NCBI GenBank assembly: GCA_003696765.1
Contig: RFFX01000050.1
Span: 12,894-76,893, forward strand
Length of the DNA: 64,000 bases
Reading direction: 5' to 3'
From: Zetaproteobacteria bacterium
GTDB lineage: Bacteria > Pseudomonadota > Zetaproteobacteria > Mariprofundales > J009
Below the pieces are notes generated by a model. That model had not been told where the DNA came from. It did not search any database and saw nothing but the letters and a program-made list of their open reading frames with translations. Shown here one piece after another: positions 1-64,000 of this stretch. The translations under genes were made by a program, and so were the position numbers. Positions within the stretch are counted from its first letter, which is position 1; every line of letters starts with the position of its first letter.

Positions 1-1283
1 GTCGCTTTGCGTTCGGCATCGGTCAGCCCCTCCTTCGGCGGCGCCAGCCGCGCCTGCAGCGGGCCGCCGAGCGCCACCCCCACCACCTGGGGCGATCGCT
101 GCACGCCAGCGAAGAGGGGGGCCATCCTGCGCAGCGGATCGACATCGAACGGCGGCCCGTTCTGCACCGCCGAGGCGGGGCTGCTGCGCATCAACACCGT
201 ACAGTCGTGCGCCTGTTCGCTGCAGATCAGCGGCGAGACGAAGGGCATCGCCACTTCGCGCAGCCCGCGGGTGAGCGAATGCGTCGGATTGAGGTCGTGG
301 ATCGCCGGCATGAAGGGGTAGTCGACCGCCGAGCGGAACATGAAGATCCCCTGCCGCTGGTTGACCATCACCCGGCCGGCGTCGCGGTCGAAGACCAGCC
401 CGGGGCGGACCACCACACCGAGATCGTCGCGCAGCCAGTCGTTGGCGTAGCGATCGACCGGCTGGACGCGGAAACCGAGATCGAGCTGCGGCACGGCGTT
501 GCCGGCGAGCACCAGCAGCCCGCCGCCGCGCAGGCGCAACTGCTCGATGCGGTAGCGGGCCAGCGTCGAGAGCGGCTTGGTGGCGCCGGCGACGATCAAC
601 GCGGCGAGATCCTCGGGCAGCGCCTCGCGCTCGGGGTGGACCACCTCGAAGCGGTAGTCGTCCCCGGCCAACTGACGCAGCCGCCCCATGCGGTCGAGCG
701 GGATCGCGCCGTCATCCTCCATCACCCCGATGGTCCGCTTGCCGCTGCCGGTCACCTGCTTGATCCGGCGGGTAAGGTTGTACTCGAAGCCCGATTCGCT
801 CTGCACCACCGGGATGGTCGCCTTCTTGTCGAGATACTCGACCACCAGCGCCATGTAGCCCTGCTTGATCTGCGCCTGATCGTCCTCCACCACCTGCACC
901 TGCACCCGGGGGATGCCCATCGCGGCCAGCGCCGCCGCAGCGCTGCTGTCGCGATCGGGGTCGATCACCTCGTAGCTGATGTTGGGCGCGGCGTCGTGGT
1001 AGCTGGCCAGCATGTCGGTGATGAAGCGGCGCAGCGCGCCGTAGGGCTGCGGCAGGCCGCTGGTGATGTAGGCGCGGATGCGTACCGGCTCCTTGACTCG
1101 GCGCAGCACCGCGCGGGTGGCGTCGGAGAGGGTGTAGACCCCATCCTCGGTCCAGTCGAAGCGGAGGTGGGCGGTCCACGCCGCGGCGTAGAGCGCGACC
1201 AGCGCCAGCACGAAAAGCGCCAGCGTGGCCCACGCCCGACGACGGATGACCACGCGGCCGTCGGCCTGCCGGTTCACCGCCAT
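1..1283 (-). CDS. GldG-like auxiliary component of an ABC-2 type transporter (N-terminal 427 codons; 3' end lies beyond the window start)
   Basis: Absent from the ORF track because it has no stop codon in the window. My minus-strand translation from the ATG at 1283 (which overlaps the permease stop, ATGGCGGTGA) reads MAVNRQADGRVVIRRRAWATLALFVLALVALYAAAWTAHLRFDWTEDGVYTLSDATRAVLRRVKEPVRIRAYITSGLPQPYG... and stays open to position 1. It has a membrane anchor plus the 'DxTxxxxYTLS' opening typical of GldG-type proteins, and it follows an ABC ATPase and an ABC-2 permease. Confidence 0.65.
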   Translation of the reverse strand, partial: MAVNRQADGRVVIRRRAWATLALFVLALVALYAAAWTAHLRFDWTEDGVYTLSDATRAVLRRVKEPVRIRAYITSGLPQPYGALRRFITDMLASYHDAAPNISYEVIDPDRDSSAAAALAAMGIPRVQVQVVEDDQAQIKQGYMALVVEYLDKKATIPVVQSESGFEYNLTRRIKQVTGSGKRTIGVMEDDGAIPLDRMGRLRQLAGDDYRFEVVHPEREALPEDLAALIVAGATKPLSTLARYRIEQLRLRGGGLLVLAGNAVPQLDLGFRVQPVDRYANDWLRDDLGVVVRPGLVFDRDAGRVMVNQRQGIFMFRSAVDYPFMPAIHDLNPTHSLTRGLREVAMPFVSPLICSEQAHDCTVLMRSSPASAVQNGPPFDVDPLRRMAPLFAGVQRSPQVVGVALGGPLQARLAPPKEGLTDAERKA

Positions 1284-1984
1284 CGCCTGCGCTCCAGCTG
1301 GAAGACGGTCAACGCCAGGAAGAGCAGCGTCATGACCAGAAAGTAGGCGGCATCCTCCAGCCCGATCACCCCGCGCAACATAGCCCGGTAGTGGGGCAGC
1401 GGCAGCACCATGCCGAGCCAGTCCTGCACCTCCGGCGGCAGGGTCAGCGCCGCCTGCGACAACAGGTAGAAACCAAAGAGCAGCGAAAATCCGATGATAT
1501 AGGCGACCATGGCGTGGCGGGTGAGGGAGGAGGCGTAGAGGGCCACGGCGGCATAACCGGCGGAGAGCAACGCCACCGCCAGGTAACCGGCGGCGATGCG
1601 GCCGCCGTCGGGATCGCCGAGCAGCGAGAGCGACCACGGATAAAGCAGGGTGAGCGCGAAGAGCAGCAGCAACTGCAGCAGCAGCGCCAGATATTTGCCG
1701 ACGACCAGCTGCAGCGAGCTCACCGGCATGGTGGCGAGCAGCTCGAAGGTACCGCCGCGCAACTCGTCGGCGAGCAGCCGCATGGCCATCGCCGGAACGA
1801 AGAACATCAGCAGCAGCGGCATCACGCCGAAGAAGCCGCGCATCTCCGCCTGACCCATGAGGAAGAGGCTGTTGCCGAAGAAGAAGCCGCAGGCCAGCAG
1901 GAAGGCGATCGCCACCACCGCCCCCTGCGCCGTATCGATGGCCACCCGCAACTCACGGGCGGCGAGCACCCATACCCGCTTCAT
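1274..1984 (-). CDS. ABC-2 type transporter permease
   Basis: Within ORF 1274..2335, the plausible start is MKRVWVLAARELRVAIDTAQG... at 1984, which forms an ATGA overlap with the ATPase stop. The product is polytopic and hydrophobic (6 predicted TM segments). The Arg/Gly-rich upstream extension of the ORF is not protein-like. Confidence 0.8.
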   Translation of the reverse strand: MKRVWVLAARELRVAIDTAQGAVVAIAFLLACGFFFGNSLFLMGQAEMRGFFGVMPLLLMFFVPAMAMRLLADELRGGTFELLATMPVSSLQLVVGKYLALLLQLLLLFALTLLYPWSLSLLGDPDGGRIAAGYLAVALLSAGYAAVALYASSLTRHAMVAYIIGFSLLFGFYLLSQAALTLPPEVQDWLGMVLPLPHYRAMLRGVIGLEDAAYFLVMTLLFLALTVFQLERRRWR

Positions 1985-2937
1985 GAAGACGATCCCTCTC
2001 CAGTCAGCCGGTGGAAGACATCCTCCAGCGAGGCGCGCACAGGCCGCATCTCGAGCAGCACGCCGCCGGCATCGGCCACCGCGCGGAACAAGGTGGCGGC
2101 CAGCGGCGCCTCGCGATCGTCGCAGGCCAGCTCCAGCAGCAGCCGCCCCTCCTCTTCGCGGCAATCGATACGCAGATCGGGCAGCCGCTGCCGCAGCGCG
2201 GCGGTGAGCGCCTCCGCCGCCACATCGACCGCCACCGCATGGAGCAGCGCGCCGCCGCCGGCCTGCGCGGCCAGCTCGGCTGCGGTCCCGATGGCCCGCA
2301 GCTCGCTGCGGTCGATGATCATCATCCGATCGCACACCGCCTCCACCTCGGAGAGGATGTGGGAGGAGAGCAGCACCGTCTTGCGCTCGGCCAGCCGTCG
2401 GATCAACTGGCGGATCTCGGCGATCTGGTTGGGGTCGAGCCCGGTGGTCGGCTCGTCGAGGATCAGCAGATCGGGGTCGTGCAGCATGCTGCCGGCCAGG
2501 CCGACGCGCTGACGGTACCCCTTGGAGAGCTCATCGATGCGCCGGTGGAGCACCTCCTCGATGCGGCAGACGGCGGCCATCTCGCGCACCCGGTCGCGCA
2601 GCGTGCCCCCCTCCAGCCCCTGCATACGGCCGATAAAGAGCAGCTGATCGCGCGCGGTGAGATCCCCCCATGCCGGCGCGTTCTCCGGCAGGTAGCCGAT
2701 CTGCCGCCGCACGGCCATGGCATCGTCGAGCGGCACGCCGCCGACCCGCGCGCTGCCCGAGGAGGGCGGCAGGTAGCAGGAGAGCATCTTCATGGTGGTC
2801 GATTTCCCGGCGCCGTTGGGGCCGAGCAGCCCCATCACCTCGCCGCGCCGAATGGAGAAGGAGAGATCGCGCACCGCGAAACGATCCCCGTATTTGCGCG
2901 ACAATGCATCGGCCTGGATCATCACATCGTGCGCCAT
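1981..2937 (-). CDS. ABC transporter ATP-binding protein
   Basis: Walker A GPNGAGKST, signature LSKGYRQRVGLA and Walker B LLILDEPTTGLD are all present. The start is uncertain: MAHDVMIQ at 2937 was chosen, with alternatives at 2922 or 3018, and none has a clear Shine-Dalgarno (SD). Confidence 0.88.
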   Translation of the reverse strand: MAHDVMIQADALSRKYGDRFAVRDLSFSIRRGEVMGLLGPNGAGKSTTMKMLSCYLPPSSGSARVGGVPLDDAMAVRRQIGYLPENAPAWGDLTARDQLLFIGRMQGLEGGTLRDRVREMAAVCRIEEVLHRRIDELSKGYRQRVGLAGSMLHDPDLLILDEPTTGLDPNQIAEIRQLIRRLAERKTVLLSSHILSEVEAVCDRMMIIDRSELRAIGTAAELAAQAGGGALLHAVAVDVAAEALTAALRQRLPDLRIDCREEEGRLLLELACDDREAPLAATLFRAVADAGGVLLEMRPVRASLEDVFHRLTGEGSSS

Positions 2938-3016
2938 CGGCGGGCGAATGTTACCGGGGGTCGCCCCCGCCGCAACCGCCCTCATCCCCTTCGGAGAGGA
3001 GATGCGGCCCACGGCC

Positions 3017-3173
3017 ATGATGGAATCGCAAAAAGTCCGTCCTTGGACTCTTTGCTTGACGGGGATCGAAGAGCGCAGTCTTAGATCGCCTTACAAGACA
3101 GTCGCTTGCATGCGCAAGCTCCCGTTTTGCGCGGCCGTCCTGGCCGCGATGATGATTTCTTGGGAAACCATCA
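3017..3173 (-). repeat. Five-hairpin mosaic intergenic repeat, full copy. The strand field of every repeat feature gives the strand on which the modules read E-D-C-B-A and the loops carry GGA.
   Basis: On the + strand it reads catgatggaatcGCAAAAAGTCCgtccttGGACtcTTTGC..GGGGATCGAAGAgcgcagTCTTaGATCgCC..CTTGCatgcGCAAG..TTTTGCGCGGCCgtcctGGCCGCGatgATGATTTCttggGAAACCATCA. It shares all modules with the copies at 24016, 18253, 32003, 43591 and 47596. Confidence 0.9.
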
Positions 3174-3440
3174 GCCATACACCGGCTGCGCATGCCGAAG
3201 GGAAGCCTCCGAATCAAGCGCCGGCGGCGGAAGAGGAGGGAGGGGGGGCGGAACGGCGCCCGGGGCCTGCCGGCACGGGGGGGCAGTCCGCCCCGAGCTC
3301 GTTTGCAACCGCTCCGTCAGCCTTTTGCCCTCTTCCCTCTCCGATCGCCGGCCGCAATGCCCACCCGGCACTCAGCCCGACCGCACCCCAACCCCGTCTC
3401 CCCACCGCGTGCCGGGGAGCGAAAAACGCGGCACGCCAAC

Positions 3441-3472
3441 GCCGCGATGATGGTTTCTTGCGAAACCATCAC
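3441..3472. repeat. Solo E-module hairpin of the mosaic repeat
   Basis: Reads gccgcGATGATGGTTTCttgcGAAACCATCAc. The TGA stop of the HU-like gene (3469-3471, minus strand) lies inside its outer arm. Confidence 0.75.
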
Positions 3473-3825
3473 TGTTTCGGATTGAGCTGCTCCTTCACCG
3501 CCTGGAACGGCTTGAAGCGGAGCACGTTCCGCGCCGGAATGGTCATCTTCTCCCCCGTCCTGGGGTTGCGCCCCGTATGCGCCTTGCGCTCCTGCATGGT
3601 GAACTTGCCGAATCCCTTCAACCGCACCGCATCACCGCTCTTGACCTGCGTCACTACGACGGACTTGAATGCAGCCAGCGCCGCCTCAGCCTGTTCCACG
3701 CTCAGACCGCTCCGCTTGGCCATCGCCCTGGCCAGCTCCTTGTCTCCCATCGCCGACGCCGATCCGCTTGAGAGCAGAAGCAGCGCCGATGCAATCACCA
3801 ATCCTTGCTTCATTCGTCTGCCCAT
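3469..3825 (-). CDS. HU/IHF (DNABII) family protein with a predicted N-terminal Sec signal peptide
   Basis: The core DKELARAMAKRSGLSVEQAEAALAAFKSVVVTQVKSGDAVRLKGFGKFTMQERKAHTGRNPRTGEKMTIPARNVLRFKPFQAVKEQL is a clear HU fold (GFGxF ... GRNPxTGE). A strong SD, AAGGGAGGTG, sits 6 nt before the ATG at 3825, giving MGRRMKQGLVIASALLLLSSGSASA|MG. The internal ATG at 3750 has no SD. Confidence 0.75.
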   Translation of the reverse strand: MGRRMKQGLVIASALLLLSSGSASAMGDKELARAMAKRSGLSVEQAEAALAAFKSVVVTQVKSGDAVRLKGFGKFTMQERKAHTGRNPRTGEKMTIPARNVLRFKPFQAVKEQLNPKQ

Positions 3826-4286
3826 AAGTGACACCTCCCTTGGATCGCGCAACATGCCCCTCCATGGACACGATTGCCCGATGGAAATCGAAGCGGCGTC
3901 CCTCCATGGCCGCGCACCAGCCGGAACCCAGGCTCCCCCAGGGAAACCAGACCGCCGGCAACGCGATGCTCCACCGCGTGGGGAGGGGCGTCAACCGTCG
4001 ATGCCGCACTCCCTTGTTGCGCCGAAGATGCTTCCAGGAGCGTTGCAGCCAGATCCTGCAACATGTGTACAGCGGAGAGGAAGAAAATAATATACCGCCC
4101 AACGAGTTGGCCAACGCACCCCTGCGCCCCCCCGAGCACCGTCGCAAGGGAGGGAGTGCGCGCCGGACGCCCGACGACGGCCCTGACCATGAGTATGTCG
4201 GGGATCATCGCCGAGACCCGCAGCATGGACGGACCCCTCCGCCTCTGGCAGATTGCGTGTGCACGGTATGAAGGCGGTGCGCCTTG

Positions 4287-4420
4287 CGGCGGCCAGGACG
4301 GTCGCACAAAACCGGAGGTTGCGCATGCAACCGACGGTTTTGTAAGGCGATCGAAAACCGCGCTTTTTCGACCGCCGTGAAGCCAAAAAGTCCACGGAGG
4401 GACTTTTTGCATTTCCATCA
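4287..4420 (+). repeat. Mosaic repeat, modules D-C-B-A
   Basis: Reads gcggcGGCCaggacGGTCgcacaaaaccggaGGTTGCgcatGCAACCgacgg..GCGATCGAAAAccgcgcTTTTTCGAcCGC..GCCAAAAAGTCCacggagGGACTTTTTGCatttccatca, and ends 4 nt before the ATG at 4424. Confidence 0.85.
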
Positions 4421-4423
4421 ACC

Positions 4424-5707
4424 ATGCTCCCCCTGATGCTCGCCCTGCTGCTCCTGCTGCTGGTCGCATCCGCCTTCTTCTCCGGCTCGGAGACCGCGCT
4501 CACCCGGGCCCGCCGGGTGCGGCTGCGCATGCTGCGCAAACAGGGCAACCGCGGCGCGCACCACGCCGAGGCGCTGCTCAGCCGGCCGGAGAAGATGCTG
4601 GCCACCATCCTGCTGGGCAACAACTTCGTCAACATCGCCGCCTCGGCCCTGGCCACCGCCATCTTCGTGCGCCAGTTCGGTGATGCCGGCATCCTCTACT
4701 CCACCGTGGCCATGACCCTGTTGGTGCTGATCTTCTCCGAGATTCTGCCCAAGAGCATCGCCGTCGCCCACGCCGAAGCGATCAGCTGTCGGGTGGCCGC
4801 GCCGATGCGCGCCGTGCAGTGGCTGTTCGGCCCGCTGTTGCGGATCCTCCTGCTGATCACCAGCGCCATGCGCCGCCTCTTCCAGGTTCCCGAGGGGGAG
4901 GAGCGGCCGGTGTTGAGCCATCAGGAGCTGGCGGCGATGATCGACCTGAGCGCGGAGAGCGGCATGCTCGATCGGGCCCGGGAGCAGATGCTCGGCCAGA
5001 GCCTGCTGCTGCACACCATCCCGGTGAAGCAGATCATGGCGCCGCGCACCGAAATGATCCTGCTCGACGGCAACAAAAGCGTGGCTGACTGCCTGCGCAC
5101 CGCGCTGGAGCACCCCCACTCACGCTACCCGGTCTTCCTCGACGACCGCGACCACATCATCGGCATCATCCACCTGCGCACGCTGTTCCAGCTGCGGCAC
5201 CACAAGACATCGCTGGCCCGCGCCACCACCTGGAAGACGCCGACATTCGTGCCCAACTGCCGCAGCGCGCTGGCCCAACTGCTCGACTTCCAGCGCAACC
5301 ACGAACACATGGCCATCGTCGTCGACGAACTGGGCGACATCGACGGCATCATCACGCTGGAGGACATCATCGAGGAGATCGTCGGGGACATCCGGGACGA
5401 ATCGGACATCCCGACCGAAGCGGGGATCTGGCCGCAGCCCGACGGCAGTTACGTCGTCGCCGCCACCGCCAGCCTGCACGAGGTCAACCAGCAGATGGAA
5501 ATCGCCCTGCCGGAGGCGGGGGCGACCACCATCGGCGGATGGATCATGGAGGTGCTGGGCAGCTTCCCCGACGGCAAGGTCTGCCTGGCGACCGACGACG
5601 CCCGGCTGGAGGTGCTGAGCATGGACCATCGCTGGATCAAGCGGGTCCGCATCCAGCGCCGGCCGCGGGACGACGACGCGGCCACGAAGGAGGAGAGGGA
5701 GCCCTGA
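4424..5707 (+). CDS. CNNM/CorC-HlyC family transporter (DUF21 membrane domain, CBS pair, CorC_HlyC C-terminal domain)
   Basis: N-terminal opening FFSGSETAL, then ILLGNNFVNI, then the CBS region (IMAPRTEMILLD..., HMAIVVDELGDIDGIITLEDIIEEIVG), then a C-terminal transporter-associated domain. Confidence 0.9.
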   Translation: MLPLMLALLLLLLVASAFFSGSETALTRARRVRLRMLRKQGNRGAHHAEALLSRPEKMLATILLGNNFVNIAASALATAIFVRQFGDAGILYSTVAMTLLVLIFSEILPKSIAVAHAEAISCRVAAPMRAVQWLFGPLLRILLLITSAMRRLFQVPEGEERPVLSHQELAAMIDLSAESGMLDRAREQMLGQSLLLHTIPVKQIMAPRTEMILLDGNKSVADCLRTALEHPHSRYPVFLDDRDHIIGIIHLRTLFQLRHHKTSLARATTWKTPTFVPNCRSALAQLLDFQRNHEHMAIVVDELGDIDGIITLEDIIEEIVGDIRDESDIPTEAGIWPQPDGSYVVAATASLHEVNQQMEIALPEAGATTIGGWIMEVLGSFPDGKVCLATDDARLEVLSMDHRWIKRVRIQRRPRDDDAATKEEREP

Positions 5708-5720
5708 CGGCGCGACGCCG

Positions 5721-6224
5721 CTAGCCGGCCGCCGCCTCACCCCGATCGGGAGCGTCGGCTCCCCCGCCCCGCGGCTGCCGCACCCAGGGGAAGCGGATGG
5801 CATACTCCTCGGCCCGGATGTACTGCAGCGCCAGTCGGGTACGCTCGTTGATCACGATCGGCGCCCGCAGGTTGGCGGTGACCCACTCGGCATCGACAAA
5901 GGGGTTGAGCACCAGCATCCAGATCGGCACGTCGCCCGGACGCAGGCGGAGCAGCCGGATCTCCTCCGGACTGAGCGCCGGCGGCAGCCCCAGCCGCTCC
6001 TGATCCCACGGCGTGAGCACGAACGCCACCTCGACGTTGCTCAACGACTGCAGACAGACGTAGTCGCCGTGCCCCGGATAGATGATCGCGAAGTGCTGAT
6101 CGTCGGGAAAGCCGGCCAACCCCTGGGGGAAGTAATAGCTTCCCGCTTCGGAGGAGGCTCCTTCCGCCATCGGGGTATGCGCTCCCCGCTCCAACCGGTC
6201 ACTTCTCTCTTCTGTCGCTATCAT
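5721..6224 (-). CDS. fliW: Flagellar assembly factor FliW
   Basis: Reads ...YYFPQGLAGFPDDQHFAIIYPGHGDYVCLQSL...VLNPFVDAEWVTANLRAPIVINERTRLALQYI, the FliW pattern (FPxGLxGF, NLxAPIVIN). The ATG at 6224 has the SD GGAGAGGG but overlaps csrA by 26 nt. Alternative starts are GTG 6236 or ATG 6170. Confidence 0.8.
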   Translation of the reverse strand: MIATEERSDRLERGAHTPMAEGASSEAGSYYFPQGLAGFPDDQHFAIIYPGHGDYVCLQSLSNVEVAFVLTPWDQERLGLPPALSPEEIRLLRLRPGDVPIWMLVLNPFVDAEWVTANLRAPIVINERTRLALQYIRAEEYAIRFPWVRQPRGGGADAPDRGEAAAG

Positions 6225-6444
6225 GGCCCTCTCCACGCTGCAGCCACGCCATCACACCGGATCCGCTCGCTGCCCTGTTCTCCTTTCTGATCTGCTCGAA
6301 AATCTCCAGCCGATGTACCGGGATCTCCGCCGGGGCGTCGATACCGAGGCGGACCACATACTCGTGCCGCACCTCCTGGACCACCACCCGGATGCGCCCG
6401 TCGATCCGGATCGCCTCGCCGACCCTGCGGCGCACCACCATCAT
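6199..6444 (-). CDS. csrA: Carbon storage regulator CsrA (FliW-partnered type, extended C-terminus)
   Basis: MMVVRRRVGEAIRIDGRIRVVVQEVRHEYVVRLGIDAPAEIPVHRLEIFEQIRKEN matches the CsrA fold (RRxGE...I..V.V......VR.GI.AP....V.R.EI). About 25 extra C-terminal residues follow. The gene sits next to fliW. Confidence 0.85.
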   Translation of the reverse strand: MMVVRRRVGEAIRIDGRIRVVVQEVRHEYVVRLGIDAPAEIPVHRLEIFEQIRKENRAASGSGVMAWLQRGEGHDSDRREK

Positions 6445-6448
6445 GGAG

Positions 6449-6575
6449 GATGGAATCGCAACAAGTCCGTCCATGGGCTTTTCGCGCGGCCGCCCGTGGC
6501 CGCAATGATGGAATCGCAACAAGTCCGTCCATGGACTTTTTGCTCGACGGCGATCGACGCGCAGACCGCCTGCGG
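6449..6575 (-). repeat. Mosaic repeat, rearranged copy (A-half + D, then A + degenerate B)
   Basis: Reads gatggaatcGCAACAAGTCCgtccatGGgCTTTTcGCGCGGCCgcccgtGGCCGCaatgatggaatcGCAACAAGTCCgtccatGGACTTTTTGCtcgacggcgatcgacgcgc. It fills the flgL-csrA gap. Confidence 0.8.
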
Positions 6576-6659
6576 CCTTCGCACATACCCGACTGCTGCC
6601 GCCTGCCGCAACGCAGGGGGGCGCCGCACGCTCATCCCCGCACCCGGCCGCCGTCCACG

Positions 6660-7547
6660 TCAGCGCAGGAAGTTGACCAGGCTGAGCGAACTCATCGCCG
6701 CCACCTGCTTGTAACTCGCCTGCAGAGCGACGTCGGTCAACTGGATATCGGAGACCAGCTTGGGGATGTCCACCGCCTCATGGGTGTTGATCCGCTTGTC
6801 GAGCGCCGCCTTCATCTCTTCGTGGGCGGTCTTGATCTTGCGCAACGCCGCCAGCTTCGCCCCGGCGCTGGTGTCGAGCTTCACCACCTCGTCGCGCGCG
6901 GTGTTCAGATCGCCCAGCGCCGACTGGATCTGGGCCTGATCGGAGTTGTTCAACCCGTTGTAGAGCTTGATCAAGGCGTTGAAGGTATCCTGGAAGGCGG
7001 GGTCGTTGCCCAGCTCGTTGCTCACCACTGTCTGGGTTTCGGTGATCTGCACCGTGCGGGCGTTGGTGCTGCCGTTGTAGGTACTGGTGCCGGTGGAGAG
7101 GTTGACCGTCCACGGCTGGGTATCGGTCGCCGTTCCCGAAAAGAGATACTGCCCTTCGAACTGCTGATTGGCATCCTGTACCGCCTGGTCGAGCAGGTGC
7201 TTGACCTCGACCGCGGCGGCGGCATGGGTGCCGGCCACATTGGCCGAGGCGTGCTGGACGGCGAGCACCTGGGCGCGGGAGAGCAGCCGCTCCATATCCA
7301 TCAACGCCACCTGCGTTGCGGAAAGGCGGGACTCCGCCACACCGGCAGCGGTGATGGCATTGGTCTCCACCTTGCGCATCTGACGCAGGTCGAGCGAGAT
7401 CTTGTAGTCCAGCCCCGCCTGCGCCGGTGTCTGGAAGCGGGTGCCGGCGGCGATGTTGGCGTTGGCCTTGGTTCGGGCCTCCGTCTGGCGGTTGATCCCC
7501 TGCAACAGGTTGTTGTAGGGCTGTACCGAAGAGATGCGGACGCTCAT
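6660..7547 (-). CDS. flgL: Flagellar hook-associated protein 3 FlgL
   Basis: Flagellin-like N-terminus (MSVRISSVQPYNNLLQGINRQ) and C-terminus (DIPKLVSDIQLTDVALQASYKQVAAMSSLSLVNFLR). It follows flgK. Confidence 0.9.
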   Translation of the reverse strand: MSVRISSVQPYNNLLQGINRQTEARTKANANIAAGTRFQTPAQAGLDYKISLDLRQMRKVETNAITAAGVAESRLSATQVALMDMERLLSRAQVLAVQHASANVAGTHAAAAVEVKHLLDQAVQDANQQFEGQYLFSGTATDTQPWTVNLSTGTSTYNGSTNARTVQITETQTVVSNELGNDPAFQDTFNALIKLYNGLNNSDQAQIQSALGDLNTARDEVVKLDTSAGAKLAALRKIKTAHEEMKAALDKRINTHEAVDIPKLVSDIQLTDVALQASYKQVAAMSSLSLVNFLR

Positions 7548-7621
7548 CGCAGATCAGACCCCCAACCCTTCGTCCATGACACGGCCGAGCAAGAGCCGGC
7601 ATCCGCGGCCTCGGCGTACCG

Positions 7622-7638
7622 CGCAAAATCGAAGCCAA
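7622..7638 (-). promoter_or_regulatory. Sigma-54 type promoter candidate upstream of flgL
   Basis: The minus strand reads TTGGCTTCGATTTTGCG, i.e. TGGCtt-N5-TTGC with exact GG-N10-GC spacing. It lies about 75 nt upstream of the flgL ATG, in the 180-nt flgK-flgL gap. Confidence 0.45.
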
Positions 7639-7728
7639 CGCTTGCAACCCTACGGTTTCGCTTGGCGATCGAGACCGGAATCGGAACACTCCCCTCCCGG
7701 CCGGGAACGGTGCCGCAGCAGCCTGCCC

Positions 7729-9957
7729 TCACCGGATCAACCCCATCAGCGCATCGAGCATCTGGTTGGTGATCTGAACCACCTTGGCCGACGACTGGTA
7801 GGCACGCTGGAACTTGAGCATTTCGATCAACTCCTCATCCATGTTGACCCCGGAGATCGAGTTGCGCTGGCTGGTCAGCGAGTCGTACTCGGCCGAACGA
7901 TAGGTCTGGTTGCGCTGCGCGTTGGCCACGTCGATGCCGTATTGCGCAGAGAGATCGGAGTAGCGGCTGTGCAGGCTCTGCGGCGTCGTATCGTCGACCG
8001 ACACCTTGGTCTGCTGCAACGCGAACATCGCCGAAGCAGTCTGATTATCGGCAGCAAAGATCTTGGATGTAGTAGAATCGATGGTGCCGATGTTGATCCG
8101 GTCACTGTTGGCCGCCACCGTGCTGTCGAGAGCAAGATCGGCGCCGTCGGCACCATGAAACAGCGCATTGATCTCGTAGGCGGCGAGGAAGTTGGAAGTG
8201 TCGTCGGAGAAGCCGATGGTCTGGCCGTTGCCGGCGACCAGCTTCAGCTCGCCGTTGGCCGTGGTGCTGGCGGTGAGCGAGATGGTCGGATTGGGGGCGG
8301 TCACCCCGGCGTTGTAGTTGGCCACCGCCTGGTTGATCAGGCCGACCACGCTGGCCGTCGTCGCCGTGCCGCCGTTGTCGGCGCTGTCGTCGAGCTTGAG
8401 GACCGCCGGGTCGATGGTGATGGTCAGCCCGCCCGGATTGATCGGCGTCCCAGCCGAGTCGTAGATGTGGATCTTGAAGCTGCCCGCCTTGATCTGATTG
8501 GCGAACGGCACCCCGGAGGTGCCGAGCAGGGAGCTGGTCATCCCGAGTGCGGAGAGCAGATTGCTGCTGTCGTTGGCCAACCCCACCGTCTGACCGCCGG
8601 TGGCGGCAAGCTGCAACACCCCGCCGCTGGTGCTGGCGGTGAGCGAGATGGTCGGATTGGGGGCGGTCACCCCGGCGTTGTAGTTGGCCACCGCCTGGTT
8701 GATCAGGCCGACCACGCTGGCGGTCGTGGCCACCCCCCCATGGGCGGCGCTGTCGTCCAGCACCGTCACCGTCGGATCGATGGTGATGGTCAGCGGCGTG
8801 GTGTTGATCTGCGCCCCGGTGGAGTCCCGCAGATAGATCTCGAAGCTGCCGCTCTTGATCTTGGACGCCGCAGGCAGACCGGAGTCGACCAGCGCAGCCG
8901 TGGGATGCGACACGCTCTGCAACGCCTTGATCGTGGATTGGCGGGCGGCGGTCGACACCAGCGACGCCTGCCCCGAGATCATCGTCGATCCACGGATGGG
9001 GGTCGATCCGTTGCTGTAGATCTGATTGGCGGAGAAGATCAGATTCCTGGCGATGCTGTCGAGCTGGTCGATGTAGACCTGATAGCGGTTGTCCCGCACC
9101 TCGATCATCCCGCCGACCGTTCCGCTCTGTGCCATCCCCGAGAGCGGCACCGCCGGAGCGCTGTCCAGCGCGATCTCGTGAAATCCATTGGTGGTGAAGG
9201 TGGTTCCGCGCACCAGATGGTGGGCCAGACCGTCCTGCACCAACAGATCCCCGCCCGGGGTCTGGACCAGCGAACTGCCGTCGGGATTGTCCACCCGCTG
9301 GATCGGAATCAATGCCGCAAGATCCTGCAACGCCTGCTCCCGCTGATCACGCAGGTCGTTGGCAGGCCCCACCACGCTCTTGCTCGTCTCCTTGCGCACG
9401 ATCTGGGTGTTGAGCGAGGCGATTCGATCCAGCAACAGGTTGACGTCGGCCAGCTTGGTGTCGATCTGGCCGTCGAGGTTGATCTGCTCGGTGCGCAGCT
9501 GAGCCCGCATGCTGGTCAGGGTGGTGACCAGCTCCTGGGTGGCGATCTGCACGTTGGCCTTCTGCGCCGTATCCTGCGGATTGTTGGCCAACTGCTGCCA
9601 CGAGGCGAAGAAATGGTCGAACGAGGCGGCCAGACCGGTGGCACCCAGGCTGCCGAAGGCGCTCTCCACCGCGGTCAGCGCCTGGGTGATCTGGGTCCAC
9701 ATCGCCTTCTGCCCCGCGCTGTTGCCCAACGAACGCTGGATCGCCAGGTCGACCTGACGGCGTATCTCCGCCATCTGGACCCCGCGGCCGAAGACGAAGC
9801 CGCCGCGCTGCTCCGGCGAAGCGGAGGAGAGGATCGGTCGCTGGCGCGAATAGCCTTGCGTGTTGACGTTGGCGATGTTGTGCGCCAGCACATCCATCGC
9901 CTGTTGCTGGGTGGTCAGGGCGGTGGCCCCGATATTCAGCGCGCTGGTGATGCTCAC
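7729..9957 (-). CDS. flgK: Flagellar hook-associated protein 1 FlgK (with an internal tandem domain duplication)
   Basis: N-terminus MSITSALNIGATALTTQQQAMDVLAHNIANVNTQGYSRQ (GTG start overlapping the flgN stop) and C-terminus GVNMDEELIEMLKFQRAYQSSAKVVQITNQMLDALMGLI. These are the rod/hook family terminal motifs. Confidence 0.92.
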   Translation of the reverse strand: MSITSALNIGATALTTQQQAMDVLAHNIANVNTQGYSRQRPILSSASPEQRGGFVFGRGVQMAEIRRQVDLAIQRSLGNSAGQKAMWTQITQALTAVESAFGSLGATGLAASFDHFFASWQQLANNPQDTAQKANVQIATQELVTTLTSMRAQLRTEQINLDGQIDTKLADVNLLLDRIASLNTQIVRKETSKSVVGPANDLRDQREQALQDLAALIPIQRVDNPDGSSLVQTPGGDLLVQDGLAHHLVRGTTFTTNGFHEIALDSAPAVPLSGMAQSGTVGGMIEVRDNRYQVYIDQLDSIARNLIFSANQIYSNGSTPIRGSTMISGQASLVSTAARQSTIKALQSVSHPTAALVDSGLPAASKIKSGSFEIYLRDSTGAQINTTPLTITIDPTVTVLDDSAAHGGVATTASVVGLINQAVANYNAGVTAPNPTISLTASTSGGVLQLAATGGQTVGLANDSSNLLSALGMTSSLLGTSGVPFANQIKAGSFKIHIYDSAGTPINPGGLTITIDPAVLKLDDSADNGGTATTASVVGLINQAVANYNAGVTAPNPTISLTASTTANGELKLVAGNGQTIGFSDDTSNFLAAYEINALFHGADGADLALDSTVAANSDRINIGTIDSTTSKIFAADNQTASAMFALQQTKVSVDDTTPQSLHSRYSDLSAQYGIDVANAQRNQTYRSAEYDSLTSQRNSISGVNMDEELIEMLKFQRAYQSSAKVVQITNQMLDALMGLIR

Positions 9958-10409
9958 GGTGCGATGCCGTCGCGGCGGTAGGTCTGCGGCTTCCTGAGCA
10001 TGCCGATGCCCTGCAGCAGGTTGGTGGTGACATCGGCGGCCGCCTTGATGCGCAACCGCTCTTCGTCGAGCCGCTGCTGCAGGGCCTCCATCCGCCGATG
10101 AAGCCGGCGCCGCAGCGCCTTCAACTCCTCATCCGCCGCCACCTCGTCGAGCAGGCGGGAGAGCGGCAGCGCTCCGGCCACACCATGATCGCCCAACAGC
10201 CGGCGGAGCGACCCCTCCAGCCTCGCCATCCTGTCGCGGCAGGCGGCGCGCATCCCGCACAGATCGAGCAGGGCAGCGCCGTCGAACCGGCGCACCGCAT
10301 CCTCCTCCTGCAGCAGGATCTCCTCCAGCTCGGCGGCACACCGCTCCATCTCCTCAAGATGGGCGCGAAGCCCGGCGACAAGGGAGGCGCGATCGATGGT
10401 CAGCTCCAT
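9954..10409 (-). CDS. flgN: FlgN-like flagellar export chaperone
   Basis: A 151-aa helical acidic/Leu-rich protein located between flgM and flgK, the canonical flgN position. The sequence similarity itself is weak, so the call rests mostly on context. Confidence 0.55.
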   Translation of the reverse strand: MELTIDRASLVAGLRAHLEEMERCAAELEEILLQEEDAVRRFDGAALLDLCGMRAACRDRMARLEGSLRRLLGDHGVAGALPLSRLLDEVAADEELKALRRRLHRRMEALQQRLDEERLRIKAAADVTTNLLQGIGMLRKPQTYRRDGIAP

Positions 10410-10699
10410 GACCGCTCCGCCAGAGCGTTGCGCACGATGCGCGCCGCCACCCGCCGTTCGTCGATCTCGAAGGTGCCCTGCTCCAGCGCGTCGCGGATCT
10501 GCTCGATCCGCTCCAACCGCACCTCGGGCAGATCGGCCAGCAACACGCGGGCCCGCTCATGGAGCGAGGCGGCGTCGGCCACCTTGACCTGATCGCGGCC
10601 ACGCCCACCGCCCCGCGCCTTGCCCGTCGCCTTGCCCTTGCCGCTGCGGCTGCCCTGTACCGGCGAGGCCGGCGATCCCAATCCCGTGATCCGCACCAT
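10400..10699 (-). CDS. flgM: Anti-sigma-28 factor FlgM
   Basis: C-terminal ...VRLERIEQIRDALEQGTFEIDERRVAARIV is the FlgM signature (IxxGxYxVDxxxIAxxL type). The ATG at 10699 forms a TGATG overlap with the upstream gene and is preceded by the SD GGGGAGGTGGAG. Confidence 0.8.
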   Translation of the reverse strand: MVRITGLGSPASPVQGSRSGKGKATGKARGGGRGRDQVKVADAASLHERARVLLADLPEVRLERIEQIRDALEQGTFEIDERRVAARIVRNALAERSWS

Positions 10700-11106
10700 C
10701 ACTCCACCTCCCCTTTGGCGGCCAGCGCGCGGTACTGCGCAGCAGCCGCCTCATGCAGGCTCTTCGACGCCTCGGCCACCGCCTTGCCCGCCACCTCCGC
10801 GCCGTCCCGACGCTGTTTCAACTGCGCATAGATGGTGGCGGCGATCCCCAGCGAGCCGCGCCGACCCCCCGCCTCGGCGATCGCCTGATCCATCATCGAC
10901 CGGTAGCTCTCCTCGGCAAAGCCGTGCGGCAGAACATCGGATTGCGGAACCGACTTGCGCATCTCGCTCATCACCTGCTGCAGGAAGAGCGCCTCGAACT
11001 GGAGGCTGACACGCCACAGCCCCTCGTCCCGCCCTTCACGCGGCGGCGGCGCCGGCCGATGCGACGTGACGATCCGATGATGCAGGGCATCCATCCGCGC
11101 ATCCAT
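10699..11106 (-). CDS. flgJ: Rod-binding protein (FlgJ N-terminal domain only, no muramidase domain)
   Basis: LQFEALFLQQVMSEMRKS...GFAEESYRSMMDQAIAEAGGRRGSLGIAATIYAQL matches the FlgJ rod-binding domain pattern. It follows flgI. Confidence 0.7.
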   Translation of the reverse strand: MDARMDALHHRIVTSHRPAPPPREGRDEGLWRVSLQFEALFLQQVMSEMRKSVPQSDVLPHGFAEESYRSMMDQAIAEAGGRRGSLGIAATIYAQLKQRRDGAEVAGKAVAEASKSLHEAAAAQYRALAAKGEVE

Positions 11107-12206
11107 CAGAGCACCCGCAACTCGGCGTGGAGCGCACCGGCCGCCTTGATCGCCTGCAGCACGGCGATCAGATCGCTCGGGGTGGCGCCGACGGAGTTGA
11201 GCGCATCGACCAGGCTGGCCAACGTCACCTGCCGCTGCAGCACCACCAGCTTCGCCTTCTCCTCCTTGACCTGCACGCCGGTGCGATCGACCACCTGCGT
11301 CTGGCCGCCGGCGCCGCTGAAGGCGTTGGGCTGTGACACCTGCGGCGTCTCCGACACCGTGACGCTGATGTTGCCATGGGCCACCGCCACCTTGTCGATC
11401 TTCACCTCCTCGCCCATGACGATGGTGCCGGTCCGCTCATCGACCACCACCACCGCATTGTGGTCGGTATTGAGCTCCAGCTGCTCCAGCTCGGCGATCA
11501 GGGAGACGGCATCCCCCTTGGGATTCCACACCTCCACCGTGGCGGCATCGACGGCACGGGCCATCCCGGCGCCGAAGTGGAGGTCGATCGCCTTCTTCAT
11601 CCGCATCACGGTGGTGAAATCGGGCACGCGCAGGCTAAGCGTCACCTTCTCCTGATTCGGACGGATGCTCCTCGGCGCGGCGATCTCCACCTTGGCGCCG
11701 TTGGGGATCCGCCCCGCGGTCGGATGGCCCTTGGTGGTCGAGGCCGCCTTGCCGGCGGCGGTGAAGCCGCCGATGGAGATCCCCCCTTGCGCCACCGCAT
11801 AGACCCGCCCATCCCCTGCGGTGAGCGGAGTGAGCAGCAGCGTTCCGCCGCGCAGGCTCTTGGCATCCCCGAGGCTGGAGACCGTCACGTCGAGGGTCTG
11901 CCCCGGCCGGGCGAAGGCCGGCAGCTCGGCGGTGACCATCACCGCCGCCACATTCTTCGGCTTCATGCTGCTGATCTGCTGGCGGATGTTGATCCCGAAC
12001 CGCTCGAGCATCGCCGCGATGCTGTTGATGGTGAAGGGCGACGAGTTGGAGCTGTCACCAGTGCCGTTGAGGCCGACCACGATGCCGTAACCGAGCAGGG
12101 CGTTGCTGCGCACCCCCTCGATGGTGGCCAGATCCTTGATCCGCTCCGCCGCTCCCCACTGCGGCAGGAGCAGCAGCGCCATCACCACGAACCACCGTAC
12201 CATCAT
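11106..12206 (-). CDS. flgI: Flagellar P-ring protein FlgI
   Basis: MMVRWFVVMALLLLPQWGAAERIKDLATIEGVRSNALLGYGIVVGLNGTGD... through ...LVDALNSVGATPSDLIAVLQAIKAAGALHAELRVL. The SD GGGAGGGGAGG precedes the ATG at 12206. Confidence 0.92.
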   Translation of the reverse strand: MMVRWFVVMALLLLPQWGAAERIKDLATIEGVRSNALLGYGIVVGLNGTGDSSNSSPFTINSIAAMLERFGINIRQQISSMKPKNVAAVMVTAELPAFARPGQTLDVTVSSLGDAKSLRGGTLLLTPLTAGDGRVYAVAQGGISIGGFTAAGKAASTTKGHPTAGRIPNGAKVEIAAPRSIRPNQEKVTLSLRVPDFTTVMRMKKAIDLHFGAGMARAVDAATVEVWNPKGDAVSLIAELEQLELNTDHNAVVVVDERTGTIVMGEEVKIDKVAVAHGNISVTVSETPQVSQPNAFSGAGGQTQVVDRTGVQVKEEKAKLVVLQRQVTLASLVDALNSVGATPSDLIAVLQAIKAAGALHAELRVL

Positions 12207-12223
12207 CGTCCTCCCCTCCCGCA

Positions 12224-12925
12224 CTAGAACGGCCAGATGGCGTCCAGCGTCTGGCCCAGCCACCCCTCGTGGGTCACCGTGGCCAACTCGCCGCCGCCGC
12301 CGTAGCTGATCACCGCCTGCGCCACCTTCGAGGAGGCGATGGTGTTGTCCGAGGCGATGTCCTGCGGCCGGACCACACCGGAGAAGGTGAGCTCCTGCGG
12401 CTGCTGGTTGATGGTCACCTGCCTCCGCCCCTCGATGCGCAGATTGCCGTTGGGATAGACCTCGACCACCACCGCCGTCACGCTGGCGATGAGGGTGTCG
12501 GAGTTGTTGGTACTGCCCGAGCCGGCGAACGACTTGGTGTTGCTCACGTCGAATGCCGTACCGGGGGAGAAGTTGGGATTGCGCTTGGAGAAGAGGGAGG
12601 TGGAGAGGCCGAAGGCGGCGTTGACGCCGGAGGTGTGGCTGGTGGCCCGATCCTTCTTGGTCCCCATCGAACGGGTGGCGCTGGCCTTCTCCTGCACCAG
12701 CACCGTCACCAGATCACCCACGCGCGACGCCTTGGGGTCGGTGAAGAGGCGTGAGCCGGCGTTGTTCCACAACGACCCCTTCTCGGTATGGGAGACCATC
12801 GGCGTACGCAGCGCCTGCTCGACGATCGGTCGTTTCGGATCCTTGGTGACGCTGGCGGCGCGCGGCATGCAGCCGCTGACCAGCAGCAGCGCGATCAGGG
12901 AAACGACAACCCTCGACACCATCAT
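12224..12925 (-). CDS. flgH: Flagellar L-ring lipoprotein FlgH
   Basis: Lipobox LLVSGC, plus GSLWNN..., GDLVTVLVQEKASA and NLRIEGRRQVTINQQPQELTFSGVVRPQDI. Confidence 0.92.
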   Translation of the reverse strand: MMVSRVVVSLIALLLVSGCMPRAASVTKDPKRPIVEQALRTPMVSHTEKGSLWNNAGSRLFTDPKASRVGDLVTVLVQEKASATRSMGTKKDRATSHTSGVNAAFGLSTSLFSKRNPNFSPGTAFDVSNTKSFAGSGSTNNSDTLIASVTAVVVEVYPNGNLRIEGRRQVTINQQPQELTFSGVVRPQDIASDNTIASSKVAQAVISYGGGGELATVTHEGWLGQTLDAIWPF

Positions 12926-13617
12926 CCCGCTCCTCCCGAAACCACACGCACCGTACGGGCGTTGATCACCCGCCCCTCCACCTGCCGCTTGCTGCGCAGA
13001 TTCTCCACCAGCAGCAGATCCCCCCGCGCCGCGGAGCGGAGCGCCTTGCCGACGGTGGTCACCTGCACCGGGCCGAAACGCGCCTCGATGGTGACCAGCT
13101 GGCCGCGCCGAATCAGCGGCAGACGATGGGTGTCGGCGAGGAAGAGCGGCGCCCCCCGACGGAGCCGACGCAGCAGACGCAGGCCGTCGACCGCCTCCAG
13201 CGAGGAGAAGCCGGCATCATGGCCGGCGATATCCACCCGTCGCAACGTCATCATGCTCGGGTCAAGCACGGTTCGTGCCGGAATGTCCCGACGGGCGACC
13301 GCCACCACGGCCATCCAGCGCACCTCCACCGGAACGAACCAGCGCCGGGTGACCACCCCGCTGCCGGGCGCACGCAACTCCTCGGCGATCAAGGAGAAAC
13401 GCCGGGGGAAGCGATGCAGGCGGGGCAGACGCCAGCGCAGCGGTCCGGTCGTATCCGGCAATGCATCGACCGAGGCCAGCTCGGCCACCGCGCCGTCGTG
13501 GGCCACGCCGGCCGCAAAAAATGCACGCAACGACCGCATGGCGGCATTTTCTGCCGCCTCCGCCCACACCGGCAGAAACAGCAGCGCGCCGACGAGCAGC
13601 AACAGCAGACGCCGCAT
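12922..13617 (-). CDS. flgA: Flagellar P-ring assembly chaperone FlgA
   Basis: Signal peptide MRRLLLLLVGALLFLPVWAEA. C-terminal SAF-like region ...RRGQLVTIEARFGPVQVTTVGKALRSAARGDLLLVENLRSKRQVEGRVI. An alternative GTG start lies at 13632. Confidence 0.8.
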   Translation of the reverse strand: MRRLLLLLVGALLFLPVWAEAAENAAMRSLRAFFAAGVAHDGAVAELASVDALPDTTGPLRWRLPRLHRFPRRFSLIAEELRAPGSGVVTRRWFVPVEVRWMAVVAVARRDIPARTVLDPSMMTLRRVDIAGHDAGFSSLEAVDGLRLLRRLRRGAPLFLADTHRLPLIRRGQLVTIEARFGPVQVTTVGKALRSAARGDLLLVENLRSKRQVEGRVINARTVRVVSGGAG

Positions 13618-13638
13618 CACCCCGCGCCCCACGCCGGC

Positions 13639-14427
13639 CTAACGCCGCAACTGCGCGGCGGTCTTGAGCATCTCATCCGCCGCCTGGATCGACTTGGAGT
13701 TCATCTCGTAGGCCCGTTGACCGGCGATCAGGTTGACCATCTCCTCGACCATGTTGACGTTGGACATCTCCAGCATCCCCTGGCCGATCTCCCCCAGGCC
13801 GTTGCTGCCCGGATTGCCGCTGACCGGCGGGCCGGATGCCGGAGTCTCCTGGAACATCGAGTTGCCGAGCAGCTCCAGACCGCCGGGATTGCTGAAGTTG
13901 ACCGTCTGGATCTGGCCGACGTTGGTCACCTGCCCACCGGGTTGGGTCACCGATACCGTCCCGTCGGCACCGATGTTGATCTGCAAGGCGTCGTTGGGAA
14001 TGGTGATCGACGGCTGCAACGGGTTGCCGTTGGGATCGACCACCTGGCCGGTGGAGTCGAGGGCGAAGGAGCCGGAACGGGTGTAGGCCGTGGTGCCGTC
14101 GGGCAGCAGTACCTGGAAGAAGCCCTGCCCCTTGATGGCCAGATCGAGCGGATTGGAGGTCTGCTGGAAGCTCCCCTCGCTGAAGATCCGCTGGACGCCG
14201 ACGGTCTGCACCCCGAGACCGATCTGGATGCCGCTGGGCACCTGGGTGCCGGCCGCGCTGGCGTCGGCGCCGGGGCTCTTCACCTGCTGGTACATCAGAT
14301 CCTGGAAGTTGGCCCGGCCGCGCTTGAAGCCGGCGGTGTTGGCGTTGGCCAGGTTGTTGGAGATTACATCGACGTTGGTGTTCTGTGCGGTCATGCCGGT
14401 TGCGGCCGACCAGAGTGCACGCATCAT
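13639..14427 (-). CDS. flgG: Flagellar distal rod protein FlgG
   Basis: MMRALWSAATGMTAQNTNVDVISNNLANANTAGFKRGRANFQDL ... SNVNMVEEMVNLIAGQRAYEMNSKSIQAADEML. Confidence 0.95.
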   Translation of the reverse strand: MMRALWSAATGMTAQNTNVDVISNNLANANTAGFKRGRANFQDLMYQQVKSPGADASAAGTQVPSGIQIGLGVQTVGVQRIFSEGSFQQTSNPLDLAIKGQGFFQVLLPDGTTAYTRSGSFALDSTGQVVDPNGNPLQPSITIPNDALQINIGADGTVSVTQPGGQVTNVGQIQTVNFSNPGGLELLGNSMFQETPASGPPVSGNPGSNGLGEIGQGMLEMSNVNMVEEMVNLIAGQRAYEMNSKSIQAADEMLKTAAQLRR

Positions 14428-14477
14428 GGTATCATTACCCCCTTGTCATTTCGATTCTTCGCTGCCATCCCGGCGGA

Positions 14478-15221
14478 TCAGCCGACACGGCCGACCCGCT
14501 CGCTCAACTGGGTCGCCTGCTGGTTGTAGATCTCGACGATCTTCATCATGTTCTGGAACGACCGAGTGGTATCGACCATCCGGGCCATGGCCAGCACGGC
14601 GTTGACATTGGACTGCTCGAGCGCACCGTGGCGTACCACCACCTTCCCCGGCTGCACCGGACGTACCTGATCGGCCGGCGCGGTGAAGAGGGTACCGCCG
14701 AGTTTGCGCATCTTGCTGCTGTCGGAGATCTGCACGATGCCGAGGGTGGCGATCCTCGTCCCGTTGACCGCGATGGTCCCATCGCGTGAGGCGGAGACCT
14801 CGCCCGACGGGAGGGTGATCGGCGCCCCCGCGCTGTCGAGCACCGGCAGCCCCGACTGGGTGACCAGCTTCCCCCCTTCGCCGAGCATGAAATCGCCGGC
14901 GCGGGTGTAACCCTCCGAGCCGTCCTTGAGCCGTACCCGGAAGTATCCATCCCCGCTGATGGCGAAATCGAGCGGGCTGCCGGTCTGACGGATCATCCCT
15001 TCGCTGGTGTCGATGTAGCTCATCCCCGGCGCCAGGTAGGCGGAGGGAGGCTGGGCGGAGGAGGCCGCACGCATCGAATCGGTCAGCATGGTGGCAAACG
15101 AGTTGCGGTCCGCCTTGAAACCGACCGTATTGACGTTGGCCAGGTTGTTGGCGATCTGGTCCATGCTCAACTGCCGCCGCAGATCGGCGGCGGAACCGGC
15201 GATATAGAATCCTCGATCCAT
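14478..15221 (-). CDS. flgF: Flagellar proximal rod protein FlgF
   Basis: MDRGFYIAGSAADLRRQLSMDQIANNLANVNTVGFKADR ... LEQSNVNAVLAMARMVDTTRSFQNMMKIVEI. The ORF-track extension above 15221 only translates the repeat. Confidence 0.9.
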   Translation of the reverse strand: MDRGFYIAGSAADLRRQLSMDQIANNLANVNTVGFKADRNSFATMLTDSMRAASSAQPPSAYLAPGMSYIDTSEGMIRQTGSPLDFAISGDGYFRVRLKDGSEGYTRAGDFMLGEGGKLVTQSGLPVLDSAGAPITLPSGEVSASRDGTIAVNGTRIATLGIVQISDSSKMRKLGGTLFTAPADQVRPVQPGKVVVRHGALEQSNVNAVLAMARMVDTTRSFQNMMKIVEIYNQQATQLSERVGRVG

Positions 15222-15285
15222 GATCGTAGACCGCAAAACATCCGTCCGTGGACCTTTTACCTGACGGGAACCGTCGAACACGGCG
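15222..15285 (-). repeat. Mosaic repeat, A module plus degenerate B
   Basis: Reads gatcgtagacCGCAAAACATCCgtccgtGGAcCTTTTaCctgacGGGAAcCGtcGAAcacggcgg. It directly abuts the flgF start codon. Confidence 0.7.
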
Positions 15286-15326
15286 GGTGCCGCGCCCCTC
15301 CCTGGCCGCGCCGCCGCAACCAGGTA

Positions 15327-15344
15327 CAAGCAGACAACATGCCA
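15327..15344 (-). promoter_or_regulatory. Sigma-54 type promoter candidate upstream of flgF
   Basis: The minus strand reads TTGGCATGTTGTCTGCTTG, i.e. TGGCAt-N5-cTGC with GG-N10-GC spacing. It lies about 105 nt upstream of the flgF ATG, with the repeat copy in the predicted leader. Confidence 0.4.
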
Positions 15345-15415
15345 ACATCGCGCGCCCGGCCGGGACTCGGCGCAACGACTTGGATCTATTGTAGAATCGG
15401 AAAGGTTCGGCCTGA

Positions 15416-15709
15416 CTAACCCTGAGCGTAGTGCGCCGATTTTTCCGCCAGCCTTTTGTCTGTGCGGTAAAGAAAGGCGAGCAGCTCGGCCACCAGCTGG
15501 TAGGCCTCTTCGGGGATCTCCTCTCCCACCGGTACGCGGGCGAGCAGCTGGACCAGATTGTCATCGCGGTGGATGTGTACCCCCGATGCCCGGGCCAGCT
15601 CCATGATGCGGCGCGCCACCTCGCCGAATCCGGCCGCCAGCACCTTCGGCGCACCACCCCGCTCCGGGTCGTAGCCCAACGCCACCGCCGCCTCCCGATC
15701 GCGCGCCAT
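15416..15709 (-). CDS. FlhB C-terminal-domain-like protein (EscU/YscU/HrcU family, YlqH-like)
   Basis: MARDREAAVALGYDPERGGAPKVLAAGFGEVARRIMELARASGVHIHRDDNLVQLLARVPVGEEIPEEAYQLVAELLAFLYRTD aligns along its length with the stand-alone FlhB-C homologues. The SD GGGGTGGAGGGG precedes the ATG at 15709. Confidence 0.8.
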   Translation of the reverse strand: MARDREAAVALGYDPERGGAPKVLAAGFGEVARRIMELARASGVHIHRDDNLVQLLARVPVGEEIPEEAYQLVAELLAFLYRTDKRLAEKSAHYAQG

Positions 15710-15721
15710 CCCCTCCACCCC

Positions 15722-16474
15722 TCAGGCGACGAAATCCCGTTGCAGCCCGCGCTCCACCGGCAGGCCGGCGATCAACTCCCCCTCCAGCCTCCGATGCCGG
15801 CCGAGCCAAGCGAGGAACTCCGGACGCAACAGCTCCGCGGTCTGTTCGTCGGCGGCAAAAAGCCGCAGGCGCAATGCCTCCTGCTCCCCCCCTTCCAGCG
15901 CAAAGGCGACCGCACCGAGATGGGCCAGATCGAGCCGGCCGTGGAGCAGGAAACGGCGGGCGTCACCCTGCCGTTCGATCACGCCGCGCGCCTGCCCCCC
16001 TCCCCCCTCATCCTCGACCACCATCCGGTTCATGTCCGCGCCGACCAGCCCCTGCAGCCCGCTGCCGTCGAGCCGCATCCATCCCCGCCGCGCACCCCCC
16101 TCCGCCCCGTCGTGCGCCGCCGTCGGAGCATCCCCCCCCTCGCGCCCTTTTCCCTTGCCGGTGGAGGCATCGACCTGCTGACGCAACATCTCCATCAGCA
16201 GCTGATGGGCCTGATGCTGATTCATGATGCGGAACTGGGCGGGCATCTTCTGCCCCAGGATCTCCAGCCACACCTCACCCATCGGCACGTTGGGCGGCAC
16301 CTCGGCGCGCAGCCGATAGCCGCCGATGATCAGCAGCGCCGACCCCGGCTCGCCGCCCGGCTCCAGACGGGCTTGCAGTACACTGCCGCTGGGCCACGGC
16401 AGAGTGTGGGGGCCCTCGGCGTTCCTGATCCCCTGGGGCATCCCCATCATCTGGGTGCCGAGGATCTCCATCAT
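15722..16474 (-). CDS. Hypothetical protein with a FliK C-terminal-like (hook-length control) segment
   Basis: A 250-aa protein. The C-terminal LDLAHLGAVAFALEGGEQEALRLRLFAADEQTAELLRPEFLAWLGRH resembles the FliK/Flg_hook motif (L.P..LG.v.v.........v.f.a......l......L...L). It lies directly upstream of the FlhB-C-like gene. Weak call. Confidence 0.45.
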   Translation of the reverse strand: MMEILGTQMMGMPQGIRNAEGPHTLPWPSGSVLQARLEPGGEPGSALLIIGGYRLRAEVPPNVPMGEVWLEILGQKMPAQFRIMNQHQAHQLLMEMLRQQVDASTGKGKGREGGDAPTAAHDGAEGGARRGWMRLDGSGLQGLVGADMNRMVVEDEGGGGQARGVIERQGDARRFLLHGRLDLAHLGAVAFALEGGEQEALRLRLFAADEQTAELLRPEFLAWLGRHRRLEGELIAGLPVERGLQRDFVA

Positions 16475-16546
16475 GGGGAATCTTCTCCCCGCACCGGGTC
16501 CATCCCTGGCGCTGCCGCCCCCAAGAGATCAAGGCGATTCATGGCC

Positions 16547-16975
16547 TCATGACTCCACACTCCGGGCATGGAGACGCAAGAGCAGCTTCACCTGCGCCAG
16601 GGGAAGATCGACCTGGCGGGCGATCTCCTCGGCGTCGGCCCCCTCGCGCCGTAGACGCAACACCTGCGCCAGGCGGGCGTCCCCCTTCGCCGCACCGCCG
16701 TCGGCCGCAGGGGCGGAGGTGGCCGCCGGCTGCGCCTTTCGTGGGGTCACCACCGAACGGGATGGAGGCGGAGGGGAAGGGCGGGGATCACACAGCTCGG
16801 TCAACAACGGCATCAGGGCGTTGAGCTGCTTCGATGCCTCCTGCAGCTCGGCGCTGGCCGCCTCCAGCTTGCGCTCGATCTCCTCCTGCCGCCGGCGCCC
16901 CGTGTACCAGAGCCACCACAACCCGATGATGGCCACCACCATCACACCGTCGATCAACACCCCGGCGAGATCCAT
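16547..16975 (-). CDS. Membrane-anchored coiled-coil protein, DUF2802-like C-terminus
   Basis: MDLAGVLIDGVMVVAIIGLWWLWYTG (TM segment), then a coiled coil, then a C-terminal helix-turn-helix-like ARLAQVLRLRREGADAEEIARQVDLPLAQVKLLLRLH, as in flagellar-cluster DUF2802 proteins. The start is placed at the ATG with the SD GGGAGGTGA. Confidence 0.45.
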   Translation of the reverse strand: MDLAGVLIDGVMVVAIIGLWWLWYTGRRRQEEIERKLEAASAELQEASKQLNALMPLLTELCDPRPSPPPPSRSVVTPRKAQPAATSAPAADGGAAKGDARLAQVLRLRREGADAEEIARQVDLPLAQVKLLLRLHARSVES

Positions 16976-17061
16976 CCCCGCAGCCGTCACCTCCCGGCCT
17001 CCCACCGTTCCCGGCCGCAGCGGCCGCCTCGCACGGCGGTTGCGCAAACAGCCCGATCAAC

Positions 17062-17215
17062 CATGACGACTTCGCACGAAGTCGGCATCTGCGGCCAGGA
17101 CGGCCGCGCAAAACGGGAGCTTGCGCATGCAGGCAACTGTTTTGTGAGGCGATCGAAAACCGCGCTCTTCGATGCCCGTGAAGCCAACACGTTCATAGAC
17201 GGGCCTTTTGCGGTC
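17062..17215 (+). repeat. Mosaic repeat, full copy, antisense to the flanking genes (one of two exceptions)
   Basis: Reads catgaCGACTTCGcaCGAAGTCGgcatctGCGGCCaggacGGCCGCgcaaaacgggaGCTTGCgcatGCAGGC..GCGATCGAAAAccgcgcTCTTCGATGC..degenerate A (gccaacacgttcatagacgggccttttgc). Confidence 0.8.
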
Positions 17216-17218
17216 GGA

Positions 17219-17431
17219 TCAGCCATAACAGTCGATATGGCCGTCGGCATCACGCCGAGTCGGCTCCTTGCGCCCCTCGCCCTTCTGCTCCACCACGGAC
17301 GGCGCCTCCTCCCGGGGGGAGCGGCCGCCATCCTCGCGCCGATCACGCCGGTCGCGCCGCCGCGCGGTGTCACGCCCGGCGACCGGGAGGGGGGCGGCGA
17401 CCGGCGTGGCGGGGAGAACCTCGCGCTCCAT
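17219..17431 (-). CDS. Possible small highly charged protein (70 aa), function unknown
   Basis: The ATG lies 10 nt after the fliA stop with a GAGG 9 nt upstream. Third-codon positions are mostly G/C like neighbouring genes, but the product (MEREVLPATPVAAPLPVAGRDTARRRDRRDRREDGG...) is low-complexity. Weak call. Confidence 0.25.
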   Translation of the reverse strand: MEREVLPATPVAAPLPVAGRDTARRRDRRDRREDGGRSPREEAPSVVEQKGEGRKEPTRRDADGHIDCYG

Positions 17432-17440
17432 GCCATCGCC

Positions 17441-18187
17441 TCAATCGCGATCCAGTCCCATGTAGCCGCGCAGCCGCGCGACCATCTGGCTGTGGATCTG
17501 CGATACCCGAGATTCGGTCAGCCCCAGCACCAACGCCACCTCCTTCATGTTCAGCTCCTCGTGGTAGTAGAGCGTCAACAACACCGCCTCACGCTTGGGC
17601 AGGCGGGCGATCGCCTCCGCCAGCCGGTCCACGAACTGGATCATCGCCGCCTGCTCTTCCGGCATGAATTCCTGATCGGCCGCGATGGCGTCGAGAACAC
17701 TCAGGGTATCCCCATCGTCGCCGGTGATCGGCAGATCGTCGAAGTGGACCACCGACATCACCCGCACCTGGTCGAGGCGCTTGCGGTACTCCTCGACGCT
17801 GATGCCGAGAAAGTCGGCGATCTCGTGCTCATCGGCCGGCCGGCCTTGGCGCTGCTCGACCTCGAGCATCGCCTGCTGCAGCTGACGCGAAACATCACGC
17901 AGGCTTCGCGGCATCCAGTCGAACGCGCGCAGGTAGTCGACCATGGCACCGCGCACCCGGTAGGCGATGAAGGTATTGAACTGGATCCCCCGCTCGGGAT
18001 CGAAGCGGCTGGCTGCATCGAGCAGCCCCAGCACCCCCGCGTCGATCAGGTCGTCCAGCTCCACCGAATCGGGGGTGCGACGCATCAGTTGGCCGGCGTG
18101 GTAACGGATCAGCGGCAGATACTCCTCGAGCAGCGCCTCCGGCTGCATCGCATCGGCCTTGGCCGTCTGGTCGTAGGGGTTGCTCAT
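17441..18187 (-). CDS. fliA: Flagellar sigma factor FliA (sigma-28)
   Basis: MSNPYDQ...; region 2 DLIDAGVLGLLDAASRFDPERGIQFNTFIAYRVRGAMVDYLR; region 4 LPKREAVLLTLYYHEELNMKEVALVLGLTESRVSQIHSQMVARLR. Confidence 0.92.
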   Translation of the reverse strand: MSNPYDQTAKADAMQPEALLEEYLPLIRYHAGQLMRRTPDSVELDDLIDAGVLGLLDAASRFDPERGIQFNTFIAYRVRGAMVDYLRAFDWMPRSLRDVSRQLQQAMLEVEQRQGRPADEHEIADFLGISVEEYRKRLDQVRVMSVVHFDDLPITGDDGDTLSVLDAIAADQEFMPEEQAAMIQFVDRLAEAIARLPKREAVLLTLYYHEELNMKEVALVLGLTESRVSQIHSQMVARLRGYMGLDRD

Positions 18188-18222
18188 CGCCGCCCAACGG
18201 CGCCGATGCGGCACACCGGCGC

Positions 18223-18507
18223 CATGCCGCCTGCTTCTTGCAAGACCGTCATTCCTGATCGAATCGCAAAAAGTCCATCCGTGGACTTTTTGCTCGACGG
18301 GGATCGAAGAGCGCGGTCTTCGATCCCCTTACAAATCCGTCGGTTGCATCCGCAACCTCCGGATTTGCGCGACCGTCCTGGCCGCGGATGCCGGCTTCTT
18401 GCGAAGCCGTCATTCCTGATCGAATCGCAAAAAGTCCGTCCGTGGACTTTTTGCTCGACGGAGATCGAAGGGCACGCTCTTCGATTCCCTTGCAAAGGCA
18501 ACCATCA
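18223..18507 (-). repeat. Tandem pair of mosaic repeats (E'-A-B-C-D-E-A-B-C')
   Basis: Two consecutive units share ...gtcattcctgatcgaatcGCAAAAAGTCC(a/g)tccgtGGACTTTTTGCtcgacGG(G/A)GATCGAAG... The first unit is complete. The second ends in ..cttgcaaaggcaaccatcac, which contains the stop codon of the 18505 gene. Confidence 0.9.
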
Positions 18508-18762
18508 CTCCTCCTCCCCCTGGGGCTCTTCCGCCGCATCCTCCTCCGGCTCCGGCATCCTGGGCAACAGATCGTTCAACCACTTGAGCATCATGCCGAT
18601 CCAGGCCCCGGCGATCCCCAGGACCGCCATCCGGACCACCGTCTCGTAGAAGCCGATCCCGACCACCATGCAGATGGCAAAACCGATCAACGCACCGCAG
18701 GCGCCACCGAAGGCGGCCACGTGCGAGGTACTCAAGCCAACCTGCCGGGTATCGTCCGCCAT
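18505..18762 (-). CDS. Small membrane protein (85 aa, two TM segments, acidic tail), function unknown
   Basis: MADDTRQVGLSTSHVAAFGGACGALIGFAICMVVGIGFYETVVRMAVLGIAGAWIGMMLKWLNDLLPRMPEPEEDAAEEPQGEEE. Coding-like codon usage. It is bracketed on both sides by repeat copies. Confidence 0.45.
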   Translation of the reverse strand: MADDTRQVGLSTSHVAAFGGACGALIGFAICMVVGIGFYETVVRMAVLGIAGAWIGMMLKWLNDLLPRMPEPEEDAAEEPQGEEE

Positions 18763-18763
18763 G

Positions 18764-18866
18764 GATGATCACACCGCAAAAAGTCCGTCCGTGGACGTTT
18801 TGCTTGACGGGGATCGAAGAGCGCGGCCATCCTGGCCGCGATGATGGTTTCTTGCGAAACCGTCAT
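18764..18866 (-). repeat. Mosaic repeat, A + half B + D + E
   Basis: Reads gatgatcacacCGCAAAAAGTCCgtccgtGGACgTTTTGCttgacGGGGATCGAAGAgcgcGGCCatcctGGCCGCGATGATGGTTTCttgcGAAACCgTCAT. It fills the entire flhG to 18762 gap. Confidence 0.88.
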
Positions 18867-18869
18867 GGA

Positions 18870-19703
18870 TCATCCCGTCCCGTCCATCGCGTCGAGCCCC
18901 TCGCTCAGGGCGTGCTCCCAGAAGAACTGCAGCCCGCCGCTGCGCGAGGTGTCGCGCGGCCGGGAGAGGATGGCGTCCATGGTGCGGTTGAGGTGGTCCA
19001 ACAGCTGCTCCCCGCCCACCTTGTCGAGCAGCTTCTGCGACTGGATCGCCCGCCGCACGTCGGGGTGGGGCGGAAGGTTGCCCACATAGTCGAGATGCAC
19101 ATCGAGATACCTGTCGGCCACGGAGAGCAGGCGGCGGAAGGCGATCTGGGCATCGACCGCCTCCGCCTGGTTGATCAGCACCATGAAGCGGCGCACGTCC
19201 CGCATCCGGGAGAGCACCTTGATCAGCGCATAGGCATCGGTGAGCGAGGTGGGATCGGGGGTGAGCACCACCAGCGCGCTCTCCGCGGCGGAGACGAAAT
19301 AGAGCACGTTGTCGCCGATCCCGGCGGCGGTGTCGATCAACACCAGATCGTAGTCGCGGCCGATGGCGCGCATCTCGTCCAGCATCACCTGCTGCTGGTC
19401 GGTGGAGAGCGCGGTCAACTCGTGGAAGCCGCTGCCGCCGGGCAGGACGTCGAATCCGTAACCGGAATGGACCAGGATATCGGAGAGCGACTTGCCGCCG
19501 GCGACGACGTCCTGGATCGACCCCGCAGGCGAGATGCCCAGCATCACATCGACGTTGGCCAGCCCGAGGTCGGCGTCGAGCAGCAGCACGCGCATCCCCT
19601 TCCGCGCCGCCCGGGCGGCCAGATGGAGCGCGGTGAAGGTCTTGCCCACCCCTCCCTTGCCGCTGGTGACGGCGATGACGCGCGGTGTCTCTTGTTGGTT
19701 CAT
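18870..19703 (-). CDS. flhG: Flagellar number regulator FlhG (MinD/ParA-type ATPase)
   Basis: MNQQETPRVIAVTSGKGGVGKTFTALHLA (deviant Walker A), LLLDADLGLANVDV, VLIDTAAG, and a C-terminal amphipathic GGLQFFWEHAL. It follows flhF. Confidence 0.9.
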   Translation of the reverse strand: MNQQETPRVIAVTSGKGGVGKTFTALHLAARAARKGMRVLLLDADLGLANVDVMLGISPAGSIQDVVAGGKSLSDILVHSGYGFDVLPGGSGFHELTALSTDQQQVMLDEMRAIGRDYDLVLIDTAAGIGDNVLYFVSAAESALVVLTPDPTSLTDAYALIKVLSRMRDVRRFMVLINQAEAVDAQIAFRRLLSVADRYLDVHLDYVGNLPPHPDVRRAIQSQKLLDKVGGEQLLDHLNRTMDAILSRPRDTSRSGGLQFFWEHALSEGLDAMDGTG

Positions 19704-19808
19704 AATCAAACCGCAAAACCTCCGTCCGTGGACGTTTTGCCCGACGGCGATCGAAGTTCGCTGCCTTCGATCATCGCATGACGAAACAGTCGCTTGCAGA
19801 CACAAGCC
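19704..19808 (-). repeat. Mosaic repeat, modules A-B-C
   Basis: Reads aatcaaaCCGCAAAACcTCCgtccgtGGAcGTTTTGCccgacGGCGATCGAAGttcgctgCcTTCGATCatCgcatgacgaaacagtcGCTTGCagacaCAAGC. It abuts the flhG start codon. Confidence 0.85.
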
Positions 19809-19884
19809 CCTGTCCTACGCAGCCATCCATGGCCGCGGGTGGAACCGGTTCGGCCGCCCCCCATCCCCCGATGGAGAGAGCGAC

Positions 19885-20973
19885 TCATCCGGCGAGCAAC
19901 CTGGTCATCGACTTGGGCGACAACCAGCCCATCTGTCCGGGCACGTCGGTGCCGAAGGTGCAGTAGCAGAGGCGCAGACGGGACGGGACCGCCCAGTTGA
20001 TCACCTTGCCGCATCGCCGGCTCTCGTCCAGCTTGGTGAAGGCGAGATGGGTCACCCCCAACGCACCGGCCCGCGCCAGCAACGCCGCTCCGTCGGCCTC
20101 GTCGAGATTGGCCGGCAACACCATCACCCGCCGACCATCCCCGAACCCGTTCCAGATCGGACGAATACGCCGGGCCGCACCGCCGGAGCGCGGCGACAAC
20201 CCGGGGTTGTCCACCAGCACCAGTTGAGCCGAGGCCGCCTGCTCCATCGCCCGCGGCAGATCCTCCGGGCCGCGCAGCAGCGCGAACGGCGCCCCCAACA
20301 CCTCGGCGTAGCTGCGAAAGAGGTCGCTCCCCCCCATCCGTTCGGCATCGGTACTGAACAGCGCCACCCGCACCCCCTTGAGACTGTAGTGGGTGGCCAG
20401 CTTGGCGGCCAGCGTCGTCTTGCCGCCACCGGCCGGGCCGGTGAAGATCAGCGTCACCCGGCCCTTGGTCGGGTCGAGCTTCCGCGACCAGCACATCAGC
20501 TCCTTGCCGACCGGCGCACCGCGGGCGAAATCGGCGGCCAGCTCCGCGGCGAAGCCGGGCGCCACCCCCTTGGCCAGCAGGCGGTCGAAGGCGGCGCGCT
20601 CCTCGGGATCCTCCAGCGCCAGCCGCAACTCCTCCGCCTCGTGCCGCTCCAGGCCGTCGACCAGCCGCTCCAGCCGCCGCACCGAGGCTGCAAGCCACTC
20701 CGCCTCCGGGCGGTCCCTCCGCGCCCCCTCCCGTTCCACATCGCGGCCTGCGCCCAAGGCTCCACCGTAGCGGCCTGCAGCCCCCCCTCCCCCGGATCGG
20801 GCGGGCGCCTGCTGCGGCTGTTCGTCCAGCGCCGCATGTACCTCCCAGATCTCCCTGCCGGCGGGATCGACGCTCTTCTTGCGGTCGAGGATCACCGCCT
20901 CCGGCCCCAGTTCGCGACCGACCAGCGCCAGCGCCTCGTGCAGGCGGGGAGCGGAGAAGATCCGTACCCGCAT
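19885..20973 (-). CDS. flhF: Flagellar biosynthesis GTPase FlhF (SRP-type)
   Basis: MRVRIFSAPRLHEALALVGRELGPEAVILD...; G1 FTGPAGGGKTTTLAKLA; DTAGRS-type motif (here VDNPGLSPRS); LAFTKLDES. Confidence 0.9.
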   Translation of the reverse strand: MRVRIFSAPRLHEALALVGRELGPEAVILDRKKSVDPAGREIWEVHAALDEQPQQAPARSGGGGAAGRYGGALGAGRDVEREGARRDRPEAEWLAASVRRLERLVDGLERHEAEELRLALEDPEERAAFDRLLAKGVAPGFAAELAADFARGAPVGKELMCWSRKLDPTKGRVTLIFTGPAGGGKTTLAAKLATHYSLKGVRVALFSTDAERMGGSDLFRSYAEVLGAPFALLRGPEDLPRAMEQAASAQLVLVDNPGLSPRSGGAARRIRPIWNGFGDGRRVMVLPANLDEADGAALLARAGALGVTHLAFTKLDESRRCGKVINWAVPSRLRLCYCTFGTDVPGQMGWLSPKSMTRLLAG

Positions 20974-20982
20974 CAGCGCCGG

Positions 20983-23082
20983 CTATCCATCGCGCAGGCT
21001 CACGGTGCCGTCGGCCTGCACCACCATGTCCGGCGGCACCTCCGCGATCGAGAGCACGGTGATCCGGTCCATCACCTTGAGCAGGGCGTTGGCCAGCGGA
21101 TAGCGGAGCGTGGCGCTGGTGAGCAACACCGGAGCGTCGATGCCGCGGCTGGCGACAAGATCGTTCAGCCGGGTGACGAAACGCTGCCAGTAGTTGATCT
21201 CCAGCGGCAACTGCAGCGACGCCCCCTGCTGGCTGACCCGCTCGGTCATCATCTGCTCGATCTCCCCGTCGATGGTCAACACGTGCAGCTCCCCCTGCTC
21301 ATCGACCAGCCGGGCGACGATGGTCCGCCCAAGGCGCATGCGGACCATCTCCACCATGGTGGTGAGATCGCGGGGCTCGGACATGGCATCGGCCAGGGTC
21401 TCGATGATCAACAGCAGATCGCGGATCGGCACCCATTCGGCCAGCAGCCGGCGCAACACGTTCTGCAGCAGGCCGATCGAGACCGGGTTCGGCACCATCT
21501 CCTCCACCACCTTGGGATGGCGCTCCTTGAGCGCATCGACCAGCTCCATCACCTGCACCCGGTCGAGCATCTCGTGGGCGTGCTTGCGCAACACCTCGGT
21601 GATGTGGGTGATGATCACCGTCGAGGGCTCCACCACGGTGTAACCGGAGATCTCCGCCTGCTGCCGCTGCTCCGGGCCGATCCAGAGCGCCGGCAGACCG
21701 AAGGCCGGCTCGCGCGTGGCCACCCCCTGGACCGGCGGACCGCTCAGATTCCCCTCGAGCGCCAACAGGTTGCGCGGCCGGATCTCGCTGCGCGCCACCT
21801 CGGCCCCGCGGATCAACACCCGGTAGTCCCCCACGCCGAGCTGCAGGTTGTCCTTGATGTGCACCGGAGGGAGGATGAAGCCCATATCCTCGGTCAACTG
21901 CCGCCGGATGCTCTGCAGCCGATCCAACAGGTTGCCTTCGCCACGCCCTTCGACCATGTCGATCAGCCCGTAGCCCACCTCGATGCGGATCGGATCGACC
22001 ACCAGCAGATCGGAGAGCGGCGCCTCCTCCACCCTTCCCGGCGCCGCCTCGGGCTCGGCGGCCAATGCCTGCTGCTGCGCCTCCGCCTCCCGCTTCTCCG
22101 TCTCACCCTGCAGATACCAGCCGATGATCCCGAGGCCGACAGAAAGAAGGATGAAGGGGACGAAGGGGAAGCCGGGGACGAGGCTGAGCATCGCCACCGC
22201 CCCGGATGCGACGTAGTAGAGCTTGGGATAACGGGTGAACTGATCACCCAGCTGCACCTGGATGGTATCACCGGCGCCGGCGCGGGTGATCACGATCCCG
22301 GCGGCGGTGGAGATGACCAGCGCCGGAATCTGCGACACCAGGCCGTCGCCCACGGTCAGGATGCTGTAGACATCCATCGCCTCGGAGAGGGGCATCCCCT
22401 GCTGCAGCGAGCCGATGATCATCCCCGCGACCAGGTTGATGGCGGTGATGATCAATCCGGCCACGGCGTCGCCCCGGACGAACTTGGCCGCGCCGTCCAT
22501 CGCCCCGTAGAACTCCGACTCCCGCGCCACCTCCTGGCGCCGCGCCTTGGCGGTCTCCTCGTCGATCAGGCCGGCGTTGAGATCGGCGTCGATGGCCATC
22601 TGCTTGCCCGGCATCGCATCGAGGGTGAAGCGGGCGGCCACCTCGGCGATGCGGGTGGAGCCCTTGGTGATCACCACGAAGTTGATCAGCACCAGAATCA
22701 GGAAGATGATGATCCCGACCACCGTGTTGCCTCCGACGACGAACTGGCCGAACCCCTCGATGATGTGGCCGGCCGCCTGCGGCCCCTCCTGGCCGTGGAG
22801 CAGGATCAGCCGGGTGGTGGCCACGTTGAGCGAGAGGCGGAAGAGGGTGGTCAGCAGCAGGATCGTGGGGAAGGAGCTGAACTCCAGCGGCTTGAGGATG
22901 TAGAGCGAGGTCAAAAGGATGACGATGCCGATCGAGAGGTTGACCGCCAGCAGCACATCCATCAGCCAGAGCGGCAGCGGCACCATCATCACCAGCAACA
23001 CCAGCAGCACCCCGCCGGCGAGCAGGACGTCGGTATGGCGCGCCAACCCGCGCAGCCGCAACGGCATCACCGCTTCAGCCAA
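20983..23082 (-). CDS. flhA: Flagellar export apparatus protein FlhA
   Basis: ...FSSFPTILLLTTLFRLSLNVATTRLIL..., FVVGGNTVVGIIIFLILVLINFVVITKGSTRIAEVAARFTLDAMPGKQMAIDADLNAG. 699 aa. The listed start is a TTG with the SD GAGGAGGAG; an ATG alternative lies at 23067. Confidence 0.95.
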   Translation of the reverse strand: MAEAVMPLRLRGLARHTDVLLAGGVLLVLLVMMVPLPLWLMDVLLAVNLSIGIVILLTSLYILKPLEFSSFPTILLLTTLFRLSLNVATTRLILLHGQEGPQAAGHIIEGFGQFVVGGNTVVGIIIFLILVLINFVVITKGSTRIAEVAARFTLDAMPGKQMAIDADLNAGLIDEETAKARRQEVARESEFYGAMDGAAKFVRGDAVAGLIITAINLVAGMIIGSLQQGMPLSEAMDVYSILTVGDGLVSQIPALVISTAAGIVITRAGAGDTIQVQLGDQFTRYPKLYYVASGAVAMLSLVPGFPFVPFILLSVGLGIIGWYLQGETEKREAEAQQQALAAEPEAAPGRVEEAPLSDLLVVDPIRIEVGYGLIDMVEGRGEGNLLDRLQSIRRQLTEDMGFILPPVHIKDNLQLGVGDYRVLIRGAEVARSEIRPRNLLALEGNLSGPPVQGVATREPAFGLPALWIGPEQRQQAEISGYTVVEPSTVIITHITEVLRKHAHEMLDRVQVMELVDALKERHPKVVEEMVPNPVSIGLLQNVLRRLLAEWVPIRDLLLIIETLADAMSEPRDLTTMVEMVRMRLGRTIVARLVDEQGELHVLTIDGEIEQMMTERVSQQGASLQLPLEINYWQRFVTRLNDLVASRGIDAPVLLTSATLRYPLANALLKVMDRITVLSIAEVPPDMVVQADGTVSLRDG

Positions 23083-23133
23083 CCGCTCCTCCTCGGCCCG
23101 CGACGCCGGGCTTTGGCCTGTGGCATGAGGCCA

Positions 23134-23382
23134 TCACCGATTCAGCTCCTCGACCTTGGCGACGTAGGCGTCGGTGGCGAGCAACACCCTGGACTTGAAG
23201 AGATCGAAGTCGCGCTGCAGCAGCCGCAGCTCCTTCGCCGATGCCCGGAAGGCATACTGCAGGCCGTCCTTGTAGCCGTTGGCGTAGGCCACGCGGATGA
23301 TGGCGTAGTCCGCCTGCCGCAGCGCCGACCAGGCGTAGCCGGCCCCGAAGCTGCAGGCCGCCACCAGCGCCAGCAGCAACAT
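23134..23382 (-). CDS. Small hypothetical protein with N-terminal lipobox-like signal (82 aa)
   Basis: MLLLALVAACSFGAGYAWSALRQADYAIIRVAYANGYKDGLQYAFRASAKELRLLQRDFDLFKSRVLLATDAYVAKVEELNR. It lies between the HAMP-like protein and flhA. The start is uncertain. Confidence 0.4.
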   Translation of the reverse strand: MLLLALVAACSFGAGYAWSALRQADYAIIRVAYANGYKDGLQYAFRASAKELRLLQRDFDLFKSRVLLATDAYVAKVEELNR

Positions 23383-23423
23383 CGCCGTCCGACCACCCGC
23401 ATCGCACCAGGAGCGAAGGCGCC

Positions 23424-24002
23424 TCACGCTCCATCCTCCCTGGTACGCATCCCACGCAACAGGTCGCGAATCGCCGCCAACCGGACCCCGGCCTCCTCGT
23501 CCTCGCACGCGCAGATCCTGCGCATCTCCGCCACGCGCAGCTCCCAGTCACGGTGGAGATCGAGCACGCAGCCGTAGAGCTCCTCCAGCGCATCACCGCG
23601 GCGCAGAGGAGGTGTCGGCCGGTCGAAGCGACCGGAAGCGATGTTCTCCAGCACCCGCCGGATGCGGAAGAGCGGACCGGCGACCCGGAACGACTCGAAG
23701 AGGCCGAAGAGGAGCGTCACCGCCACCACCACCGCGAGCGCCAGCAGCAGATAGGGCCACAGATGCACCACCATCCAGGAGAGGTCGGGCAGAGCATCGA
23801 AAGCCACTTCGGCCTCGGAGGAGAAGGGATCGGGCTGGGAGACCTCCTTCCCGAGCAGGGAGAGGATGAAGAGCACCCCGACCGTCGCCGTCACCACCAC
23901 CGACAGCACCATCAGCGTCAACTTCTTGACGAAACGGTATTGGAAGCGTGGAGCGATCCATACCCGGCGTCGTTGCGCGCTCCCCGGCAAAGCCGATCCC
24001 AT
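23424..24002 (-). CDS. Two-TM membrane protein with a HAMP-like cytoplasmic linker and no output domain
   Basis: The strong SD GGAAGGAGGG precedes the ATG at 24002. MGSALPGSAQRRRVWIAPRFQYRFVKKLTLMVLSVVVTATVGVLFILSLL ... LLLALAVVVAVTLLFGLFESFRVAGPLFRIRRVLENIASGRFDRPTPPLRRGDALEELYGCVLDL has a HAMP-like P...I..G......R..DE...L pattern. Confidence 0.55.
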   Translation of the reverse strand: MGSALPGSAQRRRVWIAPRFQYRFVKKLTLMVLSVVVTATVGVLFILSLLGKEVSQPDPFSSEAEVAFDALPDLSWMVVHLWPYLLLALAVVVAVTLLFGLFESFRVAGPLFRIRRVLENIASGRFDRPTPPLRRGDALEELYGCVLDLHRDWELRVAEMRRICACEDEEAGVRLAAIRDLLRGMRTREDGA

Positions 24003-24015
24003 CGCACCCTCCTTC

Positions 24016-24175
24016 CATGATCCGACCGCAAAACATCCGTCCGTGGACGTTTCGGCTTCACGGGAATCGAAGAGCACGGTCTTCGGATTCCCTTGCACAA
24101 CCGTCACTTGCATATGCAAGCTTCGGTTTTGCGCGGCACGCCAGCGCCGCGATGACCGCTTCTTGCGGGGCCATC
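24016..24175 (-). repeat. Mosaic repeat, full copy
   Basis: Reads catgatccgaCCGCAAAACATCCgtccgtGGAcGTTTcGGcttcacGGGAATCGAAGAgcacggTCTTCGgATTCCC..CTTGCAtatGCAAGcttcggTTTTGCGCGGCacgccaGCGCCGCGATGACCGCTTCttgcGGGGCCATC. It lies between flhB and the HAMP-like gene. Confidence 0.88.
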
Positions 24176-24273
24176 CTTCCATGGATGGTCCGCTCAGGCG
24201 GCCGTGGACGAAACCCCCGTCGATCCCCCGACAAATCGGGAGCATGACCGCATCACCGACGATGCACCACGCA

Positions 24274-25344
24274 TCACAGCATCTGTTTCATCCGGTAGAT
24301 CTCCGCCAGGATCACCGCCACCGCCTCGAACAGCTCTTCGGGGATCTCCTGGCCGATCTCGACGTGGGCGAACAAGGAACGTGCCAACGGCTTGTTCTCC
24401 CGGATCGGCACCCCGTGTTCGAGGGCGATCTCACGGATACGCTGCGCCAGCCGGTCCGCTCCCTTGGCCACCACCACCGGCGCGCCGCTGCCTCCCAATT
24501 CATATTTCAGTGCCACCGCATAGTGGGTCGGGTTGGTGATCACGACATCCGCCTTGGGCACGTCCTCCATCATCCGCCGCTGGGCCATCTCACGCTGCAG
24601 CTGCTTGATCTTGCTCTTGACCAGCGGATCGCCCTCGGTCTCCTTGTTCTCGTCCTTGATCTCCTTCATCGACATGCGCAGCGAGCGGAGGTACTCCCAC
24701 CGTTGGTAGAGGACGTCGGCCAGCGCCAGGGCCACGAATAGCGCGGCGACCATCGCCGCCATCCGCACCGTTCCGCGGGCCATGACGGCGCCGATCTGCG
24801 CCACATCCATCCGGATCCCCTCCACGGCCAAGGGAAGCATCGAGGCGATGAGGTACCAGCAGATCGCGCCGATCAGCACCAGCTTCAGCACCGACTTGAC
24901 CAGCTCGGCCAGCCCCTTGGAGGAGAAGAGACGCCCCAGACCGGAGATCGGGTTGATCCGGGAGAACTTGGGTTGCAACGTCTCGAGTGCAAAGACGGGG
25001 CCGGTGACCAGCACCGTCACCAGCATCCCGAGCGCCACCACCGGCAGCGCCACCGGCAGGACCATCAGGGCGATCTGGCCGGCCAGCGTGATCAACAGGT
25101 CGACCATCCCCTCCGGCGTCCAATCCACGTGGATCGACCCGGCCAGGAAGCGCTCCATCAGCCGGCTGCTGTGGCCGTAGATCCAGCCGCCGACGCCGGT
25201 GACCAGCAACGAGGCGATCATCAGGAAGGAGACGGCGGTGGAGGGCTCCTTGCTGTTGGGAACCTGCCCCTTCTCGCGCGCGTCGGAGAGCCGCTTGCTG
25301 GTCGGCTCTTCGGTCTGTTGGCTCTTGTCCTGCTCTTCGGCCAC
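24274..25344 (-). CDS. flhB: Flagellar export apparatus protein FlhB
   Basis: (GTG)AEEQDKSQQTEEPTSKRLSDAREKGQVPNSKE..., NPTH autocleavage site (VVITNPTHYAVALKY), and C-terminus PIRENKPLARSLF. Confidence 0.95.
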   Translation of the reverse strand: MAEEQDKSQQTEEPTSKRLSDAREKGQVPNSKEPSTAVSFLMIASLLVTGVGGWIYGHSSRLMERFLAGSIHVDWTPEGMVDLLITLAGQIALMVLPVALPVVALGMLVTVLVTGPVFALETLQPKFSRINPISGLGRLFSSKGLAELVKSVLKLVLIGAICWYLIASMLPLAVEGIRMDVAQIGAVMARGTVRMAAMVAALFVALALADVLYQRWEYLRSLRMSMKEIKDENKETEGDPLVKSKIKQLQREMAQRRMMEDVPKADVVITNPTHYAVALKYELGGSGAPVVVAKGADRLAQRIREIALEHGVPIRENKPLARSLFAHVEIGQEIPEELFEAVAVILAEIYRMKQML

Positions 25345-25356
25345 CGCGCCTCCCGC

Positions 25357-26139
25357 TCACTGCCCGGCAAGCTTGCGCATGAAGAGCGGCAAGCTCTCTC
25401 CCAGGCCGGTGAAGCCCCCCTGCACGAGGTGGATGAAGGCCGGCAGGGCGACGGCGAAGACGAAAAAGCCGAGCCCGATGGTGATGGGGAAGCTGATGAA
25501 GAAGACCTGGATCTGCGGCACGGCCCGCGAGATCAATCCCAGCGCCACATAGACGAAGAAGACCAGGATCATCACCGGCGCCACCAGCTTGACCGCCAGG
25601 GCGAACATGGTGGCCACCGCACCGCTGAGCATCTCCCAGCCGGCGAAATGCCACGGCTGCCCCGGCGGGATCAGGACGAAGGAGTCGATCATCGCCTTCA
25701 GGAAGAGCAGATGGGTGTCGGTGGCCAGCCAGAGCAGGATGGCCAGCACACTGGCGAACTGGCCGGTGATCGCCCCCTGCGCCTGGGTGGAGGGATCGAA
25801 GACGTTGGCCACCGCCATCCCCACCTGGTAGCTCATGATCTGACCGGCGAACTGCACCGAGGTGAAGATCAACCGGGCGAAGAGGGAGAGCATACCGGCA
25901 AGCAGGAGCTCCTGCACACCGAGCAGGGCGTAGAGCAGCGGGTCGGCGGGCACCGGCGGGATCTGCGGCAACACCACCGGGAAGACCACCACCATCACGG
26001 TGACGATGAAGCCGACCTTGATCTGCGCCGGGACCGCCTGGTGGCCCAACACCGGGATGAAGACCATGATCGTGCCGATACGCAGCAGCATCAGGATCCC
26101 CGCCAGGATCTGCTGGTCGGAGGGAAGCGGCGGCGTCAC
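25357..26139 (-). CDS. fliR: Flagellar export gate protein FliR
   Basis: A 260-aa polytopic protein (...LRIGTIMVFIPVLG..., ...FFISFPITIGLGF...) located between fliQ and flhB. GTG start 1 nt after the fliQ stop. Confidence 0.9.
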   Translation of the reverse strand: MTPPLPSDQQILAGILMLLRIGTIMVFIPVLGHQAVPAQIKVGFIVTVMVVVFPVVLPQIPPVPADPLLYALLGVQELLLAGMLSLFARLIFTSVQFAGQIMSYQVGMAVANVFDPSTQAQGAITGQFASVLAILLWLATDTHLLFLKAMIDSFVLIPPGQPWHFAGWEMLSGAVATMFALAVKLVAPVMILVFFVYVALGLISRAVPQIQVFFISFPITIGLGFFVFAVALPAFIHLVQGGFTGLGESLPLFMRKLAGQ

Positions 26140-26140
26140 G

Positions 26141-26410
26141 CTACTCCAGCAGCGTCGGAATCAGCGCGAAGATGCGGCGGGTGAAGTCGACCATCGTGGT
26201 GACCATCCACGGCCCGGCGACGATCATGGTGACGAAGACCACGATGATCTTGGGCACGAAGGTCAGCGTCATCTCCTGGATCTGGGTCACCGCCTGGAAG
26301 AGGGAGATGAGCACACCGACCACCAGGCCGGTGAGGAGCATCGGCGCCGAGATCAACAGCACCATCTTCAGCGCTTCGCTGCCGAGATGGACGATGGTAT
26401 CGGGAGTCAT
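26141..26410 (-). CDS. fliQ: Flagellar export gate protein FliQ
   Basis: MTPDTIVHLGSEALKMVLLISAPMLLTGLVVGVLISLFQAVTQIQEMTLTFVPKIIVVF..., the canonical 89-aa FliQ. Confidence 0.92.
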   Translation of the reverse strand: MTPDTIVHLGSEALKMVLLISAPMLLTGLVVGVLISLFQAVTQIQEMTLTFVPKIIVVFVTMIVAGPWMVTTMVDFTRRIFALIPTLLE

Positions 26411-26425
26411 GCCAAACGTAGCCCA

Positions 26426-26441
26426 AGCAAGATCGGTGCCC
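26426..26441 (-). promoter_or_regulatory. Sigma-54 type promoter candidate immediately upstream of fliQ
   Basis: The minus strand reads GGGCACCGATCTTGCT, i.e. gGGCAC-N5-TTGCT with exact GG-N10-GC spacing. The -12 GC lies only about 17 nt before the fliQ ATG, which implies a very short leader. Confidence 0.4.
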
Positions 26442-26516
26442 GGACGCCGGGCGGAATCGGGCGCATGACCCCAACAGGAAAATCCCGAAGAGATCCGCCG
26501 TGGGCGGCGGGTGCGG

Positions 26517-27824
26517 CTACTCCAGCGCCTCCAGCAGGGAGACCACCTCGGCGGAGAGCGGCGCGATGCGGTCTACCTCCTCGATCGCCCCCTGCACATC
26601 GCCGCTGTTGTACTTGGCCACCGCGCTGCGCGCCCGGCGGTGCACCTCGGCGTGCGGCCCCTCCAGCTGGACGAAGGCGCTCTTGGAGCCGTACTGCTTC
26701 TTGCCCGGGCCGTCGTACCACTTGCCCAGCCGACACTGGTGGTGGTCGACCACCTCGCCCTCGTCGATGTGGCCTCGGCCGAGCACCATGTCGACCAGCC
26801 GCTTCTTCCACAGCATGTGGTCGGTCTTGGCCAGCTGGATCACCGCATCGGTGATGGTGTAGTTGCTCATCGAGGCGAGATCGTTGCGCAGCTTGCCGTC
26901 CAGCTCGTCGGCGGTCGCCAGCGTCTCGTCGGCCAACCGCTTGAGATCGGCGGCGATGGAGGAGGTGGCGCTCACCCCCTCGGCGATCTCGGCGGATGCC
27001 TGCTTCTGCTCGGAGGAGGCGGCCTGCATGATCTGCATCTGCTCGTCCACCTCGAGCATGCCGCGCACGATCTCCTCCATCGAATCGCGCGACTGGCCGA
27101 GCGCTGCGGAGGAGCGCTTCACCGTCTGCTCGATCTGCTCGATCGCCTTGACGGTATGCTCGACGGCGACGTTGATCTCCCCGCTCTTCTCGGCGATGTC
27201 GTCGGCCGCCGCCCGCGACTGCTTGGAGAGCTCCTTCACCTCGCTGGCCACCACGGCGAAGCCTCGCCCCGCCTCTCCGGCACGCGCCGCCTCGATGGTG
27301 GCGTTGAGCGCCAGCAGGTTGGTCTGGTCGGAGATCTTGCGGATGGTGGCCAGCAGCAGCTCGATCTCGCGCGAGGTGGAGGCGAGCTCCTCGACCCGGG
27401 CGATGGCCTGCTCCATCTGGGCCACCGTCTCGTTCATCTGGGAGACCGCCTCGTCCAGCGTCCGCTGCCCCGACTCGACATGCTCCTTGGCGTTGGCGCT
27501 GATGGAGACCACCTCTTCGGTCCGCTCGGCCATGGTCGCCACCGTCGAGCTCATCTCCTCGGTGGCGGCGGCCATCGCCTCACTGCGTTCGGCCACCTGG
27601 CGGGTGGCCTGGTCGAGCTTGCCCATGGCGATGGTGGTCTCGAAACCGGCGGCGGTCGCCTCCACCGTCGTCTTGAGCTCCTGCAGCATGATGTGGTCGA
27701 GCCGCTCCATCGCCGCATTGCCCACCGCAGCCAAGGGATGACCGGGCGGCAGACGGTGGGTGAAGTCCCCCGCCTTGAGCGCCTCGAACAACTCGACGAT
27801 CTGCTGCTGTTCGGCTGCTTCCAC
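26517..27824 (-). CDS. Soluble methyl-accepting chemotaxis protein with a C-terminal CZB (chemoreceptor zinc-binding) domain
   Basis: No TM segment. MCP signalling hairpin: [52 protein letters not shown]-terminal CZB motif: HMLWKKRL...[10 protein letters not shown]...HAEVH. GTG start with the SD GAGGAGGGGAG. Confidence 0.9.
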
Positions 27825-27882
27825 ACTCCCCTCCTCTGGCGCCGCACCGTGCGCGTCGCGCCGCGTTTCGGGTGCGATTATG

Positions 27883-28092
27883 TCAAGTGTTGCGCTGCCT
27901 GCAAGTATTGATTCCGAGGATGGGATAGAGCGGGCAGAAGCGGATCAGCGCGGTCAGCCCCATCACCGCCCCGACGGCGATCGCCACCATGTTCCACGGC
28001 GCGCTCAACCCGGCCAGGGCGCCGACGGCGATCAGCACCAGCCCCACCACACCGCGCAACACCCTGTCGATTCCTCCAACGTTCGCATTCAT
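27883..28092 (-). CDS. DUF2892 (YgaP-type) small membrane protein
   Basis: [64 protein letters not shown] is the characteristic DUF2892 pattern (N....R...G.......FCP.Y...G..TC). The SD GGAAGGAGG precedes the ATG. Confidence 0.75.
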
Positions 28093-28110
28093 GATCGTCC
28101 TCCTTCCTGT

Positions 28111-28140
28111 AATCACAAAGCGTCCGTCCATGGACCAGAA
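28111..28140 (-). repeat. Degenerate solo A-module of the mosaic repeat
   Basis: aatCaCAAAGcGTCCgtccatGGACcagaag; compare GCAAAAAGTCCgtccatGGACTTTTTGC. It lies just upstream of the DUF2892 SD. Confidence 0.5.
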
Positions 28141-28421
28141 GAGCCGCACCCCGACATCGCATATACCCGGGCCGTCGCCTGCTCCACCCGGTCGGATCGG
28201 CTGCGCCCCCGTAGAGGCTTCCTTGCACGGGGCGGATCCTCTGCTAGCGTGGGACCGGTTTCCGTGACAATGTCACCGGCTGCCCCCCTTCCGGACGCTG
28301 CGGAGCCCTGCCCGCATCGAGCCAGTCGGGGCATACCCCCCTCCTCGTCGATGCATCCCCTCATTCCATAGGAAGGGGCGCGATCGCACCGGATCTCCGC
28401 TCTGGACTCGATTCAAGATTC

Positions 28422-30725
28422 GTGCATGAACTAACCGGAACCTACAGCCCCGTCGTGGTGGCGCTGTCGCTGCTGGTGGCCATCACCTCGGCCTTCGTCG
28501 CCATCTCGGTGGTCCCCCGCCTGCACGACCGCCGGGCCGACGGCCGTCGCACCGCCCTGTGGACGCTGGCCTTCGGCCTGAGCCTCGGCACCGGCATCTG
28601 GACCATGCACTTCGTCGCCATGCTCGCCTTCCGGCTGCCGGTGGCGGTGCGCTACGACATCACGATCACCGCGGCATCACTCTTCATCGCCATCGGCTTC
28701 TGCTCCCTCGGCGCCCTGCCGATGCGGCACGGCGGCGATCTGCGCGACGGCCGCCTGCTGCTGGTCGGAAGCGTGCTCGGCGCCGGCGTGGCGGCGATGC
28801 ACTACACCGGTATGGCGGCGATGCGGCTGCCGGCGGAGATGCACTACGATACGGCTCTGGTGCTGCTGTCGCTGCTCATCGCCGTCTCCGTCGCCACGGT
28901 GGCGCTCTGGATCGCCAACCGGCTGCGCGGAGTCGGGGTGCTCGACGAGTTGCCCTGGAAGACTGCCGCCGCGGTGGTCATGGGGCTGGCGGTGGCGGCG
29001 ATGCACTACACCGGCATGGCGGCGGTGCACTTCCTCGCTCTCGATGGCCAGCCGGCATCGGGCGGGCTCGACCGGACGCTGATGATCGTCGCGCTGACCG
29101 TGATCGCCATGCTGGTGCAGGGCGGCATCCTGATCAGCGCCGCGCTCGATCAGGCGCTGATGGCCCAGCGCAGGCTGCGCCACAGCGAGGCCGAGCGCAT
29201 GCGCATCCACACCATCGTCGAAACCAGTCCCGACTTCATCGCCATCGTCGATCCGACAGGGAAGATCCGTTACCTCAACCCCGCCGGCCACCATCTGGTC
29301 GGCCTGCCGGCGGAGGTGGATCCGCCGCTGCTGCGGGAATGCCTGCACCCCGACGAAGCCGACCGCCTGCAACAGGAGATCCTGCCGCAGCTGCAGCGCG
29401 AGGCCCGCTACCAGACCCGCCTCCGGCTGGCCCACCGCGACGGCTCGGAGATCCACACGCTCGCCGCCTTCACCACGCTTCCCGGCGGAGGGAGCGACGC
29501 GGGCAGCTTCTCGATCATGGCGCGGGACATCCGGCGGGAGATCGCCCGCCAGGAGAAGATGGAGCACACCCAGCGGCTGGAGAGCCTTGGCGTGCTGGCC
29601 GGCGGCATCGCCCACGACTTCAACAACATCCTCACCGCCATCCTGGGCAATGCAGCCATCGCCGAACGCAAGGCGCGTGCAACCAACGAAGATCTGGCCC
29701 GATACCTGAGCAACATCGTCCGCTCCAGCGAGCGGGCGGCCGATCTGTGCAAGCAGATGCTGGCCTACTCGGGCAAGGGGAAGTTCGTCGTGCAGCCGCT
29801 CGACCTGTCGCAGCTGGTCACCGACATCACCAAGCTGCTTGAGGTCTCCATCGGCAAATCGGTGGTGCTCAAGTACCGGCTGGCCGAGGGGCTGCCGCCG
29901 GTGGAGGCCGACGCCGCCCAGATCCAGCAGCTGATCATGAATCTGGTGATCAACGCCTCCGAGGCGATCGGCGAGAAGAGCGGGGTGATCACCGTCACCA
30001 CCGGGCTGATGCACGCCGATCGCGACTACCTGCGCGAGACCTGCCTCGACGAGGATGTGCCGGAGGGGCGTTATGCCTTCCTCGAGGTCGCCGACACCGG
30101 CTGCGGCATGGACGAAGCGACGCGGAAGCGGATCTTCGAACCCTTCTACACCACCAAGTTCACCGGCCGCGGGCTGGGCATGAGCGCAGTGCTCGGCATC
30201 GTGCGCGGCCACCACGGCACGATGAAGCTCTACACCGAACCCGGCGCGGGGACCACCTTCAAGGTGTTGCTGCCGGTCTCCACCCGGGTGGAACAGCCAT
30301 CGGCCGACCCCGCCGCGAATGGAGACGACACCGCCCCCCCATGGCGCGGCGAGGGAACGGTGCTGATCATCGACGATGAGGAGACGGTGCGCACATCGGC
30401 GGCGATGATGGTCGAGGCGCTGGGCTTCGACACACTTACCGCCGCCGATGGCAAGGAGGGGGTGGCCTGCTACCGCGCCCACCGAAAGGAGATCGTCGTC
30501 GTGCTGCTCGACATGACCATGCCGCGGCTCGACGGCAGGGGCTGCTTCCGCGAACTGCGCCGGATCGACAAGGATGTCCGGGTGATCCTCACCAGCGGCT
30601 ACAACGAAGAGGAGGTGACCAGCCACTTCGCCGGCAAGGGGCTGGCCGGCTTCATCCAGAAGCCCTACCGGCCGGAGCTGCTGGCCGAGCGGCTGCGCGC
30701 CGCGCTCGCCCGCCGCCCTGACTGA
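28422..30725 (+). CDS. Hybrid sensor histidine kinase with N-terminal MHYT membrane domain, PAS, HisKA, HATPase_c and receiver domains
   Basis: Three MHYT motifs (WTMHFVAMLAF, AAMHYTGMAAM, AAMHYTGMAAV). H-box LAGGIAHDFNNILTAI. N/G boxes NLVINASEA, DTGCGM, GRGLGMS. Receiver VLIIDDEETVR...VLLDMTMPRLDG...SGY. GTG start. Confidence 0.9.
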   Translation: MHELTGTYSPVVVALSLLVAITSAFVAISVVPRLHDRRADGRRTALWTLAFGLSLGTGIWTMHFVAMLAFRLPVAVRYDITITAASLFIAIGFCSLGALPMRHGGDLRDGRLLLVGSVLGAGVAAMHYTGMAAMRLPAEMHYDTALVLLSLLIAVSVATVALWIANRLRGVGVLDELPWKTAAAVVMGLAVAAMHYTGMAAVHFLALDGQPASGGLDRTLMIVALTVIAMLVQGGILISAALDQALMAQRRLRHSEAERMRIHTIVETSPDFIAIVDPTGKIRYLNPAGHHLVGLPAEVDPPLLRECLHPDEADRLQQEILPQLQREARYQTRLRLAHRDGSEIHTLAAFTTLPGGGSDAGSFSIMARDIRREIARQEKMEHTQRLESLGVLAGGIAHDFNNILTAILGNAAIAERKARATNEDLARYLSNIVRSSERAADLCKQMLAYSGKGKFVVQPLDLSQLVTDITKLLEVSIGKSVVLKYRLAEGLPPVEADAAQIQQLIMNLVINASEAIGEKSGVITVTTGLMHADRDYLRETCLDEDVPEGRYAFLEVADTGCGMDEATRKRIFEPFYTTKFTGRGLGMSAVLGIVRGHHGTMKLYTEPGAGTTFKVLLPVSTRVEQPSADPAANGDDTAPPWRGEGTVLIIDDEETVRTSAAMMVEALGFDTLTAADGKEGVACYRAHRKEIVVVLLDMTMPRLDGRGCFRELRRIDKDVRVILTSGYNEEEVTSHFAGKGLAGFIQKPYRPELLAERLRAALARRPD

Positions 30726-30779
30726 CCCCCGCCCCGATGCGGCGTGCAACTTCGACGCCGCGCCCTAGCATCCCCGCCG

Positions 30780-32006
30780 ATGAGATACCGGACCATTCGC
30801 GGCGTCCACGACGGCCTGCCGGGCGATGTCGCCCGCTGGCGGTGCGTCGAGCAGGCCGCACGCACCCTCTTCTCCCGCTACTGCTTCCAGGAGGTCCGTC
30901 TGCCCGTGCTGGAGCAGGCCGCGCTGTTCACCCGATCGGTGGGCGAGGCGACCGACATCGTCGCCAAGGAGATGTACCGCTTCACCGACCGCGGCGGCGA
31001 GGAGATCTGTCTGCGGCCGGAGGGGACCGCCGGCGCGGTGCGCGCCTTCCTCCAGGCGGGGTTGGGCAGGTCCGGCGAACAGCGCTGGTTCTACATCGGC
31101 CCGATGTTCCGCCGCGAGCGGCCGCAGAAGGGGCGGCTGCGCCAGTTCCAGCAGATCGGGGTCGAGTGGTTCGGCCCGGCTGGACCGATCGCCGACATCG
31201 AGCTGCTGACCATGGCCTGGGGGCTGATCGAGACGCTGGGGATCGATGGCGCGCGGCTGGAGCTCAACTCGCTGGGCTGCCCGAGCTGCCGGCCGTGCTA
31301 CCGCGAGACGCTGGTCGGCTGGCTGCGGGCGCGGCGCGACGCCCTCTGCGCCACCTGCCGGACGCGGGTCGACACCAACCCGATGCGCGTGCTCGACTGC
31401 AAGGAGCCCGACTGCCGGCAGGCGCTGCGCGACGCTCCGGTGATGGTGGAGCATCTGTGCGACGCCTGCGACGACCACTTCCGCGCCGTCACCGCCGGAC
31501 TGGCCGTTCCATACGCCATCAACCCGCACATCGTGCGCGGCCTCGACTACTACAGCCGCACCGCCTTCGAGATCGTCACCGACCGGCTCGGCGCCCAGGG
31601 GACGGTGATCGCCGGCGGCAGGTACGACCATCTGGTCGCCGAACTGGGGGGCGCACCGACACCTGCGATCGGCTTCGCGCTGGGGCTGGAGCGGATCGCG
31701 CTGCTGCTCGACCCGATCGAGGTGGAGCGCGCGCAGGTTGCGGTGGTCGCCCTGGGGGAGGAGGCGCGCATCCCCTCGATCCGCGCCGCCGAGCGGCTGC
31801 GTGCGGCCGGCATCTCCACCATCCACTGCGGCGGCGGCAGCGGCAAACGGCAGTTCAGGATGGCCGACCGGGAGCGGGTGGCCGCCGCGCTAATCCTCGG
31901 CACCGACGAGCTGGCACGCGGCCTTTGGAGCGTGCGTGACATGCGCGACGGCAGCCAGCAGACACTCACCCCCGAGGAAGCGATCGCCCGGCTGCGTGAT
32001 TCATGA
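30780..32006 (+). CDS. hisS: Histidine--tRNA ligase
   Basis: MRYRTIRGVHDGLPGDVARW..., LRPEGTAGAVRA, WFYIGPMFRRERPQKGRLRQFQQIG and GGGRYDHLV are the class II HisRS motifs. Confidence 0.95.
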   Translation: MRYRTIRGVHDGLPGDVARWRCVEQAARTLFSRYCFQEVRLPVLEQAALFTRSVGEATDIVAKEMYRFTDRGGEEICLRPEGTAGAVRAFLQAGLGRSGEQRWFYIGPMFRRERPQKGRLRQFQQIGVEWFGPAGPIADIELLTMAWGLIETLGIDGARLELNSLGCPSCRPCYRETLVGWLRARRDALCATCRTRVDTNPMRVLDCKEPDCRQALRDAPVMVEHLCDACDDHFRAVTAGLAVPYAINPHIVRGLDYYSRTAFEIVTDRLGAQGTVIAGGRYDHLVAELGGAPTPAIGFALGLERIALLLDPIEVERAQVAVVALGEEARIPSIRAAERLRAAGISTIHCGGGSGKRQFRMADRERVAAALILGTDELARGLWSVRDMRDGSQQTLTPEEAIARLRDS

Positions 32007-32158
32007 TGGTTTCGCAAGAAACCATCATCGCGACCATGGAGGGTCGCGCAAATCCGGAGGTTGAAGACGCAACCGACGGATTTGTAAGGGGATCGAAGAC
32101 CGCGCTCTTCGATCCCCGTCGAGCAAAAAGTCCACGGAGGGACTTTTTGCGATCTGAT
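32003..32158 (+). repeat. Mosaic repeat, full copy (reference copy)
   Basis: Reads ATGATGGTTTCgcaaGAAACCATCATCGCGACCatggagGGTCGCGcaaatccggaGGTTGaagacGCAACCgacggatttgtaaGGGGATCGAAGAccgcgcTCTTCGATCCCCgtcgaGCAAAAAGTCCacggagGGACTTTTTGCgatctgatca. The hisS TGA is its nt 2-4. Confidence 0.92.
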
Positions 32159-32161
32159 CAT

Positions 32162-32200
32162 TCATGGAATCGCAAAAAAGTCCCGCCATGGACTTTTTGG
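32162..32200 (-). repeat. Solo A-module, inverted relative to the preceding full copy
   Basis: Reads tcatggaatcGCAAAAAAGTCCcgccatGGACTTTTTGg. It forms an inverted pair with the A module at 32123-32150. Confidence 0.75.
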
Positions 32201-32242
32201 ACCGGACGAACACAGGGCTGAACGAAAAAGGAAGGCCGAACG

Positions 32243-32274
32243 AAAAAGGGCCCGCGCCGAAGCGCAGGCCCTTT
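32243..32274 (-). terminator. Rho-independent terminator of the tRNA-fMet gene
   Basis: The minus strand reads AAAGGGCCTGCGC-TTCG-GCGCGGGCCCTTTTTCG. That is a 10-bp GC-rich stem (one G:U pair), a TTCG loop and a T5 tract, starting 7 nt after the tRNA CCA end. Confidence 0.7.
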
Positions 32275-32280
32275 GCCATC

Positions 32281-32355
<75 letters not shown>

Positions 32356-32368
32356 TCCGGGGCGGCGA

Positions 32369-32396
32369 AGCCTATCGCCCCCACCATTCCTGTCAA
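32369..32396 (-). promoter_or_regulatory. Sigma-70 type promoter candidate for tRNA-fMet
   Basis: The minus strand reads TTGACA-16 nt-TAGGCT, ending 13 nt before the mature tRNA 5' end. The -35 is perfect and the -10 is weak. Confidence 0.4.
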
Positions 32397-32448
32397 CCGT
32401 CGCATCCCCCTCTCGATCGCAACGCGGGATGTTCCGGCGGTGGATGCG

Positions 32449-34593
32449 TCACATCATCTCCAGCGGATCGACATCCACCTTGCAGCGCACCCCTGAAGGG
32501 AGCCGTCCCAGCCGCTGAAGCAGCGGCGCCAGCGCCCACGGCAACACACGGCGGCTTGCGTCGCGCAGCAACAGCTCGAAGCGGTAGCGGCGGTTGATCC
32601 GCTCCAGCACACAGGGGACCGGTCCGGCGAGGCGCACCCCGGGAAGGCGCCCCTCCAGGGCGTCACGTGCGTTGCGTGCCGCCTCCAGCGCCCGCCCCTC
32701 CCGCACCGCAGAGTAGACCAGCCGCACCCAGCGGGAGAAGGGAGGAGCGCCAAAGGCCCGGCGGTTGGCCAGCTCCTGGCGAAGGATCGCCCGCGCCTGC
32801 TCCTCGCCCAGCCGCTGCAGCCAGGGGTGGTCCGGTTGATAGCTCTGCAGCAGCGTCCGGCCGGGGCGATCGCCGCGACCGGCGCGGCCGATCACCTGGG
32901 TCAACTGTTGCCACCACCGCTCCGCGGCGCGCACATCGGGAAGGTTGAGTCCGAGGTCGGCCTGCACCACCCCGACCAGCGTCACCCTTGGGAAGTGGTG
33001 TCCCTTGACCACCATCTGGGTTCCGATGAGGCAGTCGATCTCCCCCCCGGCGAAGCGGTCGAGCAGCGAGATCCGCTGTTCCATGGAGGCGGCCGCATCG
33101 CGGTCGAGCCGGGCGACACGCAGTTCGGGCAGCGCCTCGGCCAGCAGTTCGACGATGCGCTCGGTTCCGGCGCCCAACGGCACCAGCGCCTGCTCGCCGC
33201 ACGCCTCGCAGCGGTCGGGAACCCCCCGCTGCCATCCGCAGAGATGGCAGCAGAGCAGCGCGCGGCGGCGGTGGAGGGTGAGCCGGGCGGAGCAGTGGCG
33301 ACACTCCGGCTGCCCGCCGCAGGCGGTACAATGGAGCGCCGGCGCGTAACCGCGGCGGTTGAGGTAGAGCAGCGACTGGCCGCCGGAGCGTCGGGTCTCC
33401 TCCAGCGCCTGCTTGAGCGCGTCGGAGAGGAGCGACCCGCTGCCGCGCATGTCGACCACCTCGGTGGCGACCCCTCCGCCGCCACCCACCCGACGGGGGA
33501 GCTCCAGCAACCGGTAGCGCCCCCGCTCCGCCTGCCACCAGCTCTCCACGCTCGGCGTCGCCGAGCCGAGCACCACCGGAATCCCCAGCTCCTGGGCGAG
33601 CAACACGGCCATGTCCCGCGCCGAAAAGGGAACCCCCTCCTGCTGCTTGAACGAGGCGTCGTGCTCTTCGTCCACCACGATCAGGCCGAGGCGGGGCAGC
33701 GGAAGAAAGAGCGCCGAACGGGTGCCGACCACCGCATCGAGCCGACCCAACCGCATCCGTACGGCATGGCGCGCCCGCGGATCGAGCGCGGAGTGCCACA
33801 GCCCCACCCGCCCCAGACGGTGGGCCACCCGAGCCATCCACATCGGCGTCAGACCGATCTCGGGCACCAGCACCAGCACCTGGCCGCCATCGGCGATCAC
33901 CTGCTCGGCCGCCCGCAGGTAGACCTCGGTCTTGCCCGATCCGGTACAGCCGAAGAGCAGATGGCAGCCGAAGGCGCCGCGGGCGCCCGACAACCGCCCC
34001 AAAGCCCGCTCCTGGTCCTGGTTGAGCCGGATCGCGCGCCCCTCCTCCCCCGCGGGAGGAGTGGGGAGCGGGTCGATCACCTCCTCGACCGCCCCCTGCT
34101 CCACCGCCCGTCTGAGCCGCCAGCAGGGATGCGGCCCTCCGACCCGCGCACAGAGCCGCTGTTGGGTGCGGATGCGGCGGCCGGTGCCGAAGAGATCGGC
34201 CAGCTCGGGATCGAGGGCACGCAACAGTGCCCCGTCGCGCAGACGGTAGCGGCGCCGCCCTTCGTCGCCCGCCCAGGCGAGCACCGTCTCCCAGCGCGCT
34301 CCGGGCCGGGCGAGGTAGTAGGCGGCCAGCCGCGCGCTCCAGCGGCGGTAGCCGTCGGGCAGGAGCGGAAGCGCATCGATGCGGTCGGCCACCGGTTTCA
34401 GCCCGGCGGCATTCTCGAGATCCACCGCATGAACGCGCTCCACCACCCCCATGCGCTGCGCGGTGGCCCCCAGAGGCACCAGCACGCGAATCCCTGTTTC
34501 GGGCCGGCCCAGCCCCTCGGGCCAGAGGTAGGTGAAGGGCTCGGCCAGCGGCGCGAACAGCGCCACATCGACCGCCGGCAGCAGGCGACGCAC
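32449..34593 (-). CDS. priA: Primosomal replication restart helicase PriA
   Basis: N-terminus ...AVDVALFAPLAEPFTYLWPEG (compare E. coli [21 protein letters not shown]). Walker A GCTGSGKTEVY, DEEHD box, Cys-rich zinc insert (CTACGGQPECRHCSARLTLH...CHLCG...CEACG), and GTQMVVKGHHFP. The start is placed at the GTG 1 nt after the upstream stop; the track start is at 34623. Confidence 0.9.
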   Translation of the reverse strand: MRRLLPAVDVALFAPLAEPFTYLWPEGLGRPETGIRVLVPLGATAQRMGVVERVHAVDLENAAGLKPVADRIDALPLLPDGYRRWSARLAAYYLARPGARWETVLAWAGDEGRRRYRLRDGALLRALDPELADLFGTGRRIRTQQRLCARVGGPHPCWRLRRAVEQGAVEEVIDPLPTPPAGEEGRAIRLNQDQERALGRLSGARGAFGCHLLFGCTGSGKTEVYLRAAEQVIADGGQVLVLVPEIGLTPMWMARVAHRLGRVGLWHSALDPRARHAVRMRLGRLDAVVGTRSALFLPLPRLGLIVVDEEHDASFKQQEGVPFSARDMAVLLAQELGIPVVLGSATPSVESWWQAERGRYRLLELPRRVGGGGGVATEVVDMRGSGSLLSDALKQALEETRRSGGQSLLYLNRRGYAPALHCTACGGQPECRHCSARLTLHRRRALLCCHLCGWQRGVPDRCEACGEQALVPLGAGTERIVELLAEALPELRVARLDRDAAASMEQRISLLDRFAGGEIDCLIGTQMVVKGHHFPRVTLVGVVQADLGLNLPDVRAAERWWQQLTQVIGRAGRGDRPGRTLLQSYQPDHPWLQRLGEEQARAILRQELANRRAFGAPPFSRWVRLVYSAVREGRALEAARNARDALEGRLPGVRLAGPVPCVLERINRRYRFELLLRDASRRVLPWALAPLLQRLGRLPSGVRCKVDVDPLEMM

Positions 34594-34594
34594 C

Positions 34595-35947
34595 TCAACC
34601 GCGGTCCGGCACCGTCTCCTCACTGAGGATGCGCCACGGCTCCCCCTCGGCGGCGCGCACCAGATAGAGCCGTTTGGTGGTCCGGTCGCTGTAGTTGTCG
34701 GAGCGGTACTCCTGATGGAACTGCACCACCACCACCTCCCCCTCCGGCCATCGGTTGGGGTCGTGGATCATGGTGATGTCGGAGAGCGCCACGCGGATCA
34801 TCCGCTTGCCGCGGTTGATCCGCCGCTTGTACCACTTCCATTCGGCCAGCCGGAGGCGCCCCGAGCGGAAGGCGGGATGGTAGTGGCGCAGGTAGGCGTC
34901 GGTGTCGAGGCTGCTCCAGTCGCGCCGCCACGACTCGATCGCCTCGGCCACCGAGCGGCGCAGCGCCTCCCGCCGCGCCGGATCGTCGAAACGCAGATTC
35001 TCCCCCACCACCACCCAGCTCTTGCCGGGGAGGATGCGGGGCGCAAGCCGGATGAGCAGATCGTTGGGCAGGGAGAAGCAGCCCCGGGTGTCGCGCGGCG
35101 GACGCCGCCGGACCTGCGGTGCATAGCCGTGCAACCAGATGCCGTGGCCATCCTTGTGGTGGATCCGGTCGAGCGCGTTGGGATAGTCGATGGGGAAGGC
35201 GACCGGCCCGTAGCGCGGCGCCAGTTGCGCCCCCTCCAGCCGGCCGACGAAGCGGTAGACGCCGTCGGGGGTGCGGCCGTCCCCTTCGCGCTGCTTGTCC
35301 CCGGGGCGGGATCCGGTCACCACATAGCTGTCGACCAGCTTGCGCCATCCTCCGGCACCGTCGCGGACGAAGGCGAATAGGCGCGAGCGCGCCTTGTCCA
35401 CCAGGAAGACGTTGGCCACGTCGGGACCGAGCTGCAGCAGATCGACCGGACGGTTGAGCCGCCCGACCAGGTCGTCGCGCAGCCGCTCCAGCCGCACCTC
35501 CGCCTCACGCAACCAGGGGTCGAGCCGCGCCGAGGCGAGCCTGCGCCGCTCCCGCTCCAGCCCACGGCCGTAGTCGTCGGGCACCCGCCCCAGGGCGCGC
35601 AGCGCCGCGCGCCGATGGGCCTCGGCCTCAAGCAACCCGACCAGCGGGTCGTCGGAGGGGGCGCCGTCGAGCAGCCGCAACACCCGCTCCGGCCGGCCCA
35701 GCTTCAGCTCCAGCGTGGCACGCAACACCAGCCGCTCCTGCGGGGCGAGCGCCTCCACCCCGGGGGTGTCGCCGCGATCGAGAAACCGCGCCACCGGGCG
35801 CCAGGGATCCGCCCCCGCCTCCGCCGGGGCGGCGGGGGCCGCAACGACCAGCATCCACGACAGCAGCCATCCCGCAACCACGGCGGAGCACCCTCGGGGA
35901 GCGGGCAGCACGCTTCCCCTCTCCGCCACAACCCCAGCGTTCCTCAT
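34595..35947 (-). CDS. L,D-transpeptidase (YkuD) family protein with a C-terminal NTF2-like domain
   Basis: Signal-like N-terminus. Catalytic HGYAPQVRRRPPRDTRGCFSLPNDLL is the YkuD H...(S/T)xGC motif. The start ATG at 35947 forms a TGATG overlap with the upstream gene. Confidence 0.85.
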   Translation of the reverse strand: MRNAGVVAERGSVLPAPRGCSAVVAGWLLSWMLVVAAPAAPAEAGADPWRPVARFLDRGDTPGVEALAPQERLVLRATLELKLGRPERVLRLLDGAPSDDPLVGLLEAEAHRRAALRALGRVPDDYGRGLERERRRLASARLDPWLREAEVRLERLRDDLVGRLNRPVDLLQLGPDVANVFLVDKARSRLFAFVRDGAGGWRKLVDSYVVTGSRPGDKQREGDGRTPDGVYRFVGRLEGAQLAPRYGPVAFPIDYPNALDRIHHKDGHGIWLHGYAPQVRRRPPRDTRGCFSLPNDLLIRLAPRILPGKSWVVVGENLRFDDPARREALRRSVAEAIESWRRDWSSLDTDAYLRHYHPAFRSGRLRLAEWKWYKRRINRGKRMIRVALSDITMIHDPNRWPEGEVVVVQFHQEYRSDNYSDRTTKRLYLVRAAEGEPWRILSEETVPDRG

Positions 35948-37125
35948 CACTTCCGCGTCACCTCCCTGACGATCTTCCATCCCCCCTCCTCCCGGAGCAG
36001 CACCAGCTCCTTCCGGTCGACACTGCGGTACCTGCGGGAGCGGTAGGTTTGATCGAAGCGGGCCGTCGCCCGCCCCCCCTCGACCGACAGCCGCAGATGG
36101 TCGACCTTCACCGTGATCCTCCCCGCCCGGGCCAGCACCCGCCGCTTGTGCCGCTCCCAGGCGGCCCGGCTGCCGTGCCGCGGATGGAACCGTTTGCTGT
36201 AGAAAGAGAAATAGCGTTCGGGATCGCGCGACTCCCACGCCTTGCGCCACGCCTCGACCACCGCCCGGACCCCACCGGACCCCTCCGAGACGCCCGCCGG
36301 GGCGGCGGCTCCCTCCCCGCCCCCACCGGCCGGCGGCCGCCTGCCACCCGAGGTGAGGGATGGCGGCTGCGCACCGGTGTCGGCCGCCGCGATGCGATCC
36401 TTGCGCCCCGGCGCGGAGGATGGCGCAGGGGCCGGCGGATGCGCGGCGCGGGCCTTCGGCGGCGCCTCCGGCGCCGGCAGCGCGAGCGCGGGCGATGCGT
36501 CCGCCCGACGGCTGCCGCCGGCCGGGGTGAAGGGCGGGGCGAGCAGACGGGCGAGCAGCCGCTCCATCGCCGCGCCGTCACCGGCAAGACGGGCGAGCGA
36601 GCGGCGGCAGAGCAGCCCGGCCAGCCGATCGCGTTTGACCATACGTTCTGCCGCGTCACGCCGCGCCACCGCGCGGTAGAGCCCCTCGGCCTGCTCCATG
36701 TAGAGATCGGCCAGCTCCAGCTGCACCCGGGTGTCGCGCGGGGTGAGTGCCATCACCTTGCGCAGCTCCTCGGCGGCGGCCTCGTAGTCGCCGAGTGAAC
36801 GGTAGATCGCCGCCAGGTTGTGGTGCGGCTCGGGGTAGTCGGGATGGATGCGGATCACCTGCCGGAAGGCCTCGATCGCCTGCAGGATGCGTCCGTCGTG
36901 GGTCTGCAGCACGCCGAGCCGGAACCAGGCGCGCGCATCGTCGGGATTGGCCCGGATCGCCCGATCGAGCGCCTGCTCGTCGTAGGCCGGCGCCGCAACA
37001 CCGCGCCCCGCGCAGAGGATCAGCAACGCGGCCGCGACCGATGCCAGGCGCGAAATCCCCGCGCCCCCCTCCTCACCGAACCGTTTGCCCGACGAAGGCA
37101 ACGAGATGGTCGTCGGCGCCCTCAC
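35947..37125 (-). CDS. Secreted TPR-repeat protein with a C-terminal NTF2-like domain related to that of the downstream L,D-transpeptidase
   Basis: TPR units (ARAWFRLGVLQTHDGRILQAIEAFRQVIRIHPDYPEPHHNLAAIYRSLGDYEAAAEELRKVMALTP). The C-terminus VVEAWRKAWESRDPERYFSFYSKRFHP parallels AIESWRRDWSSLDTDAYLRHYHPAF of the next gene. A GTG start at 37125 with the SD GGAGGG is chosen; the upstream part of the ORF only translates a repeat. Confidence 0.7.
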   Translation of the reverse strand: MRAPTTISLPSSGKRFGEEGGAGISRLASVAAALLILCAGRGVAAPAYDEQALDRAIRANPDDARAWFRLGVLQTHDGRILQAIEAFRQVIRIHPDYPEPHHNLAAIYRSLGDYEAAAEELRKVMALTPRDTRVQLELADLYMEQAEGLYRAVARRDAAERMVKRDRLAGLLCRRSLARLAGDGAAMERLLARLLAPPFTPAGGSRRADASPALALPAPEAPPKARAAHPPAPAPSSAPGRKDRIAAADTGAQPPSLTSGGRRPPAGGGGEGAAAPAGVSEGSGGVRAVVEAWRKAWESRDPERYFSFYSKRFHPRHGSRAAWERHKRRVLARAGRITVKVDHLRLSVEGGRATARFDQTYRSRRYRSVDRKELVLLREEGGWKIVREVTRK

Positions 37126-37140
37126 GAACCCTCCATATGA

Positions 37141-37207
37141 CTCGCAAACCTCGGATTTGCGCATCCGTCCATGGCCGCGATGATGGTTTCGCAAGAAACC
37201 ATCATCG
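37141..37207 (-). repeat. Mosaic repeat, truncated (part of C + D + E)
   Basis: Reads ctcGCAAaCCtcggatttGCGCatCCgtccatGGCCGCGATGATGGTTTCgcaaGAAACCATCATCg. The TGA of the 37202 gene lies in the outer E arm. Confidence 0.8.
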
Positions 37208-38140
37208 ATGCAACAGCGCCGTCAATGGGCGCAGCAGCCGAATCTCTCCATCGCCCAGCCGACGCAGGAAGGCGAGCGTCCGCCGCCGGGGATGGCCGAT
37301 CACCAGACAGGAGCCGCGGCGGCGGGCGATGTCCACCGCATGGCGCCAGGCGGCGGCGATCGCCCCGTCGTCGTCGACATGGTCGAGGAAGACCTGCCGC
37401 TCGGCCCAGCGCAGCCCGGCGCGCCGCGCCTCCTCCGCGGCCACCGATGCGGCCGTGGTGCGCGAATCGACGAAGAAGAGATGGTGGGCGCGGCAGAGGG
37501 CCATGACCAGCCGCATGGCGTGACGGTCGGCCGTCAGCAGCGAGCCCATGTGGTTGTTGATCCCGGCGACGAAGGGCACCATGGAGAGATCCCGCTCGAA
37601 ACGGGCGCGCAACGTGGCATCGTCCATCCCCGTGCGGAGGAAGGAGGAGTCAAGCCGCTCCCGCAATGCCGGGTTCTCCGGCTCCATCGGGAGATGGAGC
37701 ATCACCGTGCGTCCGGCCCTCCGGGCCTCGCGGGCGGCCCGGGCGGCGTGCGGCGCCTGCGGCAGGACCGAGACGGTCAGCGGAAAGGGAAGGGCCAGCA
37801 GCGCGCGCGCCATCTGCAGGTCGTAGCCGACGTCGTCGATGATCAACGCGATCCCTCCACCCCTGCGACCGGGGGCGGCGCGACGGGCGAGAGGCGGCCG
37901 GGGCACCATCCGGGCCGGCGGCCCCTGCGGCGGCATGCGCGAGAAGTCCTCGAAGAGCGGTCGGCCGGCCGGACCGAGCAGCGACCGACTCCGGGAGGAA
38001 GGCTTCCCGCCGCTCGGGGCGGAGGTCCGCGGTGCGGCCGGCGGCCAGGCCAGCCACAACAGCAGCGCAAGCAGGGCGAGCAGACCGGAGATGACCCACC
38101 GTCGCGGCAGCGCGCCCCGACGGCGACGGCGGAAAGCCAA
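37202..38140 (-). CDS. Divergent polysaccharide deacetylase family protein (YibQ-like)
   Basis: TM anchor, then IALIIDDVGYDLQMARALLALPFPLTVSVLPQAPHAARAAREARRAGRTVMLHLPMEP...GINNHMGS...FFVDSRTT, the YibQ family pattern. Apparent TTG start directly after the ctpA stop. Confidence 0.85.
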   Translation of the reverse strand: MAFRRRRRGALPRRWVISGLLALLALLLWLAWPPAAPRTSAPSGGKPSSRSRSLLGPAGRPLFEDFSRMPPQGPPARMVPRPPLARRAAPGRRGGGIALIIDDVGYDLQMARALLALPFPLTVSVLPQAPHAARAAREARRAGRTVMLHLPMEPENPALRERLDSSFLRTGMDDATLRARFERDLSMVPFVAGINNHMGSLLTADRHAMRLVMALCRAHHLFFVDSRTTAASVAAEEARRAGLRWAERQVFLDHVDDDGAIAAAWRHAVDIARRRGSCLVIGHPRRRTLAFLRRLGDGEIRLLRPLTALLHR

Positions 38141-39469
38141 TCAGCCGACGCCCCCCCGGCGGAAGGCGACCAGCCCGCGCAACAGGTCGCGCGCCCGCTG
38201 CAACTGGACATCGAACTGCAGCCGCTTGCGCATCTTCTCGGAGACCGACCCTCCCTTCGGCTCCCCCTTCTTCTTCGCCGCGGCCGCCTCGCCGTTCTCC
38301 AGATGGCCGCGCAGGCTCCGCTCCAGCACCGGTTTGCGCTTGTTGAGCGCCTGCTGCACCTTCTTGTCGATCTTCAACGCCACCTCCTTGACCTCGACGT
38401 CCGGGGTGATCCCGAGCGCCTGGATCGAGCGGCCGCTCGGCGTGTAGTAGAGCGCCGTGGTCAGCTTCACCGCCGTCCCGTCGCCCAGCGGCACCACCGA
38501 CTGCACGCTCCCCTTGCCGAAGCTTCTGGTGCCGATCAGCACCGCGCGGTGGTTGTCCTGCAGCGCCCCACTGACGATCTCCGAAGCGGAGGCGCTGCCC
38601 TGGTTGATCAGCACCACCAGCGGCGCGCCCTGCAGGATGTCCCCCCGGGTGGCGGAGAACTGCATGTTGCGCCCCACCCGCGACTTCGTGCTGACGATCT
38701 TCCCCCGATCGAGGAAGAGATCGCTGACCGCCACCGCCTGGTTGAGCAGCCCCCCCGGGTTGTTGCGCAGATCGAGCACCGCACCGCGGATGGCACCGCC
38801 GGCGCGCCGAGCGAGCTCGGCGAACTGCTTGCGCAGCTCGTCGGAGGTGTGTTCCTGAAACTGGGTGATGCGCAGATAGGCCAGATGGGGGGCGATGAAG
38901 TCGCTCTTCACCGACTTGACGTGGATCACCGCCCGGGTGATGGTGAACCGGAGGGTCCGCGCCTCCGAGGCCCGGAAGACGGTCAGGGTCACCTTGGTCC
39001 CCGGTTTGCCCCGCATCAGGTCGACCCCCTCCTGCAAGGTGAGCTCGCTAGCCAGCGTATCATCGATGCGGATGATCAGATCGCCCGCCTTCATCCCGGC
39101 GCGATCGGCGGGGGTGTCCTCGATCGGGGCCACCACCCGGATCCCCCCCTCGGCCGAGGAGATCTCGATCCCCAGCCCGCCGAAGGCGCCGCTCGTCTCC
39201 ACCTGCATCTGGTCGAACTGCTTCTTGTTCATGTAGACCGAATGGGGATCGAGCGAGGAGAGCATCCCCGAGAGCGCCCCGTCGATCAGCTCGCGTTCGC
39301 TCTTCTCGTGGACGTAGGAGTGCTGCACCAGCCGCATCACCTGGGTGAACTTGCGCAACTGCTGGTAGTCGGTCGCCTGCGCCCGCCCCGCAACCCAGGG
39401 CGGAAGCAGCAGCAGGGCGGCGACAGCCAGCCGCGCCGTCGTTCGGGAAAAGATCGGTTGTCGTTTCAC
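38141..39469 (-). CDS. ctpA: C-terminal processing (S41, tail-specific) peptidase
   Basis: PDZ domain (GGLGIEISSAEGGIRVVAPIEDTPADRAGMKAGDLIIRID). Catalytic region DLRNNPGGLL ... VVLINQGSASASEIVSGALQD ... GTRSFGKGSVQ. A GTG start at 39469 gives (V)KRQPIFSRTTARLAVAALLLLPPWVAGRAQA, a signal peptide. Confidence 0.9.
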   Translation of the reverse strand: MKRQPIFSRTTARLAVAALLLLPPWVAGRAQATDYQQLRKFTQVMRLVQHSYVHEKSERELIDGALSGMLSSLDPHSVYMNKKQFDQMQVETSGAFGGLGIEISSAEGGIRVVAPIEDTPADRAGMKAGDLIIRIDDTLASELTLQEGVDLMRGKPGTKVTLTVFRASEARTLRFTITRAVIHVKSVKSDFIAPHLAYLRITQFQEHTSDELRKQFAELARRAGGAIRGAVLDLRNNPGGLLNQAVAVSDLFLDRGKIVSTKSRVGRNMQFSATRGDILQGAPLVVLINQGSASASEIVSGALQDNHRAVLIGTRSFGKGSVQSVVPLGDGTAVKLTTALYYTPSGRSIQALGITPDVEVKEVALKIDKKVQQALNKRKPVLERSLRGHLENGEAAAAKKKGEPKGGSVSEKMRKRLQFDVQLQRARDLLRGLVAFRRGGVG

Positions 39470-39530
39470 GATGGAACCACTCCGTTGATCTACGATGGTC
39501 GTACGCGCCACGGGACGGCGGCCCCGCAGA

Positions 39531-39650
39531 AGGCCGGCGACCGCGCAAAACAGAAGCCTGCGCATGCAGGCGACGGTTTTGCAGGGGAATCGAAGAGGCG
39601 CCCCTCGATTCCCGTCGAGCAACAAGTCCATGGACGTCTATTGCGATCCA
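39531..39650 (+). repeat. Mosaic repeat (degenerate D, then C-B-A), antisense to the flanking genes (second exception)
   Basis: Reads ..ccgcgcaaaacagaaGCCTGCgcatGCAGGCgacggttttgcaGGGGAATCGAAGAGGcgcCCCTCGATTCCCgtcgaGCAACAAGTCCatGGACgTcTaTTGCgatccag. It ends 1 nt before the hslU stop. Confidence 0.8.
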
Positions 39651-39651
39651 G

Positions 39652-41013
39652 TCACAGAATATACCTGCTCAGATCGCTGTCCACCGCCACGTCGGCCAAC
39701 CGCTCCCGGACGAAGCCGGCATCGACCGTCACCCGCGTCCCCCGCGGCCGGTCGGGGGCATCGAAGCTGACCTGCTCGAGCACCCGCTCCATCAGGGTGT
39801 GGAGCCGCCGGGCACCGATGTTCTCGTGCTTCTCGTTGAGCCGCACCGCCATGGCGGCCAGCTCGGCGATGCCGTCGTCGGTGAACTCCACCTCCACCCC
39901 TTCGGTGGCCAGAAGTGCGCGATACTGCCTGCAGAGCGACGACTCCGGCTCCACCAGGATCCGGCGGAACTCCTCCTCGCTCAGAGCGTCGAGCGACACC
40001 CGAAGCGGGAACCGCCCCTGCATCTCCGGGATCAGGTCCGAGGGGCGGGCCAGATGGAAGGCGCCGGCGGCGATGAAGAGGATGTGGTCGGTGCGCACCA
40101 TCCCGTAGCGGGTGTTGACGCCGGCCCCCTCCACCAGCGGCAGGAGATCGCGCTGCACCCCCTCGCGCGAGACGTCGCCGTGCATCCCCTCGCGATGGCA
40201 GATCTTGTCCATCTCGTCGATGAAGACGATGCCGTAGTTCTCCACCCGGTGGATCGCCTCCTCCCGGATGCGCTCCTCGTCGATCAGCTTGTCGGCCTCC
40301 TGGCGGGCCAGCTCCTTGCGCGCCTCGGCCACCGACATCCGCTTCTTCCTCGACCGGCCACCGCCGAGCAGACCGCCGAGCATCTCGCGGATCGAACCGC
40401 CCAGCTCCTCCCCCCCTTGCGGGGTGAAGAGGTGCAGCGATGCGGCGGGATGGTGGTCGCGCACCTCGACGGTCACCTGCCGATCGTCGAGCACCCCGGA
40501 GCGGAGCCGGGCACGCATCTTCTCCCGCGTCTCGCGGTGGGGGTCGGTGCGGTCGACCTTCTGCAGCCCATCGCCCCCGCCCACGGGATGGGGGATGAGG
40601 ATGTCGAGCAGCCGCTCCTCGGCCAGCTCCTCCGCCCGCTGCGCCACCCTGGCGCGGTGCTCCTCGCGCACCATGGCCAGCGCGCGGTCGAGCAGGTCGC
40701 GGATGATCGATTCGACATCGCGCCCGACGTAGCCCACCTCGGTGTATTTGGTCGCCTCCACCTTGATGAAGGGGGCCCGGGCCAGCCGGGCCAGCCGACG
40801 GGCGATCTCGGTCTTGCCCACCCCGGTGGGGCCGATCATCAGGATGTTCTTGGGGGTGATCTCGTCACGCAGCGGCGGATCGATCTGGCGGCGGCGCCAG
40901 CGGTTGCGCAGGGCGATCGCCACCGCCCGCTTGGCCTTGCGCTGCCCGACGATGAAGCGATCGAGCTCGGAGACGATCTCCCTCGGCGTCATGATCTCGC
41001 ACGGATCGCTCAC
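39652..41013 (-). CDS. hslU: ATP-dependent protease ATPase subunit HslU
   Basis: ...[34 protein letters not shown]..., Walker [27 protein letters not shown], and C-terminus ...[10 protein letters not shown]. The GTG at 41013 overlaps the hslV stop (GTGA); an ATG alternative lies at 40992. Confidence 0.95.
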
Positions 41014-41567
41014 TCCCGCTCCTCCGAGGGCCGGATGGCGCAGACGGTGATCTCGTCGTTGGTGTAGATGCAGGTCTCCGCCGCAATGCGCATCGCCTCG
41101 CGCACGATCGCCTCGGCGTCAAGCCCGCTGTGGCGCAGCAGCGCGGTGGCCGCGGCGCGGGCGTAGGGGCCGCCCGAGCCGATCGCCGCCACTCCCTCGT
41201 CGGGCTCGAGCACGTCGCCGTTGCCCGAGATGATCAGCGTGCGCGCCTCGTCGGCGACGATCATCATCGCCTCCAGCCGACGCAGCACACGGTCGGTGCG
41301 CCACGCCCTGGCCAGCGCCACCGCCGCCCGCGTCAGGCTGCCGCCGTGTTCGTCGAGCTTGGCCTCGAAGCGCTCAAAGAGATTCATCGCATCGGCGGTC
41401 GAACCGGCGAAACCGGTCAGGATCCCGCCGTCGCGGATGGCACGCACCTTCCTCGCGCCGTGCTTGACCACCGTCTCCCCCAGCGTCACCTGGCCGTCGC
41501 CGGCGATCGCCACCGACCTTCCGCGACGCACACAGCAGATGGTCGTCGCCCTCCACTCCGTCCCCAT
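41010..41567 (-). CDS. hslV: ATP-dependent protease peptidase subunit HslV
   Basis: [42 protein letters not shown]... has the HslV pattern TTIxxVRR..xVxxxGDGQV, with a short N-terminal propeptide-like extension. The longer ORF-track N-terminus is not protein-like. Confidence 0.92.
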
Positions 41568-41578
41568 CCCCGGTTCGG

Positions 41579-41610
41579 ACCGCAACAGCCAACCTCCATG
41601 GACCTTTTGC
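41579..41610 (-). repeat. Degenerate solo A-module of the mosaic repeat
   Basis: Reads CCGCAACAGCCaacctccatGGaCcTTTTGCc, 11 nt upstream of the hslV start. On the minus strand the loop region reads CCATGGAGGTTGG. Confidence 0.5.
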
Positions 41611-41942
41611 CCCGCGCACGGTGAAGGGTGCGCCCCGATGCCCGTCCGGCCGGGACGGAGATCGGGCGGGGCGGGCGCCATTCTCCCCAAGCCGCCGCCG
41701 CTGTCGAATCCCCGACGCCCCCGCCCCTGCTCCGACAAGGCACCGATGAACCGCCACAGGAGGCTCCCCGCCACGCCGCTCCCCGCTGAAGGGCCAGTAG
41801 AGGGGCGGCGGCAGGAAGGCCACCGTTGATTTCTCCCCGGCGGATCCGATCATTTGGGCAGGCCACCGCCCGGCCCCCGCCGCGATCCGCCCCGAAGCGC
41901 CACCGGCGTGGCGGGCTGTGGGTACCGCTTCGACGGGGCGGC

Positions 41943-41957
41943 GGCAGGGTTCTTGCT
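41943..41957 (+). promoter_or_regulatory. Sigma-54 type promoter candidate upstream of motA
   Basis: Reads cGGCAGGGTTCTTGCTT, i.e. GGCAg-N5-TTGCT with exact GG-N10-GC spacing. It lies about 65 nt upstream of the motA GTG. Confidence 0.45.
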
Positions 41958-42022
41958 TCGGCACGGTCCGAAGCGCGCGCGATGCGCCCGGCCGTCAACC
42001 ACATGCAGGAGGGGAGTCAACC

Positions 42023-42781
42023 GTGGATATCGCAACCGTCATCGGCCTGCTGGTCGCCTTCGGTCTGGTCGCCTTCGCCATCGGCGGCGGCATCGCCAGC
42101 TTCATCGATCCGCCGTCGGTGGCCATCGTGGTCGGCGGCACCGTCGGCGTGGTGCTGATCGCCTACCCGTTGGGCGACGTGCTCAAGGTGATCGGCGTGG
42201 CGCTGAAGAACTTCATGTACTCCCTGCCTACCGGCCAGGAGACCATCGCCCAGCTGGTCGAGCTGGCCCAGATCGTACGCAAGGAGGGGATCCTCGCGCT
42301 GGAGAGCAAGGTCGACGAGGTGGAGAGCGACTTCATGAAGAAAGGGCTGCAGATGGCCATCGACGGCCAGGAGCCCTCCGAGATCGAGGAGATCCTGTTC
42401 AACGAGATCGAGAAGCTGAAGGAGCGCCACCAGAAGGGGGCGGACATGTTCACCGCCTTCGGTACCTTCGCCCCGGCGATGGGGATGATCGGCACGCTGG
42501 TCGGCCTGGTGCTGATGCTGCAGAACATGTCCGACCCCTCCTCGATCGGCCCCTCGATGTCGATCGCGCTGCTCACCACCTTCTACGGCGCCATCATGGC
42601 CAACATCATCTTCATGCCCATGGCCAACAAGCTGAAGTCGCGCAGCAAGGATGAGATCCTGATCTACGAGATCATCCTCACCGGCATCCAGTCGCTGGTC
42701 GCCGGTGAGAACCCGCGGGTGATGGAGCAGAAGCTGCACGGCTTCCTGCCGCCGAAAGATCGCGTCTCCTCCTTCGAGTAG
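42023..42781 (+). CDS. motA: Flagellar stator protein MotA/PomA
   Basis: GTG start preceded by AGGAGGGGAG. VDIATVIGLLVAFGLVAFAIGGGIASFIDPPSVAIVVGGT..., and the plug/TM3-4 region APAMGMIGTLVGLVLML...GPSMSIALLTTFYGAIMANIIFMPMANKL. Confidence 0.9.
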   Translation: MDIATVIGLLVAFGLVAFAIGGGIASFIDPPSVAIVVGGTVGVVLIAYPLGDVLKVIGVALKNFMYSLPTGQETIAQLVELAQIVRKEGILALESKVDEVESDFMKKGLQMAIDGQEPSEIEEILFNEIEKLKERHQKGADMFTAFGTFAPAMGMIGTLVGLVLMLQNMSDPSSIGPSMSIALLTTFYGAIMANIIFMPMANKLKSRSKDEILIYEIILTGIQSLVAGENPRVMEQKLHGFLPPKDRVSSFE

Positions 42782-42795
42782 CCCCTTCCCCCTCC

Positions 42796-43593
42796 ATGGC
42801 CAAGCGTCAGCCCAAGCCGGCACCGGTCCCCCCGCCGAAGGATCTCTCCGCCGGGCTCTTCCTCGAACTGATGATGCAGATGCTCGCCTTCTTCATCATG
42901 CTGGTCTCGATGGCGGTGATCGTCGACGAGAAGCGTCTGGCGGCCCTCGGCTCGCTCGCCGGCACCTTCAGCCCGCTGCCGCGCGGCATGAACGTCAACA
43001 AGGGGGAGGGGCCGGGCATCCCGGTCAAGGAGATCATCAAGGGACAGACCGCCCCCAAGCGCACCGCCAAGGCGCTGACCAACATCGCCAGGGAGCTGGG
43101 TGGCAAGGGGGCCGTCCATGTCCTGCCGCTGGACAAGCGACGGGTGATGGTCCGCTTCCCCGAGCACATCGCCTTCGCCCCCGGCCAGGTGGAGTTGTCG
43201 CCCAAGGTGCTGCCCTTCATCGACAAGCTGGCCAAAGAGTTCCAACGACCGGAGATCATCTCCATCCGCATCGAAGGGCACACCGACGACACGCCGGTCA
43301 ACACCGACCTCTACCCGTCGAACTGGGAGCTGTCGGCGGCGCGGGCGATGAACGTCTTCCTCCGCCTGGCCGACAAGGGGGTGCCGCGCGGGCTGATGGT
43401 GGTCGCCGGCATGGGGGACCAACATCCGATCGCCGGCCACCCCGAGCTCGACCGCCGGGTGGACATCATCCTCACCTTCCGCCCGGTGACCGACAAGGAG
43501 GCGGAGGGGGCGATCACCCACAAGACCCCCGATGCGCAGACCGCAAGCGACATGAAGCCGAAGATCAAGCCGGTGCGTATCGGGCAGTTCTGA
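42796..43593 (+). CDS. MotB-like stator protein with Glu in place of the conserved TM Asp; OmpA-like C-terminal domain
   Basis: The TM segment GLFLELMMQMLAFFIMLVSM aligns residue for residue with TTFADLVSLMLTFFILLLSM of the next gene (E versus D). OmpA-like region: IRIEGHTDDTPVNTDLYPSNWELSAARAMNVFLRL...DRRVDIIL. Confidence 0.8.
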   Translation: MAKRQPKPAPVPPPKDLSAGLFLELMMQMLAFFIMLVSMAVIVDEKRLAALGSLAGTFSPLPRGMNVNKGEGPGIPVKEIIKGQTAPKRTAKALTNIARELGGKGAVHVLPLDKRRVMVRFPEHIAFAPGQVELSPKVLPFIDKLAKEFQRPEIISIRIEGHTDDTPVNTDLYPSNWELSAARAMNVFLRLADKGVPRGLMVVAGMGDQHPIAGHPELDRRVDIILTFRPVTDKEAEGAITHKTPDAQTASDMKPKIKPVRIGQF

Positions 43594-43746
43594 CGGCGTC
43601 GCAAGAAGCCGGCAGCCGCGGCGTCGGCGTGCGGCGCGAAAGCGGAGGTTGCAGACGCAACCGACGGTCTTGTAAGGGGATCGAAGACCGCGCTCTTCAA
43701 TCCCCGTCGAGCAAAACGTCCATGGAGGGACGTCTTGCGATTCGTT
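43591..43746 (+). repeat. Mosaic repeat, full copy between the two motB paralogues
   Basis: Reads TGACGGCgTCgcaaGAaGCCGgCAgCCGCGgCgtcggcgtGCgGCGcgaaagcggaGGTTGCagacGCAACCgacggtcttgtaaGGGGATCGAAGAccgcgcTCTTCaATCCCCgtcgaGCAAAAcGTCCatggagGGACgTcTTGCgattcg. The motB-like TGA is its first 3 nt. Confidence 0.88.
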
Positions 43747-43820
43747 CAGTTCCGATGGTTTCGCCAAAAACTTGCATCGCATGCGGCCGGGCGGCGGCGC
43801 GGCCGGCACGGAGCTAGCCG

Positions 43821-44525
43821 ATGGCCAGACGCAGAAGGCCCCCCGAACCCGAGGTCCTGCCCGACACCGAAGGGTGGATGACCACCTTCGCCGACCTGGT
43901 CAGCCTGATGCTCACCTTCTTCATCCTGCTGCTGTCGATGTCTTCGCTCGACAAGACCGGGCTGAAGGATATCGCCAGCTTCTTCCAGAACGCGGTCTCG
44001 ATCATGAATCCGGGAGCGGGTACCGAAGTGGACATCGTCCCGCCGCTGCAGCTCAACAAGAAGGCCTCGCCCGAGGAGCTGGCCCTGGCCATGCGGCAGA
44101 ACGCCCATGCGGTGCTGGCCAACAGCGCGCTGCGCCACAAGGTCAAGGGCATCATCGTACGCAACAAGCTCTACCTGCGGATCAAGGATGCCGTCCTCTT
44201 CGATCCCGGCTCCGCCCGGCTCAAGCCGGAGACCAGCACGGCGCTCAAGCGGCTGGCCAAGATGCTGGTCGCCGCCCCCGGGCGGATCGAGATCAACGGC
44301 CACGCCAGTCGGGATAGCGCCGAGGCGAGCGGCCGCTACCCCGATCCCTGGAGTTTGACCCTGGCACGCGCCGCCGCAGTGTTGCATCTCTTCGAGCAGG
44401 AGGGGGTCAACCCCGCCCGCATGTCGATCGCCGGCTACGGCCCGTCGAAGCCGGTATCGACCGACGCCACCCCCTTCGGCCGGGACAAGAACCGCAGGGT
44501 GGAGATCGTGGTCTATCGGGATTGA
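43821..44525 (+). CDS. motB: Flagellar stator protein MotB (canonical Asp)
   Basis: EGWMTTFADLVSLMLTFFILLLSMS, the canonical MotB plug/TM with the conserved Asp. OmpA-like region IEINGHASRD...WSLTLARAAAVLHLF...NRRVEIVV. An SD GGAG precedes the ATG. Confidence 0.9.
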   Translation: MARRRRPPEPEVLPDTEGWMTTFADLVSLMLTFFILLLSMSSLDKTGLKDIASFFQNAVSIMNPGAGTEVDIVPPLQLNKKASPEELALAMRQNAHAVLANSALRHKVKGIIVRNKLYLRIKDAVLFDPGSARLKPETSTALKRLAKMLVAAPGRIEINGHASRDSAEASGRYPDPWSLTLARAAAVLHLFEQEGVNPARMSIAGYGPSKPVSTDATPFGRDKNRRVEIVVYRD

Positions 44526-44647
44526 TCCTGCAGGCTGCGATCGCGTGGCGAACGGCTTCCGATCGTGCCCGGCCCCGCAAGGAGCCGGCATCGTCGAGCC
44601 GTCCGGCGGCGATCCAACATAGAACCTAAGACGTAGAGGAGTATTCG

Positions 44648-45166
44648 ATGGCGGACGAAGAGGCTGGTGAGAAGAAGTCGGGCGGCATCCTGCCGCTGAT
44701 CAACATGGTGCTGCTGGTGCTGGTGCTCGCCGTCGGCGGCTTCATCGCCTGGAAGGTGATGCAACTGGAGCAGTCGACCAGCGCGCCGGCCGGGAAGGCG
44801 CCTGCGCAGACCGAGGACACCACCCTGCCGGAGGCCGAGGCCGACAGCGAAAACCCCGACGCCCCGCCGATCTTCATCGACATGGAGGACATCACCGTCA
44901 ACCTGGCCGATACCGACAACTCCCGCTTCCTGCGGGCCAAGATCAAGCTCGAGGTGCGCAACGAGGAGGCCAAGGCCAAGGTGGAGGCGGCGATGATCAA
45001 GATCAACGATCTCGTGATCACCGATTTGACCAGCAAGACCTTCAAGGAGATCCGCACCCCGCAGGGCAAATACAAGCTCAAGGAGGAGCTGGTCTACCGC
45101 ATCAACCAGCTGCTCGGCGGCAAACCGGTGAAGGGGCTCTACTTCACCGAGTTCGTCTCGCAGTAG
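44648..45166 (+). CDS. fliL: Flagellar basal body-associated protein FliL
   Basis: N-terminal TM ILPLINMVLLVLVLAVGGFIAW, then ...ITVNLADTDNSRFLRAKIKLEVRNEEAKAKVEAAMIKINDLVITDLTSKTFKEIRTPQGKYKLKEEL...YFTEFVSQ. Confidence 0.9.
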   Translation: MADEEAGEKKSGGILPLINMVLLVLVLAVGGFIAWKVMQLEQSTSAPAGKAPAQTEDTTLPEAEADSENPDAPPIFIDMEDITVNLADTDNSRFLRAKIKLEVRNEEAKAKVEAAMIKINDLVITDLTSKTFKEIRTPQGKYKLKEELVYRINQLLGGKPVKGLYFTEFVSQ

Positions 45167-45173
45167 CACGGCG

Positions 45174-46220
45174 ATGGACGAGACTCCGCGGCAACCCGGC
45201 GAGGGGCGCAAGCGCGAGGGGGCGATCCTCGAACCGGAGGAGATCGAGGCGCTGATGGCCGCGGTCGGGACCGAAGAGACGGTGGAGGCGCTCTTCTCCA
45301 CACTCAAGCCGATCCCGCAGCCGGAACACGTCGAGCCCTTCACCTTCCTCTCCGACGACGAGGGCGGCCCGCAGCGCTACCCGCTCTTCGTCAACCTGCA
45401 GGAGCGTTTCGGCGAGAACATCAAGGATCTGATGTCCGATCTGTTCCAGCGCGAGATCAGCGTCGTCTTCCTCAACATGCAGCAACAGATCTACCGCGAG
45501 ATCATCCGCAACGAGCGGCCGCAGGTCTTCTTCGCCTTCGAGGTGGCCGGCCTCGGCCGGATGCTGATCGGCGCCGATCTGGGGCTGGTCGTCGCCACGG
45601 TCGATGCCATGCTCGGCGGCGAGGGGGAAGTGCTCAAGGGGGGGAACCACGAGCTCACCCTCTCCCCGGTGGAGCACAAGGTCTCCGAGCGGATCGCCAA
45701 CCTGATCGCCCGCCAGCTGGAGATGCTCTGGCTGCCGGTGCGGCGGATGGAGTACCGCCTGTTCAAGATCGACACCGATCCGCAGTTCCTCGCCGTCGCC
45801 GGCTCCAACGACGCCTGTTTCACCGTCGAGTTCGCCATCCAGTGGACGGAGGAGGACAAGGGGTTCATCGAGCTCCACTACCCACGCGCCTTCCTCGAGC
45901 CGATGATGGAGACGCTGCGGGCCGCGGTCAGCGAGGAGCCTGTCGCCGAGGACGAGGAGTGGAAGGAGCAGCTCGAGGAGAGCCTGCAGACCATCCCGGT
46001 GCGGGTGCAGCTCAACCTCGGCTACTGCACCATGACCGTCGGCCAGTTCCTCGCGCTCAAGGCGGGCGACTTCCTCCCTTGCACCATGCAGGAGTCGGAC
46101 CCGGCCATCCTCTGCGTCGAGCGGCTGCCGCTCTTCCACGCCCGCCCCGGCGAGCGAAACGGGGTATTGGCAGCGGAGTTGCTGGACGCCATCGATCTCA
46201 GTGAAGGGGCAACACCATGA
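45174..46220 (+). CDS. fliM: Flagellar motor switch protein FliM
   Basis: N-terminal CheY-P-binding-like LEPEEIEALM, a middle domain, and the C-terminal SpoA-like IPVRVQLNLGYCTMTVGQFLALKAGDFLPC. Confidence 0.93.
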   Translation: MDETPRQPGEGRKREGAILEPEEIEALMAAVGTEETVEALFSTLKPIPQPEHVEPFTFLSDDEGGPQRYPLFVNLQERFGENIKDLMSDLFQREISVVFLNMQQQIYREIIRNERPQVFFAFEVAGLGRMLIGADLGLVVATVDAMLGGEGEVLKGGNHELTLSPVEHKVSERIANLIARQLEMLWLPVRRMEYRLFKIDTDPQFLAVAGSNDACFTVEFAIQWTEEDKGFIELHYPRAFLEPMMETLRAAVSEEPVAEDEEWKEQLEESLQTIPVRVQLNLGYCTMTVGQFLALKAGDFLPCTMQESDPAILCVERLPLFHARPGERNGVLAAELLDAIDLSEGATP

Positions 46221-46528
46221 GCGACGAGTTGGAACAGGAGAAGGGCGGCATGGAGCCGGTCGCGGGCAAGCCGAACCTGGAGGCGATCATGCATGTGCCG
46301 CTGGAGGTGAGCGTCGAGCTGGCGCGCATCACCCTGCCGCTGCACAACGTCGCCCGGCTCCACCGCGGCATGGTGGTGGAGCTGGACAAGGATGCCAACG
46401 CCGAGGTGGACATCCTGGCCAACGGCATGGTCTTCGCCCGCGGCGAGGTGGTCTCCATCGACGGCAAACTGGGCGTACGGGTGATCGAGGTGGTACCGCC
46501 GAGCGAGCGAATCCGCTCCCTCGGCTGA
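46217..46528 (+). CDS. fliN: Flagellar motor switch protein FliN
   Basis: NLEAIMHVPLEVSVELARITLPLHNVARLHRGMVVELDKDANAEVDILANGMVFARGEVVSIDGKLGVRVIEV is the SpoA fold. Its start forms an ATGA overlap with fliM. Confidence 0.93.
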   Translation: MSDELEQEKGGMEPVAGKPNLEAIMHVPLEVSVELARITLPLHNVARLHRGMVVELDKDANAEVDILANGMVFARGEVVSIDGKLGVRVIEVVPPSERIRSLG

Positions 46529-46547
46529 GGGCGGGGGGCGCGGCCCG

Positions 46548-46856
46548 ATGACGGCGCTGGTGGTGCGGTCGGTCAGCGCGCTGGCCATGGTGCTGGCGCT
46601 CTTCGCCGGCCTGGTCTGGCTGCTGCGCCGCATCCAGCACCGCGGCGGCGCCCTCTCCCGCGGCGATGCCATCCGCGTGCGGCAGCGGACCGTGATCGGC
46701 GGGCGCCATGCGCTGGTCGAGGTGGAGTACGGCGACGAACGGCTGCTGCTCGGGGTGAGCCCCGAGCGGATCACCCCCCTGGCGCGCCGCGGAAGGCCGA
46801 CCTCGCCGCCTGCCGCCGGCGATCCGCCGACGAAGGCAGGGGATGCGCCGTCATGA
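46548..46856 (+). CDS. fliO: Flagellar biosynthesis protein FliO
   Basis: Single TM segment (SALAMVLALFAGLVWLLRRI) followed by IRVRQRTVIGGRHALVEVEYGDERLLLGVSPERITPL. It lies immediately upstream of, and overlaps, fliP. Confidence 0.75.
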   Translation: MTALVVRSVSALAMVLALFAGLVWLLRRIQHRGGALSRGDAIRVRQRTVIGGRHALVEVEYGDERLLLGVSPERITPLARRGRPTSPPAAGDPPTKAGDAPS

Positions 46857-47599
46857 TCGGGCGCCTGCCGCTCCTGCTCGCCCTCCTGTTGCTGGCGCCA
46901 CAGATCGCCGCCGCCGCCGATCTGCCCACCATCTCGCTCTCACTGGGGGAGTCGGGCGACCCCGAGGAGTGGTTCAACGGGCTGAAGATCATCGCCCTGC
47001 TCACCATCCTCACCCTCTCGCCGTCGATCCTGATCATGATGACCTCCTTCACCCGCATCCTGATCGTGCTCGGCTTCCTCCGGCAGGCGCTCGGCACCCA
47101 GCAGTCGCCGCCGGCGCAGGTGCTGGTCGGCCTGTCGCTCTTCATGACCGCCTTCATCATGATGCCGGTGTGGCACCAGATCGACAGGAACGCCCTCACC
47201 CCCTACCTCAACCGCGAGATCAGCCAGCAGGAGGCCTTCGAGCGGGCGAAGAGGCCGCTGCGCACCTTCATGCTGCGTCAGACGCGGGAGAAGGATCTGC
47301 TCCTCTTCCTCCACGCGGCCAGGCTGAAGAAGCCGAAACGGGCGGAGGAGACCCCCTTCCACGTCGTCGTGCCCGCCTTCGTCATCAGCGAGCTGCGCAC
47401 CGCCTTCGAGATCGGCTTCCTGATCTACATCCCCTTCGTCGTGCTCGACATGGTGGTCGCCTCGGTGCTGATGAGCATGGGCATGATGATGCTGCCGCCG
47501 GTGATGATCTCGCTCCCCTTCAAGATCATCCTCTTCGTCCTGGTCGACGGCTGGCACCTGGTGGCCGAACAGCTGATCGACAGCTTCAAGATGGGATGA
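46853..47599 (+). CDS. fliP: Flagellar export gate protein FliP
   Basis: Signal peptide, then ...LTILTLSPSILIMMTSFTRILIVLGFLRQALGTQQSPPAQVLVGLSLFMTAFIMMPV..., FVISELRTAFEIGFLIYIPFVVLDMVVASVLMSMGMMMLPP. Confidence 0.95.
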   Translation: MIGRLPLLLALLLLAPQIAAAADLPTISLSLGESGDPEEWFNGLKIIALLTILTLSPSILIMMTSFTRILIVLGFLRQALGTQQSPPAQVLVGLSLFMTAFIMMPVWHQIDRNALTPYLNREISQQEAFERAKRPLRTFMLRQTREKDLLLFLHAARLKKPKRAEETPFHVVVPAFVISELRTAFEIGFLIYIPFVVLDMVVASVLMSMGMMMLPPVMISLPFKIILFVLVDGWHLVAEQLIDSFKMG

Positions 47600-47770
47600 C
47601 GGCTTCGCAAGAAACCATCATCGCGACCATGGAGGGTCGCGCAGATCCGAAGGTTGCGTATGCAACCGACGGATTTGTAAGGCGATCGAAGACCGCGCGC
47701 TTCGATCGCCGTCAAGCAAAAGTCCACGGACGGACTTTTTGCGATTTGATCATGGATGGACTTTTTGCGA
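47596..47770 (+). repeat. Mosaic repeat, full copy plus an extra half A-module
   Basis: Reads aTGACGGcTTCgcaaGAAACCATCATCGCGACCatggagGGTCGCGcagatccgaaGGTTGCgtatGCAACCgacggatttgtaaGGCGATCGAAGAccgcgcgcTTCGATCGCCgtcaaGCAAAAGTCCacggacGGACTTTTTGCgatttgatcatggatGGACTTTTTGCgaag. It spans the whole fliP-nadE gap. Confidence 0.9.
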
Positions 47771-47777
47771 AGTCGAC

Positions 47778-49755
<1,978 letters not shown>

Positions 49756-49760
49756 ACGCC

Positions 49761-49780
49761 ATCCGACAACCCCGTCGGAT
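49761..49780. terminator. Short hairpin between the convergent glnB and receiver genes (possible bidirectional terminator)
   Basis: ATCCGAC-aacccc-GTCGGAT sits in the 28-nt gap between the two stop codons. There is no clear T-tract, so confidence is low. Confidence 0.25.
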
Positions 49781-49783
49781 CCC

Positions 49784-50161
49784 CTACCGGCGGCCCCCCT
49801 CCTCCAGCGCCCGCGCCACCCCATCGAGCAGCTCGTCGAAATCGATCGGCTTGGTGATGAAGCCGTCGAACCCCTCGCGCAGGATGCGCTCGCGCTCACC
49901 GACCATCACCGAGGCGGTCAGCGCCAGGATGGGAATCGAGCGGGTCGCCGCATCCGCCTTGAGCCTGCGCGTCGCCTCCACCCCATCCATCACCGGCATG
50001 CGCAGATCCATCAGGATCAGATCCGGCCGCCGCCGGGCGACGAACTCCAGCGCCTGCTGCCCATTCTCGGCCTGCGCCACCTCGTACTCCTCCAGCGTGA
50101 GCAGCTCCGCCGCCAGATCCCGATTGCTCGGCACATCGTCCACGATCAAGATCAACGCCAT
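49784..50161 (-). CDS. Stand-alone CheY-like response regulator receiver
   Basis: MALILIVDDVPSNRDLAAELL...PDLILMDLRMPVMDGVEATRRLK...PILALTASVM...GFDGFITKPI. All receiver signature residues (DD, D, T, K) are present. Confidence 0.9.
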   Translation of the reverse strand: MALILIVDDVPSNRDLAAELLTLEEYEVAQAENGQQALEFVARRRPDLILMDLRMPVMDGVEATRRLKADAATRSIPILALTASVMVGERERILREGFDGFITKPIDFDELLDGVARALEEGGRR

Positions 50162-50228
50162 ACCACCTCCTCCTTATCCCGAAACAACTCGTGCACACCG
50201 CCGGCCTCACCAGAAGCCGACATCCACC

Positions 50229-53705
<3,477 letters not shown>

Positions 53706-53763
53706 CGCACCCCCTTTCCGGCCGACGGCGGCAGGCCGCCCGCCCCGTACCCGGGATGATCCC

Positions 53764-53795
53764 CCGCAACACGTCCGTCCACAGACCTGTTGCGG
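53764..53795 (-). repeat. Variant solo A-type hairpin
   Basis: Reads CCGCAACAcgtccgtccacagaccTGTTGCGG. It shares the cgtccgtcc core of module A and lies between the two kinase genes. Confidence 0.4.
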
Positions 53796-53808
53796 TCCGA
53801 TCGGGATC

Positions 53809-55686
53809 TCAACCCCGCCCGGCGATCACCTCACGAATGGTACGGTCCAGCCGGTCGAAGCGGAAGGGCTTGCTCAGCACCGGAATATCGGCCAGCGCCG
53901 CGTCACGCCCCTGGAAGAGCCGCTCCTTGTCGTAGCCGGTGGCGAAGAGGATCGGCTGATCGGGCGCCACCTCGCGGATCATGGCGGCCAGCCGCAAGCC
54001 GTCGATGTGGGGCATCACCACGTCGAGCAGCACCAGATCGTACCCGCCCGCCCGGCCGCGGTAGAGCGCCCACGCCTCCTCGCCGTCGGCCGCGGTGCAC
54101 ACCCGGTAGCCCATCTCCTCCAGCACCTCGGCCGTACTGGCGCGTACGCCAGGGTTGTCGTCGGCCAGCAGGATCAGCGGCGCGGCGGCCATGCGCGCCT
54201 CCCCGACCGCACCCGCCTCCGCCTCCCGCGCCGGACACTCCCCTCCGGCGTCGTGGCCGACCAATGGCAGGTAGATGTGGAAGGCGGTGCCGAGGTTGCT
54301 CCGGCTCTCCACCTCGATGATGCCGCCGTGGCTCTGGACGGCGCCGTAAACCATGGAGAGGCCGAGCCCGGTCCCCTTTCCCTCCTCCTTGGTGGTGAAG
54401 AAGGGGTCGAAGATCTGATTGAGCAGCTCGGCGGGGATGCCGATGCCGTTGTCGCGCACCGTCAGATGGACGAACCAGGCCCCCTCCCCCACCCGGTGAG
54501 GATGACGGGCGCGGAAGTCGTCGTCCGGCTCGTAGCAGGCCAGCACCACCTCGATCTCCGGCCGCTCCCGCCCGGCGACGGCGTCGCGCGCGTTGTTGAG
54601 CAGGTTCATCACCACCTGCTGCAGTTGGGTGGCGTCGCCGCGGACGACCAACTGTTCGGCCGGGATGGTGTAGCGGAAGCAGACGTTCTCCGGGATGGCC
54701 ACCCGGGCCAGCTTGACCGCCTCCTTGAGGAAGGAGGTGAAGGGGATCTCCTGCATCTCCACCACCCCCTTGCGGGCGAAGGCGAGCAGCTGGGCGATCA
54801 TCTCGCCGGCGCGGGCGCAGATCGCCTCCATCTGGGCGATGCGGTTGTAGCAGGGATCCCGTTTGTCGATCCGGTTGGCGAGCAGGTAGAGGTTGCCCGA
54901 GAGCCCGGCGAGCATGTTGTTGAAGTCATGGGCGATGCCGCCGACCAGCGTGCCGATCGACTCCATCTTGGAGGATTGGCGCAACTGCTCCTCCAGCAAC
55001 TCCTGCCGGCTGATGTCGGAGAAGACGCCGACCAGATGGGACGGCCTACCGCTGCGGTCGTAGACGGTGGTGATCGAGAGATGTTCGGGGTAGATATCGC
55101 CGTTCTTGCGCCGGTTCCACAGCTTGCCCGACCAGCGCCCCTCCTCGCGGATGGCGCGCCACATCTCGCGGTAGAAGGCGGTATCCTGCCGCCCCGACTT
55201 GAGGATCGCCGGCGTCTTGCCGATCGCCTCCTCGGCGCTGTAACCGGTCACCGTGCAGAAGGCCGGGTTGACCTGGATGATCACCCCGTTGGGGTCGGTG
55301 ACGATCACCCCGTCCTGGGTGTTCTCCACCACCTCGGAGGCGAGACGCAGCCGCTCCTCCAGCTCGCTGCGGCTGAGCGACTCGCGGAAGGCCAGCCCGT
55401 AGCTCATCAGGATCTCGGAGAGGATGCGGCTGCCGGTGGTGAGCAGCGTCCGGCAGTCATGGTCGGGCAGACGCTCGCGCAGCGCGATCATGGCGCAATG
55501 GTGCATGTCGGCGATCTGCTCCGGCGGCACCCGAGCCGCCACCATCTCGCGGCCGAACTGCTGCGCCTGGTGGAGCAGCGCCTCGTCGCCGCCGGCGCTG
55601 TAATCGGTGAGCAGTGCGAGGTAGCGCTTGCGCAGGGTGTCCGGGCTCAAACCGGACCGGCCGGGCCCAGGAACCGCATGACCCAT
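53809..55686 (-). CDS. Hybrid sensor histidine kinase with an N-terminal RsbU_N-like domain, PAS, HisKA, HATPase_c and receiver
   Basis: The N-terminus LRKRYLALLTDYSAGGDEALLHQAQQFGREMVAARVPPEQIADMHHCAM...ILSEILMSYGLAFRE parallels the B. subtilis RsbU N-terminal domain (YQAQKFSRKTIEHQIPPEEIISIH...FLIEVMIGYGMAYQE). PAS VVENTQDGVIVTDPNGVIIQVNPAFCTVTGYSAEEAIGK. H-box GGIAHDFNNML. Receiver LILLADDNPGVR...LVLLDVVMPHIDG. Confidence 0.9.
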   Translation of the reverse strand: MGHAVPGPGRSGLSPDTLRKRYLALLTDYSAGGDEALLHQAQQFGREMVAARVPPEQIADMHHCAMIALRERLPDHDCRTLLTTGSRILSEILMSYGLAFRESLSRSELEERLRLASEVVENTQDGVIVTDPNGVIIQVNPAFCTVTGYSAEEAIGKTPAILKSGRQDTAFYREMWRAIREEGRWSGKLWNRRKNGDIYPEHLSITTVYDRSGRPSHLVGVFSDISRQELLEEQLRQSSKMESIGTLVGGIAHDFNNMLAGLSGNLYLLANRIDKRDPCYNRIAQMEAICARAGEMIAQLLAFARKGVVEMQEIPFTSFLKEAVKLARVAIPENVCFRYTIPAEQLVVRGDATQLQQVVMNLLNNARDAVAGRERPEIEVVLACYEPDDDFRARHPHRVGEGAWFVHLTVRDNGIGIPAELLNQIFDPFFTTKEEGKGTGLGLSMVYGAVQSHGGIIEVESRSNLGTAFHIYLPLVGHDAGGECPAREAEAGAVGEARMAAAPLILLADDNPGVRASTAEVLEEMGYRVCTAADGEEAWALYRGRAGGYDLVLLDVVMPHIDGLRLAAMIREVAPDQPILFATGYDKERLFQGRDAALADIPVLSKPFRFDRLDRTIREVIAGRG

Positions 55687-55919
55687 CTCCTTGATCTATA
55701 AGTATAAAATATGGGGAGGGCAGACCATACCATGAGAGAGGAGTTCGATCCCGCAGAGGCCATCGACCATCCCCGCAGGAACGGATAGCTGCCCGCGAAT
55801 CGAGCGGGCCCCTCCCGTGTAGGCACCGGCGATGGCGCCCAACCACCGCCGGCATCGTTCGGGGAACGGAGGCCCCTGCTACGATTGCGCCTCGCCACCG
55901 CCTGCAAGCCCGTAACGAC

Positions 55920-56870
55920 TCAGTGGAAGGTGAACCGCTCCCGGGTGAAGAGCCGGTCGCAGATCTCCACCACCCGCGGATCGAAGCGGCTGCCGCTCCC
56001 CTTGCGGATCTCCTCCAGCGCGGTGGCGATGTCCAGCGCCGCCCGGTAGGGGCGCTGCGAGATCATCGCCTCCACCGTGTCGGCCACCGAGATGATGCGC
56101 GACTCGAGCAGGATCTCCTCACCCGCAAGCCCCAGGGGATACCCCTTCCCGTCGAGCCGCTCGTGGTGCTGGCGGGCGATCTCGGCGATCGGCCAGGGCG
56201 AGTCGATATCCTTGAGCATGTCGTAGCTCACCTGCGGATGGGCCCGCACCAGGTCGATCTCCTCCGGCGCCAGCTTGCCCGGCCGGGCCAGCGTCTCCGG
56301 CGGCACCCGCATCATGCCGACGTCGTGCAGCGAGGCGGCCACCCGCAGCCCCTCGAGCCGATCCTCGTCCAGCCCCAGCCGCTCGGCGATGGCCACGGCC
56401 AGTTGCGCCACCCGCCGCTGATGGGCGACGGCGAGCACATCCTTGCTCTCCTGCAGGGAGTTGATCGCCTCCAGCGTGTCGCCCAGGGCATGCTTGAGCT
56501 TCCTATAGTTGCGCCGCAGCGTCTCATCGGCCTCCACCCGGGCGTGCAGTGCGCGGAAGGCGGCGCCGAAGGCGGCCATCACCTCCATCAGGAAGCGGTC
56601 GGACTCCATAGCATCGGCATCTTCCACCATGCGCAGCGCCCGCATGTGGAACATCATCGCCTCCTCCGGCGAGAGGCGGCTGCGCACCATCTCCTTGCCC
56701 ATCTCGTAGGCGGCGAGCAGCGACGCCTCGCCCGGGGAGTCGAGATGGGCGCGCAACTGCGCGCCGTAGCGGGAGGCCATCTCCTCCAGCAGACGGGCGT
56801 GGGGAAGCTCCGTGCCGTGTTCGCGCACCACGATCGGCCAGAGCGCCGAACGGCGCATCCGCCTGCTCAT
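55920..56870 (-). CDS. HD-GYP domain protein (putative c-di-GMP phosphodiesterase) with an N-terminal RsbU_N-like domain
   Basis: The N-terminus LLAAYEMGKEMVRSRLSPEEAMMFHMRAL...FLMEVMAAFGAAFRA is RsbU_N-like. The HD-GYP core reads AASLHDVGMMRVP...HHERLDGKGYPLGL. The ATG at 56870 forms an ATGA overlap with the upstream gene. Confidence 0.88.
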   Translation of the reverse strand: MSRRMRRSALWPIVVREHGTELPHARLLEEMASRYGAQLRAHLDSPGEASLLAAYEMGKEMVRSRLSPEEAMMFHMRALRMVEDADAMESDRFLMEVMAAFGAAFRALHARVEADETLRRNYRKLKHALGDTLEAINSLQESKDVLAVAHQRRVAQLAVAIAERLGLDEDRLEGLRVAASLHDVGMMRVPPETLARPGKLAPEEIDLVRAHPQVSYDMLKDIDSPWPIAEIARQHHERLDGKGYPLGLAGEEILLESRIISVADTVEAMISQRPYRAALDIATALEEIRKGSGSRFDPRVVEICDRLFTRERFTFH

Positions 56871-57322
56871 CGCCGCGCCCCCACCGCGACGACCGGCACA
56901 CCGCTGCCGTCGAGGCATGTGATCTCCACCCGCGTCCCCGCCTCGCCGCTCTCCACCGAGAAGTGGTCCGCCACCCGACGCACGCCGACCAGCCCCCCGC
57001 CGAGCAGATCGCACCGCTGGTCGGGACGGTCGTGCAGCACCCAGTCCATCTCTCCGATCCCCGGCCCGTCGTCGCTGCAGCAGATCCGGACGCCGTCGCG
57101 CCCGTCGACCTCGCACAGCTCGGCGCGGCAGTGGCCGCCGCCGGCGTGTTTGAGCACGTTCTCCGCCAGCTCGGTGGCGCACATCACCACCCGCGCCTGA
57201 TCGGCCAGGTTCATCCCCACCTGCTGGGCCAGCATCCGTACCTGGCGGCGGAAGGCGATGAGATCCTCCATGCAGGAGAGCTCCAGCTCCGCATGGAGCA
57301 GAGGATTCCGCTTCCTGTTCAT
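56867..57322 (-). CDS. RsbT-like anti-sigma regulatory factor / switch serine kinase (HATPase_c, GHKL)
   Basis: A 151-aa protein. DQARVVMCATELAENVLKHAGGG ... GVRICCSDDGPGIGEM ... LLGGGLVGVRRVADHFSVESGEAGTRVEI aligns with B. subtilis RsbT (DQARITTAISELARNIYLYAGKG ... GLKIIAEDQGPGIPDI ... GLGAGLPGVKRLMDEFSLNSVAGEGTEI). Confidence 0.8.
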   Translation of the reverse strand: MNRKRNPLLHAELELSCMEDLIAFRRQVRMLAQQVGMNLADQARVVMCATELAENVLKHAGGGHCRAELCEVDGRDGVRICCSDDGPGIGEMDWVLHDRPDQRCDLLGGGLVGVRRVADHFSVESGEAGTRVEITCLDGSGVPVVAVGARR

Positions 57323-57498
57323 ATCCCCACCCCGAGTAGATCGATCGCCACCGAAGCCGGGCCGGCGGCGGTCGGCACCATAGCGGCGGCGCCATAAGAT
57401 GCAAACGTAAAGCCGACTCATTTTCACGGAGTTACCATGGCGCGATCCCCGGCGCGATCCCCCTTTACCCGGTGCTCCCTCTCCGCTAGCGTGGCAGG

Positions 57499-58220
57499 AT
57501 GGAACCCTCATCCACCTGCTTCATCACCGCCGTCGACACCGACGCCGGCAAGAGCTTCCTCGCCGGGCTGCTCTACCGGGCGCTGCGCAGGCGCGGCGTG
57601 GCCGCCGCGGCGCTCAAGCCGGTGGCCTGCGGCGTGAACGGGGAAGGGGTCAACCCCGACGTGGCGCGGCTTCGCGCCCTGCAACCCGAGGCGGAGGAGA
57701 TCAACTTCCACACCACCCGGGCCCCGCGGGCGCCGCTCTTCGCCGGGCCGGTGGCGCGCGGGGAGCTGCTCGACTGGTGCCGCCGGAAGACGGCGCGGCC
57801 CGGTGTCACCCTGATCGAAGGGGTGGGTGGGCTGATGGTGCCGTTGGCCGAGGGCTTCACCCAGCTCGACTGGATCCTCTCTCTGCCGAAGGCGCTCGTC
57901 GTCCTGGTGGTTCCCGCCCGCCTGGGCTGCCTGAGCCAGATGTTGACCCATCTGAGCCTGCTCGACGCCCTCGACCGCCGCCCCTGGCTGGTGGTCAACT
58001 GCATCGACCAGGACGCCCTCTCCTTCGGGAAGGAGTGCCTGCAGGCGGCCGATAGCTGGTTCCCCTGGGTGCCGGCGGAGCTGCTGCCGCCGGAGGCCGA
58101 CGACTGCCCCGCCCTGACCGACCGGCTCTGCCGCCCGCCGGCCCCACCGGTTGCAACGGTCCGGCCGCGTCCCTACATACCCGGCCGTCCACCATACCAA
58201 GCGGAGGTAAATCCCACACG

Positions 58221-58224
<4 letters not shown>
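57499..58224 (+). CDS. bioD: ATP-dependent dethiobiotin synthetase BioD
   Basis: CFITAVDTDAGKSFLAGLL is a P-loop of the GTDTxVGKT type. LIEGVGGLMVPL corresponds to the EGAGG motif. The product size is appropriate. Its stop overlaps the htpG start (ATGA). Confidence 0.75.
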
Positions 58225-60113
<1,889 letters not shown>

Positions 60114-60327
60114 GAGGAGGACGCTCCCGGAACCGCCCGCCGGCCGACGACCGCGCCGCACGCCCCCCGCGTTCGACCCGACGCGGCAATACCAGGGGGA
60201 ATCGCTGCACGCAAGCGGGCGATCCGCGCACTGGCGGCAGTAGGGGGCGGCGCTAGTTTTCCCGCCGCTGAGGCGGACGTCGTCCCCCGCCGTGCCGCCG
60301 ACCACGCCCGCCCAAGGAGGCTTGCCG

Positions 60328-60969
60328 ATGTTCGAACCGTCCCTCCGCGCCACGCGATGGCGCCGTTCCCTGGCCTTGGCGACGCTGGCCCTGATCACCC
60401 TCTCCTGCCCCCCGATCCACGCCGACGAACCCGGCCCCAAGGCGGTGGTGCAGCAGACGGTGCAGTCGGTGATCGAGATTCTCGATCAGCGCAGCGACAA
60501 GACGAAGCTGCGCGAGCCGGAGCGGGCGGCGATCCGCGCCATCCTCAAGGAGCGCTTCGATTTCGCCGAGATGACCCGCCGCTCCATCGGCCGCGCCTGG
60601 AAGGGGCTCGATCCGAGGCGGCGGCAGGAGTTCACCGTGCTCTTCACCCAACTGATGGAGTACACCTACGGCAACCGCCTGAGCAGCTACCACGGCCAGA
60701 AGATCGAGTACGACGATGCCGAGTTCCGGCACAAGCGGGCGCGGGTCAAGTCGCGGGTGATCGACGGCGACAAAATCACTCCGGTGGAGTACCGACTGCG
60801 CCGGCGTGGGGGGGGGTGGAGGATCTACGACGTCAAGATCGAGGGGGTGAGCCTGATCAACACCTTCCGTCGGGATTTCCGCTCCATGATCGAGCGTCGC
60901 GGCATCGATGGCCTCTATGCGGCGCTGCAGGAGAAGGTCGCAACCCTCAAGGCCAAGAGCCGCGACTGA
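60328..60969 (+). CDS. mlaC: MlaC/Ttg2D-family periplasmic phospholipid-binding protein
   Basis: The SD AAGGAGG precedes the ATG at 60328. A signal peptide is followed by FDFAEMTRRSIGRAWKGLDPRRRQEFTVLFTQLMEYTYGNRL...WRIYDVKIEGVSLINTFRRDFRSMIERRGIDGLYAAL. Confidence 0.82.
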   Translation: MFEPSLRATRWRRSLALATLALITLSCPPIHADEPGPKAVVQQTVQSVIEILDQRSDKTKLREPERAAIRAILKERFDFAEMTRRSIGRAWKGLDPRRRQEFTVLFTQLMEYTYGNRLSSYHGQKIEYDDAEFRHKRARVKSRVIDGDKITPVEYRLRRRGGGWRIYDVKIEGVSLINTFRRDFRSMIERRGIDGLYAALQEKVATLKAKSRD

Positions 60970-61011
60970 TCCGTCGCGGTGGCCCAGCGGCACCGCCGAC
61001 AGACCGCCGCC

Positions 61012-64000
61012 GTGAAACACCTCCTCCTCTGCTGCTGGCGCATCACGCTGGCCGTGCTGTTCGTCGCCCTGCTCTTGCCGGTCGGCGCCTTCCTCTACCT
61101 CGCGCCCGACGCCGAATCGCTCCAGCCGCAGATCGAGGCGCTGGTGGCCGGAGAGACGGGGCTGGGGCTGGTGCGGCTCGGCCGCCTCTCCTGGCACTGG
61201 CGCGGGCGCCTCTGGCTCCACTCCGACGATTTCCGCATGGCCACCCAGGACCGTTCGCTGCGCTTCGACCACGCGGCGATCGACATCCGCCTCTCCCTGT
61301 TCGATCTGCTGCGCGGCGACATCACCCCCGAGCTGCTGCGCTTCACGGGGGGGACGATGCGCATCACCCCCGCCTTCCTGGAGAGCCCGCTGCTCGCCTT
61401 GCCGCCGATCCCCTACCGCTTCGACCGGCTCACCCTGCGATGGGCCGCGCCTGGGCTGCAGCACGATTTCCTCATCGACCACTTCCGCGCCGACGTAGGC
61501 GGCGGGCCGTTCGCGCTGGAGACGAAGGCGCTTACCGTCCGCGGCGTGTTGCGCGACGACCTGCTGCCGCGGCAGGCGGAGGTGGTCTGGCGCACCTTGG
61601 AGTGGCTGCCCGCGGCGTGGCGTACGCCGTGGGTCGAGGGGGACAGCCGCGGCCGCATCACCGTGCGGATGGAGGGGGAGCGCCGCTGGCGGATCGAGGG
61701 GGAGAGCGCGGGCGTCGGCGGGCCGATCGTGCTGCGACCGGGCGAAGGCCGCTACCCGACCGACCACATCGAAGGGAGGCTGTACGCCGTCGTCGACCGG
61801 AAGGGGGGGCTGCGGTCGCTGCGGCTGGAGCGGCTGCACTGGCGCCTCGGCCGACAGGAGATCCGCGCCGGGGGGGAGTGGCAGGCGGGGTTGGCCACCC
61901 TGCAGGCCCGAGCGGAACATCTGGAGATGCCGCTGGTCTGGAGCTGGCTCACGCCGCTGGGGGGGGAGCGCTGGCGCCGCTGGCTCGGTGCCATGCAGGA
62001 GGGCACGGCGCGTGACGCCACCGCCTCGATCACCCTTCCATGGCCGAATCCGCTGCGCCGTCCACCGCAATGGGAGGGGATGCGCTACCGGGTCGATGCC
62101 CGGATCGAGGAGAGCGACATCGCCCTCGGTCTGGGCGGCGCGCGGCTGACCGGAACCCGCGGCACGCTCCACCTCGATCAGAGCCGCCTCTGGGCGAACG
62201 TGGAGCATGCCACCCTCCCCCACCGGCTGGGGAGGATCAGCGGCACGGTGGTGATCCCGTGGGATCGCCTCGAGCTGGCCATCCACGGCAGCGGCACCAC
62301 CGACCTGGAACGGCTCCTCCACTGGCAGGGGGTCGAAGAGCGGGTGCAGTGGCGCAACGCCGCCACCGACGCCACCTTCGACATGCGCTGGCGGGTCAAC
62401 GCCCCCGAACCGAGCAACGCCCGGGTGGAGCTGCGCCCCCACGACCGCTGGCAGCTGGTCTTCGCCGGGATCGAGGCACGGATGGAGGACGGCTACCTGC
62501 TGTGGCGGCCGGGGAGCCTGACCATGCACGGGATGACCTTCCACATCGGTTCGGTGGGGGGGGAGTGCCGCGCCACCCTCGAGAAGCGGCAGGACGGATG
62601 GGCGCTGACCGACTTCCTCGCCCGCTCACGCATCGACCTCACCGACCGCCGATCGATCGCCGCCCCCTTCGTGCAGCAGCCGCGCGGCGAGCTGCAGCTT
62701 ACGCTGCGCTTCGACGGCACATGGCACGGGCTGCTCGACGCCGGTGAGGCCGGCTGGAGCAACCTGCTCGGCGCGCGCAAGAGGCCGGGGGAGCCGCTCT
62801 CCATCCGCCTGGGCGAGATCCGTTTCAGCCCCGACGCCCGTGGCCGCTGGAGCGTGCGTGGCATCAGCAGCCGCGGCCCGGCGCTGCGCCTCGAACGGGC
62901 GCACATCGCCCACCGGGATGGGGCGTTGGTCATCGACCTCCCCCGGCTGCACACCAGGGCCCTCGACGGCGCCTTCCACCTCCTCCTGCCGGATGGCCGG
63001 CGCAAGCCGGCACGGCTGCGCTTCACCGTGCGGCGGCTCGAACGCGATGCGCTGCGGCCGCTGGTCGACAACTGGCGCCACCGTGCGCAGCGGCGGAGAT
63101 GGCTCGCCCACGGCACCATCGACCGCTTCGGTTGGGGCGACAACCTGCGGGCGCGCGCCATCGACTTCCGCCGGGAGGCCGACGGCGACAACCGGGTGGC
63201 CATCGGCCGGCTCGACATCGAGGATGCGCAGGTGCAATCGCTGCGCGCCCGCTTCCGCCTGGCGCCGGACCACATCGACATCCGCGAGCTCCACGCATCG
63301 GTCGCCGGCCAGCGGCTGATGGTCTCCGCCCTGCTGCGCCGCCTCGGCGAGGGGCGCTGGGGCTGGTCGGGCATTGCCGCGCTCGACGGACCCTTCGGCG
63401 ACCTGATGGAGCAGCTCGGCCTCTCCCGCCTCTTCGCCGGCGGCACCGTCCACGCCCTCTTCAACGGCCGCGGCCGGCTGGTGCGCCACCAGCCGTGGTG
63501 GCGCTCGCTCGAGGGGCGGCTGCGCATGCGCGTCGACGACGGCCGCATCCTCGACAGCGGTACGCTGACCCGGCTGCTGGCCGCGACCAGCCTCTTCGAT
63601 CTGCCCGGCTTCATCCTCGGCGGGCGCGACGATCTCACCGGCAAGGGGATGCTCTTCCGCCACCTGCAGCTGGAGGGGAACATGGATCGGGGCACCATCC
63701 GCATCCACCGTATCGCCATGCGCGCCTCGGCGATGGACGTCGCCGGCACCGGCAGCCTCGACATCGGCCGCGACCATGCCGACGTCTATCTGGTGGCCCG
63801 CCCCCTGCAGAACCTCGACACCATCATCAACAGCATCCCACTGGTGCGCGACATCCTCGGCGGGCCGGCACACAGCCTCTTCCGTAAGGTCTACCACCTG
63901 CACGGGCCGCTCAACGACGCCCGCATCGACCCGGCGACGCCGAAGGAGGCCGGCCTGCGCTCCGCCGGGGTGATCGACACCCTGCTCAACCTGCCGACGC
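61012..64000 (+). CDS. AsmA-family / YhdP-like large envelope protein (first ~996 codons; 3' end beyond the window)
   Basis: Absent from the ORF track because it has no stop in the window. Frame 1 from the GTG at 61012 reads VKHLLLCCWRITLAVLFVALLLPVGAFLYLAPDAESLQPQIEALVAGETGLGLVRLGRLSWHWRGRLWLHSDDFRMATQD... and is still open at 64000 (...HGPLNDARIDPATPKEAGLRSAGVIDTLLNLPT). It has an N-terminal TM anchor followed by a long beta-rich region, and follows mlaC. The three long minus-strand ORFs here look like antisense artefacts. Confidence 0.6.
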   Translation, partial: MKHLLLCCWRITLAVLFVALLLPVGAFLYLAPDAESLQPQIEALVAGETGLGLVRLGRLSWHWRGRLWLHSDDFRMATQDRSLRFDHAAIDIRLSLFDLLRGDITPELLRFTGGTMRITPAFLESPLLALPPIPYRFDRLTLRWAAPGLQHDFLIDHFRADVGGGPFALETKALTVRGVLRDDLLPRQAEVVWRTLEWLPAAWRTPWVEGDSRGRITVRMEGERRWRIEGESAGVGGPIVLRPGEGRYPTDHIEGRLYAVVDRKGGLRSLRLERLHWRLGRQEIRAGGEWQAGLATLQARAEHLEMPLVWSWLTPLGGERWRRWLGAMQEGTARDATASITLPWPNPLRRPPQWEGMRYRVDARIEESDIALGLGGARLTGTRGTLHLDQSRLWANVEHATLPHRLGRISGTVVIPWDRLELAIHGSGTTDLERLLHWQGVEERVQWRNAATDATFDMRWRVNAPEPSNARVELRPHDRWQLVFAGIEARMEDGYLLWRPGSLTMHGMTFHIGSVGGECRATLEKRQDGWALTDFLARSRIDLTDRRSIAAPFVQQPRGELQLTLRFDGTWHGLLDAGEAGWSNLLGARKRPGEPLSIRLGEIRFSPDARGRWSVRGISSRGPALRLERAHIAHRDGALVIDLPRLHTRALDGAFHLLLPDGRRKPARLRFTVRRLERDALRPLVDNWRHRAQRRRWLAHGTIDRFGWGDNLRARAIDFRREADGDNRVAIGRLDIEDAQVQSLRARFRLAPDHIDIRELHASVAGQRLMVSALLRRLGEGRWGWSGIAALDGPFGDLMEQLGLSRLFAGGTVHALFNGRGRLVRHQPWWRSLEGRLRMRVDDGRILDSGTLTRLLAATSLFDLPGFILGGRDDLTGKGMLFRHLQLEGNMDRGTIRIHRIAMRASAMDVAGTGSLDIGRDHADVYLVARPLQNLDTIINSIPLVRDILGGPAHSLFRKVYHLHGPLNDARIDPATPKEAGLRSAGVIDTLLNLPT

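Follow-up and report, generated by a model that had tools for sequence, protein, structure and literature searches.

Positions 18207 to 18507 of the window (the whole 64-kb stretch of DNA that was analyzed) contain three copies of a dispersed, non-coding repeat, one of full length and two partial, with the sense strand on the minus strand. Read on the sense strand, the modules of the repeat follow the order E-D-C-B-A and form five hairpins, and element copies measure 155 – 159 nt. Copy 1 (18256..18412, minus strand; 157 nt; nhmmer E=1.3e-55, sequence reading) is full length, runs through E-D-C-B-A from 5' TGACGG to GATCA 3', and was a member of the multi-copy alignment. Its parts, all on the minus strand, are module E (18389-18412), the D hairpin CGCGGCC-AGGAC-GGTCGCG (18368..18386, loop at 18375-18379), module C (18332-18367), module B (18299-18328) and the A hairpin GCAAAAAGTCC-ACGGAT-GGACTTTTTGC (18266..18293, loop at 18277-18282), which matched the search pattern with 0 mismatches. 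Copy 2 (18418..18507, minus strand; nhmmer E=1.3e-25) is internally deleted, its 5' terminus TGATGG being joined to the C end and followed by module B (18460-18489, minus strand) and a pattern-matched A hairpin (18427..18454, minus strand) with the loop ACGGAC at 18438-18443. The TGA of this TGATGG is the stop codon of an 85-aa gene (18505-18507). Copy 3 (18207..18251, minus strand) is partial, consists of an E hairpin and a D2-type hairpin without GGA, and lies directly upstream of fliA (ATG 18190). Copies 2, 1 and 3 are separated at both junctions by the spacer AGGAA.

Copies of the repeat and neighboring genes

Across the window, about 24 copies or fragments of a modular repeat of ~157 nt were recovered with nhmmer, and the A-hairpin pattern was matched 12 times against 0 expected. 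The repeat family is confirmed as real, and a chance pattern is excluded. Genes were called with a codon model trained from a GC3 seed and checked with Pfam. Further full copies occupy the junction of an HU-side fragment and an ABC ATPase gene (3007..3182, minus strand; flanking repeat ATGGC, A loop AAGGAC), a site antisense to fliA and the gene downstream (17055..17235, plus strand; degenerate A loop ATAGAC), the region after flhB (24009..24182, minus strand; D2 type), where the downstream gene retains its own GGAGGG Shine-Dalgarno, the 3' end of hisS (31996..32170, plus strand; flanking repeat ATTCA), the space between two motB-like genes (43584..43761, plus strand; D2 type, flanking repeat AGTTC) and the fliP-nadE junction (47590..47765, plus strand). 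The TGA of the element is the stop codon of hisS (32004-32006), of the upstream gene at the motB-like pair and of fliP (47597-47599), and the TGA of a partial copy with E and D2 (3426..3476, minus strand) likewise ends the HU gene (3469-3471).

Shorter copies were located at 4264..4429 (plus strand; modules D to A, the A end 13 nt before the ATG of a CorC-like gene at 4424), 7581..7674 (plus strand; E, D2 and C, antisense to flgK and flgL, nhmmer E=1e-8), 15209..15282 (minus strand; the A hairpin and part of B, ending 11 nt before the flgF ATG at 15221), 18752..18874 (minus strand; no module C, between flhG and the 85-aa gene, flanking repeat ATCCA), 19695..19847 (minus strand; modules D to A at the flhF-flhG junction, abutting the flhG ATG at 19703), 32155..32208 (minus strand; A only, loop ATGGCG, downstream of a tRNA gene at 32284-32355, minus strand), 37080..37212 (minus strand; E, D and degenerate C/B between a deacetylase and a TPR gene) and 39539..39659 (plus strand; modules C to A, antisense, between hslU and an S41 peptidase gene, the 3' arm of A decayed). 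A-like remnants on the minus strand lie upstream of the HU gene (3848..3895, degenerate; nhmmer E=3e-5), at 28087..28135 (weak; E=0.006) and upstream of hslV (41575..41615, weak; E=0.013).

The genes named csrA and fliW in the original prediction were identified as such by Pfam: csrA (6199..6444, minus strand) matches PF02599 (E=1.2e-14) and aligns with PDB CsrA/RsmE chains, so that its product is a canonical CsrA, and fliW (5721..6236, minus strand) matches PF02623 (E=8.4e-18). Two partial copies (B-A, then D'-A') fill the csrA leader (6437..6581, minus strand), with 13 nt between the end of the last A hairpin and the ATG of csrA (6444). The neighbors of the window copies also include hisS, a tRNA, hslUV, nadE, HU, an ABC ATPase and other non-flagellar genes, so the association with csrA-fliW, presented earlier as a meaningful cluster link, reflects what the window happens to contain.

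At flgF, flhG, csrA and the CorC-like gene the A hairpin ends 9 – 13 nt before an ATG that has no Shine-Dalgarno. These starts were checked against ortholog N-termini (flgF, flhG), by a Pfam match from residue 1 (csrA) and by reading the upstream sequence (CorC); the same arrangement had been proposed for the gene at 18762 and for hslV, whose starts are uncertain. That these four genes begin at the very end of the element, with no Shine-Dalgarno, was counted against reading the repeat as a miniature transposable element (MITE). Inspection of flanks in other genomes showed the element preceding an intact Shine-Dalgarno.

Fold, strand and hairpin loops

In the alignment, 94.9% of cells in the five helices were paired and double changes were present at 30 of 54 pairs; the observed values were reached by 0 of 500 shuffles, and slid controls gave ~40%. 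The sense fold was more stable than the antisense fold in 42 of 53 copies, and helix cells held 130 G.U against 49 A.C, an asymmetry that points to the sense strand as the structured strand, an RNA. Copies inside operons would be co-transcribed, and the sense transcript would fold into the five hairpins E, D, C, B and A. Among the loops of the element are one GCAA of the GNRA type and two ANGGAN. No promoter-like sites were seen in it, terminator-like matches were weak and symmetric between strands, and no Rfam family matched it at gathering or permissive thresholds. A discrete sRNA gene of the CsrB/RsmZ type was considered and rejected on the lack of a promoter-like site and of an Rfam match, and on the location of copies inside operons.

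The loops listed earlier for the A hairpin were correct by pattern search and sequence reading, as were the complementary-strand loops GTCCGT or CTCCGT. Among the A-type hairpins of the window, 17 – 18 of 20 carry A-N-GGA-N on the sense strand closed by C-G. GGA had also been assigned to the D loop, which holds for nine of 14 D hairpins (A(N)GGAN closed by C-G) and fails for the five copies with the D variant (3426-3476, 7581-7674, 18207-18254, 24009-24182 and 43584-43761; loops such as CTGGCGTG). Both the A hairpin and D in its GGA form place C-ANGGAN-G hexaloops or AGGAN pentaloops directly on stable stems, and this loop appears to be part of the conserved design of the element.

The high-affinity CsrA/RsmE consensus is an ANGGAX hexaloop seated directly on a stem (Duss et al. 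2014, PMC4005645), and the loops fit it as originally predicted. The reference loop of hcnA is ACGGAU (PMC4005645), to which the A loop of copy 1 (18277-18282) is identical. CsrA of the FliW-associated type binds ANGGA hexaloops, also between the genes of polycistrons, and one of its target mRNAs titrates it (Dugar et al. 2016, PMC4894983). Because the loops have the sequence and shape best bound by CsrA proteins, element transcripts can probably bind CsrA, and such binding is a reasonable and plausible hypothesis.

A further-reaching explanation, which we consider possible though doubtful, is that the A and D hairpins are functional CsrA sites, which would either block initiation 9 – 13 nt downstream (flgF, flhG, csrA, CorC) or titrate CsrA through many transcribed copies. 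The titration variant would be set in an organism with FliW and without a known sponge sRNA. The agreement with the consensus, including the C-G closing pair, the reported behavior of FliW-type CsrA, the canonical CsrA of the window and the two such hairpins in the csrA leader all favor it; the absence of GGA from five of the 14 D hairpins, the intact Shine-Dalgarno downstream of the element in other genomes and the unrelated housekeeping genes among its neighbors speak against it. Loop positions N and X vary and A, G, G and A hardly change, as a CsrA site would have it, but the C bases of the loop lie only at N and X, so a C-to-T mutation bias could mimic this pattern. The D motif is retained despite a flip of the D stem from G-C to C-G between lineages, the two motifs stand in direct, non-inverted orientation and are both kept in a second (type II) subfamily, and GGA counts per element are 5.0 for the sense and 2.5 for the antisense strand, each of which is in keeping with CsrA sites. 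Joint loss of GGA from both loops in the ZodW_Metabat.265 lineage is likewise expected for one shared ligand, but the element is retained there without the motif, which limits the regulatory reading.

The A and D sites of one element are ~100 nt apart, the A hairpins of the csrA leader 58 nt and those of tandem copies 161 nt. Two sites served by one CsrA dimer lie ~10 – 63 nt apart. The A-to-D distance exceeds the optimum of ~18 nt (cited in PMC4894983), which also counts against functional sites.

Mobility and orientation

The termini of the element are imperfect inverted repeats of ~20 nt (TGAYGRCTTCGCAAGAAGTC...GACTTTTTGCGAT....TCA) that agree, by reading, at 15 of 20 positions (TGACGACTTCGCAAGAAGTC against the reverse complement TGAGCAGATCGCAAAAAGTC). 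The type II subfamily shares these ends but not the interior, and in its fold the termini base-pair with each other. Perfect 5-bp flanking repeats were found at 20 of 46 full copies against ~0.04 expected, with a further seven off by one base; target-site duplications in the window include ATTCA, ATCCA, ATGGC and AGTTC. Seven of the 20 perfect repeats sit in tandem arrays, so unequal recombination, not independent insertion, could be their origin. Full-length relatives occur in Mariprofundaceae MAGs, Desulfurivibrio dismutans, a Desulfurivibrio sp., Gammaproteobacteria J113 and Proteobacteria ZodW_Metabat.265. Cross-genome copies were taken from a contig scan (at least 120 loci), the matches listed include dozens of further copies in other genomes, and the carriers span several bacterial phyla or classes.

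In the four closest flagellar clusters (L121 to L124; FlhA 77 – 87% identical) the element is absent from the orthologous flagellar region, junctions are compact or overlapping, and a normal AGGAG Shine-Dalgarno precedes flhG and flgF. The window copies are recent insertions, not evolved flagellar control sites, and the element entered the source lineage once this had diverged from the closest relatives that have been sequenced. This absence at orthologous sites means that the copies are not conserved regulators of the cistrons concerned; it weighs against functional CsrA sites, makes evolved cistron-specific control by these repeats unlikely and speaks against the earlier proposal that the units tune individual cistrons.

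Our main reading, to which we give a probability of about 80%, is that each repeat is a copy of a ~157-bp MITE (a non-autonomous transposable element), with CsrA binding a by-product or property of the element; such binding would not represent evolved cistron-specific flagellar control. MITEs are a known kind of element, and this one is previously undescribed: the literature search returned no paper tying CsrA to MITEs and none on repeats in Zetaproteobacteria. The element inserts at gene boundaries, where its 5' TGA often serves as the stop codon of the upstream gene and its 3' ...TCA together with the flank restores an ATG. No paired inverted repeats 0.4 – 10 kb apart, as sought for an autonomous element, were present among the fetched loci, and a plasmid BLAST with the element gave chance matches only and no autonomous partner.

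Several features are not readily explained by a plain DDE-type MITE, namely the compensatory conservation of five helices across phyla, the G.U asymmetry of the sense strand and the two identical loop motifs in direct orientation.

The conserved CC-AYGGAY-GG motif might instead be read by a factor other than CsrA, either the element's own mobilization machinery or another host nucleic-acid-binding protein, with the likeness to CsrA sites coincidental. Motif and inverted repeats are conserved together across subfamilies and lineages, the A motif sits just inside the right inverted repeat, and conservation among MITE copies reflects the propagation needs of master copies, all of which suit such a factor. 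We nevertheless judge it unlikely: transposase sites at inverted ends are expected to be inverted and these motifs are direct, the ZodW lineage proliferated without the motif, and the chance that an arbitrary conserved hexaloop would be A-N-G-G-A-N with C-G closure is below 1% by our own estimate, before allowing for the number of recognizable motifs.

Counted per intergenic region, 17 copies in the window are sense and three antisense to the neighboring genes (p=0.0013), or 13 and three when strong matches only are used (p=0.011). The bias originally given as 16 of 18 is therefore present and favors CsrA sites, but it is weaker than claimed. A third antisense copy (7581-7674) had been missed. 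Element strand tracks gene strand, not absolute strand (Fisher p=0.019). The original prediction had also proposed an orientation census, with a ratio near 1:1 speaking against CsrA sites; sister zetaproteobacterial MAGs gave 15 sense and 12 antisense copies, the antisense cases being confirmed with Pfam. This near parity argues against a family-wide requirement at the RNA level and against functional CsrA sites, and the youngest large element family is unbiased in orientation, as a non-CsrA factor would allow. The sense bias in the window is most likely due to purging of antisense insertions among old copies or to small-sample noise. Desulfurivibrio copies are seven sense to zero antisense, and a palindromic-like target leaves both this ratio and the 13 – 17 sense against three antisense copies of the window unexplained.

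Three other causes of the bias were examined and rejected: termination or promoter activity, by the lack of promoter-like sites and the weak, symmetric terminator matches; an open frame through the element (read-through or coupling), in which sense and antisense orientations are alike; and replication strand, since element strand switches with gene strand inside uniform GC skew. The last result also bears on palindromic units of the REP/REPIN type or derived from IS200/IS605, whose mobilization by a tyrosine (HUH) transposase would proceed through single-stranded DNA and whose orientation would follow the direction of replication. Several hairpins per unit, a strand-specific structure with G.T-tolerant pairs and direct motifs near both ends would suit a single-strand transposase, but target-site duplications (not produced by these families), inverted terminal repeats, the lack of a GTAG-type REP head and a strand that follows the genes make this origin highly improbable. 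Membership in the REP/REPIN-RAYT class was rejected on the 157-nt unit, five helices, inverted termini and duplications, and derivation from IS200/IS605 on the inverted repeats, the duplications and orientation with the gene strand.

Implications and comparison with known systems

The MITE reading leaves room for a broader scenario, which we think improbable, in which a mobile family spreads ready-made high-affinity CsrA hairpins in FliW-type bacteria: insertions into operons would put the downstream cistron, here including csrA, under CsrA, and the transcribed copies, in their hundreds, would together form a dispersed sponge in organisms without a CsrB-like sRNA. In that case, the lineage in which both loops were lost would have escaped from CsrA or would lack it. 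If the hairpins bind CsrA, this would be the first case known to us of a transposable element distributing the binding sites of a global translational regulator; it would allow rapid rewiring of a post-transcriptional regulon and might provide a sponge in bacteria whose only known CsrA antagonist is FliW. Without CsrA the element is still informative as a MITE with five helices held on one strand by compensatory change across phyla, which lands at start/stop junctions, supplies stop codons and leaves essential flagellar genes without a Shine-Dalgarno. For annotation, the element accounts for many unusual intergenic hairpins, and for many contig breaks, in MAGs of Zetaproteobacteria and Desulfobulbales.

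Correia elements (CREE/NEMIS) of Neisseria are MITEs of ~100 – 155 bp with a TA duplication, one long hairpin, IHF sites and promoter fragments. Like the present element they have terminal inverted repeats and a target-site duplication and exist in hundreds of intergenic copies, often co-transcribed, whose transcript hairpins can affect mRNA fate; the present element differs in its 5-bp duplication, five separate covarying helices, GCAA and two ANGGAN loops and cross-phylum distribution. ERIC/IRU and YPAL elements of Enterobacteria and Yersinia (~127 – 170 bp) are transcribed in operons, and orientation-dependent mRNA effects have been reported for ERIC/YPAL. They resemble the present element in size and operon-internal transcription and share no sequence similarity with it, ERIC being a single imperfect palindrome, non-modular and without CsrA-type loops. 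BOX elements of Streptococcus pneumoniae are similarly modular (boxA, boxB, boxC), and some copies lack or repeat modules, but their sequence and host clade are different, target duplications are uncharacteristic of them and we know of no CsrA-like loops in them. REP/BIME/REPIN sequences (RAYT transposases) are 20 – 40-nt palindromes with a conserved GTAG head; they too are short, abundant intergenic hairpin repeats, sometimes tandem or clustered, but have neither 20-nt inverted termini nor a target duplication. CsrB/RsmZ sponges and flaA/hag leaders (PMC4005645, PMC4894983) likewise present several ANGGAN hexaloops on stems per transcript. Each of those, however, is one dedicated gene or leader under a promoter of its own, and their GGA sites lie 10 – 60 nt apart with one overlapping the Shine-Dalgarno, whereas the hairpins described here are carried on a dispersed mobile repeat, ~100 nt apart and 9 – 13 nt upstream of Shine-Dalgarno-less starts.

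Anatomy and sense-strand structure of the repeat

Between an 85-aa gene and fliA, positions 18207-18507 hold three minus-strand units of a modular repeat, delimited by profile search and sequence reading: an internally deleted unit (18418-18507), a full 157-nt unit (18256-18412) and a partial unit (18207-18251), with AGGAA as the spacer between adjacent units. On the sense strand the full unit was composed of hairpin E (TGACGGCTTC-GCAA-GAAGCCGGCA, GCAA forming the loop), hairpin D (CGCGGCC-AGGAC-GGTCGCG), the 36-nt hairpin C, hairpin B (GGGGATCGAAGA-CCGCGC-TCTTCGATCCCC), the linker GTCGAG, hairpin A (GCAAAAAGTCC-ACGGAT-GGACTTTTTGC) and the tail GATTCGATCA. Searching the 64 kb with an nhmmer profile of ten window copies located ~24 copies or fragments, and the A-hairpin pattern alone gave 12 matches in the window against 0 expected. 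No Rfam family matched the element. Partial window copies kept the A (3') end in ~11 cases and the E (5') end in ~5, and solo A hairpins were mostly in sense orientation immediately 5' of a start codon; the excess of A-end partials could stem from biased detection, from loss of the 5' part as copies insert, or from A ends being selectively retained.

Structure was evaluated with RNAalifold and across 53 aligned full-length copies drawn from six genomes. The five helices were paired in 94.9% of cells, with both-side changes in 30/54 pairs; the observed pairing and covariation values were reached in 0/500 shuffles, and slid controls gave ~40% pairing. The sense fold was more stable than the antisense fold in 42 of the 53 copies (means -81.7 vs -74.8 kcal/mol), and G.U cells outnumbered A.C cells in the alignment of element copies (130 vs 49). 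Together, sense-fold stability and G.U excess point to selection for structure on the sense strand, whether in RNA or in single-stranded DNA.

Termini, insertion sites and spread

The element ends were imperfect inverted repeats of ~20 nt; on sequence reading, TGACGACTTCGCAAGAAGTC and the reverse-complemented 3' end TGAGCAGATCGCAAAAAGTC matched at 15/20 positions. Flanking repeats were counted for the 46 full-length copies in which both ends could be placed. Twenty had perfect 5-bp direct repeats on their flanks (ATTCA, ATCCA, ATGGC and AGTTC are window examples) and seven others had repeats a single base off, against a chance expectation of ~0.04 perfect repeats among the 46. Seven of the 20 lay in tandem arrays, where recombination could have produced them, and 13 lay outside.

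The four closest retrievable flagellar clusters (L121-L124; FlhA 77-87% identical) carried no element anywhere in the orthologous flagellar region. Their junctions were compact or overlapping (e.g., GTGA between flhG and an 80-aa gene), and an ordinary AGGAG Shine-Dalgarno preceded flhG and flgF. GC was 0.54-0.61 in these clusters and ~0.68 in the window, a large compositional shift for so short a protein distance. The window itself is zetaproteobacterial: its FlhA was 100% identical to a protein of a Zetaproteobacteria MAG, followed by Mariprofundales as next relatives. One cluster, L122, contained N runs (scaffold gaps) at ~2050-2150 (187-aa gene region) and ~5760-5860, the latter exactly at the flhF/flhG junction, an element site in the window; the assembly may have broken at repeats in both places.

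Scanning genomes with a loop-neutral pattern (CAAAANGTCC-N6-GGACNTTTTG) and then with nhmmer recovered full-length relatives in Mariprofundaceae MAGs, Desulfurivibrio dismutans, Desulfurivibrio sp., the gammaproteobacterial MAG J113 and the unclassified proteobacterium ZodW_Metabat.265. A second subfamily (type II) had the same inverted termini, which pair in the predicted fold, around another interior (hairpins GGGGAA-AGGA-TTCCCC, TCCTACAG..CTGTAGGA and GCGGTT-TCC-AACCGC). It was found in scan loci L113:2450-2600, L088:4254-4388, L030:3550-3690, L017:3065-3205, L016:1673-1817, L103:6960-7103 and L062, and has GCC-ACGGAY-GG close to each end, the two copies pointing the same way. No autonomous partner with these termini was found among the fetched loci or in plasmids. 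The unit is most probably an undescribed MITE-like family (probability roughly 0.8), whose five-hairpin structure is unusually well conserved and strand-specific.

Orientation and gene boundaries

Gene calls came from a GC3-seeded codon model and were checked by Pfam. The original prediction held that the sense strand follows the coding strand with two exceptions. Across 20 intergenic regions of the window, 17 were sense and 3 antisense (p=0.0013; strong hits only, 13 and 3, p=0.011); both exceptions stood (17055-17235 and 39539-39659), and a third, 7581-7674, had been missed. Between co-directional genes of sister zetaproteobacterial MAGs the bias was absent (15 sense, 12 antisense, p=0.35), with ten genes flanking the antisense cases confirmed by Pfam. 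One-sided sign tests gave p=0.008 for Desulfurivibrio (7 sense, 0 antisense), p=0.25 for J113 (2 and 0) and p=0.81 for ZodW_Metabat.265 (2 and 3). The bias is thus real in the window, modest, and not a family property. Replication direction was ruled out as its cause, since element strand switches with gene strand under uniform GC skew (Fisher p=0.019). Window copies were the most diverged (mean pairwise identity 78%, vs 88% in S009_29 and 96% in Desulfurivibrio), which fits older insertions filtered by selection; the 7:0 count among the 96% identical Desulfurivibrio copies is at odds with so simple a view.

The 5' TGA of the element supplied the upstream stop codon at 18505-18507, 32004-32006, 43591-43593, 47597-47599 and 3469-3471; the pre-insertion frame of hisS would extend ~19 codons further. 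At the 3' end, ...TCA followed by TG rebuilt ATG in nine of the 20 copies whose 5-bp flanking repeats are perfect. Starts close to hairpin A and devoid of a Shine-Dalgarno, as predicted, were recovered for flgF (15221), flhG (19703), csrA (6444) and CorC (4424), each with ATG 9-13 nt 3' of the hairpin; the flgF and flhG starts were fixed by ortholog N-termini. The claim was less secure for hslV (41013-41615), whose start codon is uncertain: a 7-residue N-terminal extension (MGTEWRA) would precede the canonical TTI, the catalytic Thr of HslV normally being residue 2, and a degenerate A-like hairpin lies immediately 5' of the gene. In other genomes an intact Shine-Dalgarno (e.g., AAGGAGG, GAGGAG, AGGAG) follows the element, so its absence at these window genes is a local consequence of insertions that hit the start codon.

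The supposed tie to the flagellar/csrA-fliW cluster reflects window content, as elements also flank many non-flagellar genes. Window neighbours included hisS, tRNA, TPR, deacetylase and S41 peptidase genes, hslU/hslV, motB, fliP/nadE, HU, ABC ATPase and CorC; those in other MAGs included mgtE, pheT, purL, relA and others. The insertions are recent and the relatives lack them, so cistron-specific tuning of these flagellar genes by evolved CsrA sites is unlikely. Within flgK, a 167-nt direct repeat (8262-8428 and 8628-8794, 89% identical) suggests that a segment of FlgK was duplicated internally. A small ORF 5' of flgF (15419-15718), conserved in 4/4 of the L121-L124 relatives, encodes the FlhB C-terminal domain only (PF01312, model residues 261-334).

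GGA loops and likeness to CsrA sites

The A loops originally listed (ACGGAC, ACGGAT, ACGGAG, ATGGAC, ATGGAG and AAGGAC) were correct, as were their complements (GTCCGT or CTCCGT), and A-N-GGA-N was closed by C-G in 17-18 of 20 A-type hairpins of the window. D loops agreed in part: nine had a GGA form (AGGAC, AGGAT, ATGGAG, ATGGAT, ATGGAC), and five window copies had a GGA-less variant (loop CTGGCGTG, for example). Counting ANGGAN hexaloops with a stem of 4 bp or more gave 21 inside elements and 15 in all other window sequence (both strands), and each element carried on average 5.0 GGA on its sense strand vs 2.5 on the antisense strand. Hairpins A and D shared CC-A[CT]GGA[CTG]-GG in direct orientation ~100 nt apart. 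This motif was retained in Zetaproteobacteria, Desulfurivibrio and J113, even with an altered D stem (G-C to C-G, columns 31/44), and in type II in a different structural setting. Another repeat, in Caldithrix MAG loci L025, L052, L058, L079 and L093, had the same hairpin (CAAAAAGTCC-ACGGAT/ACGGAG-GGACTTTTTG), lengthened into a longer stem by GCCGCAGG/CCTGCGGC; the other element modules were absent.

A selected regulatory or titrating role of these loops through CsrA is conceivable but doubtful. Loop positions N and X were variable and A, G, G and A nearly invariant; however, C bases occur only at N and X, so a C-to-T bias could mimic this pattern. The ZodW lineage has no ANGGAN loop in D (GCGC/GGGC) or A (CGGATC/CGCATC/CGCAAT), yet kept and multiplied the element; the five GGA-less D copies also speak against such a role, and A and D lie farther apart than is optimal for a single dimer. 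Bound to hairpin A, a CsrA dimer would be predicted to fall within the ribosome footprint.

Pfam matches confirmed csrA and fliW in the window, and full-length alignments of the window CsrA were obtained with B. subtilis, E. coli and RsmE structures. The high-affinity CsrA/RsmE consensus is an ANGGAX hexaloop directly on the stem, with ACGGAU on a C-G pair as reference loop (Duss et al., 2014; PMC4005645), to which the loop at 18277-18282 is identical. A FliW-type CsrA binds ANGGA hexaloops and 'CANGGANG' structures, with intercistronic positions in polycistrons among its sites, and a target mRNA is able to titrate it (Dugar et al., 2016; PMC4894983). The resemblance is thus specific rather than loose; the A and D loops are bona fide matches to the high-affinity consensus and seem likely to bind CsrA in vitro.

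Follow-up and report, generated by a model that had tools for sequence, protein, structure and literature searches.

The 64-kb window (the whole stretch of DNA analysed, 64,000 nucleotides) carries on its minus strand a three-gene operon that encodes a small RsbT-type protein, hereafter T, and two enzymes that begin with RsbU_N domains, an HD-GYP protein and a hybrid histidine kinase. RsbU_N proteins with non-PP2C outputs are already known; what is new here is the stressosome-less, two-target operon together with a divergent T subfamily. We give about an even chance to the reading that this trio is a self-contained signalling operon, which arose from the stressosome-output family, shed RsbR/RsbS/RsbX, lets T dock on and set both RsbU_N enzymes, and takes its input from inside the module. 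Stressosome proteins usually restrain RsbT, and the operon encodes none of them, which makes it a naturally occurring system for asking whether RsbT signals unaided. The features are as follows.

57322-53809, minus strand: three-gene operon, in the order T, RsbU_N-HD-GYP, RsbU_N hybrid kinase
56867..57322, minus strand: T, divergent RsbT-family GHKL Ser/Thr-kinase-like switch protein, 151 aa (HATPase_c_2)
55920..56870, minus strand: predicted RsbU_N-HD-GYP c-di-GMP phosphodiesterase, 316 aa (Pfam; ATGA overlap with T)
56559..56771, minus strand: putative RsbU_N docking domain of the HD-GYP protein, aa 34-104 (PF08673, 3.2e-12)
55971..56456, minus strand: HD-GYP catalytic domain, aa 139-300 (HD_5 1.3e-39, HD 3.9e-20)
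55687..55919, minus strand: 233-nt spacer between the HD-GYP and kinase genes; contains an AT-rich stretch and, ahead of the kinase start codon, a Shine-Dalgarno site (AAGGAG)
53809..55686, minus strand: RsbU_N-PAS-HisKA-HATPase-REC hybrid histidine kinase, 625 aa, third gene of the trio (Pfam)
55390..55629, minus strand: putative RsbU_N docking domain of the kinase, aa 20-99 (PF08673, 4.7e-12)
55003..55335, minus strand: predicted flavin-type PAS sensor domain of the kinase, aa 118-228 (PDB sequence matches)
53836..54174, minus strand: C-terminal receiver domain of the hybrid kinase, aa 505-617 (Response_reg 7e-21)
50229..53705, minus strand: accessory HAMP-GAF-HisKA-HATPase-REC-GGDEF (degenerate) kinase, 1158 aa, lineage-specific (Pfam)
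49784..50161, minus strand: accessory single-domain receiver, 125 aa (Response_reg 2.9e-30)
57323..57498, no strand: divergent intergenic region between T and the bioD-like gene, upstream operon boundary (sequence read)
57499-58224, plus strand: bioD-like gene, divergent (AAA_26 2.4e-17)

On re-reading, the coordinates, lengths, ATGA coupling and 233-nt gap of the original prediction were exact. The T and HD-GYP genes overlap at GCG CGG CGA TGA / ATG AGC AGG, and the Shine-Dalgarno-like run GGGGTGGGG lies upstream of the T start codon (ATG at 57322). The upstream divergent gene, predicted to be bioD, is bioD-like by its AAA_26 match, and its TIGR00347 score of 69 bits is under the 83-bit cutoff of that model. 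The promoter of the operon is presumably within 57323..57498, where a sigma-70 consensus was not found. The 233-nt spacer had no Rfam match and its length is not conserved (the HD-GYP-kinase junction elsewhere is a 4-nt overlap or a gap of 6-66 nt); it may hold an internal promoter.

The assignment of the small GHKL protein to the RsbT type held up. Pfam HATPase_c_2 matched T at 8.6e-11 (42.4 bits vs. a cutoff of 27.4), B. subtilis RsbT is 36% identical to it over 118 aa (E 1e-21), and a BLASTP search of T matched neither RsbW nor SpoIIAB. The nearest folds to its AF2 model (pLDDT 80) were SpoIIAB/RsbW. The N-box (E51/N55), G1 (D84xGxG) and G2 (G108xGLxG) motifs are invariant in the aligned orphan T sequences, and D84 aligns with D78 of B. 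subtilis RsbT. R25 and R29 of T are the equivalents of R19 and R23, which RsbT uses to bind RsbU (residue roles, PMC12143880), and the position of RsbT D92 is acidic; RsbT N24 is not conserved in T, which counts against docking. The main orphan T clade is just 25-37% identical to stressosome-linked T proteins, whereas the latter are 41-56% identical among themselves across phyla, and the ATP-lid motif DG[FY][ST]T is replaced in this clade. By these alignments T is a divergent RsbT subfamily with intact kinase motifs and an altered ATP-lid motif.

All Pfam domain calls were above threshold except HisKA. The predicted RsbU_N domains of both downstream proteins were borne out, with 46.9 bits (cutoff 25.5) in the HD-GYP protein and 46.3 bits in the kinase, and a profile of the N-terminal domains matched RsbU N-domain crystal structures alone in the PDB (2J70 5e-12, 1W53 2e-11). 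The two paralogous domains are 32% identical; both keep the equivalent of RsbU E24 and the helix-4 motif E-V-M-x-x-[FY]-G-x-A-F-R. Against docking, the kinase has H and the HD-GYP protein L at the position of RsbU Y28, and Y28I in B. subtilis RsbU abolishes RsbT binding. AF2 modelled aa 24-114 of the HD-GYP protein as four helices (pLDDT 80-90), in a model with a mean pLDDT of 63 and low confidence beyond the N-domain. The HD, H, HHE and GYP residues are invariant among 11 clade members, and Foldseek matched structures 4MCW, 9RBZ and 4R8Z.

In the kinase, Pfam found PAS (1.8e-20), HATPase_c (5.5e-24) and REC (7e-21) domains; HisKA was weak (0.0043, under cutoff), with the H-box AHDFNN present, and the NCBIfam assignment was PRK13557/CckA-like. 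The best PDB sequence matches of the PAS domain were MmoS PAS-A (3EWK, 3.4e-31) and NifL PAS1 (9QQ6/2GJ3, 1e-18 and 2e-17), and the LOV cysteine is absent (GKTPAILKSG). The domain is therefore predicted to be of the MmoS/NifL FAD type and to bind flavin, which would give the module an input of its own.

At least eight further loci carry the same trio; their flanks are unrelated, and none of them contains RsbR/RsbS/RsbX. Incomplete Zetaproteobacteria MAGs are the named sources, and the others are metagenomes. The flanks differ by locus (bioD/htpG, ArsR-RND efflux, HAD hydrolase, formate/nitrite transporter, PLD). The hybrid kinase keeps third place in the trio, so that the placement of two targets side by side, pointed out in the original prediction, is a conserved arrangement. 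T and HD-GYP overlap in every locus showing both genes (the window, L001, L005/L008, L006, L007, L010, L011 and L013, and the truncated L002 and L003).

Among about 45 genes of the window scanned with Pfam, none had a STAS or PP2C domain, and local HMMs run on all six-frame ORFs found neither stressosome-type STAS nor RsbX there. These HMMs gave nothing at E<=1 in the window or any trio locus; the positive controls L004, L009 and L012 were matched strongly, with 1e-48 to 1e-101 for L009 and L012, the canonical loci. R/S/X linkage was absent in seven of seven trio loci with a visible upstream side. The sequence covered comprised 64 kb out of the 92.5 kb of the MAG contig, plus stretches of 2.5-20 kb from the other genomes. 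The predicted lack of RsbR, RsbS and PP2C nearby thus applies to the window and every related locus with a visible upstream side; the word "orphan" fits the kinase at the locus level and is overstated for the genome.

Two architectures that had been called unusual proved to be otherwise. A two-component kinase is no unusual partner for RsbU_N: HATPase_c was found in 64 and HisKA in 54 of the 115 closest RsbU_N cluster representatives vs. SpoIIE in just 7; RsbU_N-PAS-kinase is the commonest architecture among the nearest relatives. RsbU_N kinases and GGDEF/EAL/HD outputs beside rsbRST(X) have been reported (PMC9237108, PMC12143880). The RsbU_N-HD-GYP fusion also stands directly behind a canonical RsbR-RsbS-RsbT-RsbX cluster in L012, a single metagenome contig. 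P0005, the nearest outgroup RsbU_N protein, and P0134, an RsbU_N-HD-GYP protein, are both directly downstream of RsbR-RsbS-RsbT-RsbX, which suggests that the operon was derived from stressosome outputs.

RsbT binds the four-helix-bundle dimer and linker of RsbU, orders the linker and activates the dimeric effector, and a general RsbU_N-linker-effector model has been put forward; in Moorella, a GGDEF cyclase is also reported to be under the control of RsbU_N and RsbT (PMC12143880). By analogy with RsbT-RsbU, T would dock on the RsbU_N dimers of the HD-GYP protein and the kinase, and docking would set c-di-GMP hydrolysis and kinase/phosphorelay output together. More tentatively, T would be sequestered by no stressosome here, and the input might be the flavin PAS of the kinase (redox/O2) and/or the nucleotide or kinase state of T. 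The two enzymes may compete for the single T in a two-target partner switch.

If instead genes at another place in the genome supply RsbR/RsbS/RsbX, and these sequester T until stress sets it free, the operon would be the T-plus-outputs half of a conventional stressosome acting in trans. The intact kinase motifs argue that T still has a phospho-substrate, possibly RsbS/RsbR encoded elsewhere; the nearest RsbU_N and RsbU_N-HD-GYP relatives sit in canonical RSTX loci, and our view is limited to locus pieces from incomplete MAGs. We nevertheless consider this somewhat unlikely: rsbRSTX is a tightly conserved module elsewhere (PMC9237108), but linkage was absent at every visible upstream side, the main orphan clade stands apart from stressosome-linked T proteins in both identity and lid motif, and the T gene is always translationally fused to a target gene, not to rsbS.

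The invariant catalytic motifs would also suit T acting mainly as a protein kinase on its neighbours or itself, with phosphorylation rather than allosteric docking as the signal. A paper that sums up the Moorella work describes the RsbT homologue as phosphorylating the downstream cyclase, and Vibrio RsbT is described as autophosphorylating (PMC4976288, PMC11821858); RsbT kinase activity is needed in stressosome-independent signalling in B. subtilis (PMC11821858). However, neither the RsbU_N domains nor the N-terminal extension of the HD-GYP protein showed a conserved Ser/Thr acceptor (the Ser of 'LVSDHG' is Arg in the window HD-GYP protein), and B. subtilis RsbT activates RsbU by binding (PMC12143880), so we judge this improbable. 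Translational coupling in every locus with both genes suggests that T and the HD-GYP protein are made in stoichiometric amounts, and no sequestering partner is encoded nearby, both of which would fit T as a constitutive structural subunit that stabilises the dimers of the two enzymes, with regulation via PAS and receiver and no switch. Its chance appears slim, as a purely structural role does not require ATP-binding motifs to be invariant across lineages less than 40% identical. Fortuitous co-location of a GHKL protein unrelated to the RsbU_N domains is very unlikely, given that gene order and the T/HD-GYP overlap are kept in every locus seen amid unrelated flanks.

Compared with B. subtilis RsbT-RsbU, the trio likewise pairs a small RsbT-type GHKL protein with targets that open with an RsbU_N four-helix bundle and helical linker, and RsbT R19, R23, D78 and D92 and RsbU E24 have conserved equivalents; the equivalents of RsbU Y28 and RsbT N24 and the T lid motif differ, and there are two targets per T. 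Unlike the sigma-B branch, the outputs are an HD-GYP protein and a hybrid histidine kinase instead of PP2C, with no linked RsbR/RsbS/RsbX, RsbV/RsbW or sigma-B. RsbRST(X) modules with alternative outputs (Moorella MtR/MtS/MtT/MtX-MtG; proteobacterial RSTX; L009, L012) also place an RsbT-type protein beside RsbU_N enzymes, and RsbU_N-HD-GYP and RsbU_N-PAS-kinase proteins exist in or near them. RsbR, RsbS and RsbX are immediately upstream there and never in the trio loci seen, which have two RsbU_N targets in fixed order and the divergent T clade. In Staphylococcus aureus, RsbU occurs without RsbRST and its output is the classical PP2C-sigma-B pathway; this is a natural half of an RsbT/RsbU_N pair without a stressosome, but the reverse orphan, with RsbU_N kept and RsbT absent. 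In stressosome-deletion strains of B. subtilis, RsbT still passes its signal to an RsbU_N protein although RsbR/RsbS are missing; this requires kinase residue D78, the counterpart of conserved D84 (Khadka et al. 2025, PMC11821858); those strains are engineered from a genome that normally has a stressosome, whereas the trio is a natural conserved order with non-PP2C outputs. The HD-GYP catalytic domain is 45-56% identical to many enzymes with REC, PAS or GAF inputs (RpfG family, PmGH 4MCW, DvhD 9RBZ; folds 4MCW, 9RBZ, 4R8Z), but its input is a putative protein-docking RsbU_N and not a receiver or small-molecule sensor. The kinase PAS is closest to the NifL/MmoS FAD-PAS sensors and differs in having RsbU_N stacked before it.

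Motility control, proposed from the proximity of flagellar genes, lacks synteny support, because the flagellar neighbourhood is not conserved across trio loci and nadE and glnB, on the opposite strand, stand between the flagellar genes and the cluster in the window. The giant GGDEF kinase and the receiver, once placed in a single circuit with the trio, were found beside it in the window and in L001, its closest relative, and nowhere else; L006, L007, L008, L011 and L013 lack both, which places them outside the core circuit. They are lineage-specific additions. Their domains are as originally described (Pfam), and the GGDEF domain of the 1158-aa kinase has GESRF as its A-site and keeps the RxxD I-site.

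The RsbT-like protein T and its two putative targets are encoded by consecutive genes, which we call the trio and which are read in the following order.

57322-56867, minus strand: T, a GHKL protein of 151 aa
56870-55920, minus strand: RsbU_N-HD-GYP protein of 316 aa, in ATGA overlap with the T gene
55686-53809, minus strand: RsbU_N-PAS-hybrid histidine kinase of 625 aa, preceded by a 233-nt spacer

Reading of the sequence and Pfam searches confirmed the coordinates, lengths and domain assignments of the original prediction, and the proposed HMM check supported RsbU_N, HATPase_c_2 and HD-GYP above threshold. The source MAG is labelled 'Zetaproteobacteria bacterium' (proteins RMH51178-RMH51184), and the window covers 64 kb of its 92.5-kb contig. 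Upstream of the trio lies a divergent bioD-like gene (AAA_26 match; TIGR00347 below its cutoff), and beyond it htpG, mlaC and a yhdP-like gene. The same strand continues downstream with a 1158-aa HAMP-GAF-HisKA-HATPase-REC-GGDEF protein and then a 125-aa receiver; convergent glnB and nadE come next, and flagellar genes are found only beyond those. An Rfam scan of the whole window gave a tRNA and nothing else, and a promoter/terminator consensus scan of the cluster gave nothing useful. The spacer at 55687-55919 is AT-rich at its 3' end (CATATTTTATACTTATAGATCAAGGAG) against a genome of 69% GC, and in other loci the HD-GYP and kinase genes overlap or sit 6-66 nt apart, compared with 233 nt here. 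It may contain an internal promoter.

With the full-length RsbU_N-HD-GYP protein as query, 12 clusters of relatives were recovered (P0007-P0018). The next matches, HD-GYP proteins whose inputs are PAS, GAF or REC, scored sharply lower (235 bits, down from 306). A word-indexed protein search with the RsbU_N profile was less productive (2 proteins, self matches missed). The same three genes in the same order were present in loci L001 (GCA_054013635.1), L005 and L008, L006, L007 (a Mariprofundales MAG), L010, L011 and L013, and truncated versions in L002 (Mariprofundales) and L003; the trio sources are MAGs. The T and HD-GYP genes overlap by 1 or 4 nt in every locus showing both, and the kinase gene follows after a 4-nt overlap or a short gap. 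The arrangement of two RsbU_N targets side by side, noticed originally in the window, is therefore a recurrent one. The neighbouring genes have no relation to one another from locus to locus (they include bioD/htpG, a cluster for ArsR-RND efflux, a HAD hydrolase, a transporter for formate/nitrite and a PLD-like gene), and no STAS or PP2C gene was found among them. A T-alignment profile search of the contigs of GTDB species representatives returned the unrelated Desulfobacterales locus L004 alone, with neither a trio nor the source genome among the matches, and the same search in metagenomes returned one locus, L005. In two metagenome contigs the kinase gene is split by frameshifts (L005 7128-8683 and L010 1324-3150), which is either pseudogenisation or assembly error.

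STAS and PP2C domains were sought in the window by Pfam on about 45 genes, and by local HMMs for stressosome-type STAS and RsbX-type PP2C proteins on all six-frame ORFs. Neither search found STAS or PP2C within the 64 kb. RsbR, RsbS and RsbX genes, and STAS domains, were likewise absent from all trio loci fetched, a result that concerns genomic linkage only. As positive controls, the HMMs gave 1e-48 to 1e-101 on genuine RsbR, RsbS and RsbX genes of the contrast loci, where these genes are adjacent in L009 and L012 and partly present in L004. The predicted lack of RsbR, RsbS or PP2C nearby thus holds for the window and for every trio locus with its upstream side covered. Since the sequence covered was of locus scale, the 'orphan' status of T is established at the level of the operon rather than of the genome. 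L004 itself (Desulfobacterales MAG JABXJW010000095.1, 4649-8825) carries a partner-switching cluster with an RsbR-like fragment, RsbS and RsbT, together with one RsbT-like domain fused to PP2C and another fused to HisKA-HATPase-REC-REC.

T is a single-domain GHKL protein (Pfam HATPase_c_2, 8.6e-11) with intact N, G1 and G2 boxes. By BLASTP it shares 36% identity over 118 residues with B. subtilis RsbT (E about 1e-20 to 1e-21) and has zero matches to RsbW and SpoIIAB, which places it closer to RsbT than to these anti-sigma kinases. L004 T-type domains also matched, at 1e-10 to 1e-16; one lies next to an RsbS gene and two are fused to PP2C or kinase domains. Of the B. subtilis comparison sequences, that of RsbU agrees with the PDB alignment, and that of RsbT has R19, R23, N24, D78 and D92 in accord with published numbering (PMC12143880, PMC11821858). 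An AlphaFold (AF2) model of T (pLDDT 80) had SpoIIAB and RsbW as its nearest folds; a PDB sequence search with T alone as query gave weak histidine-kinase matches and no RsbT chain.

Residues E51, N55, D84xGxG and G108xGLxG are invariant in the aligned orphan T sequences. Roles in RsbU binding have been assigned to RsbT R19, R23 and N24, and to D92 as a linker contact (PMC12143880). All orphans keep the counterparts of R19 and R23 (R25 and R29 of T) and have an acidic residue, D or E, where RsbT has D92; at the place of N24 the residue varies (M, A, S, E or T). T proteins that are linked to stressosomes (L009, L012, L004, B. subtilis) show 41-56% mutual identity across phyla, compared with just 25-37% between them and the main orphan clade. 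They share a lid motif DG[FY][ST]T, which is our own observation on five canonical sequences rather than a published definition. In the main orphan clade the lid reads [DE]-R-x-D instead and is one residue longer; the clade is further marked by an N-box helix VVMC[AV]TEL and a C-terminal tail. The L013 T (661-1113) is found in trio context, yet it is 43-45% identical to canonical T, with an N-box helix LATAVSEL and a lid that also departs from DG[FY][ST]T; judged by sequence, it seems to stand between canonical and orphan T in evolution. T evolves fastest in the cluster (the window and L001 versions are 57% identical, compared with 73-85% for neighbour genes), and its close relatives are scarce, with 4 clusters in a 5.8-billion-protein index. 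A cysteine switch in T was considered, since C48, C65 and C82 appeared invariant in the first alignments, and was rejected as the main reading: C65 also occurs in the canonical T of L009 and L012, C48 is missing in the L013 orphan, and B. subtilis RsbT has A, I and A at these core positions.

Both downstream proteins begin with RsbU_N, at aa 34-104 of the HD-GYP protein (3.2e-12, 46.9 bits) and aa 20-99 of the kinase (4.7e-12, 46.3 bits; PF08673 cutoff 25.5). A profile of the N-domain searched against the whole PDB matched solely B. subtilis RsbU N-domain entries (2J70 at 5e-12, 1W53 at 2e-11, 2J6Z and 2J6Y; range 5e-12 to 3e-11). In B. subtilis RsbU, E24, Y28, I74 and I78 contact RsbT. The equivalent of E24 is invariant in 11 sequences, and both this residue and the helix-4 motif are kept in the two RsbU_N paralogues. 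In place of Y28 the HD-GYP protein has L and the kinase has H, and the I74 and I78 positions are M/S and A/M. AF2 predicted four N-domain helices in the HD-GYP protein (24-44, 48-63, 68-81 and 87-114; pLDDT 80-90) and, at low confidence, a helical linker (116-141) into the catalytic domain; the model is a monomer with pLDDT 63 overall, poor outside the N-domain. This predicted architecture fits the RsbU picture of a bundle plus flexible linker. A conserved extension precedes RsbU_N in the HD-GYP protein (aa 1-25, window 56796-56870, minus strand; 'aLWPmLvSdHGetL'), with W11, P12 and G19 invariant in 11 sequences and AF2 confidence below 35. It is missing from the kinase paralogue, the L012 RsbU_N-HD-GYP protein and B. 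subtilis RsbU, and a search within it for a conserved phospho-acceptor found none.

The catalytic part of the HD-GYP protein matched HD_5 at 1.3e-39, with HD, H and HHExxDGxGYP motifs, and H182, D183, H211, H235, H236, E237, G241, G243, Y244 and P245 are invariant across the HD-GYP clade. Foldseek with the predicted model matched HD-GYP domains exclusively (4MCW, 9RBZ, 4R8Z). The second trio protein is a predicted HD-GYP c-di-GMP phosphodiesterase. Pfam identified PAS, HATPase_c (5.5e-24) and REC (7e-21) in the kinase. The HisKA profile scored below its cutoff (17.5 bits); the translation contains a clear H-box (AHDFNN), N, G1 and G2 boxes (LLNNARDA, DNGIGI, GTGLGL) and the receiver aspartate (LLDVVMP). 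The PAS domain is nearest to the FAD-binding PAS of MmoS (3EWK, 3.4e-31) and NifL (9QQ6, 2GJ3), with which it shares W-x-G-x-x-x-N-R-R-K, and it has no LOV cysteine. Because of this likeness, the module plausibly has a redox/O2 input of its own.

To place the trio among RsbRST(X) systems, we ran the RsbU_N profile in a full HMMER search against 1.84 billion cluster representatives, which gave 1,180 relatives at E<=1e-3, of which 276 reached E<=1e-10. Among the best 115 of the 1,180, Pfam detected RsbU_N in 113, HATPase_c in 64, PAS in about 55, HisKA in 54, REC in 21, HD_5 in 8, SpoIIE in 7 and GGDEF in 1. RsbU_N-PAS-kinase is therefore the commonest architecture near the RsbU_N of the trio, and RsbU_N-HD-GYP is in the minority, found repeatedly across several lineages. 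In L009 the gene for the nearest outgroup protein with RsbU_N (P0005) comes immediately after genes for RsbRD_N-STAS and STAS, two for HATPase_c_2 and one for SpoIIE; in L012 a gene for an RsbU_N-HD-GYP protein (P0134) comes immediately after RsbR, RsbS, RsbT and RsbX. From these contexts and the counts among the best 115, fusion of RsbU_N to HD-GYP or kinase domains is an ordinary stressosome output, and not the unusual one that it had been taken for. Heinz et al. (2022; PMC9237108) described eleven architectures downstream, with GGDEF, EAL, HDc and HisKA among them and RsbU_N in some, and a 2025 eLife paper from the Bradshaw laboratory agrees that RsbU_N outputs extend beyond PP2C (PMC12143880). 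The window trio differs from the canonical outputs in that RsbR, RsbS and RsbX are missing and two RsbU_N targets stand behind one T. In the literature library searched, we found no paper tying RsbT/RsbU_N to HD-GYP, or to Zetaproteobacteria, in this way. Neither the components nor the logic of docking is new; what is new is the operon with two targets and no stressosome, together with its T subfamily.

We propose that T binds both enzymes at their RsbU_N dimers and linkers, in the way that RsbT binds RsbU, and that docked T would co-regulate c-di-GMP hydrolysis and a phosphorelay. Homology, residue conservation and the obligatory gene coupling make docking on both enzymes probable. That a stressosome is never encoded in cis, and that T has diverged, suggests that no stressosome gates T; the signal would enter via the flavin PAS domain and/or the nucleotide/kinase state of T, and the two RsbU_N proteins may compete for T. 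Taken as a whole, docking on both enzymes without stressosome gating is an evenly balanced proposition. Its main rival, a stressosome encoded in trans, appears less likely to us. The invariant kinase motifs of T would equally fit an RsbS substrate elsewhere; the absence of R, S and X in cis and the divergent T speak against it. These motifs cut both ways, as they also fit stressosome-independent signalling. In B. subtilis lacking the stressosome, RsbT and its kinase activity, which is needed, suffice for stress-inducible signalling, and the authors asked whether RsbT itself is a sensor and whether the same is true in other species (PMC11821858).

Going further than docking without stressosome gating, and only tentatively, the trio could be a complete partner-switching sensor with no stressosome genome-wide, in which one T is passed between two RsbU_N sites; we give this less than an even chance. 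Handover of T would then follow the redox state of the flavin PAS and/or T's own ATP/kinase state, and c-di-GMP hydrolysis and phosphorelay output would be set reciprocally. If true, it would be a natural minimal system with RsbT-family proteins as primary signal processors without RsbR/RsbS. The trio bears on the identity of the stress sensor in the RsbT pathway, and would offer a compact three-protein in-vitro system for testing RsbT as a sensor, with easily measured read-outs (c-di-GMP hydrolysis, kinase autophosphorylation). The 'exchangeable toolkit' model (PMC12143880) would take in HD-GYP enzymes besides PP2C, GGDEF and kinases, and would also gain one activator with two effectors. For Zetaproteobacteria, the trio suggests a point at which c-di-GMP control is linked to redox state.

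The giant GGDEF kinase and the 125-aa receiver adjoin the trio in the window and its closest relative L001 only, and are for this reason considered lineage-specific and non-core. On synteny we rejected their inclusion in a single circuit with the trio, as well as the motility control suggested by the proximity of flagellar genes. The C-terminal GGDEF domain of the giant kinase (window 50229-53705, minus strand) has a degenerate active site, GESRF (AESRF in L001 13359-16790), and keeps an RxxD inhibitory site (RGGD) five residues upstream, in alignment with PleD RAID/GGEEF. The domain may serve as a receptor for c-di-GMP, placed a short way downstream of the HD-GYP enzyme.

Several other genes of the window were noted.

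15419-15721, minus strand: stand-alone 101-aa ORF matching the FlhB C-terminal domain only (profile positions 261-334); full-length flhB is at 24277-25356
15725-16528, minus strand: 268-aa protein without Pfam family, adjoining the FlhB-C-terminal-like ORF
23137-24287, minus strand: two ORFs without Pfam match, of 137 and 287 aa, that separate flhA from flhB
26520-27944, minus strand: methyl-accepting chemotaxis protein carrying a CZB (chemoreceptor zinc-binding) domain at its C terminus, encoded directly upstream of the export genes fliQ/fliR/flhB
28248-30722, plus strand: a further sensory hybrid kinase, MHYT-PAS-HisKA-HATPase-REC, whose MHYT sensor domain is a membrane domain, near the flagellar region
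34598-37221, minus strand: two adjacent proteins with a C-terminal Cds6_C NTF2-like domain, one a YkuD L,D-transpeptidase fusion and the other a TPR-repeat fusion
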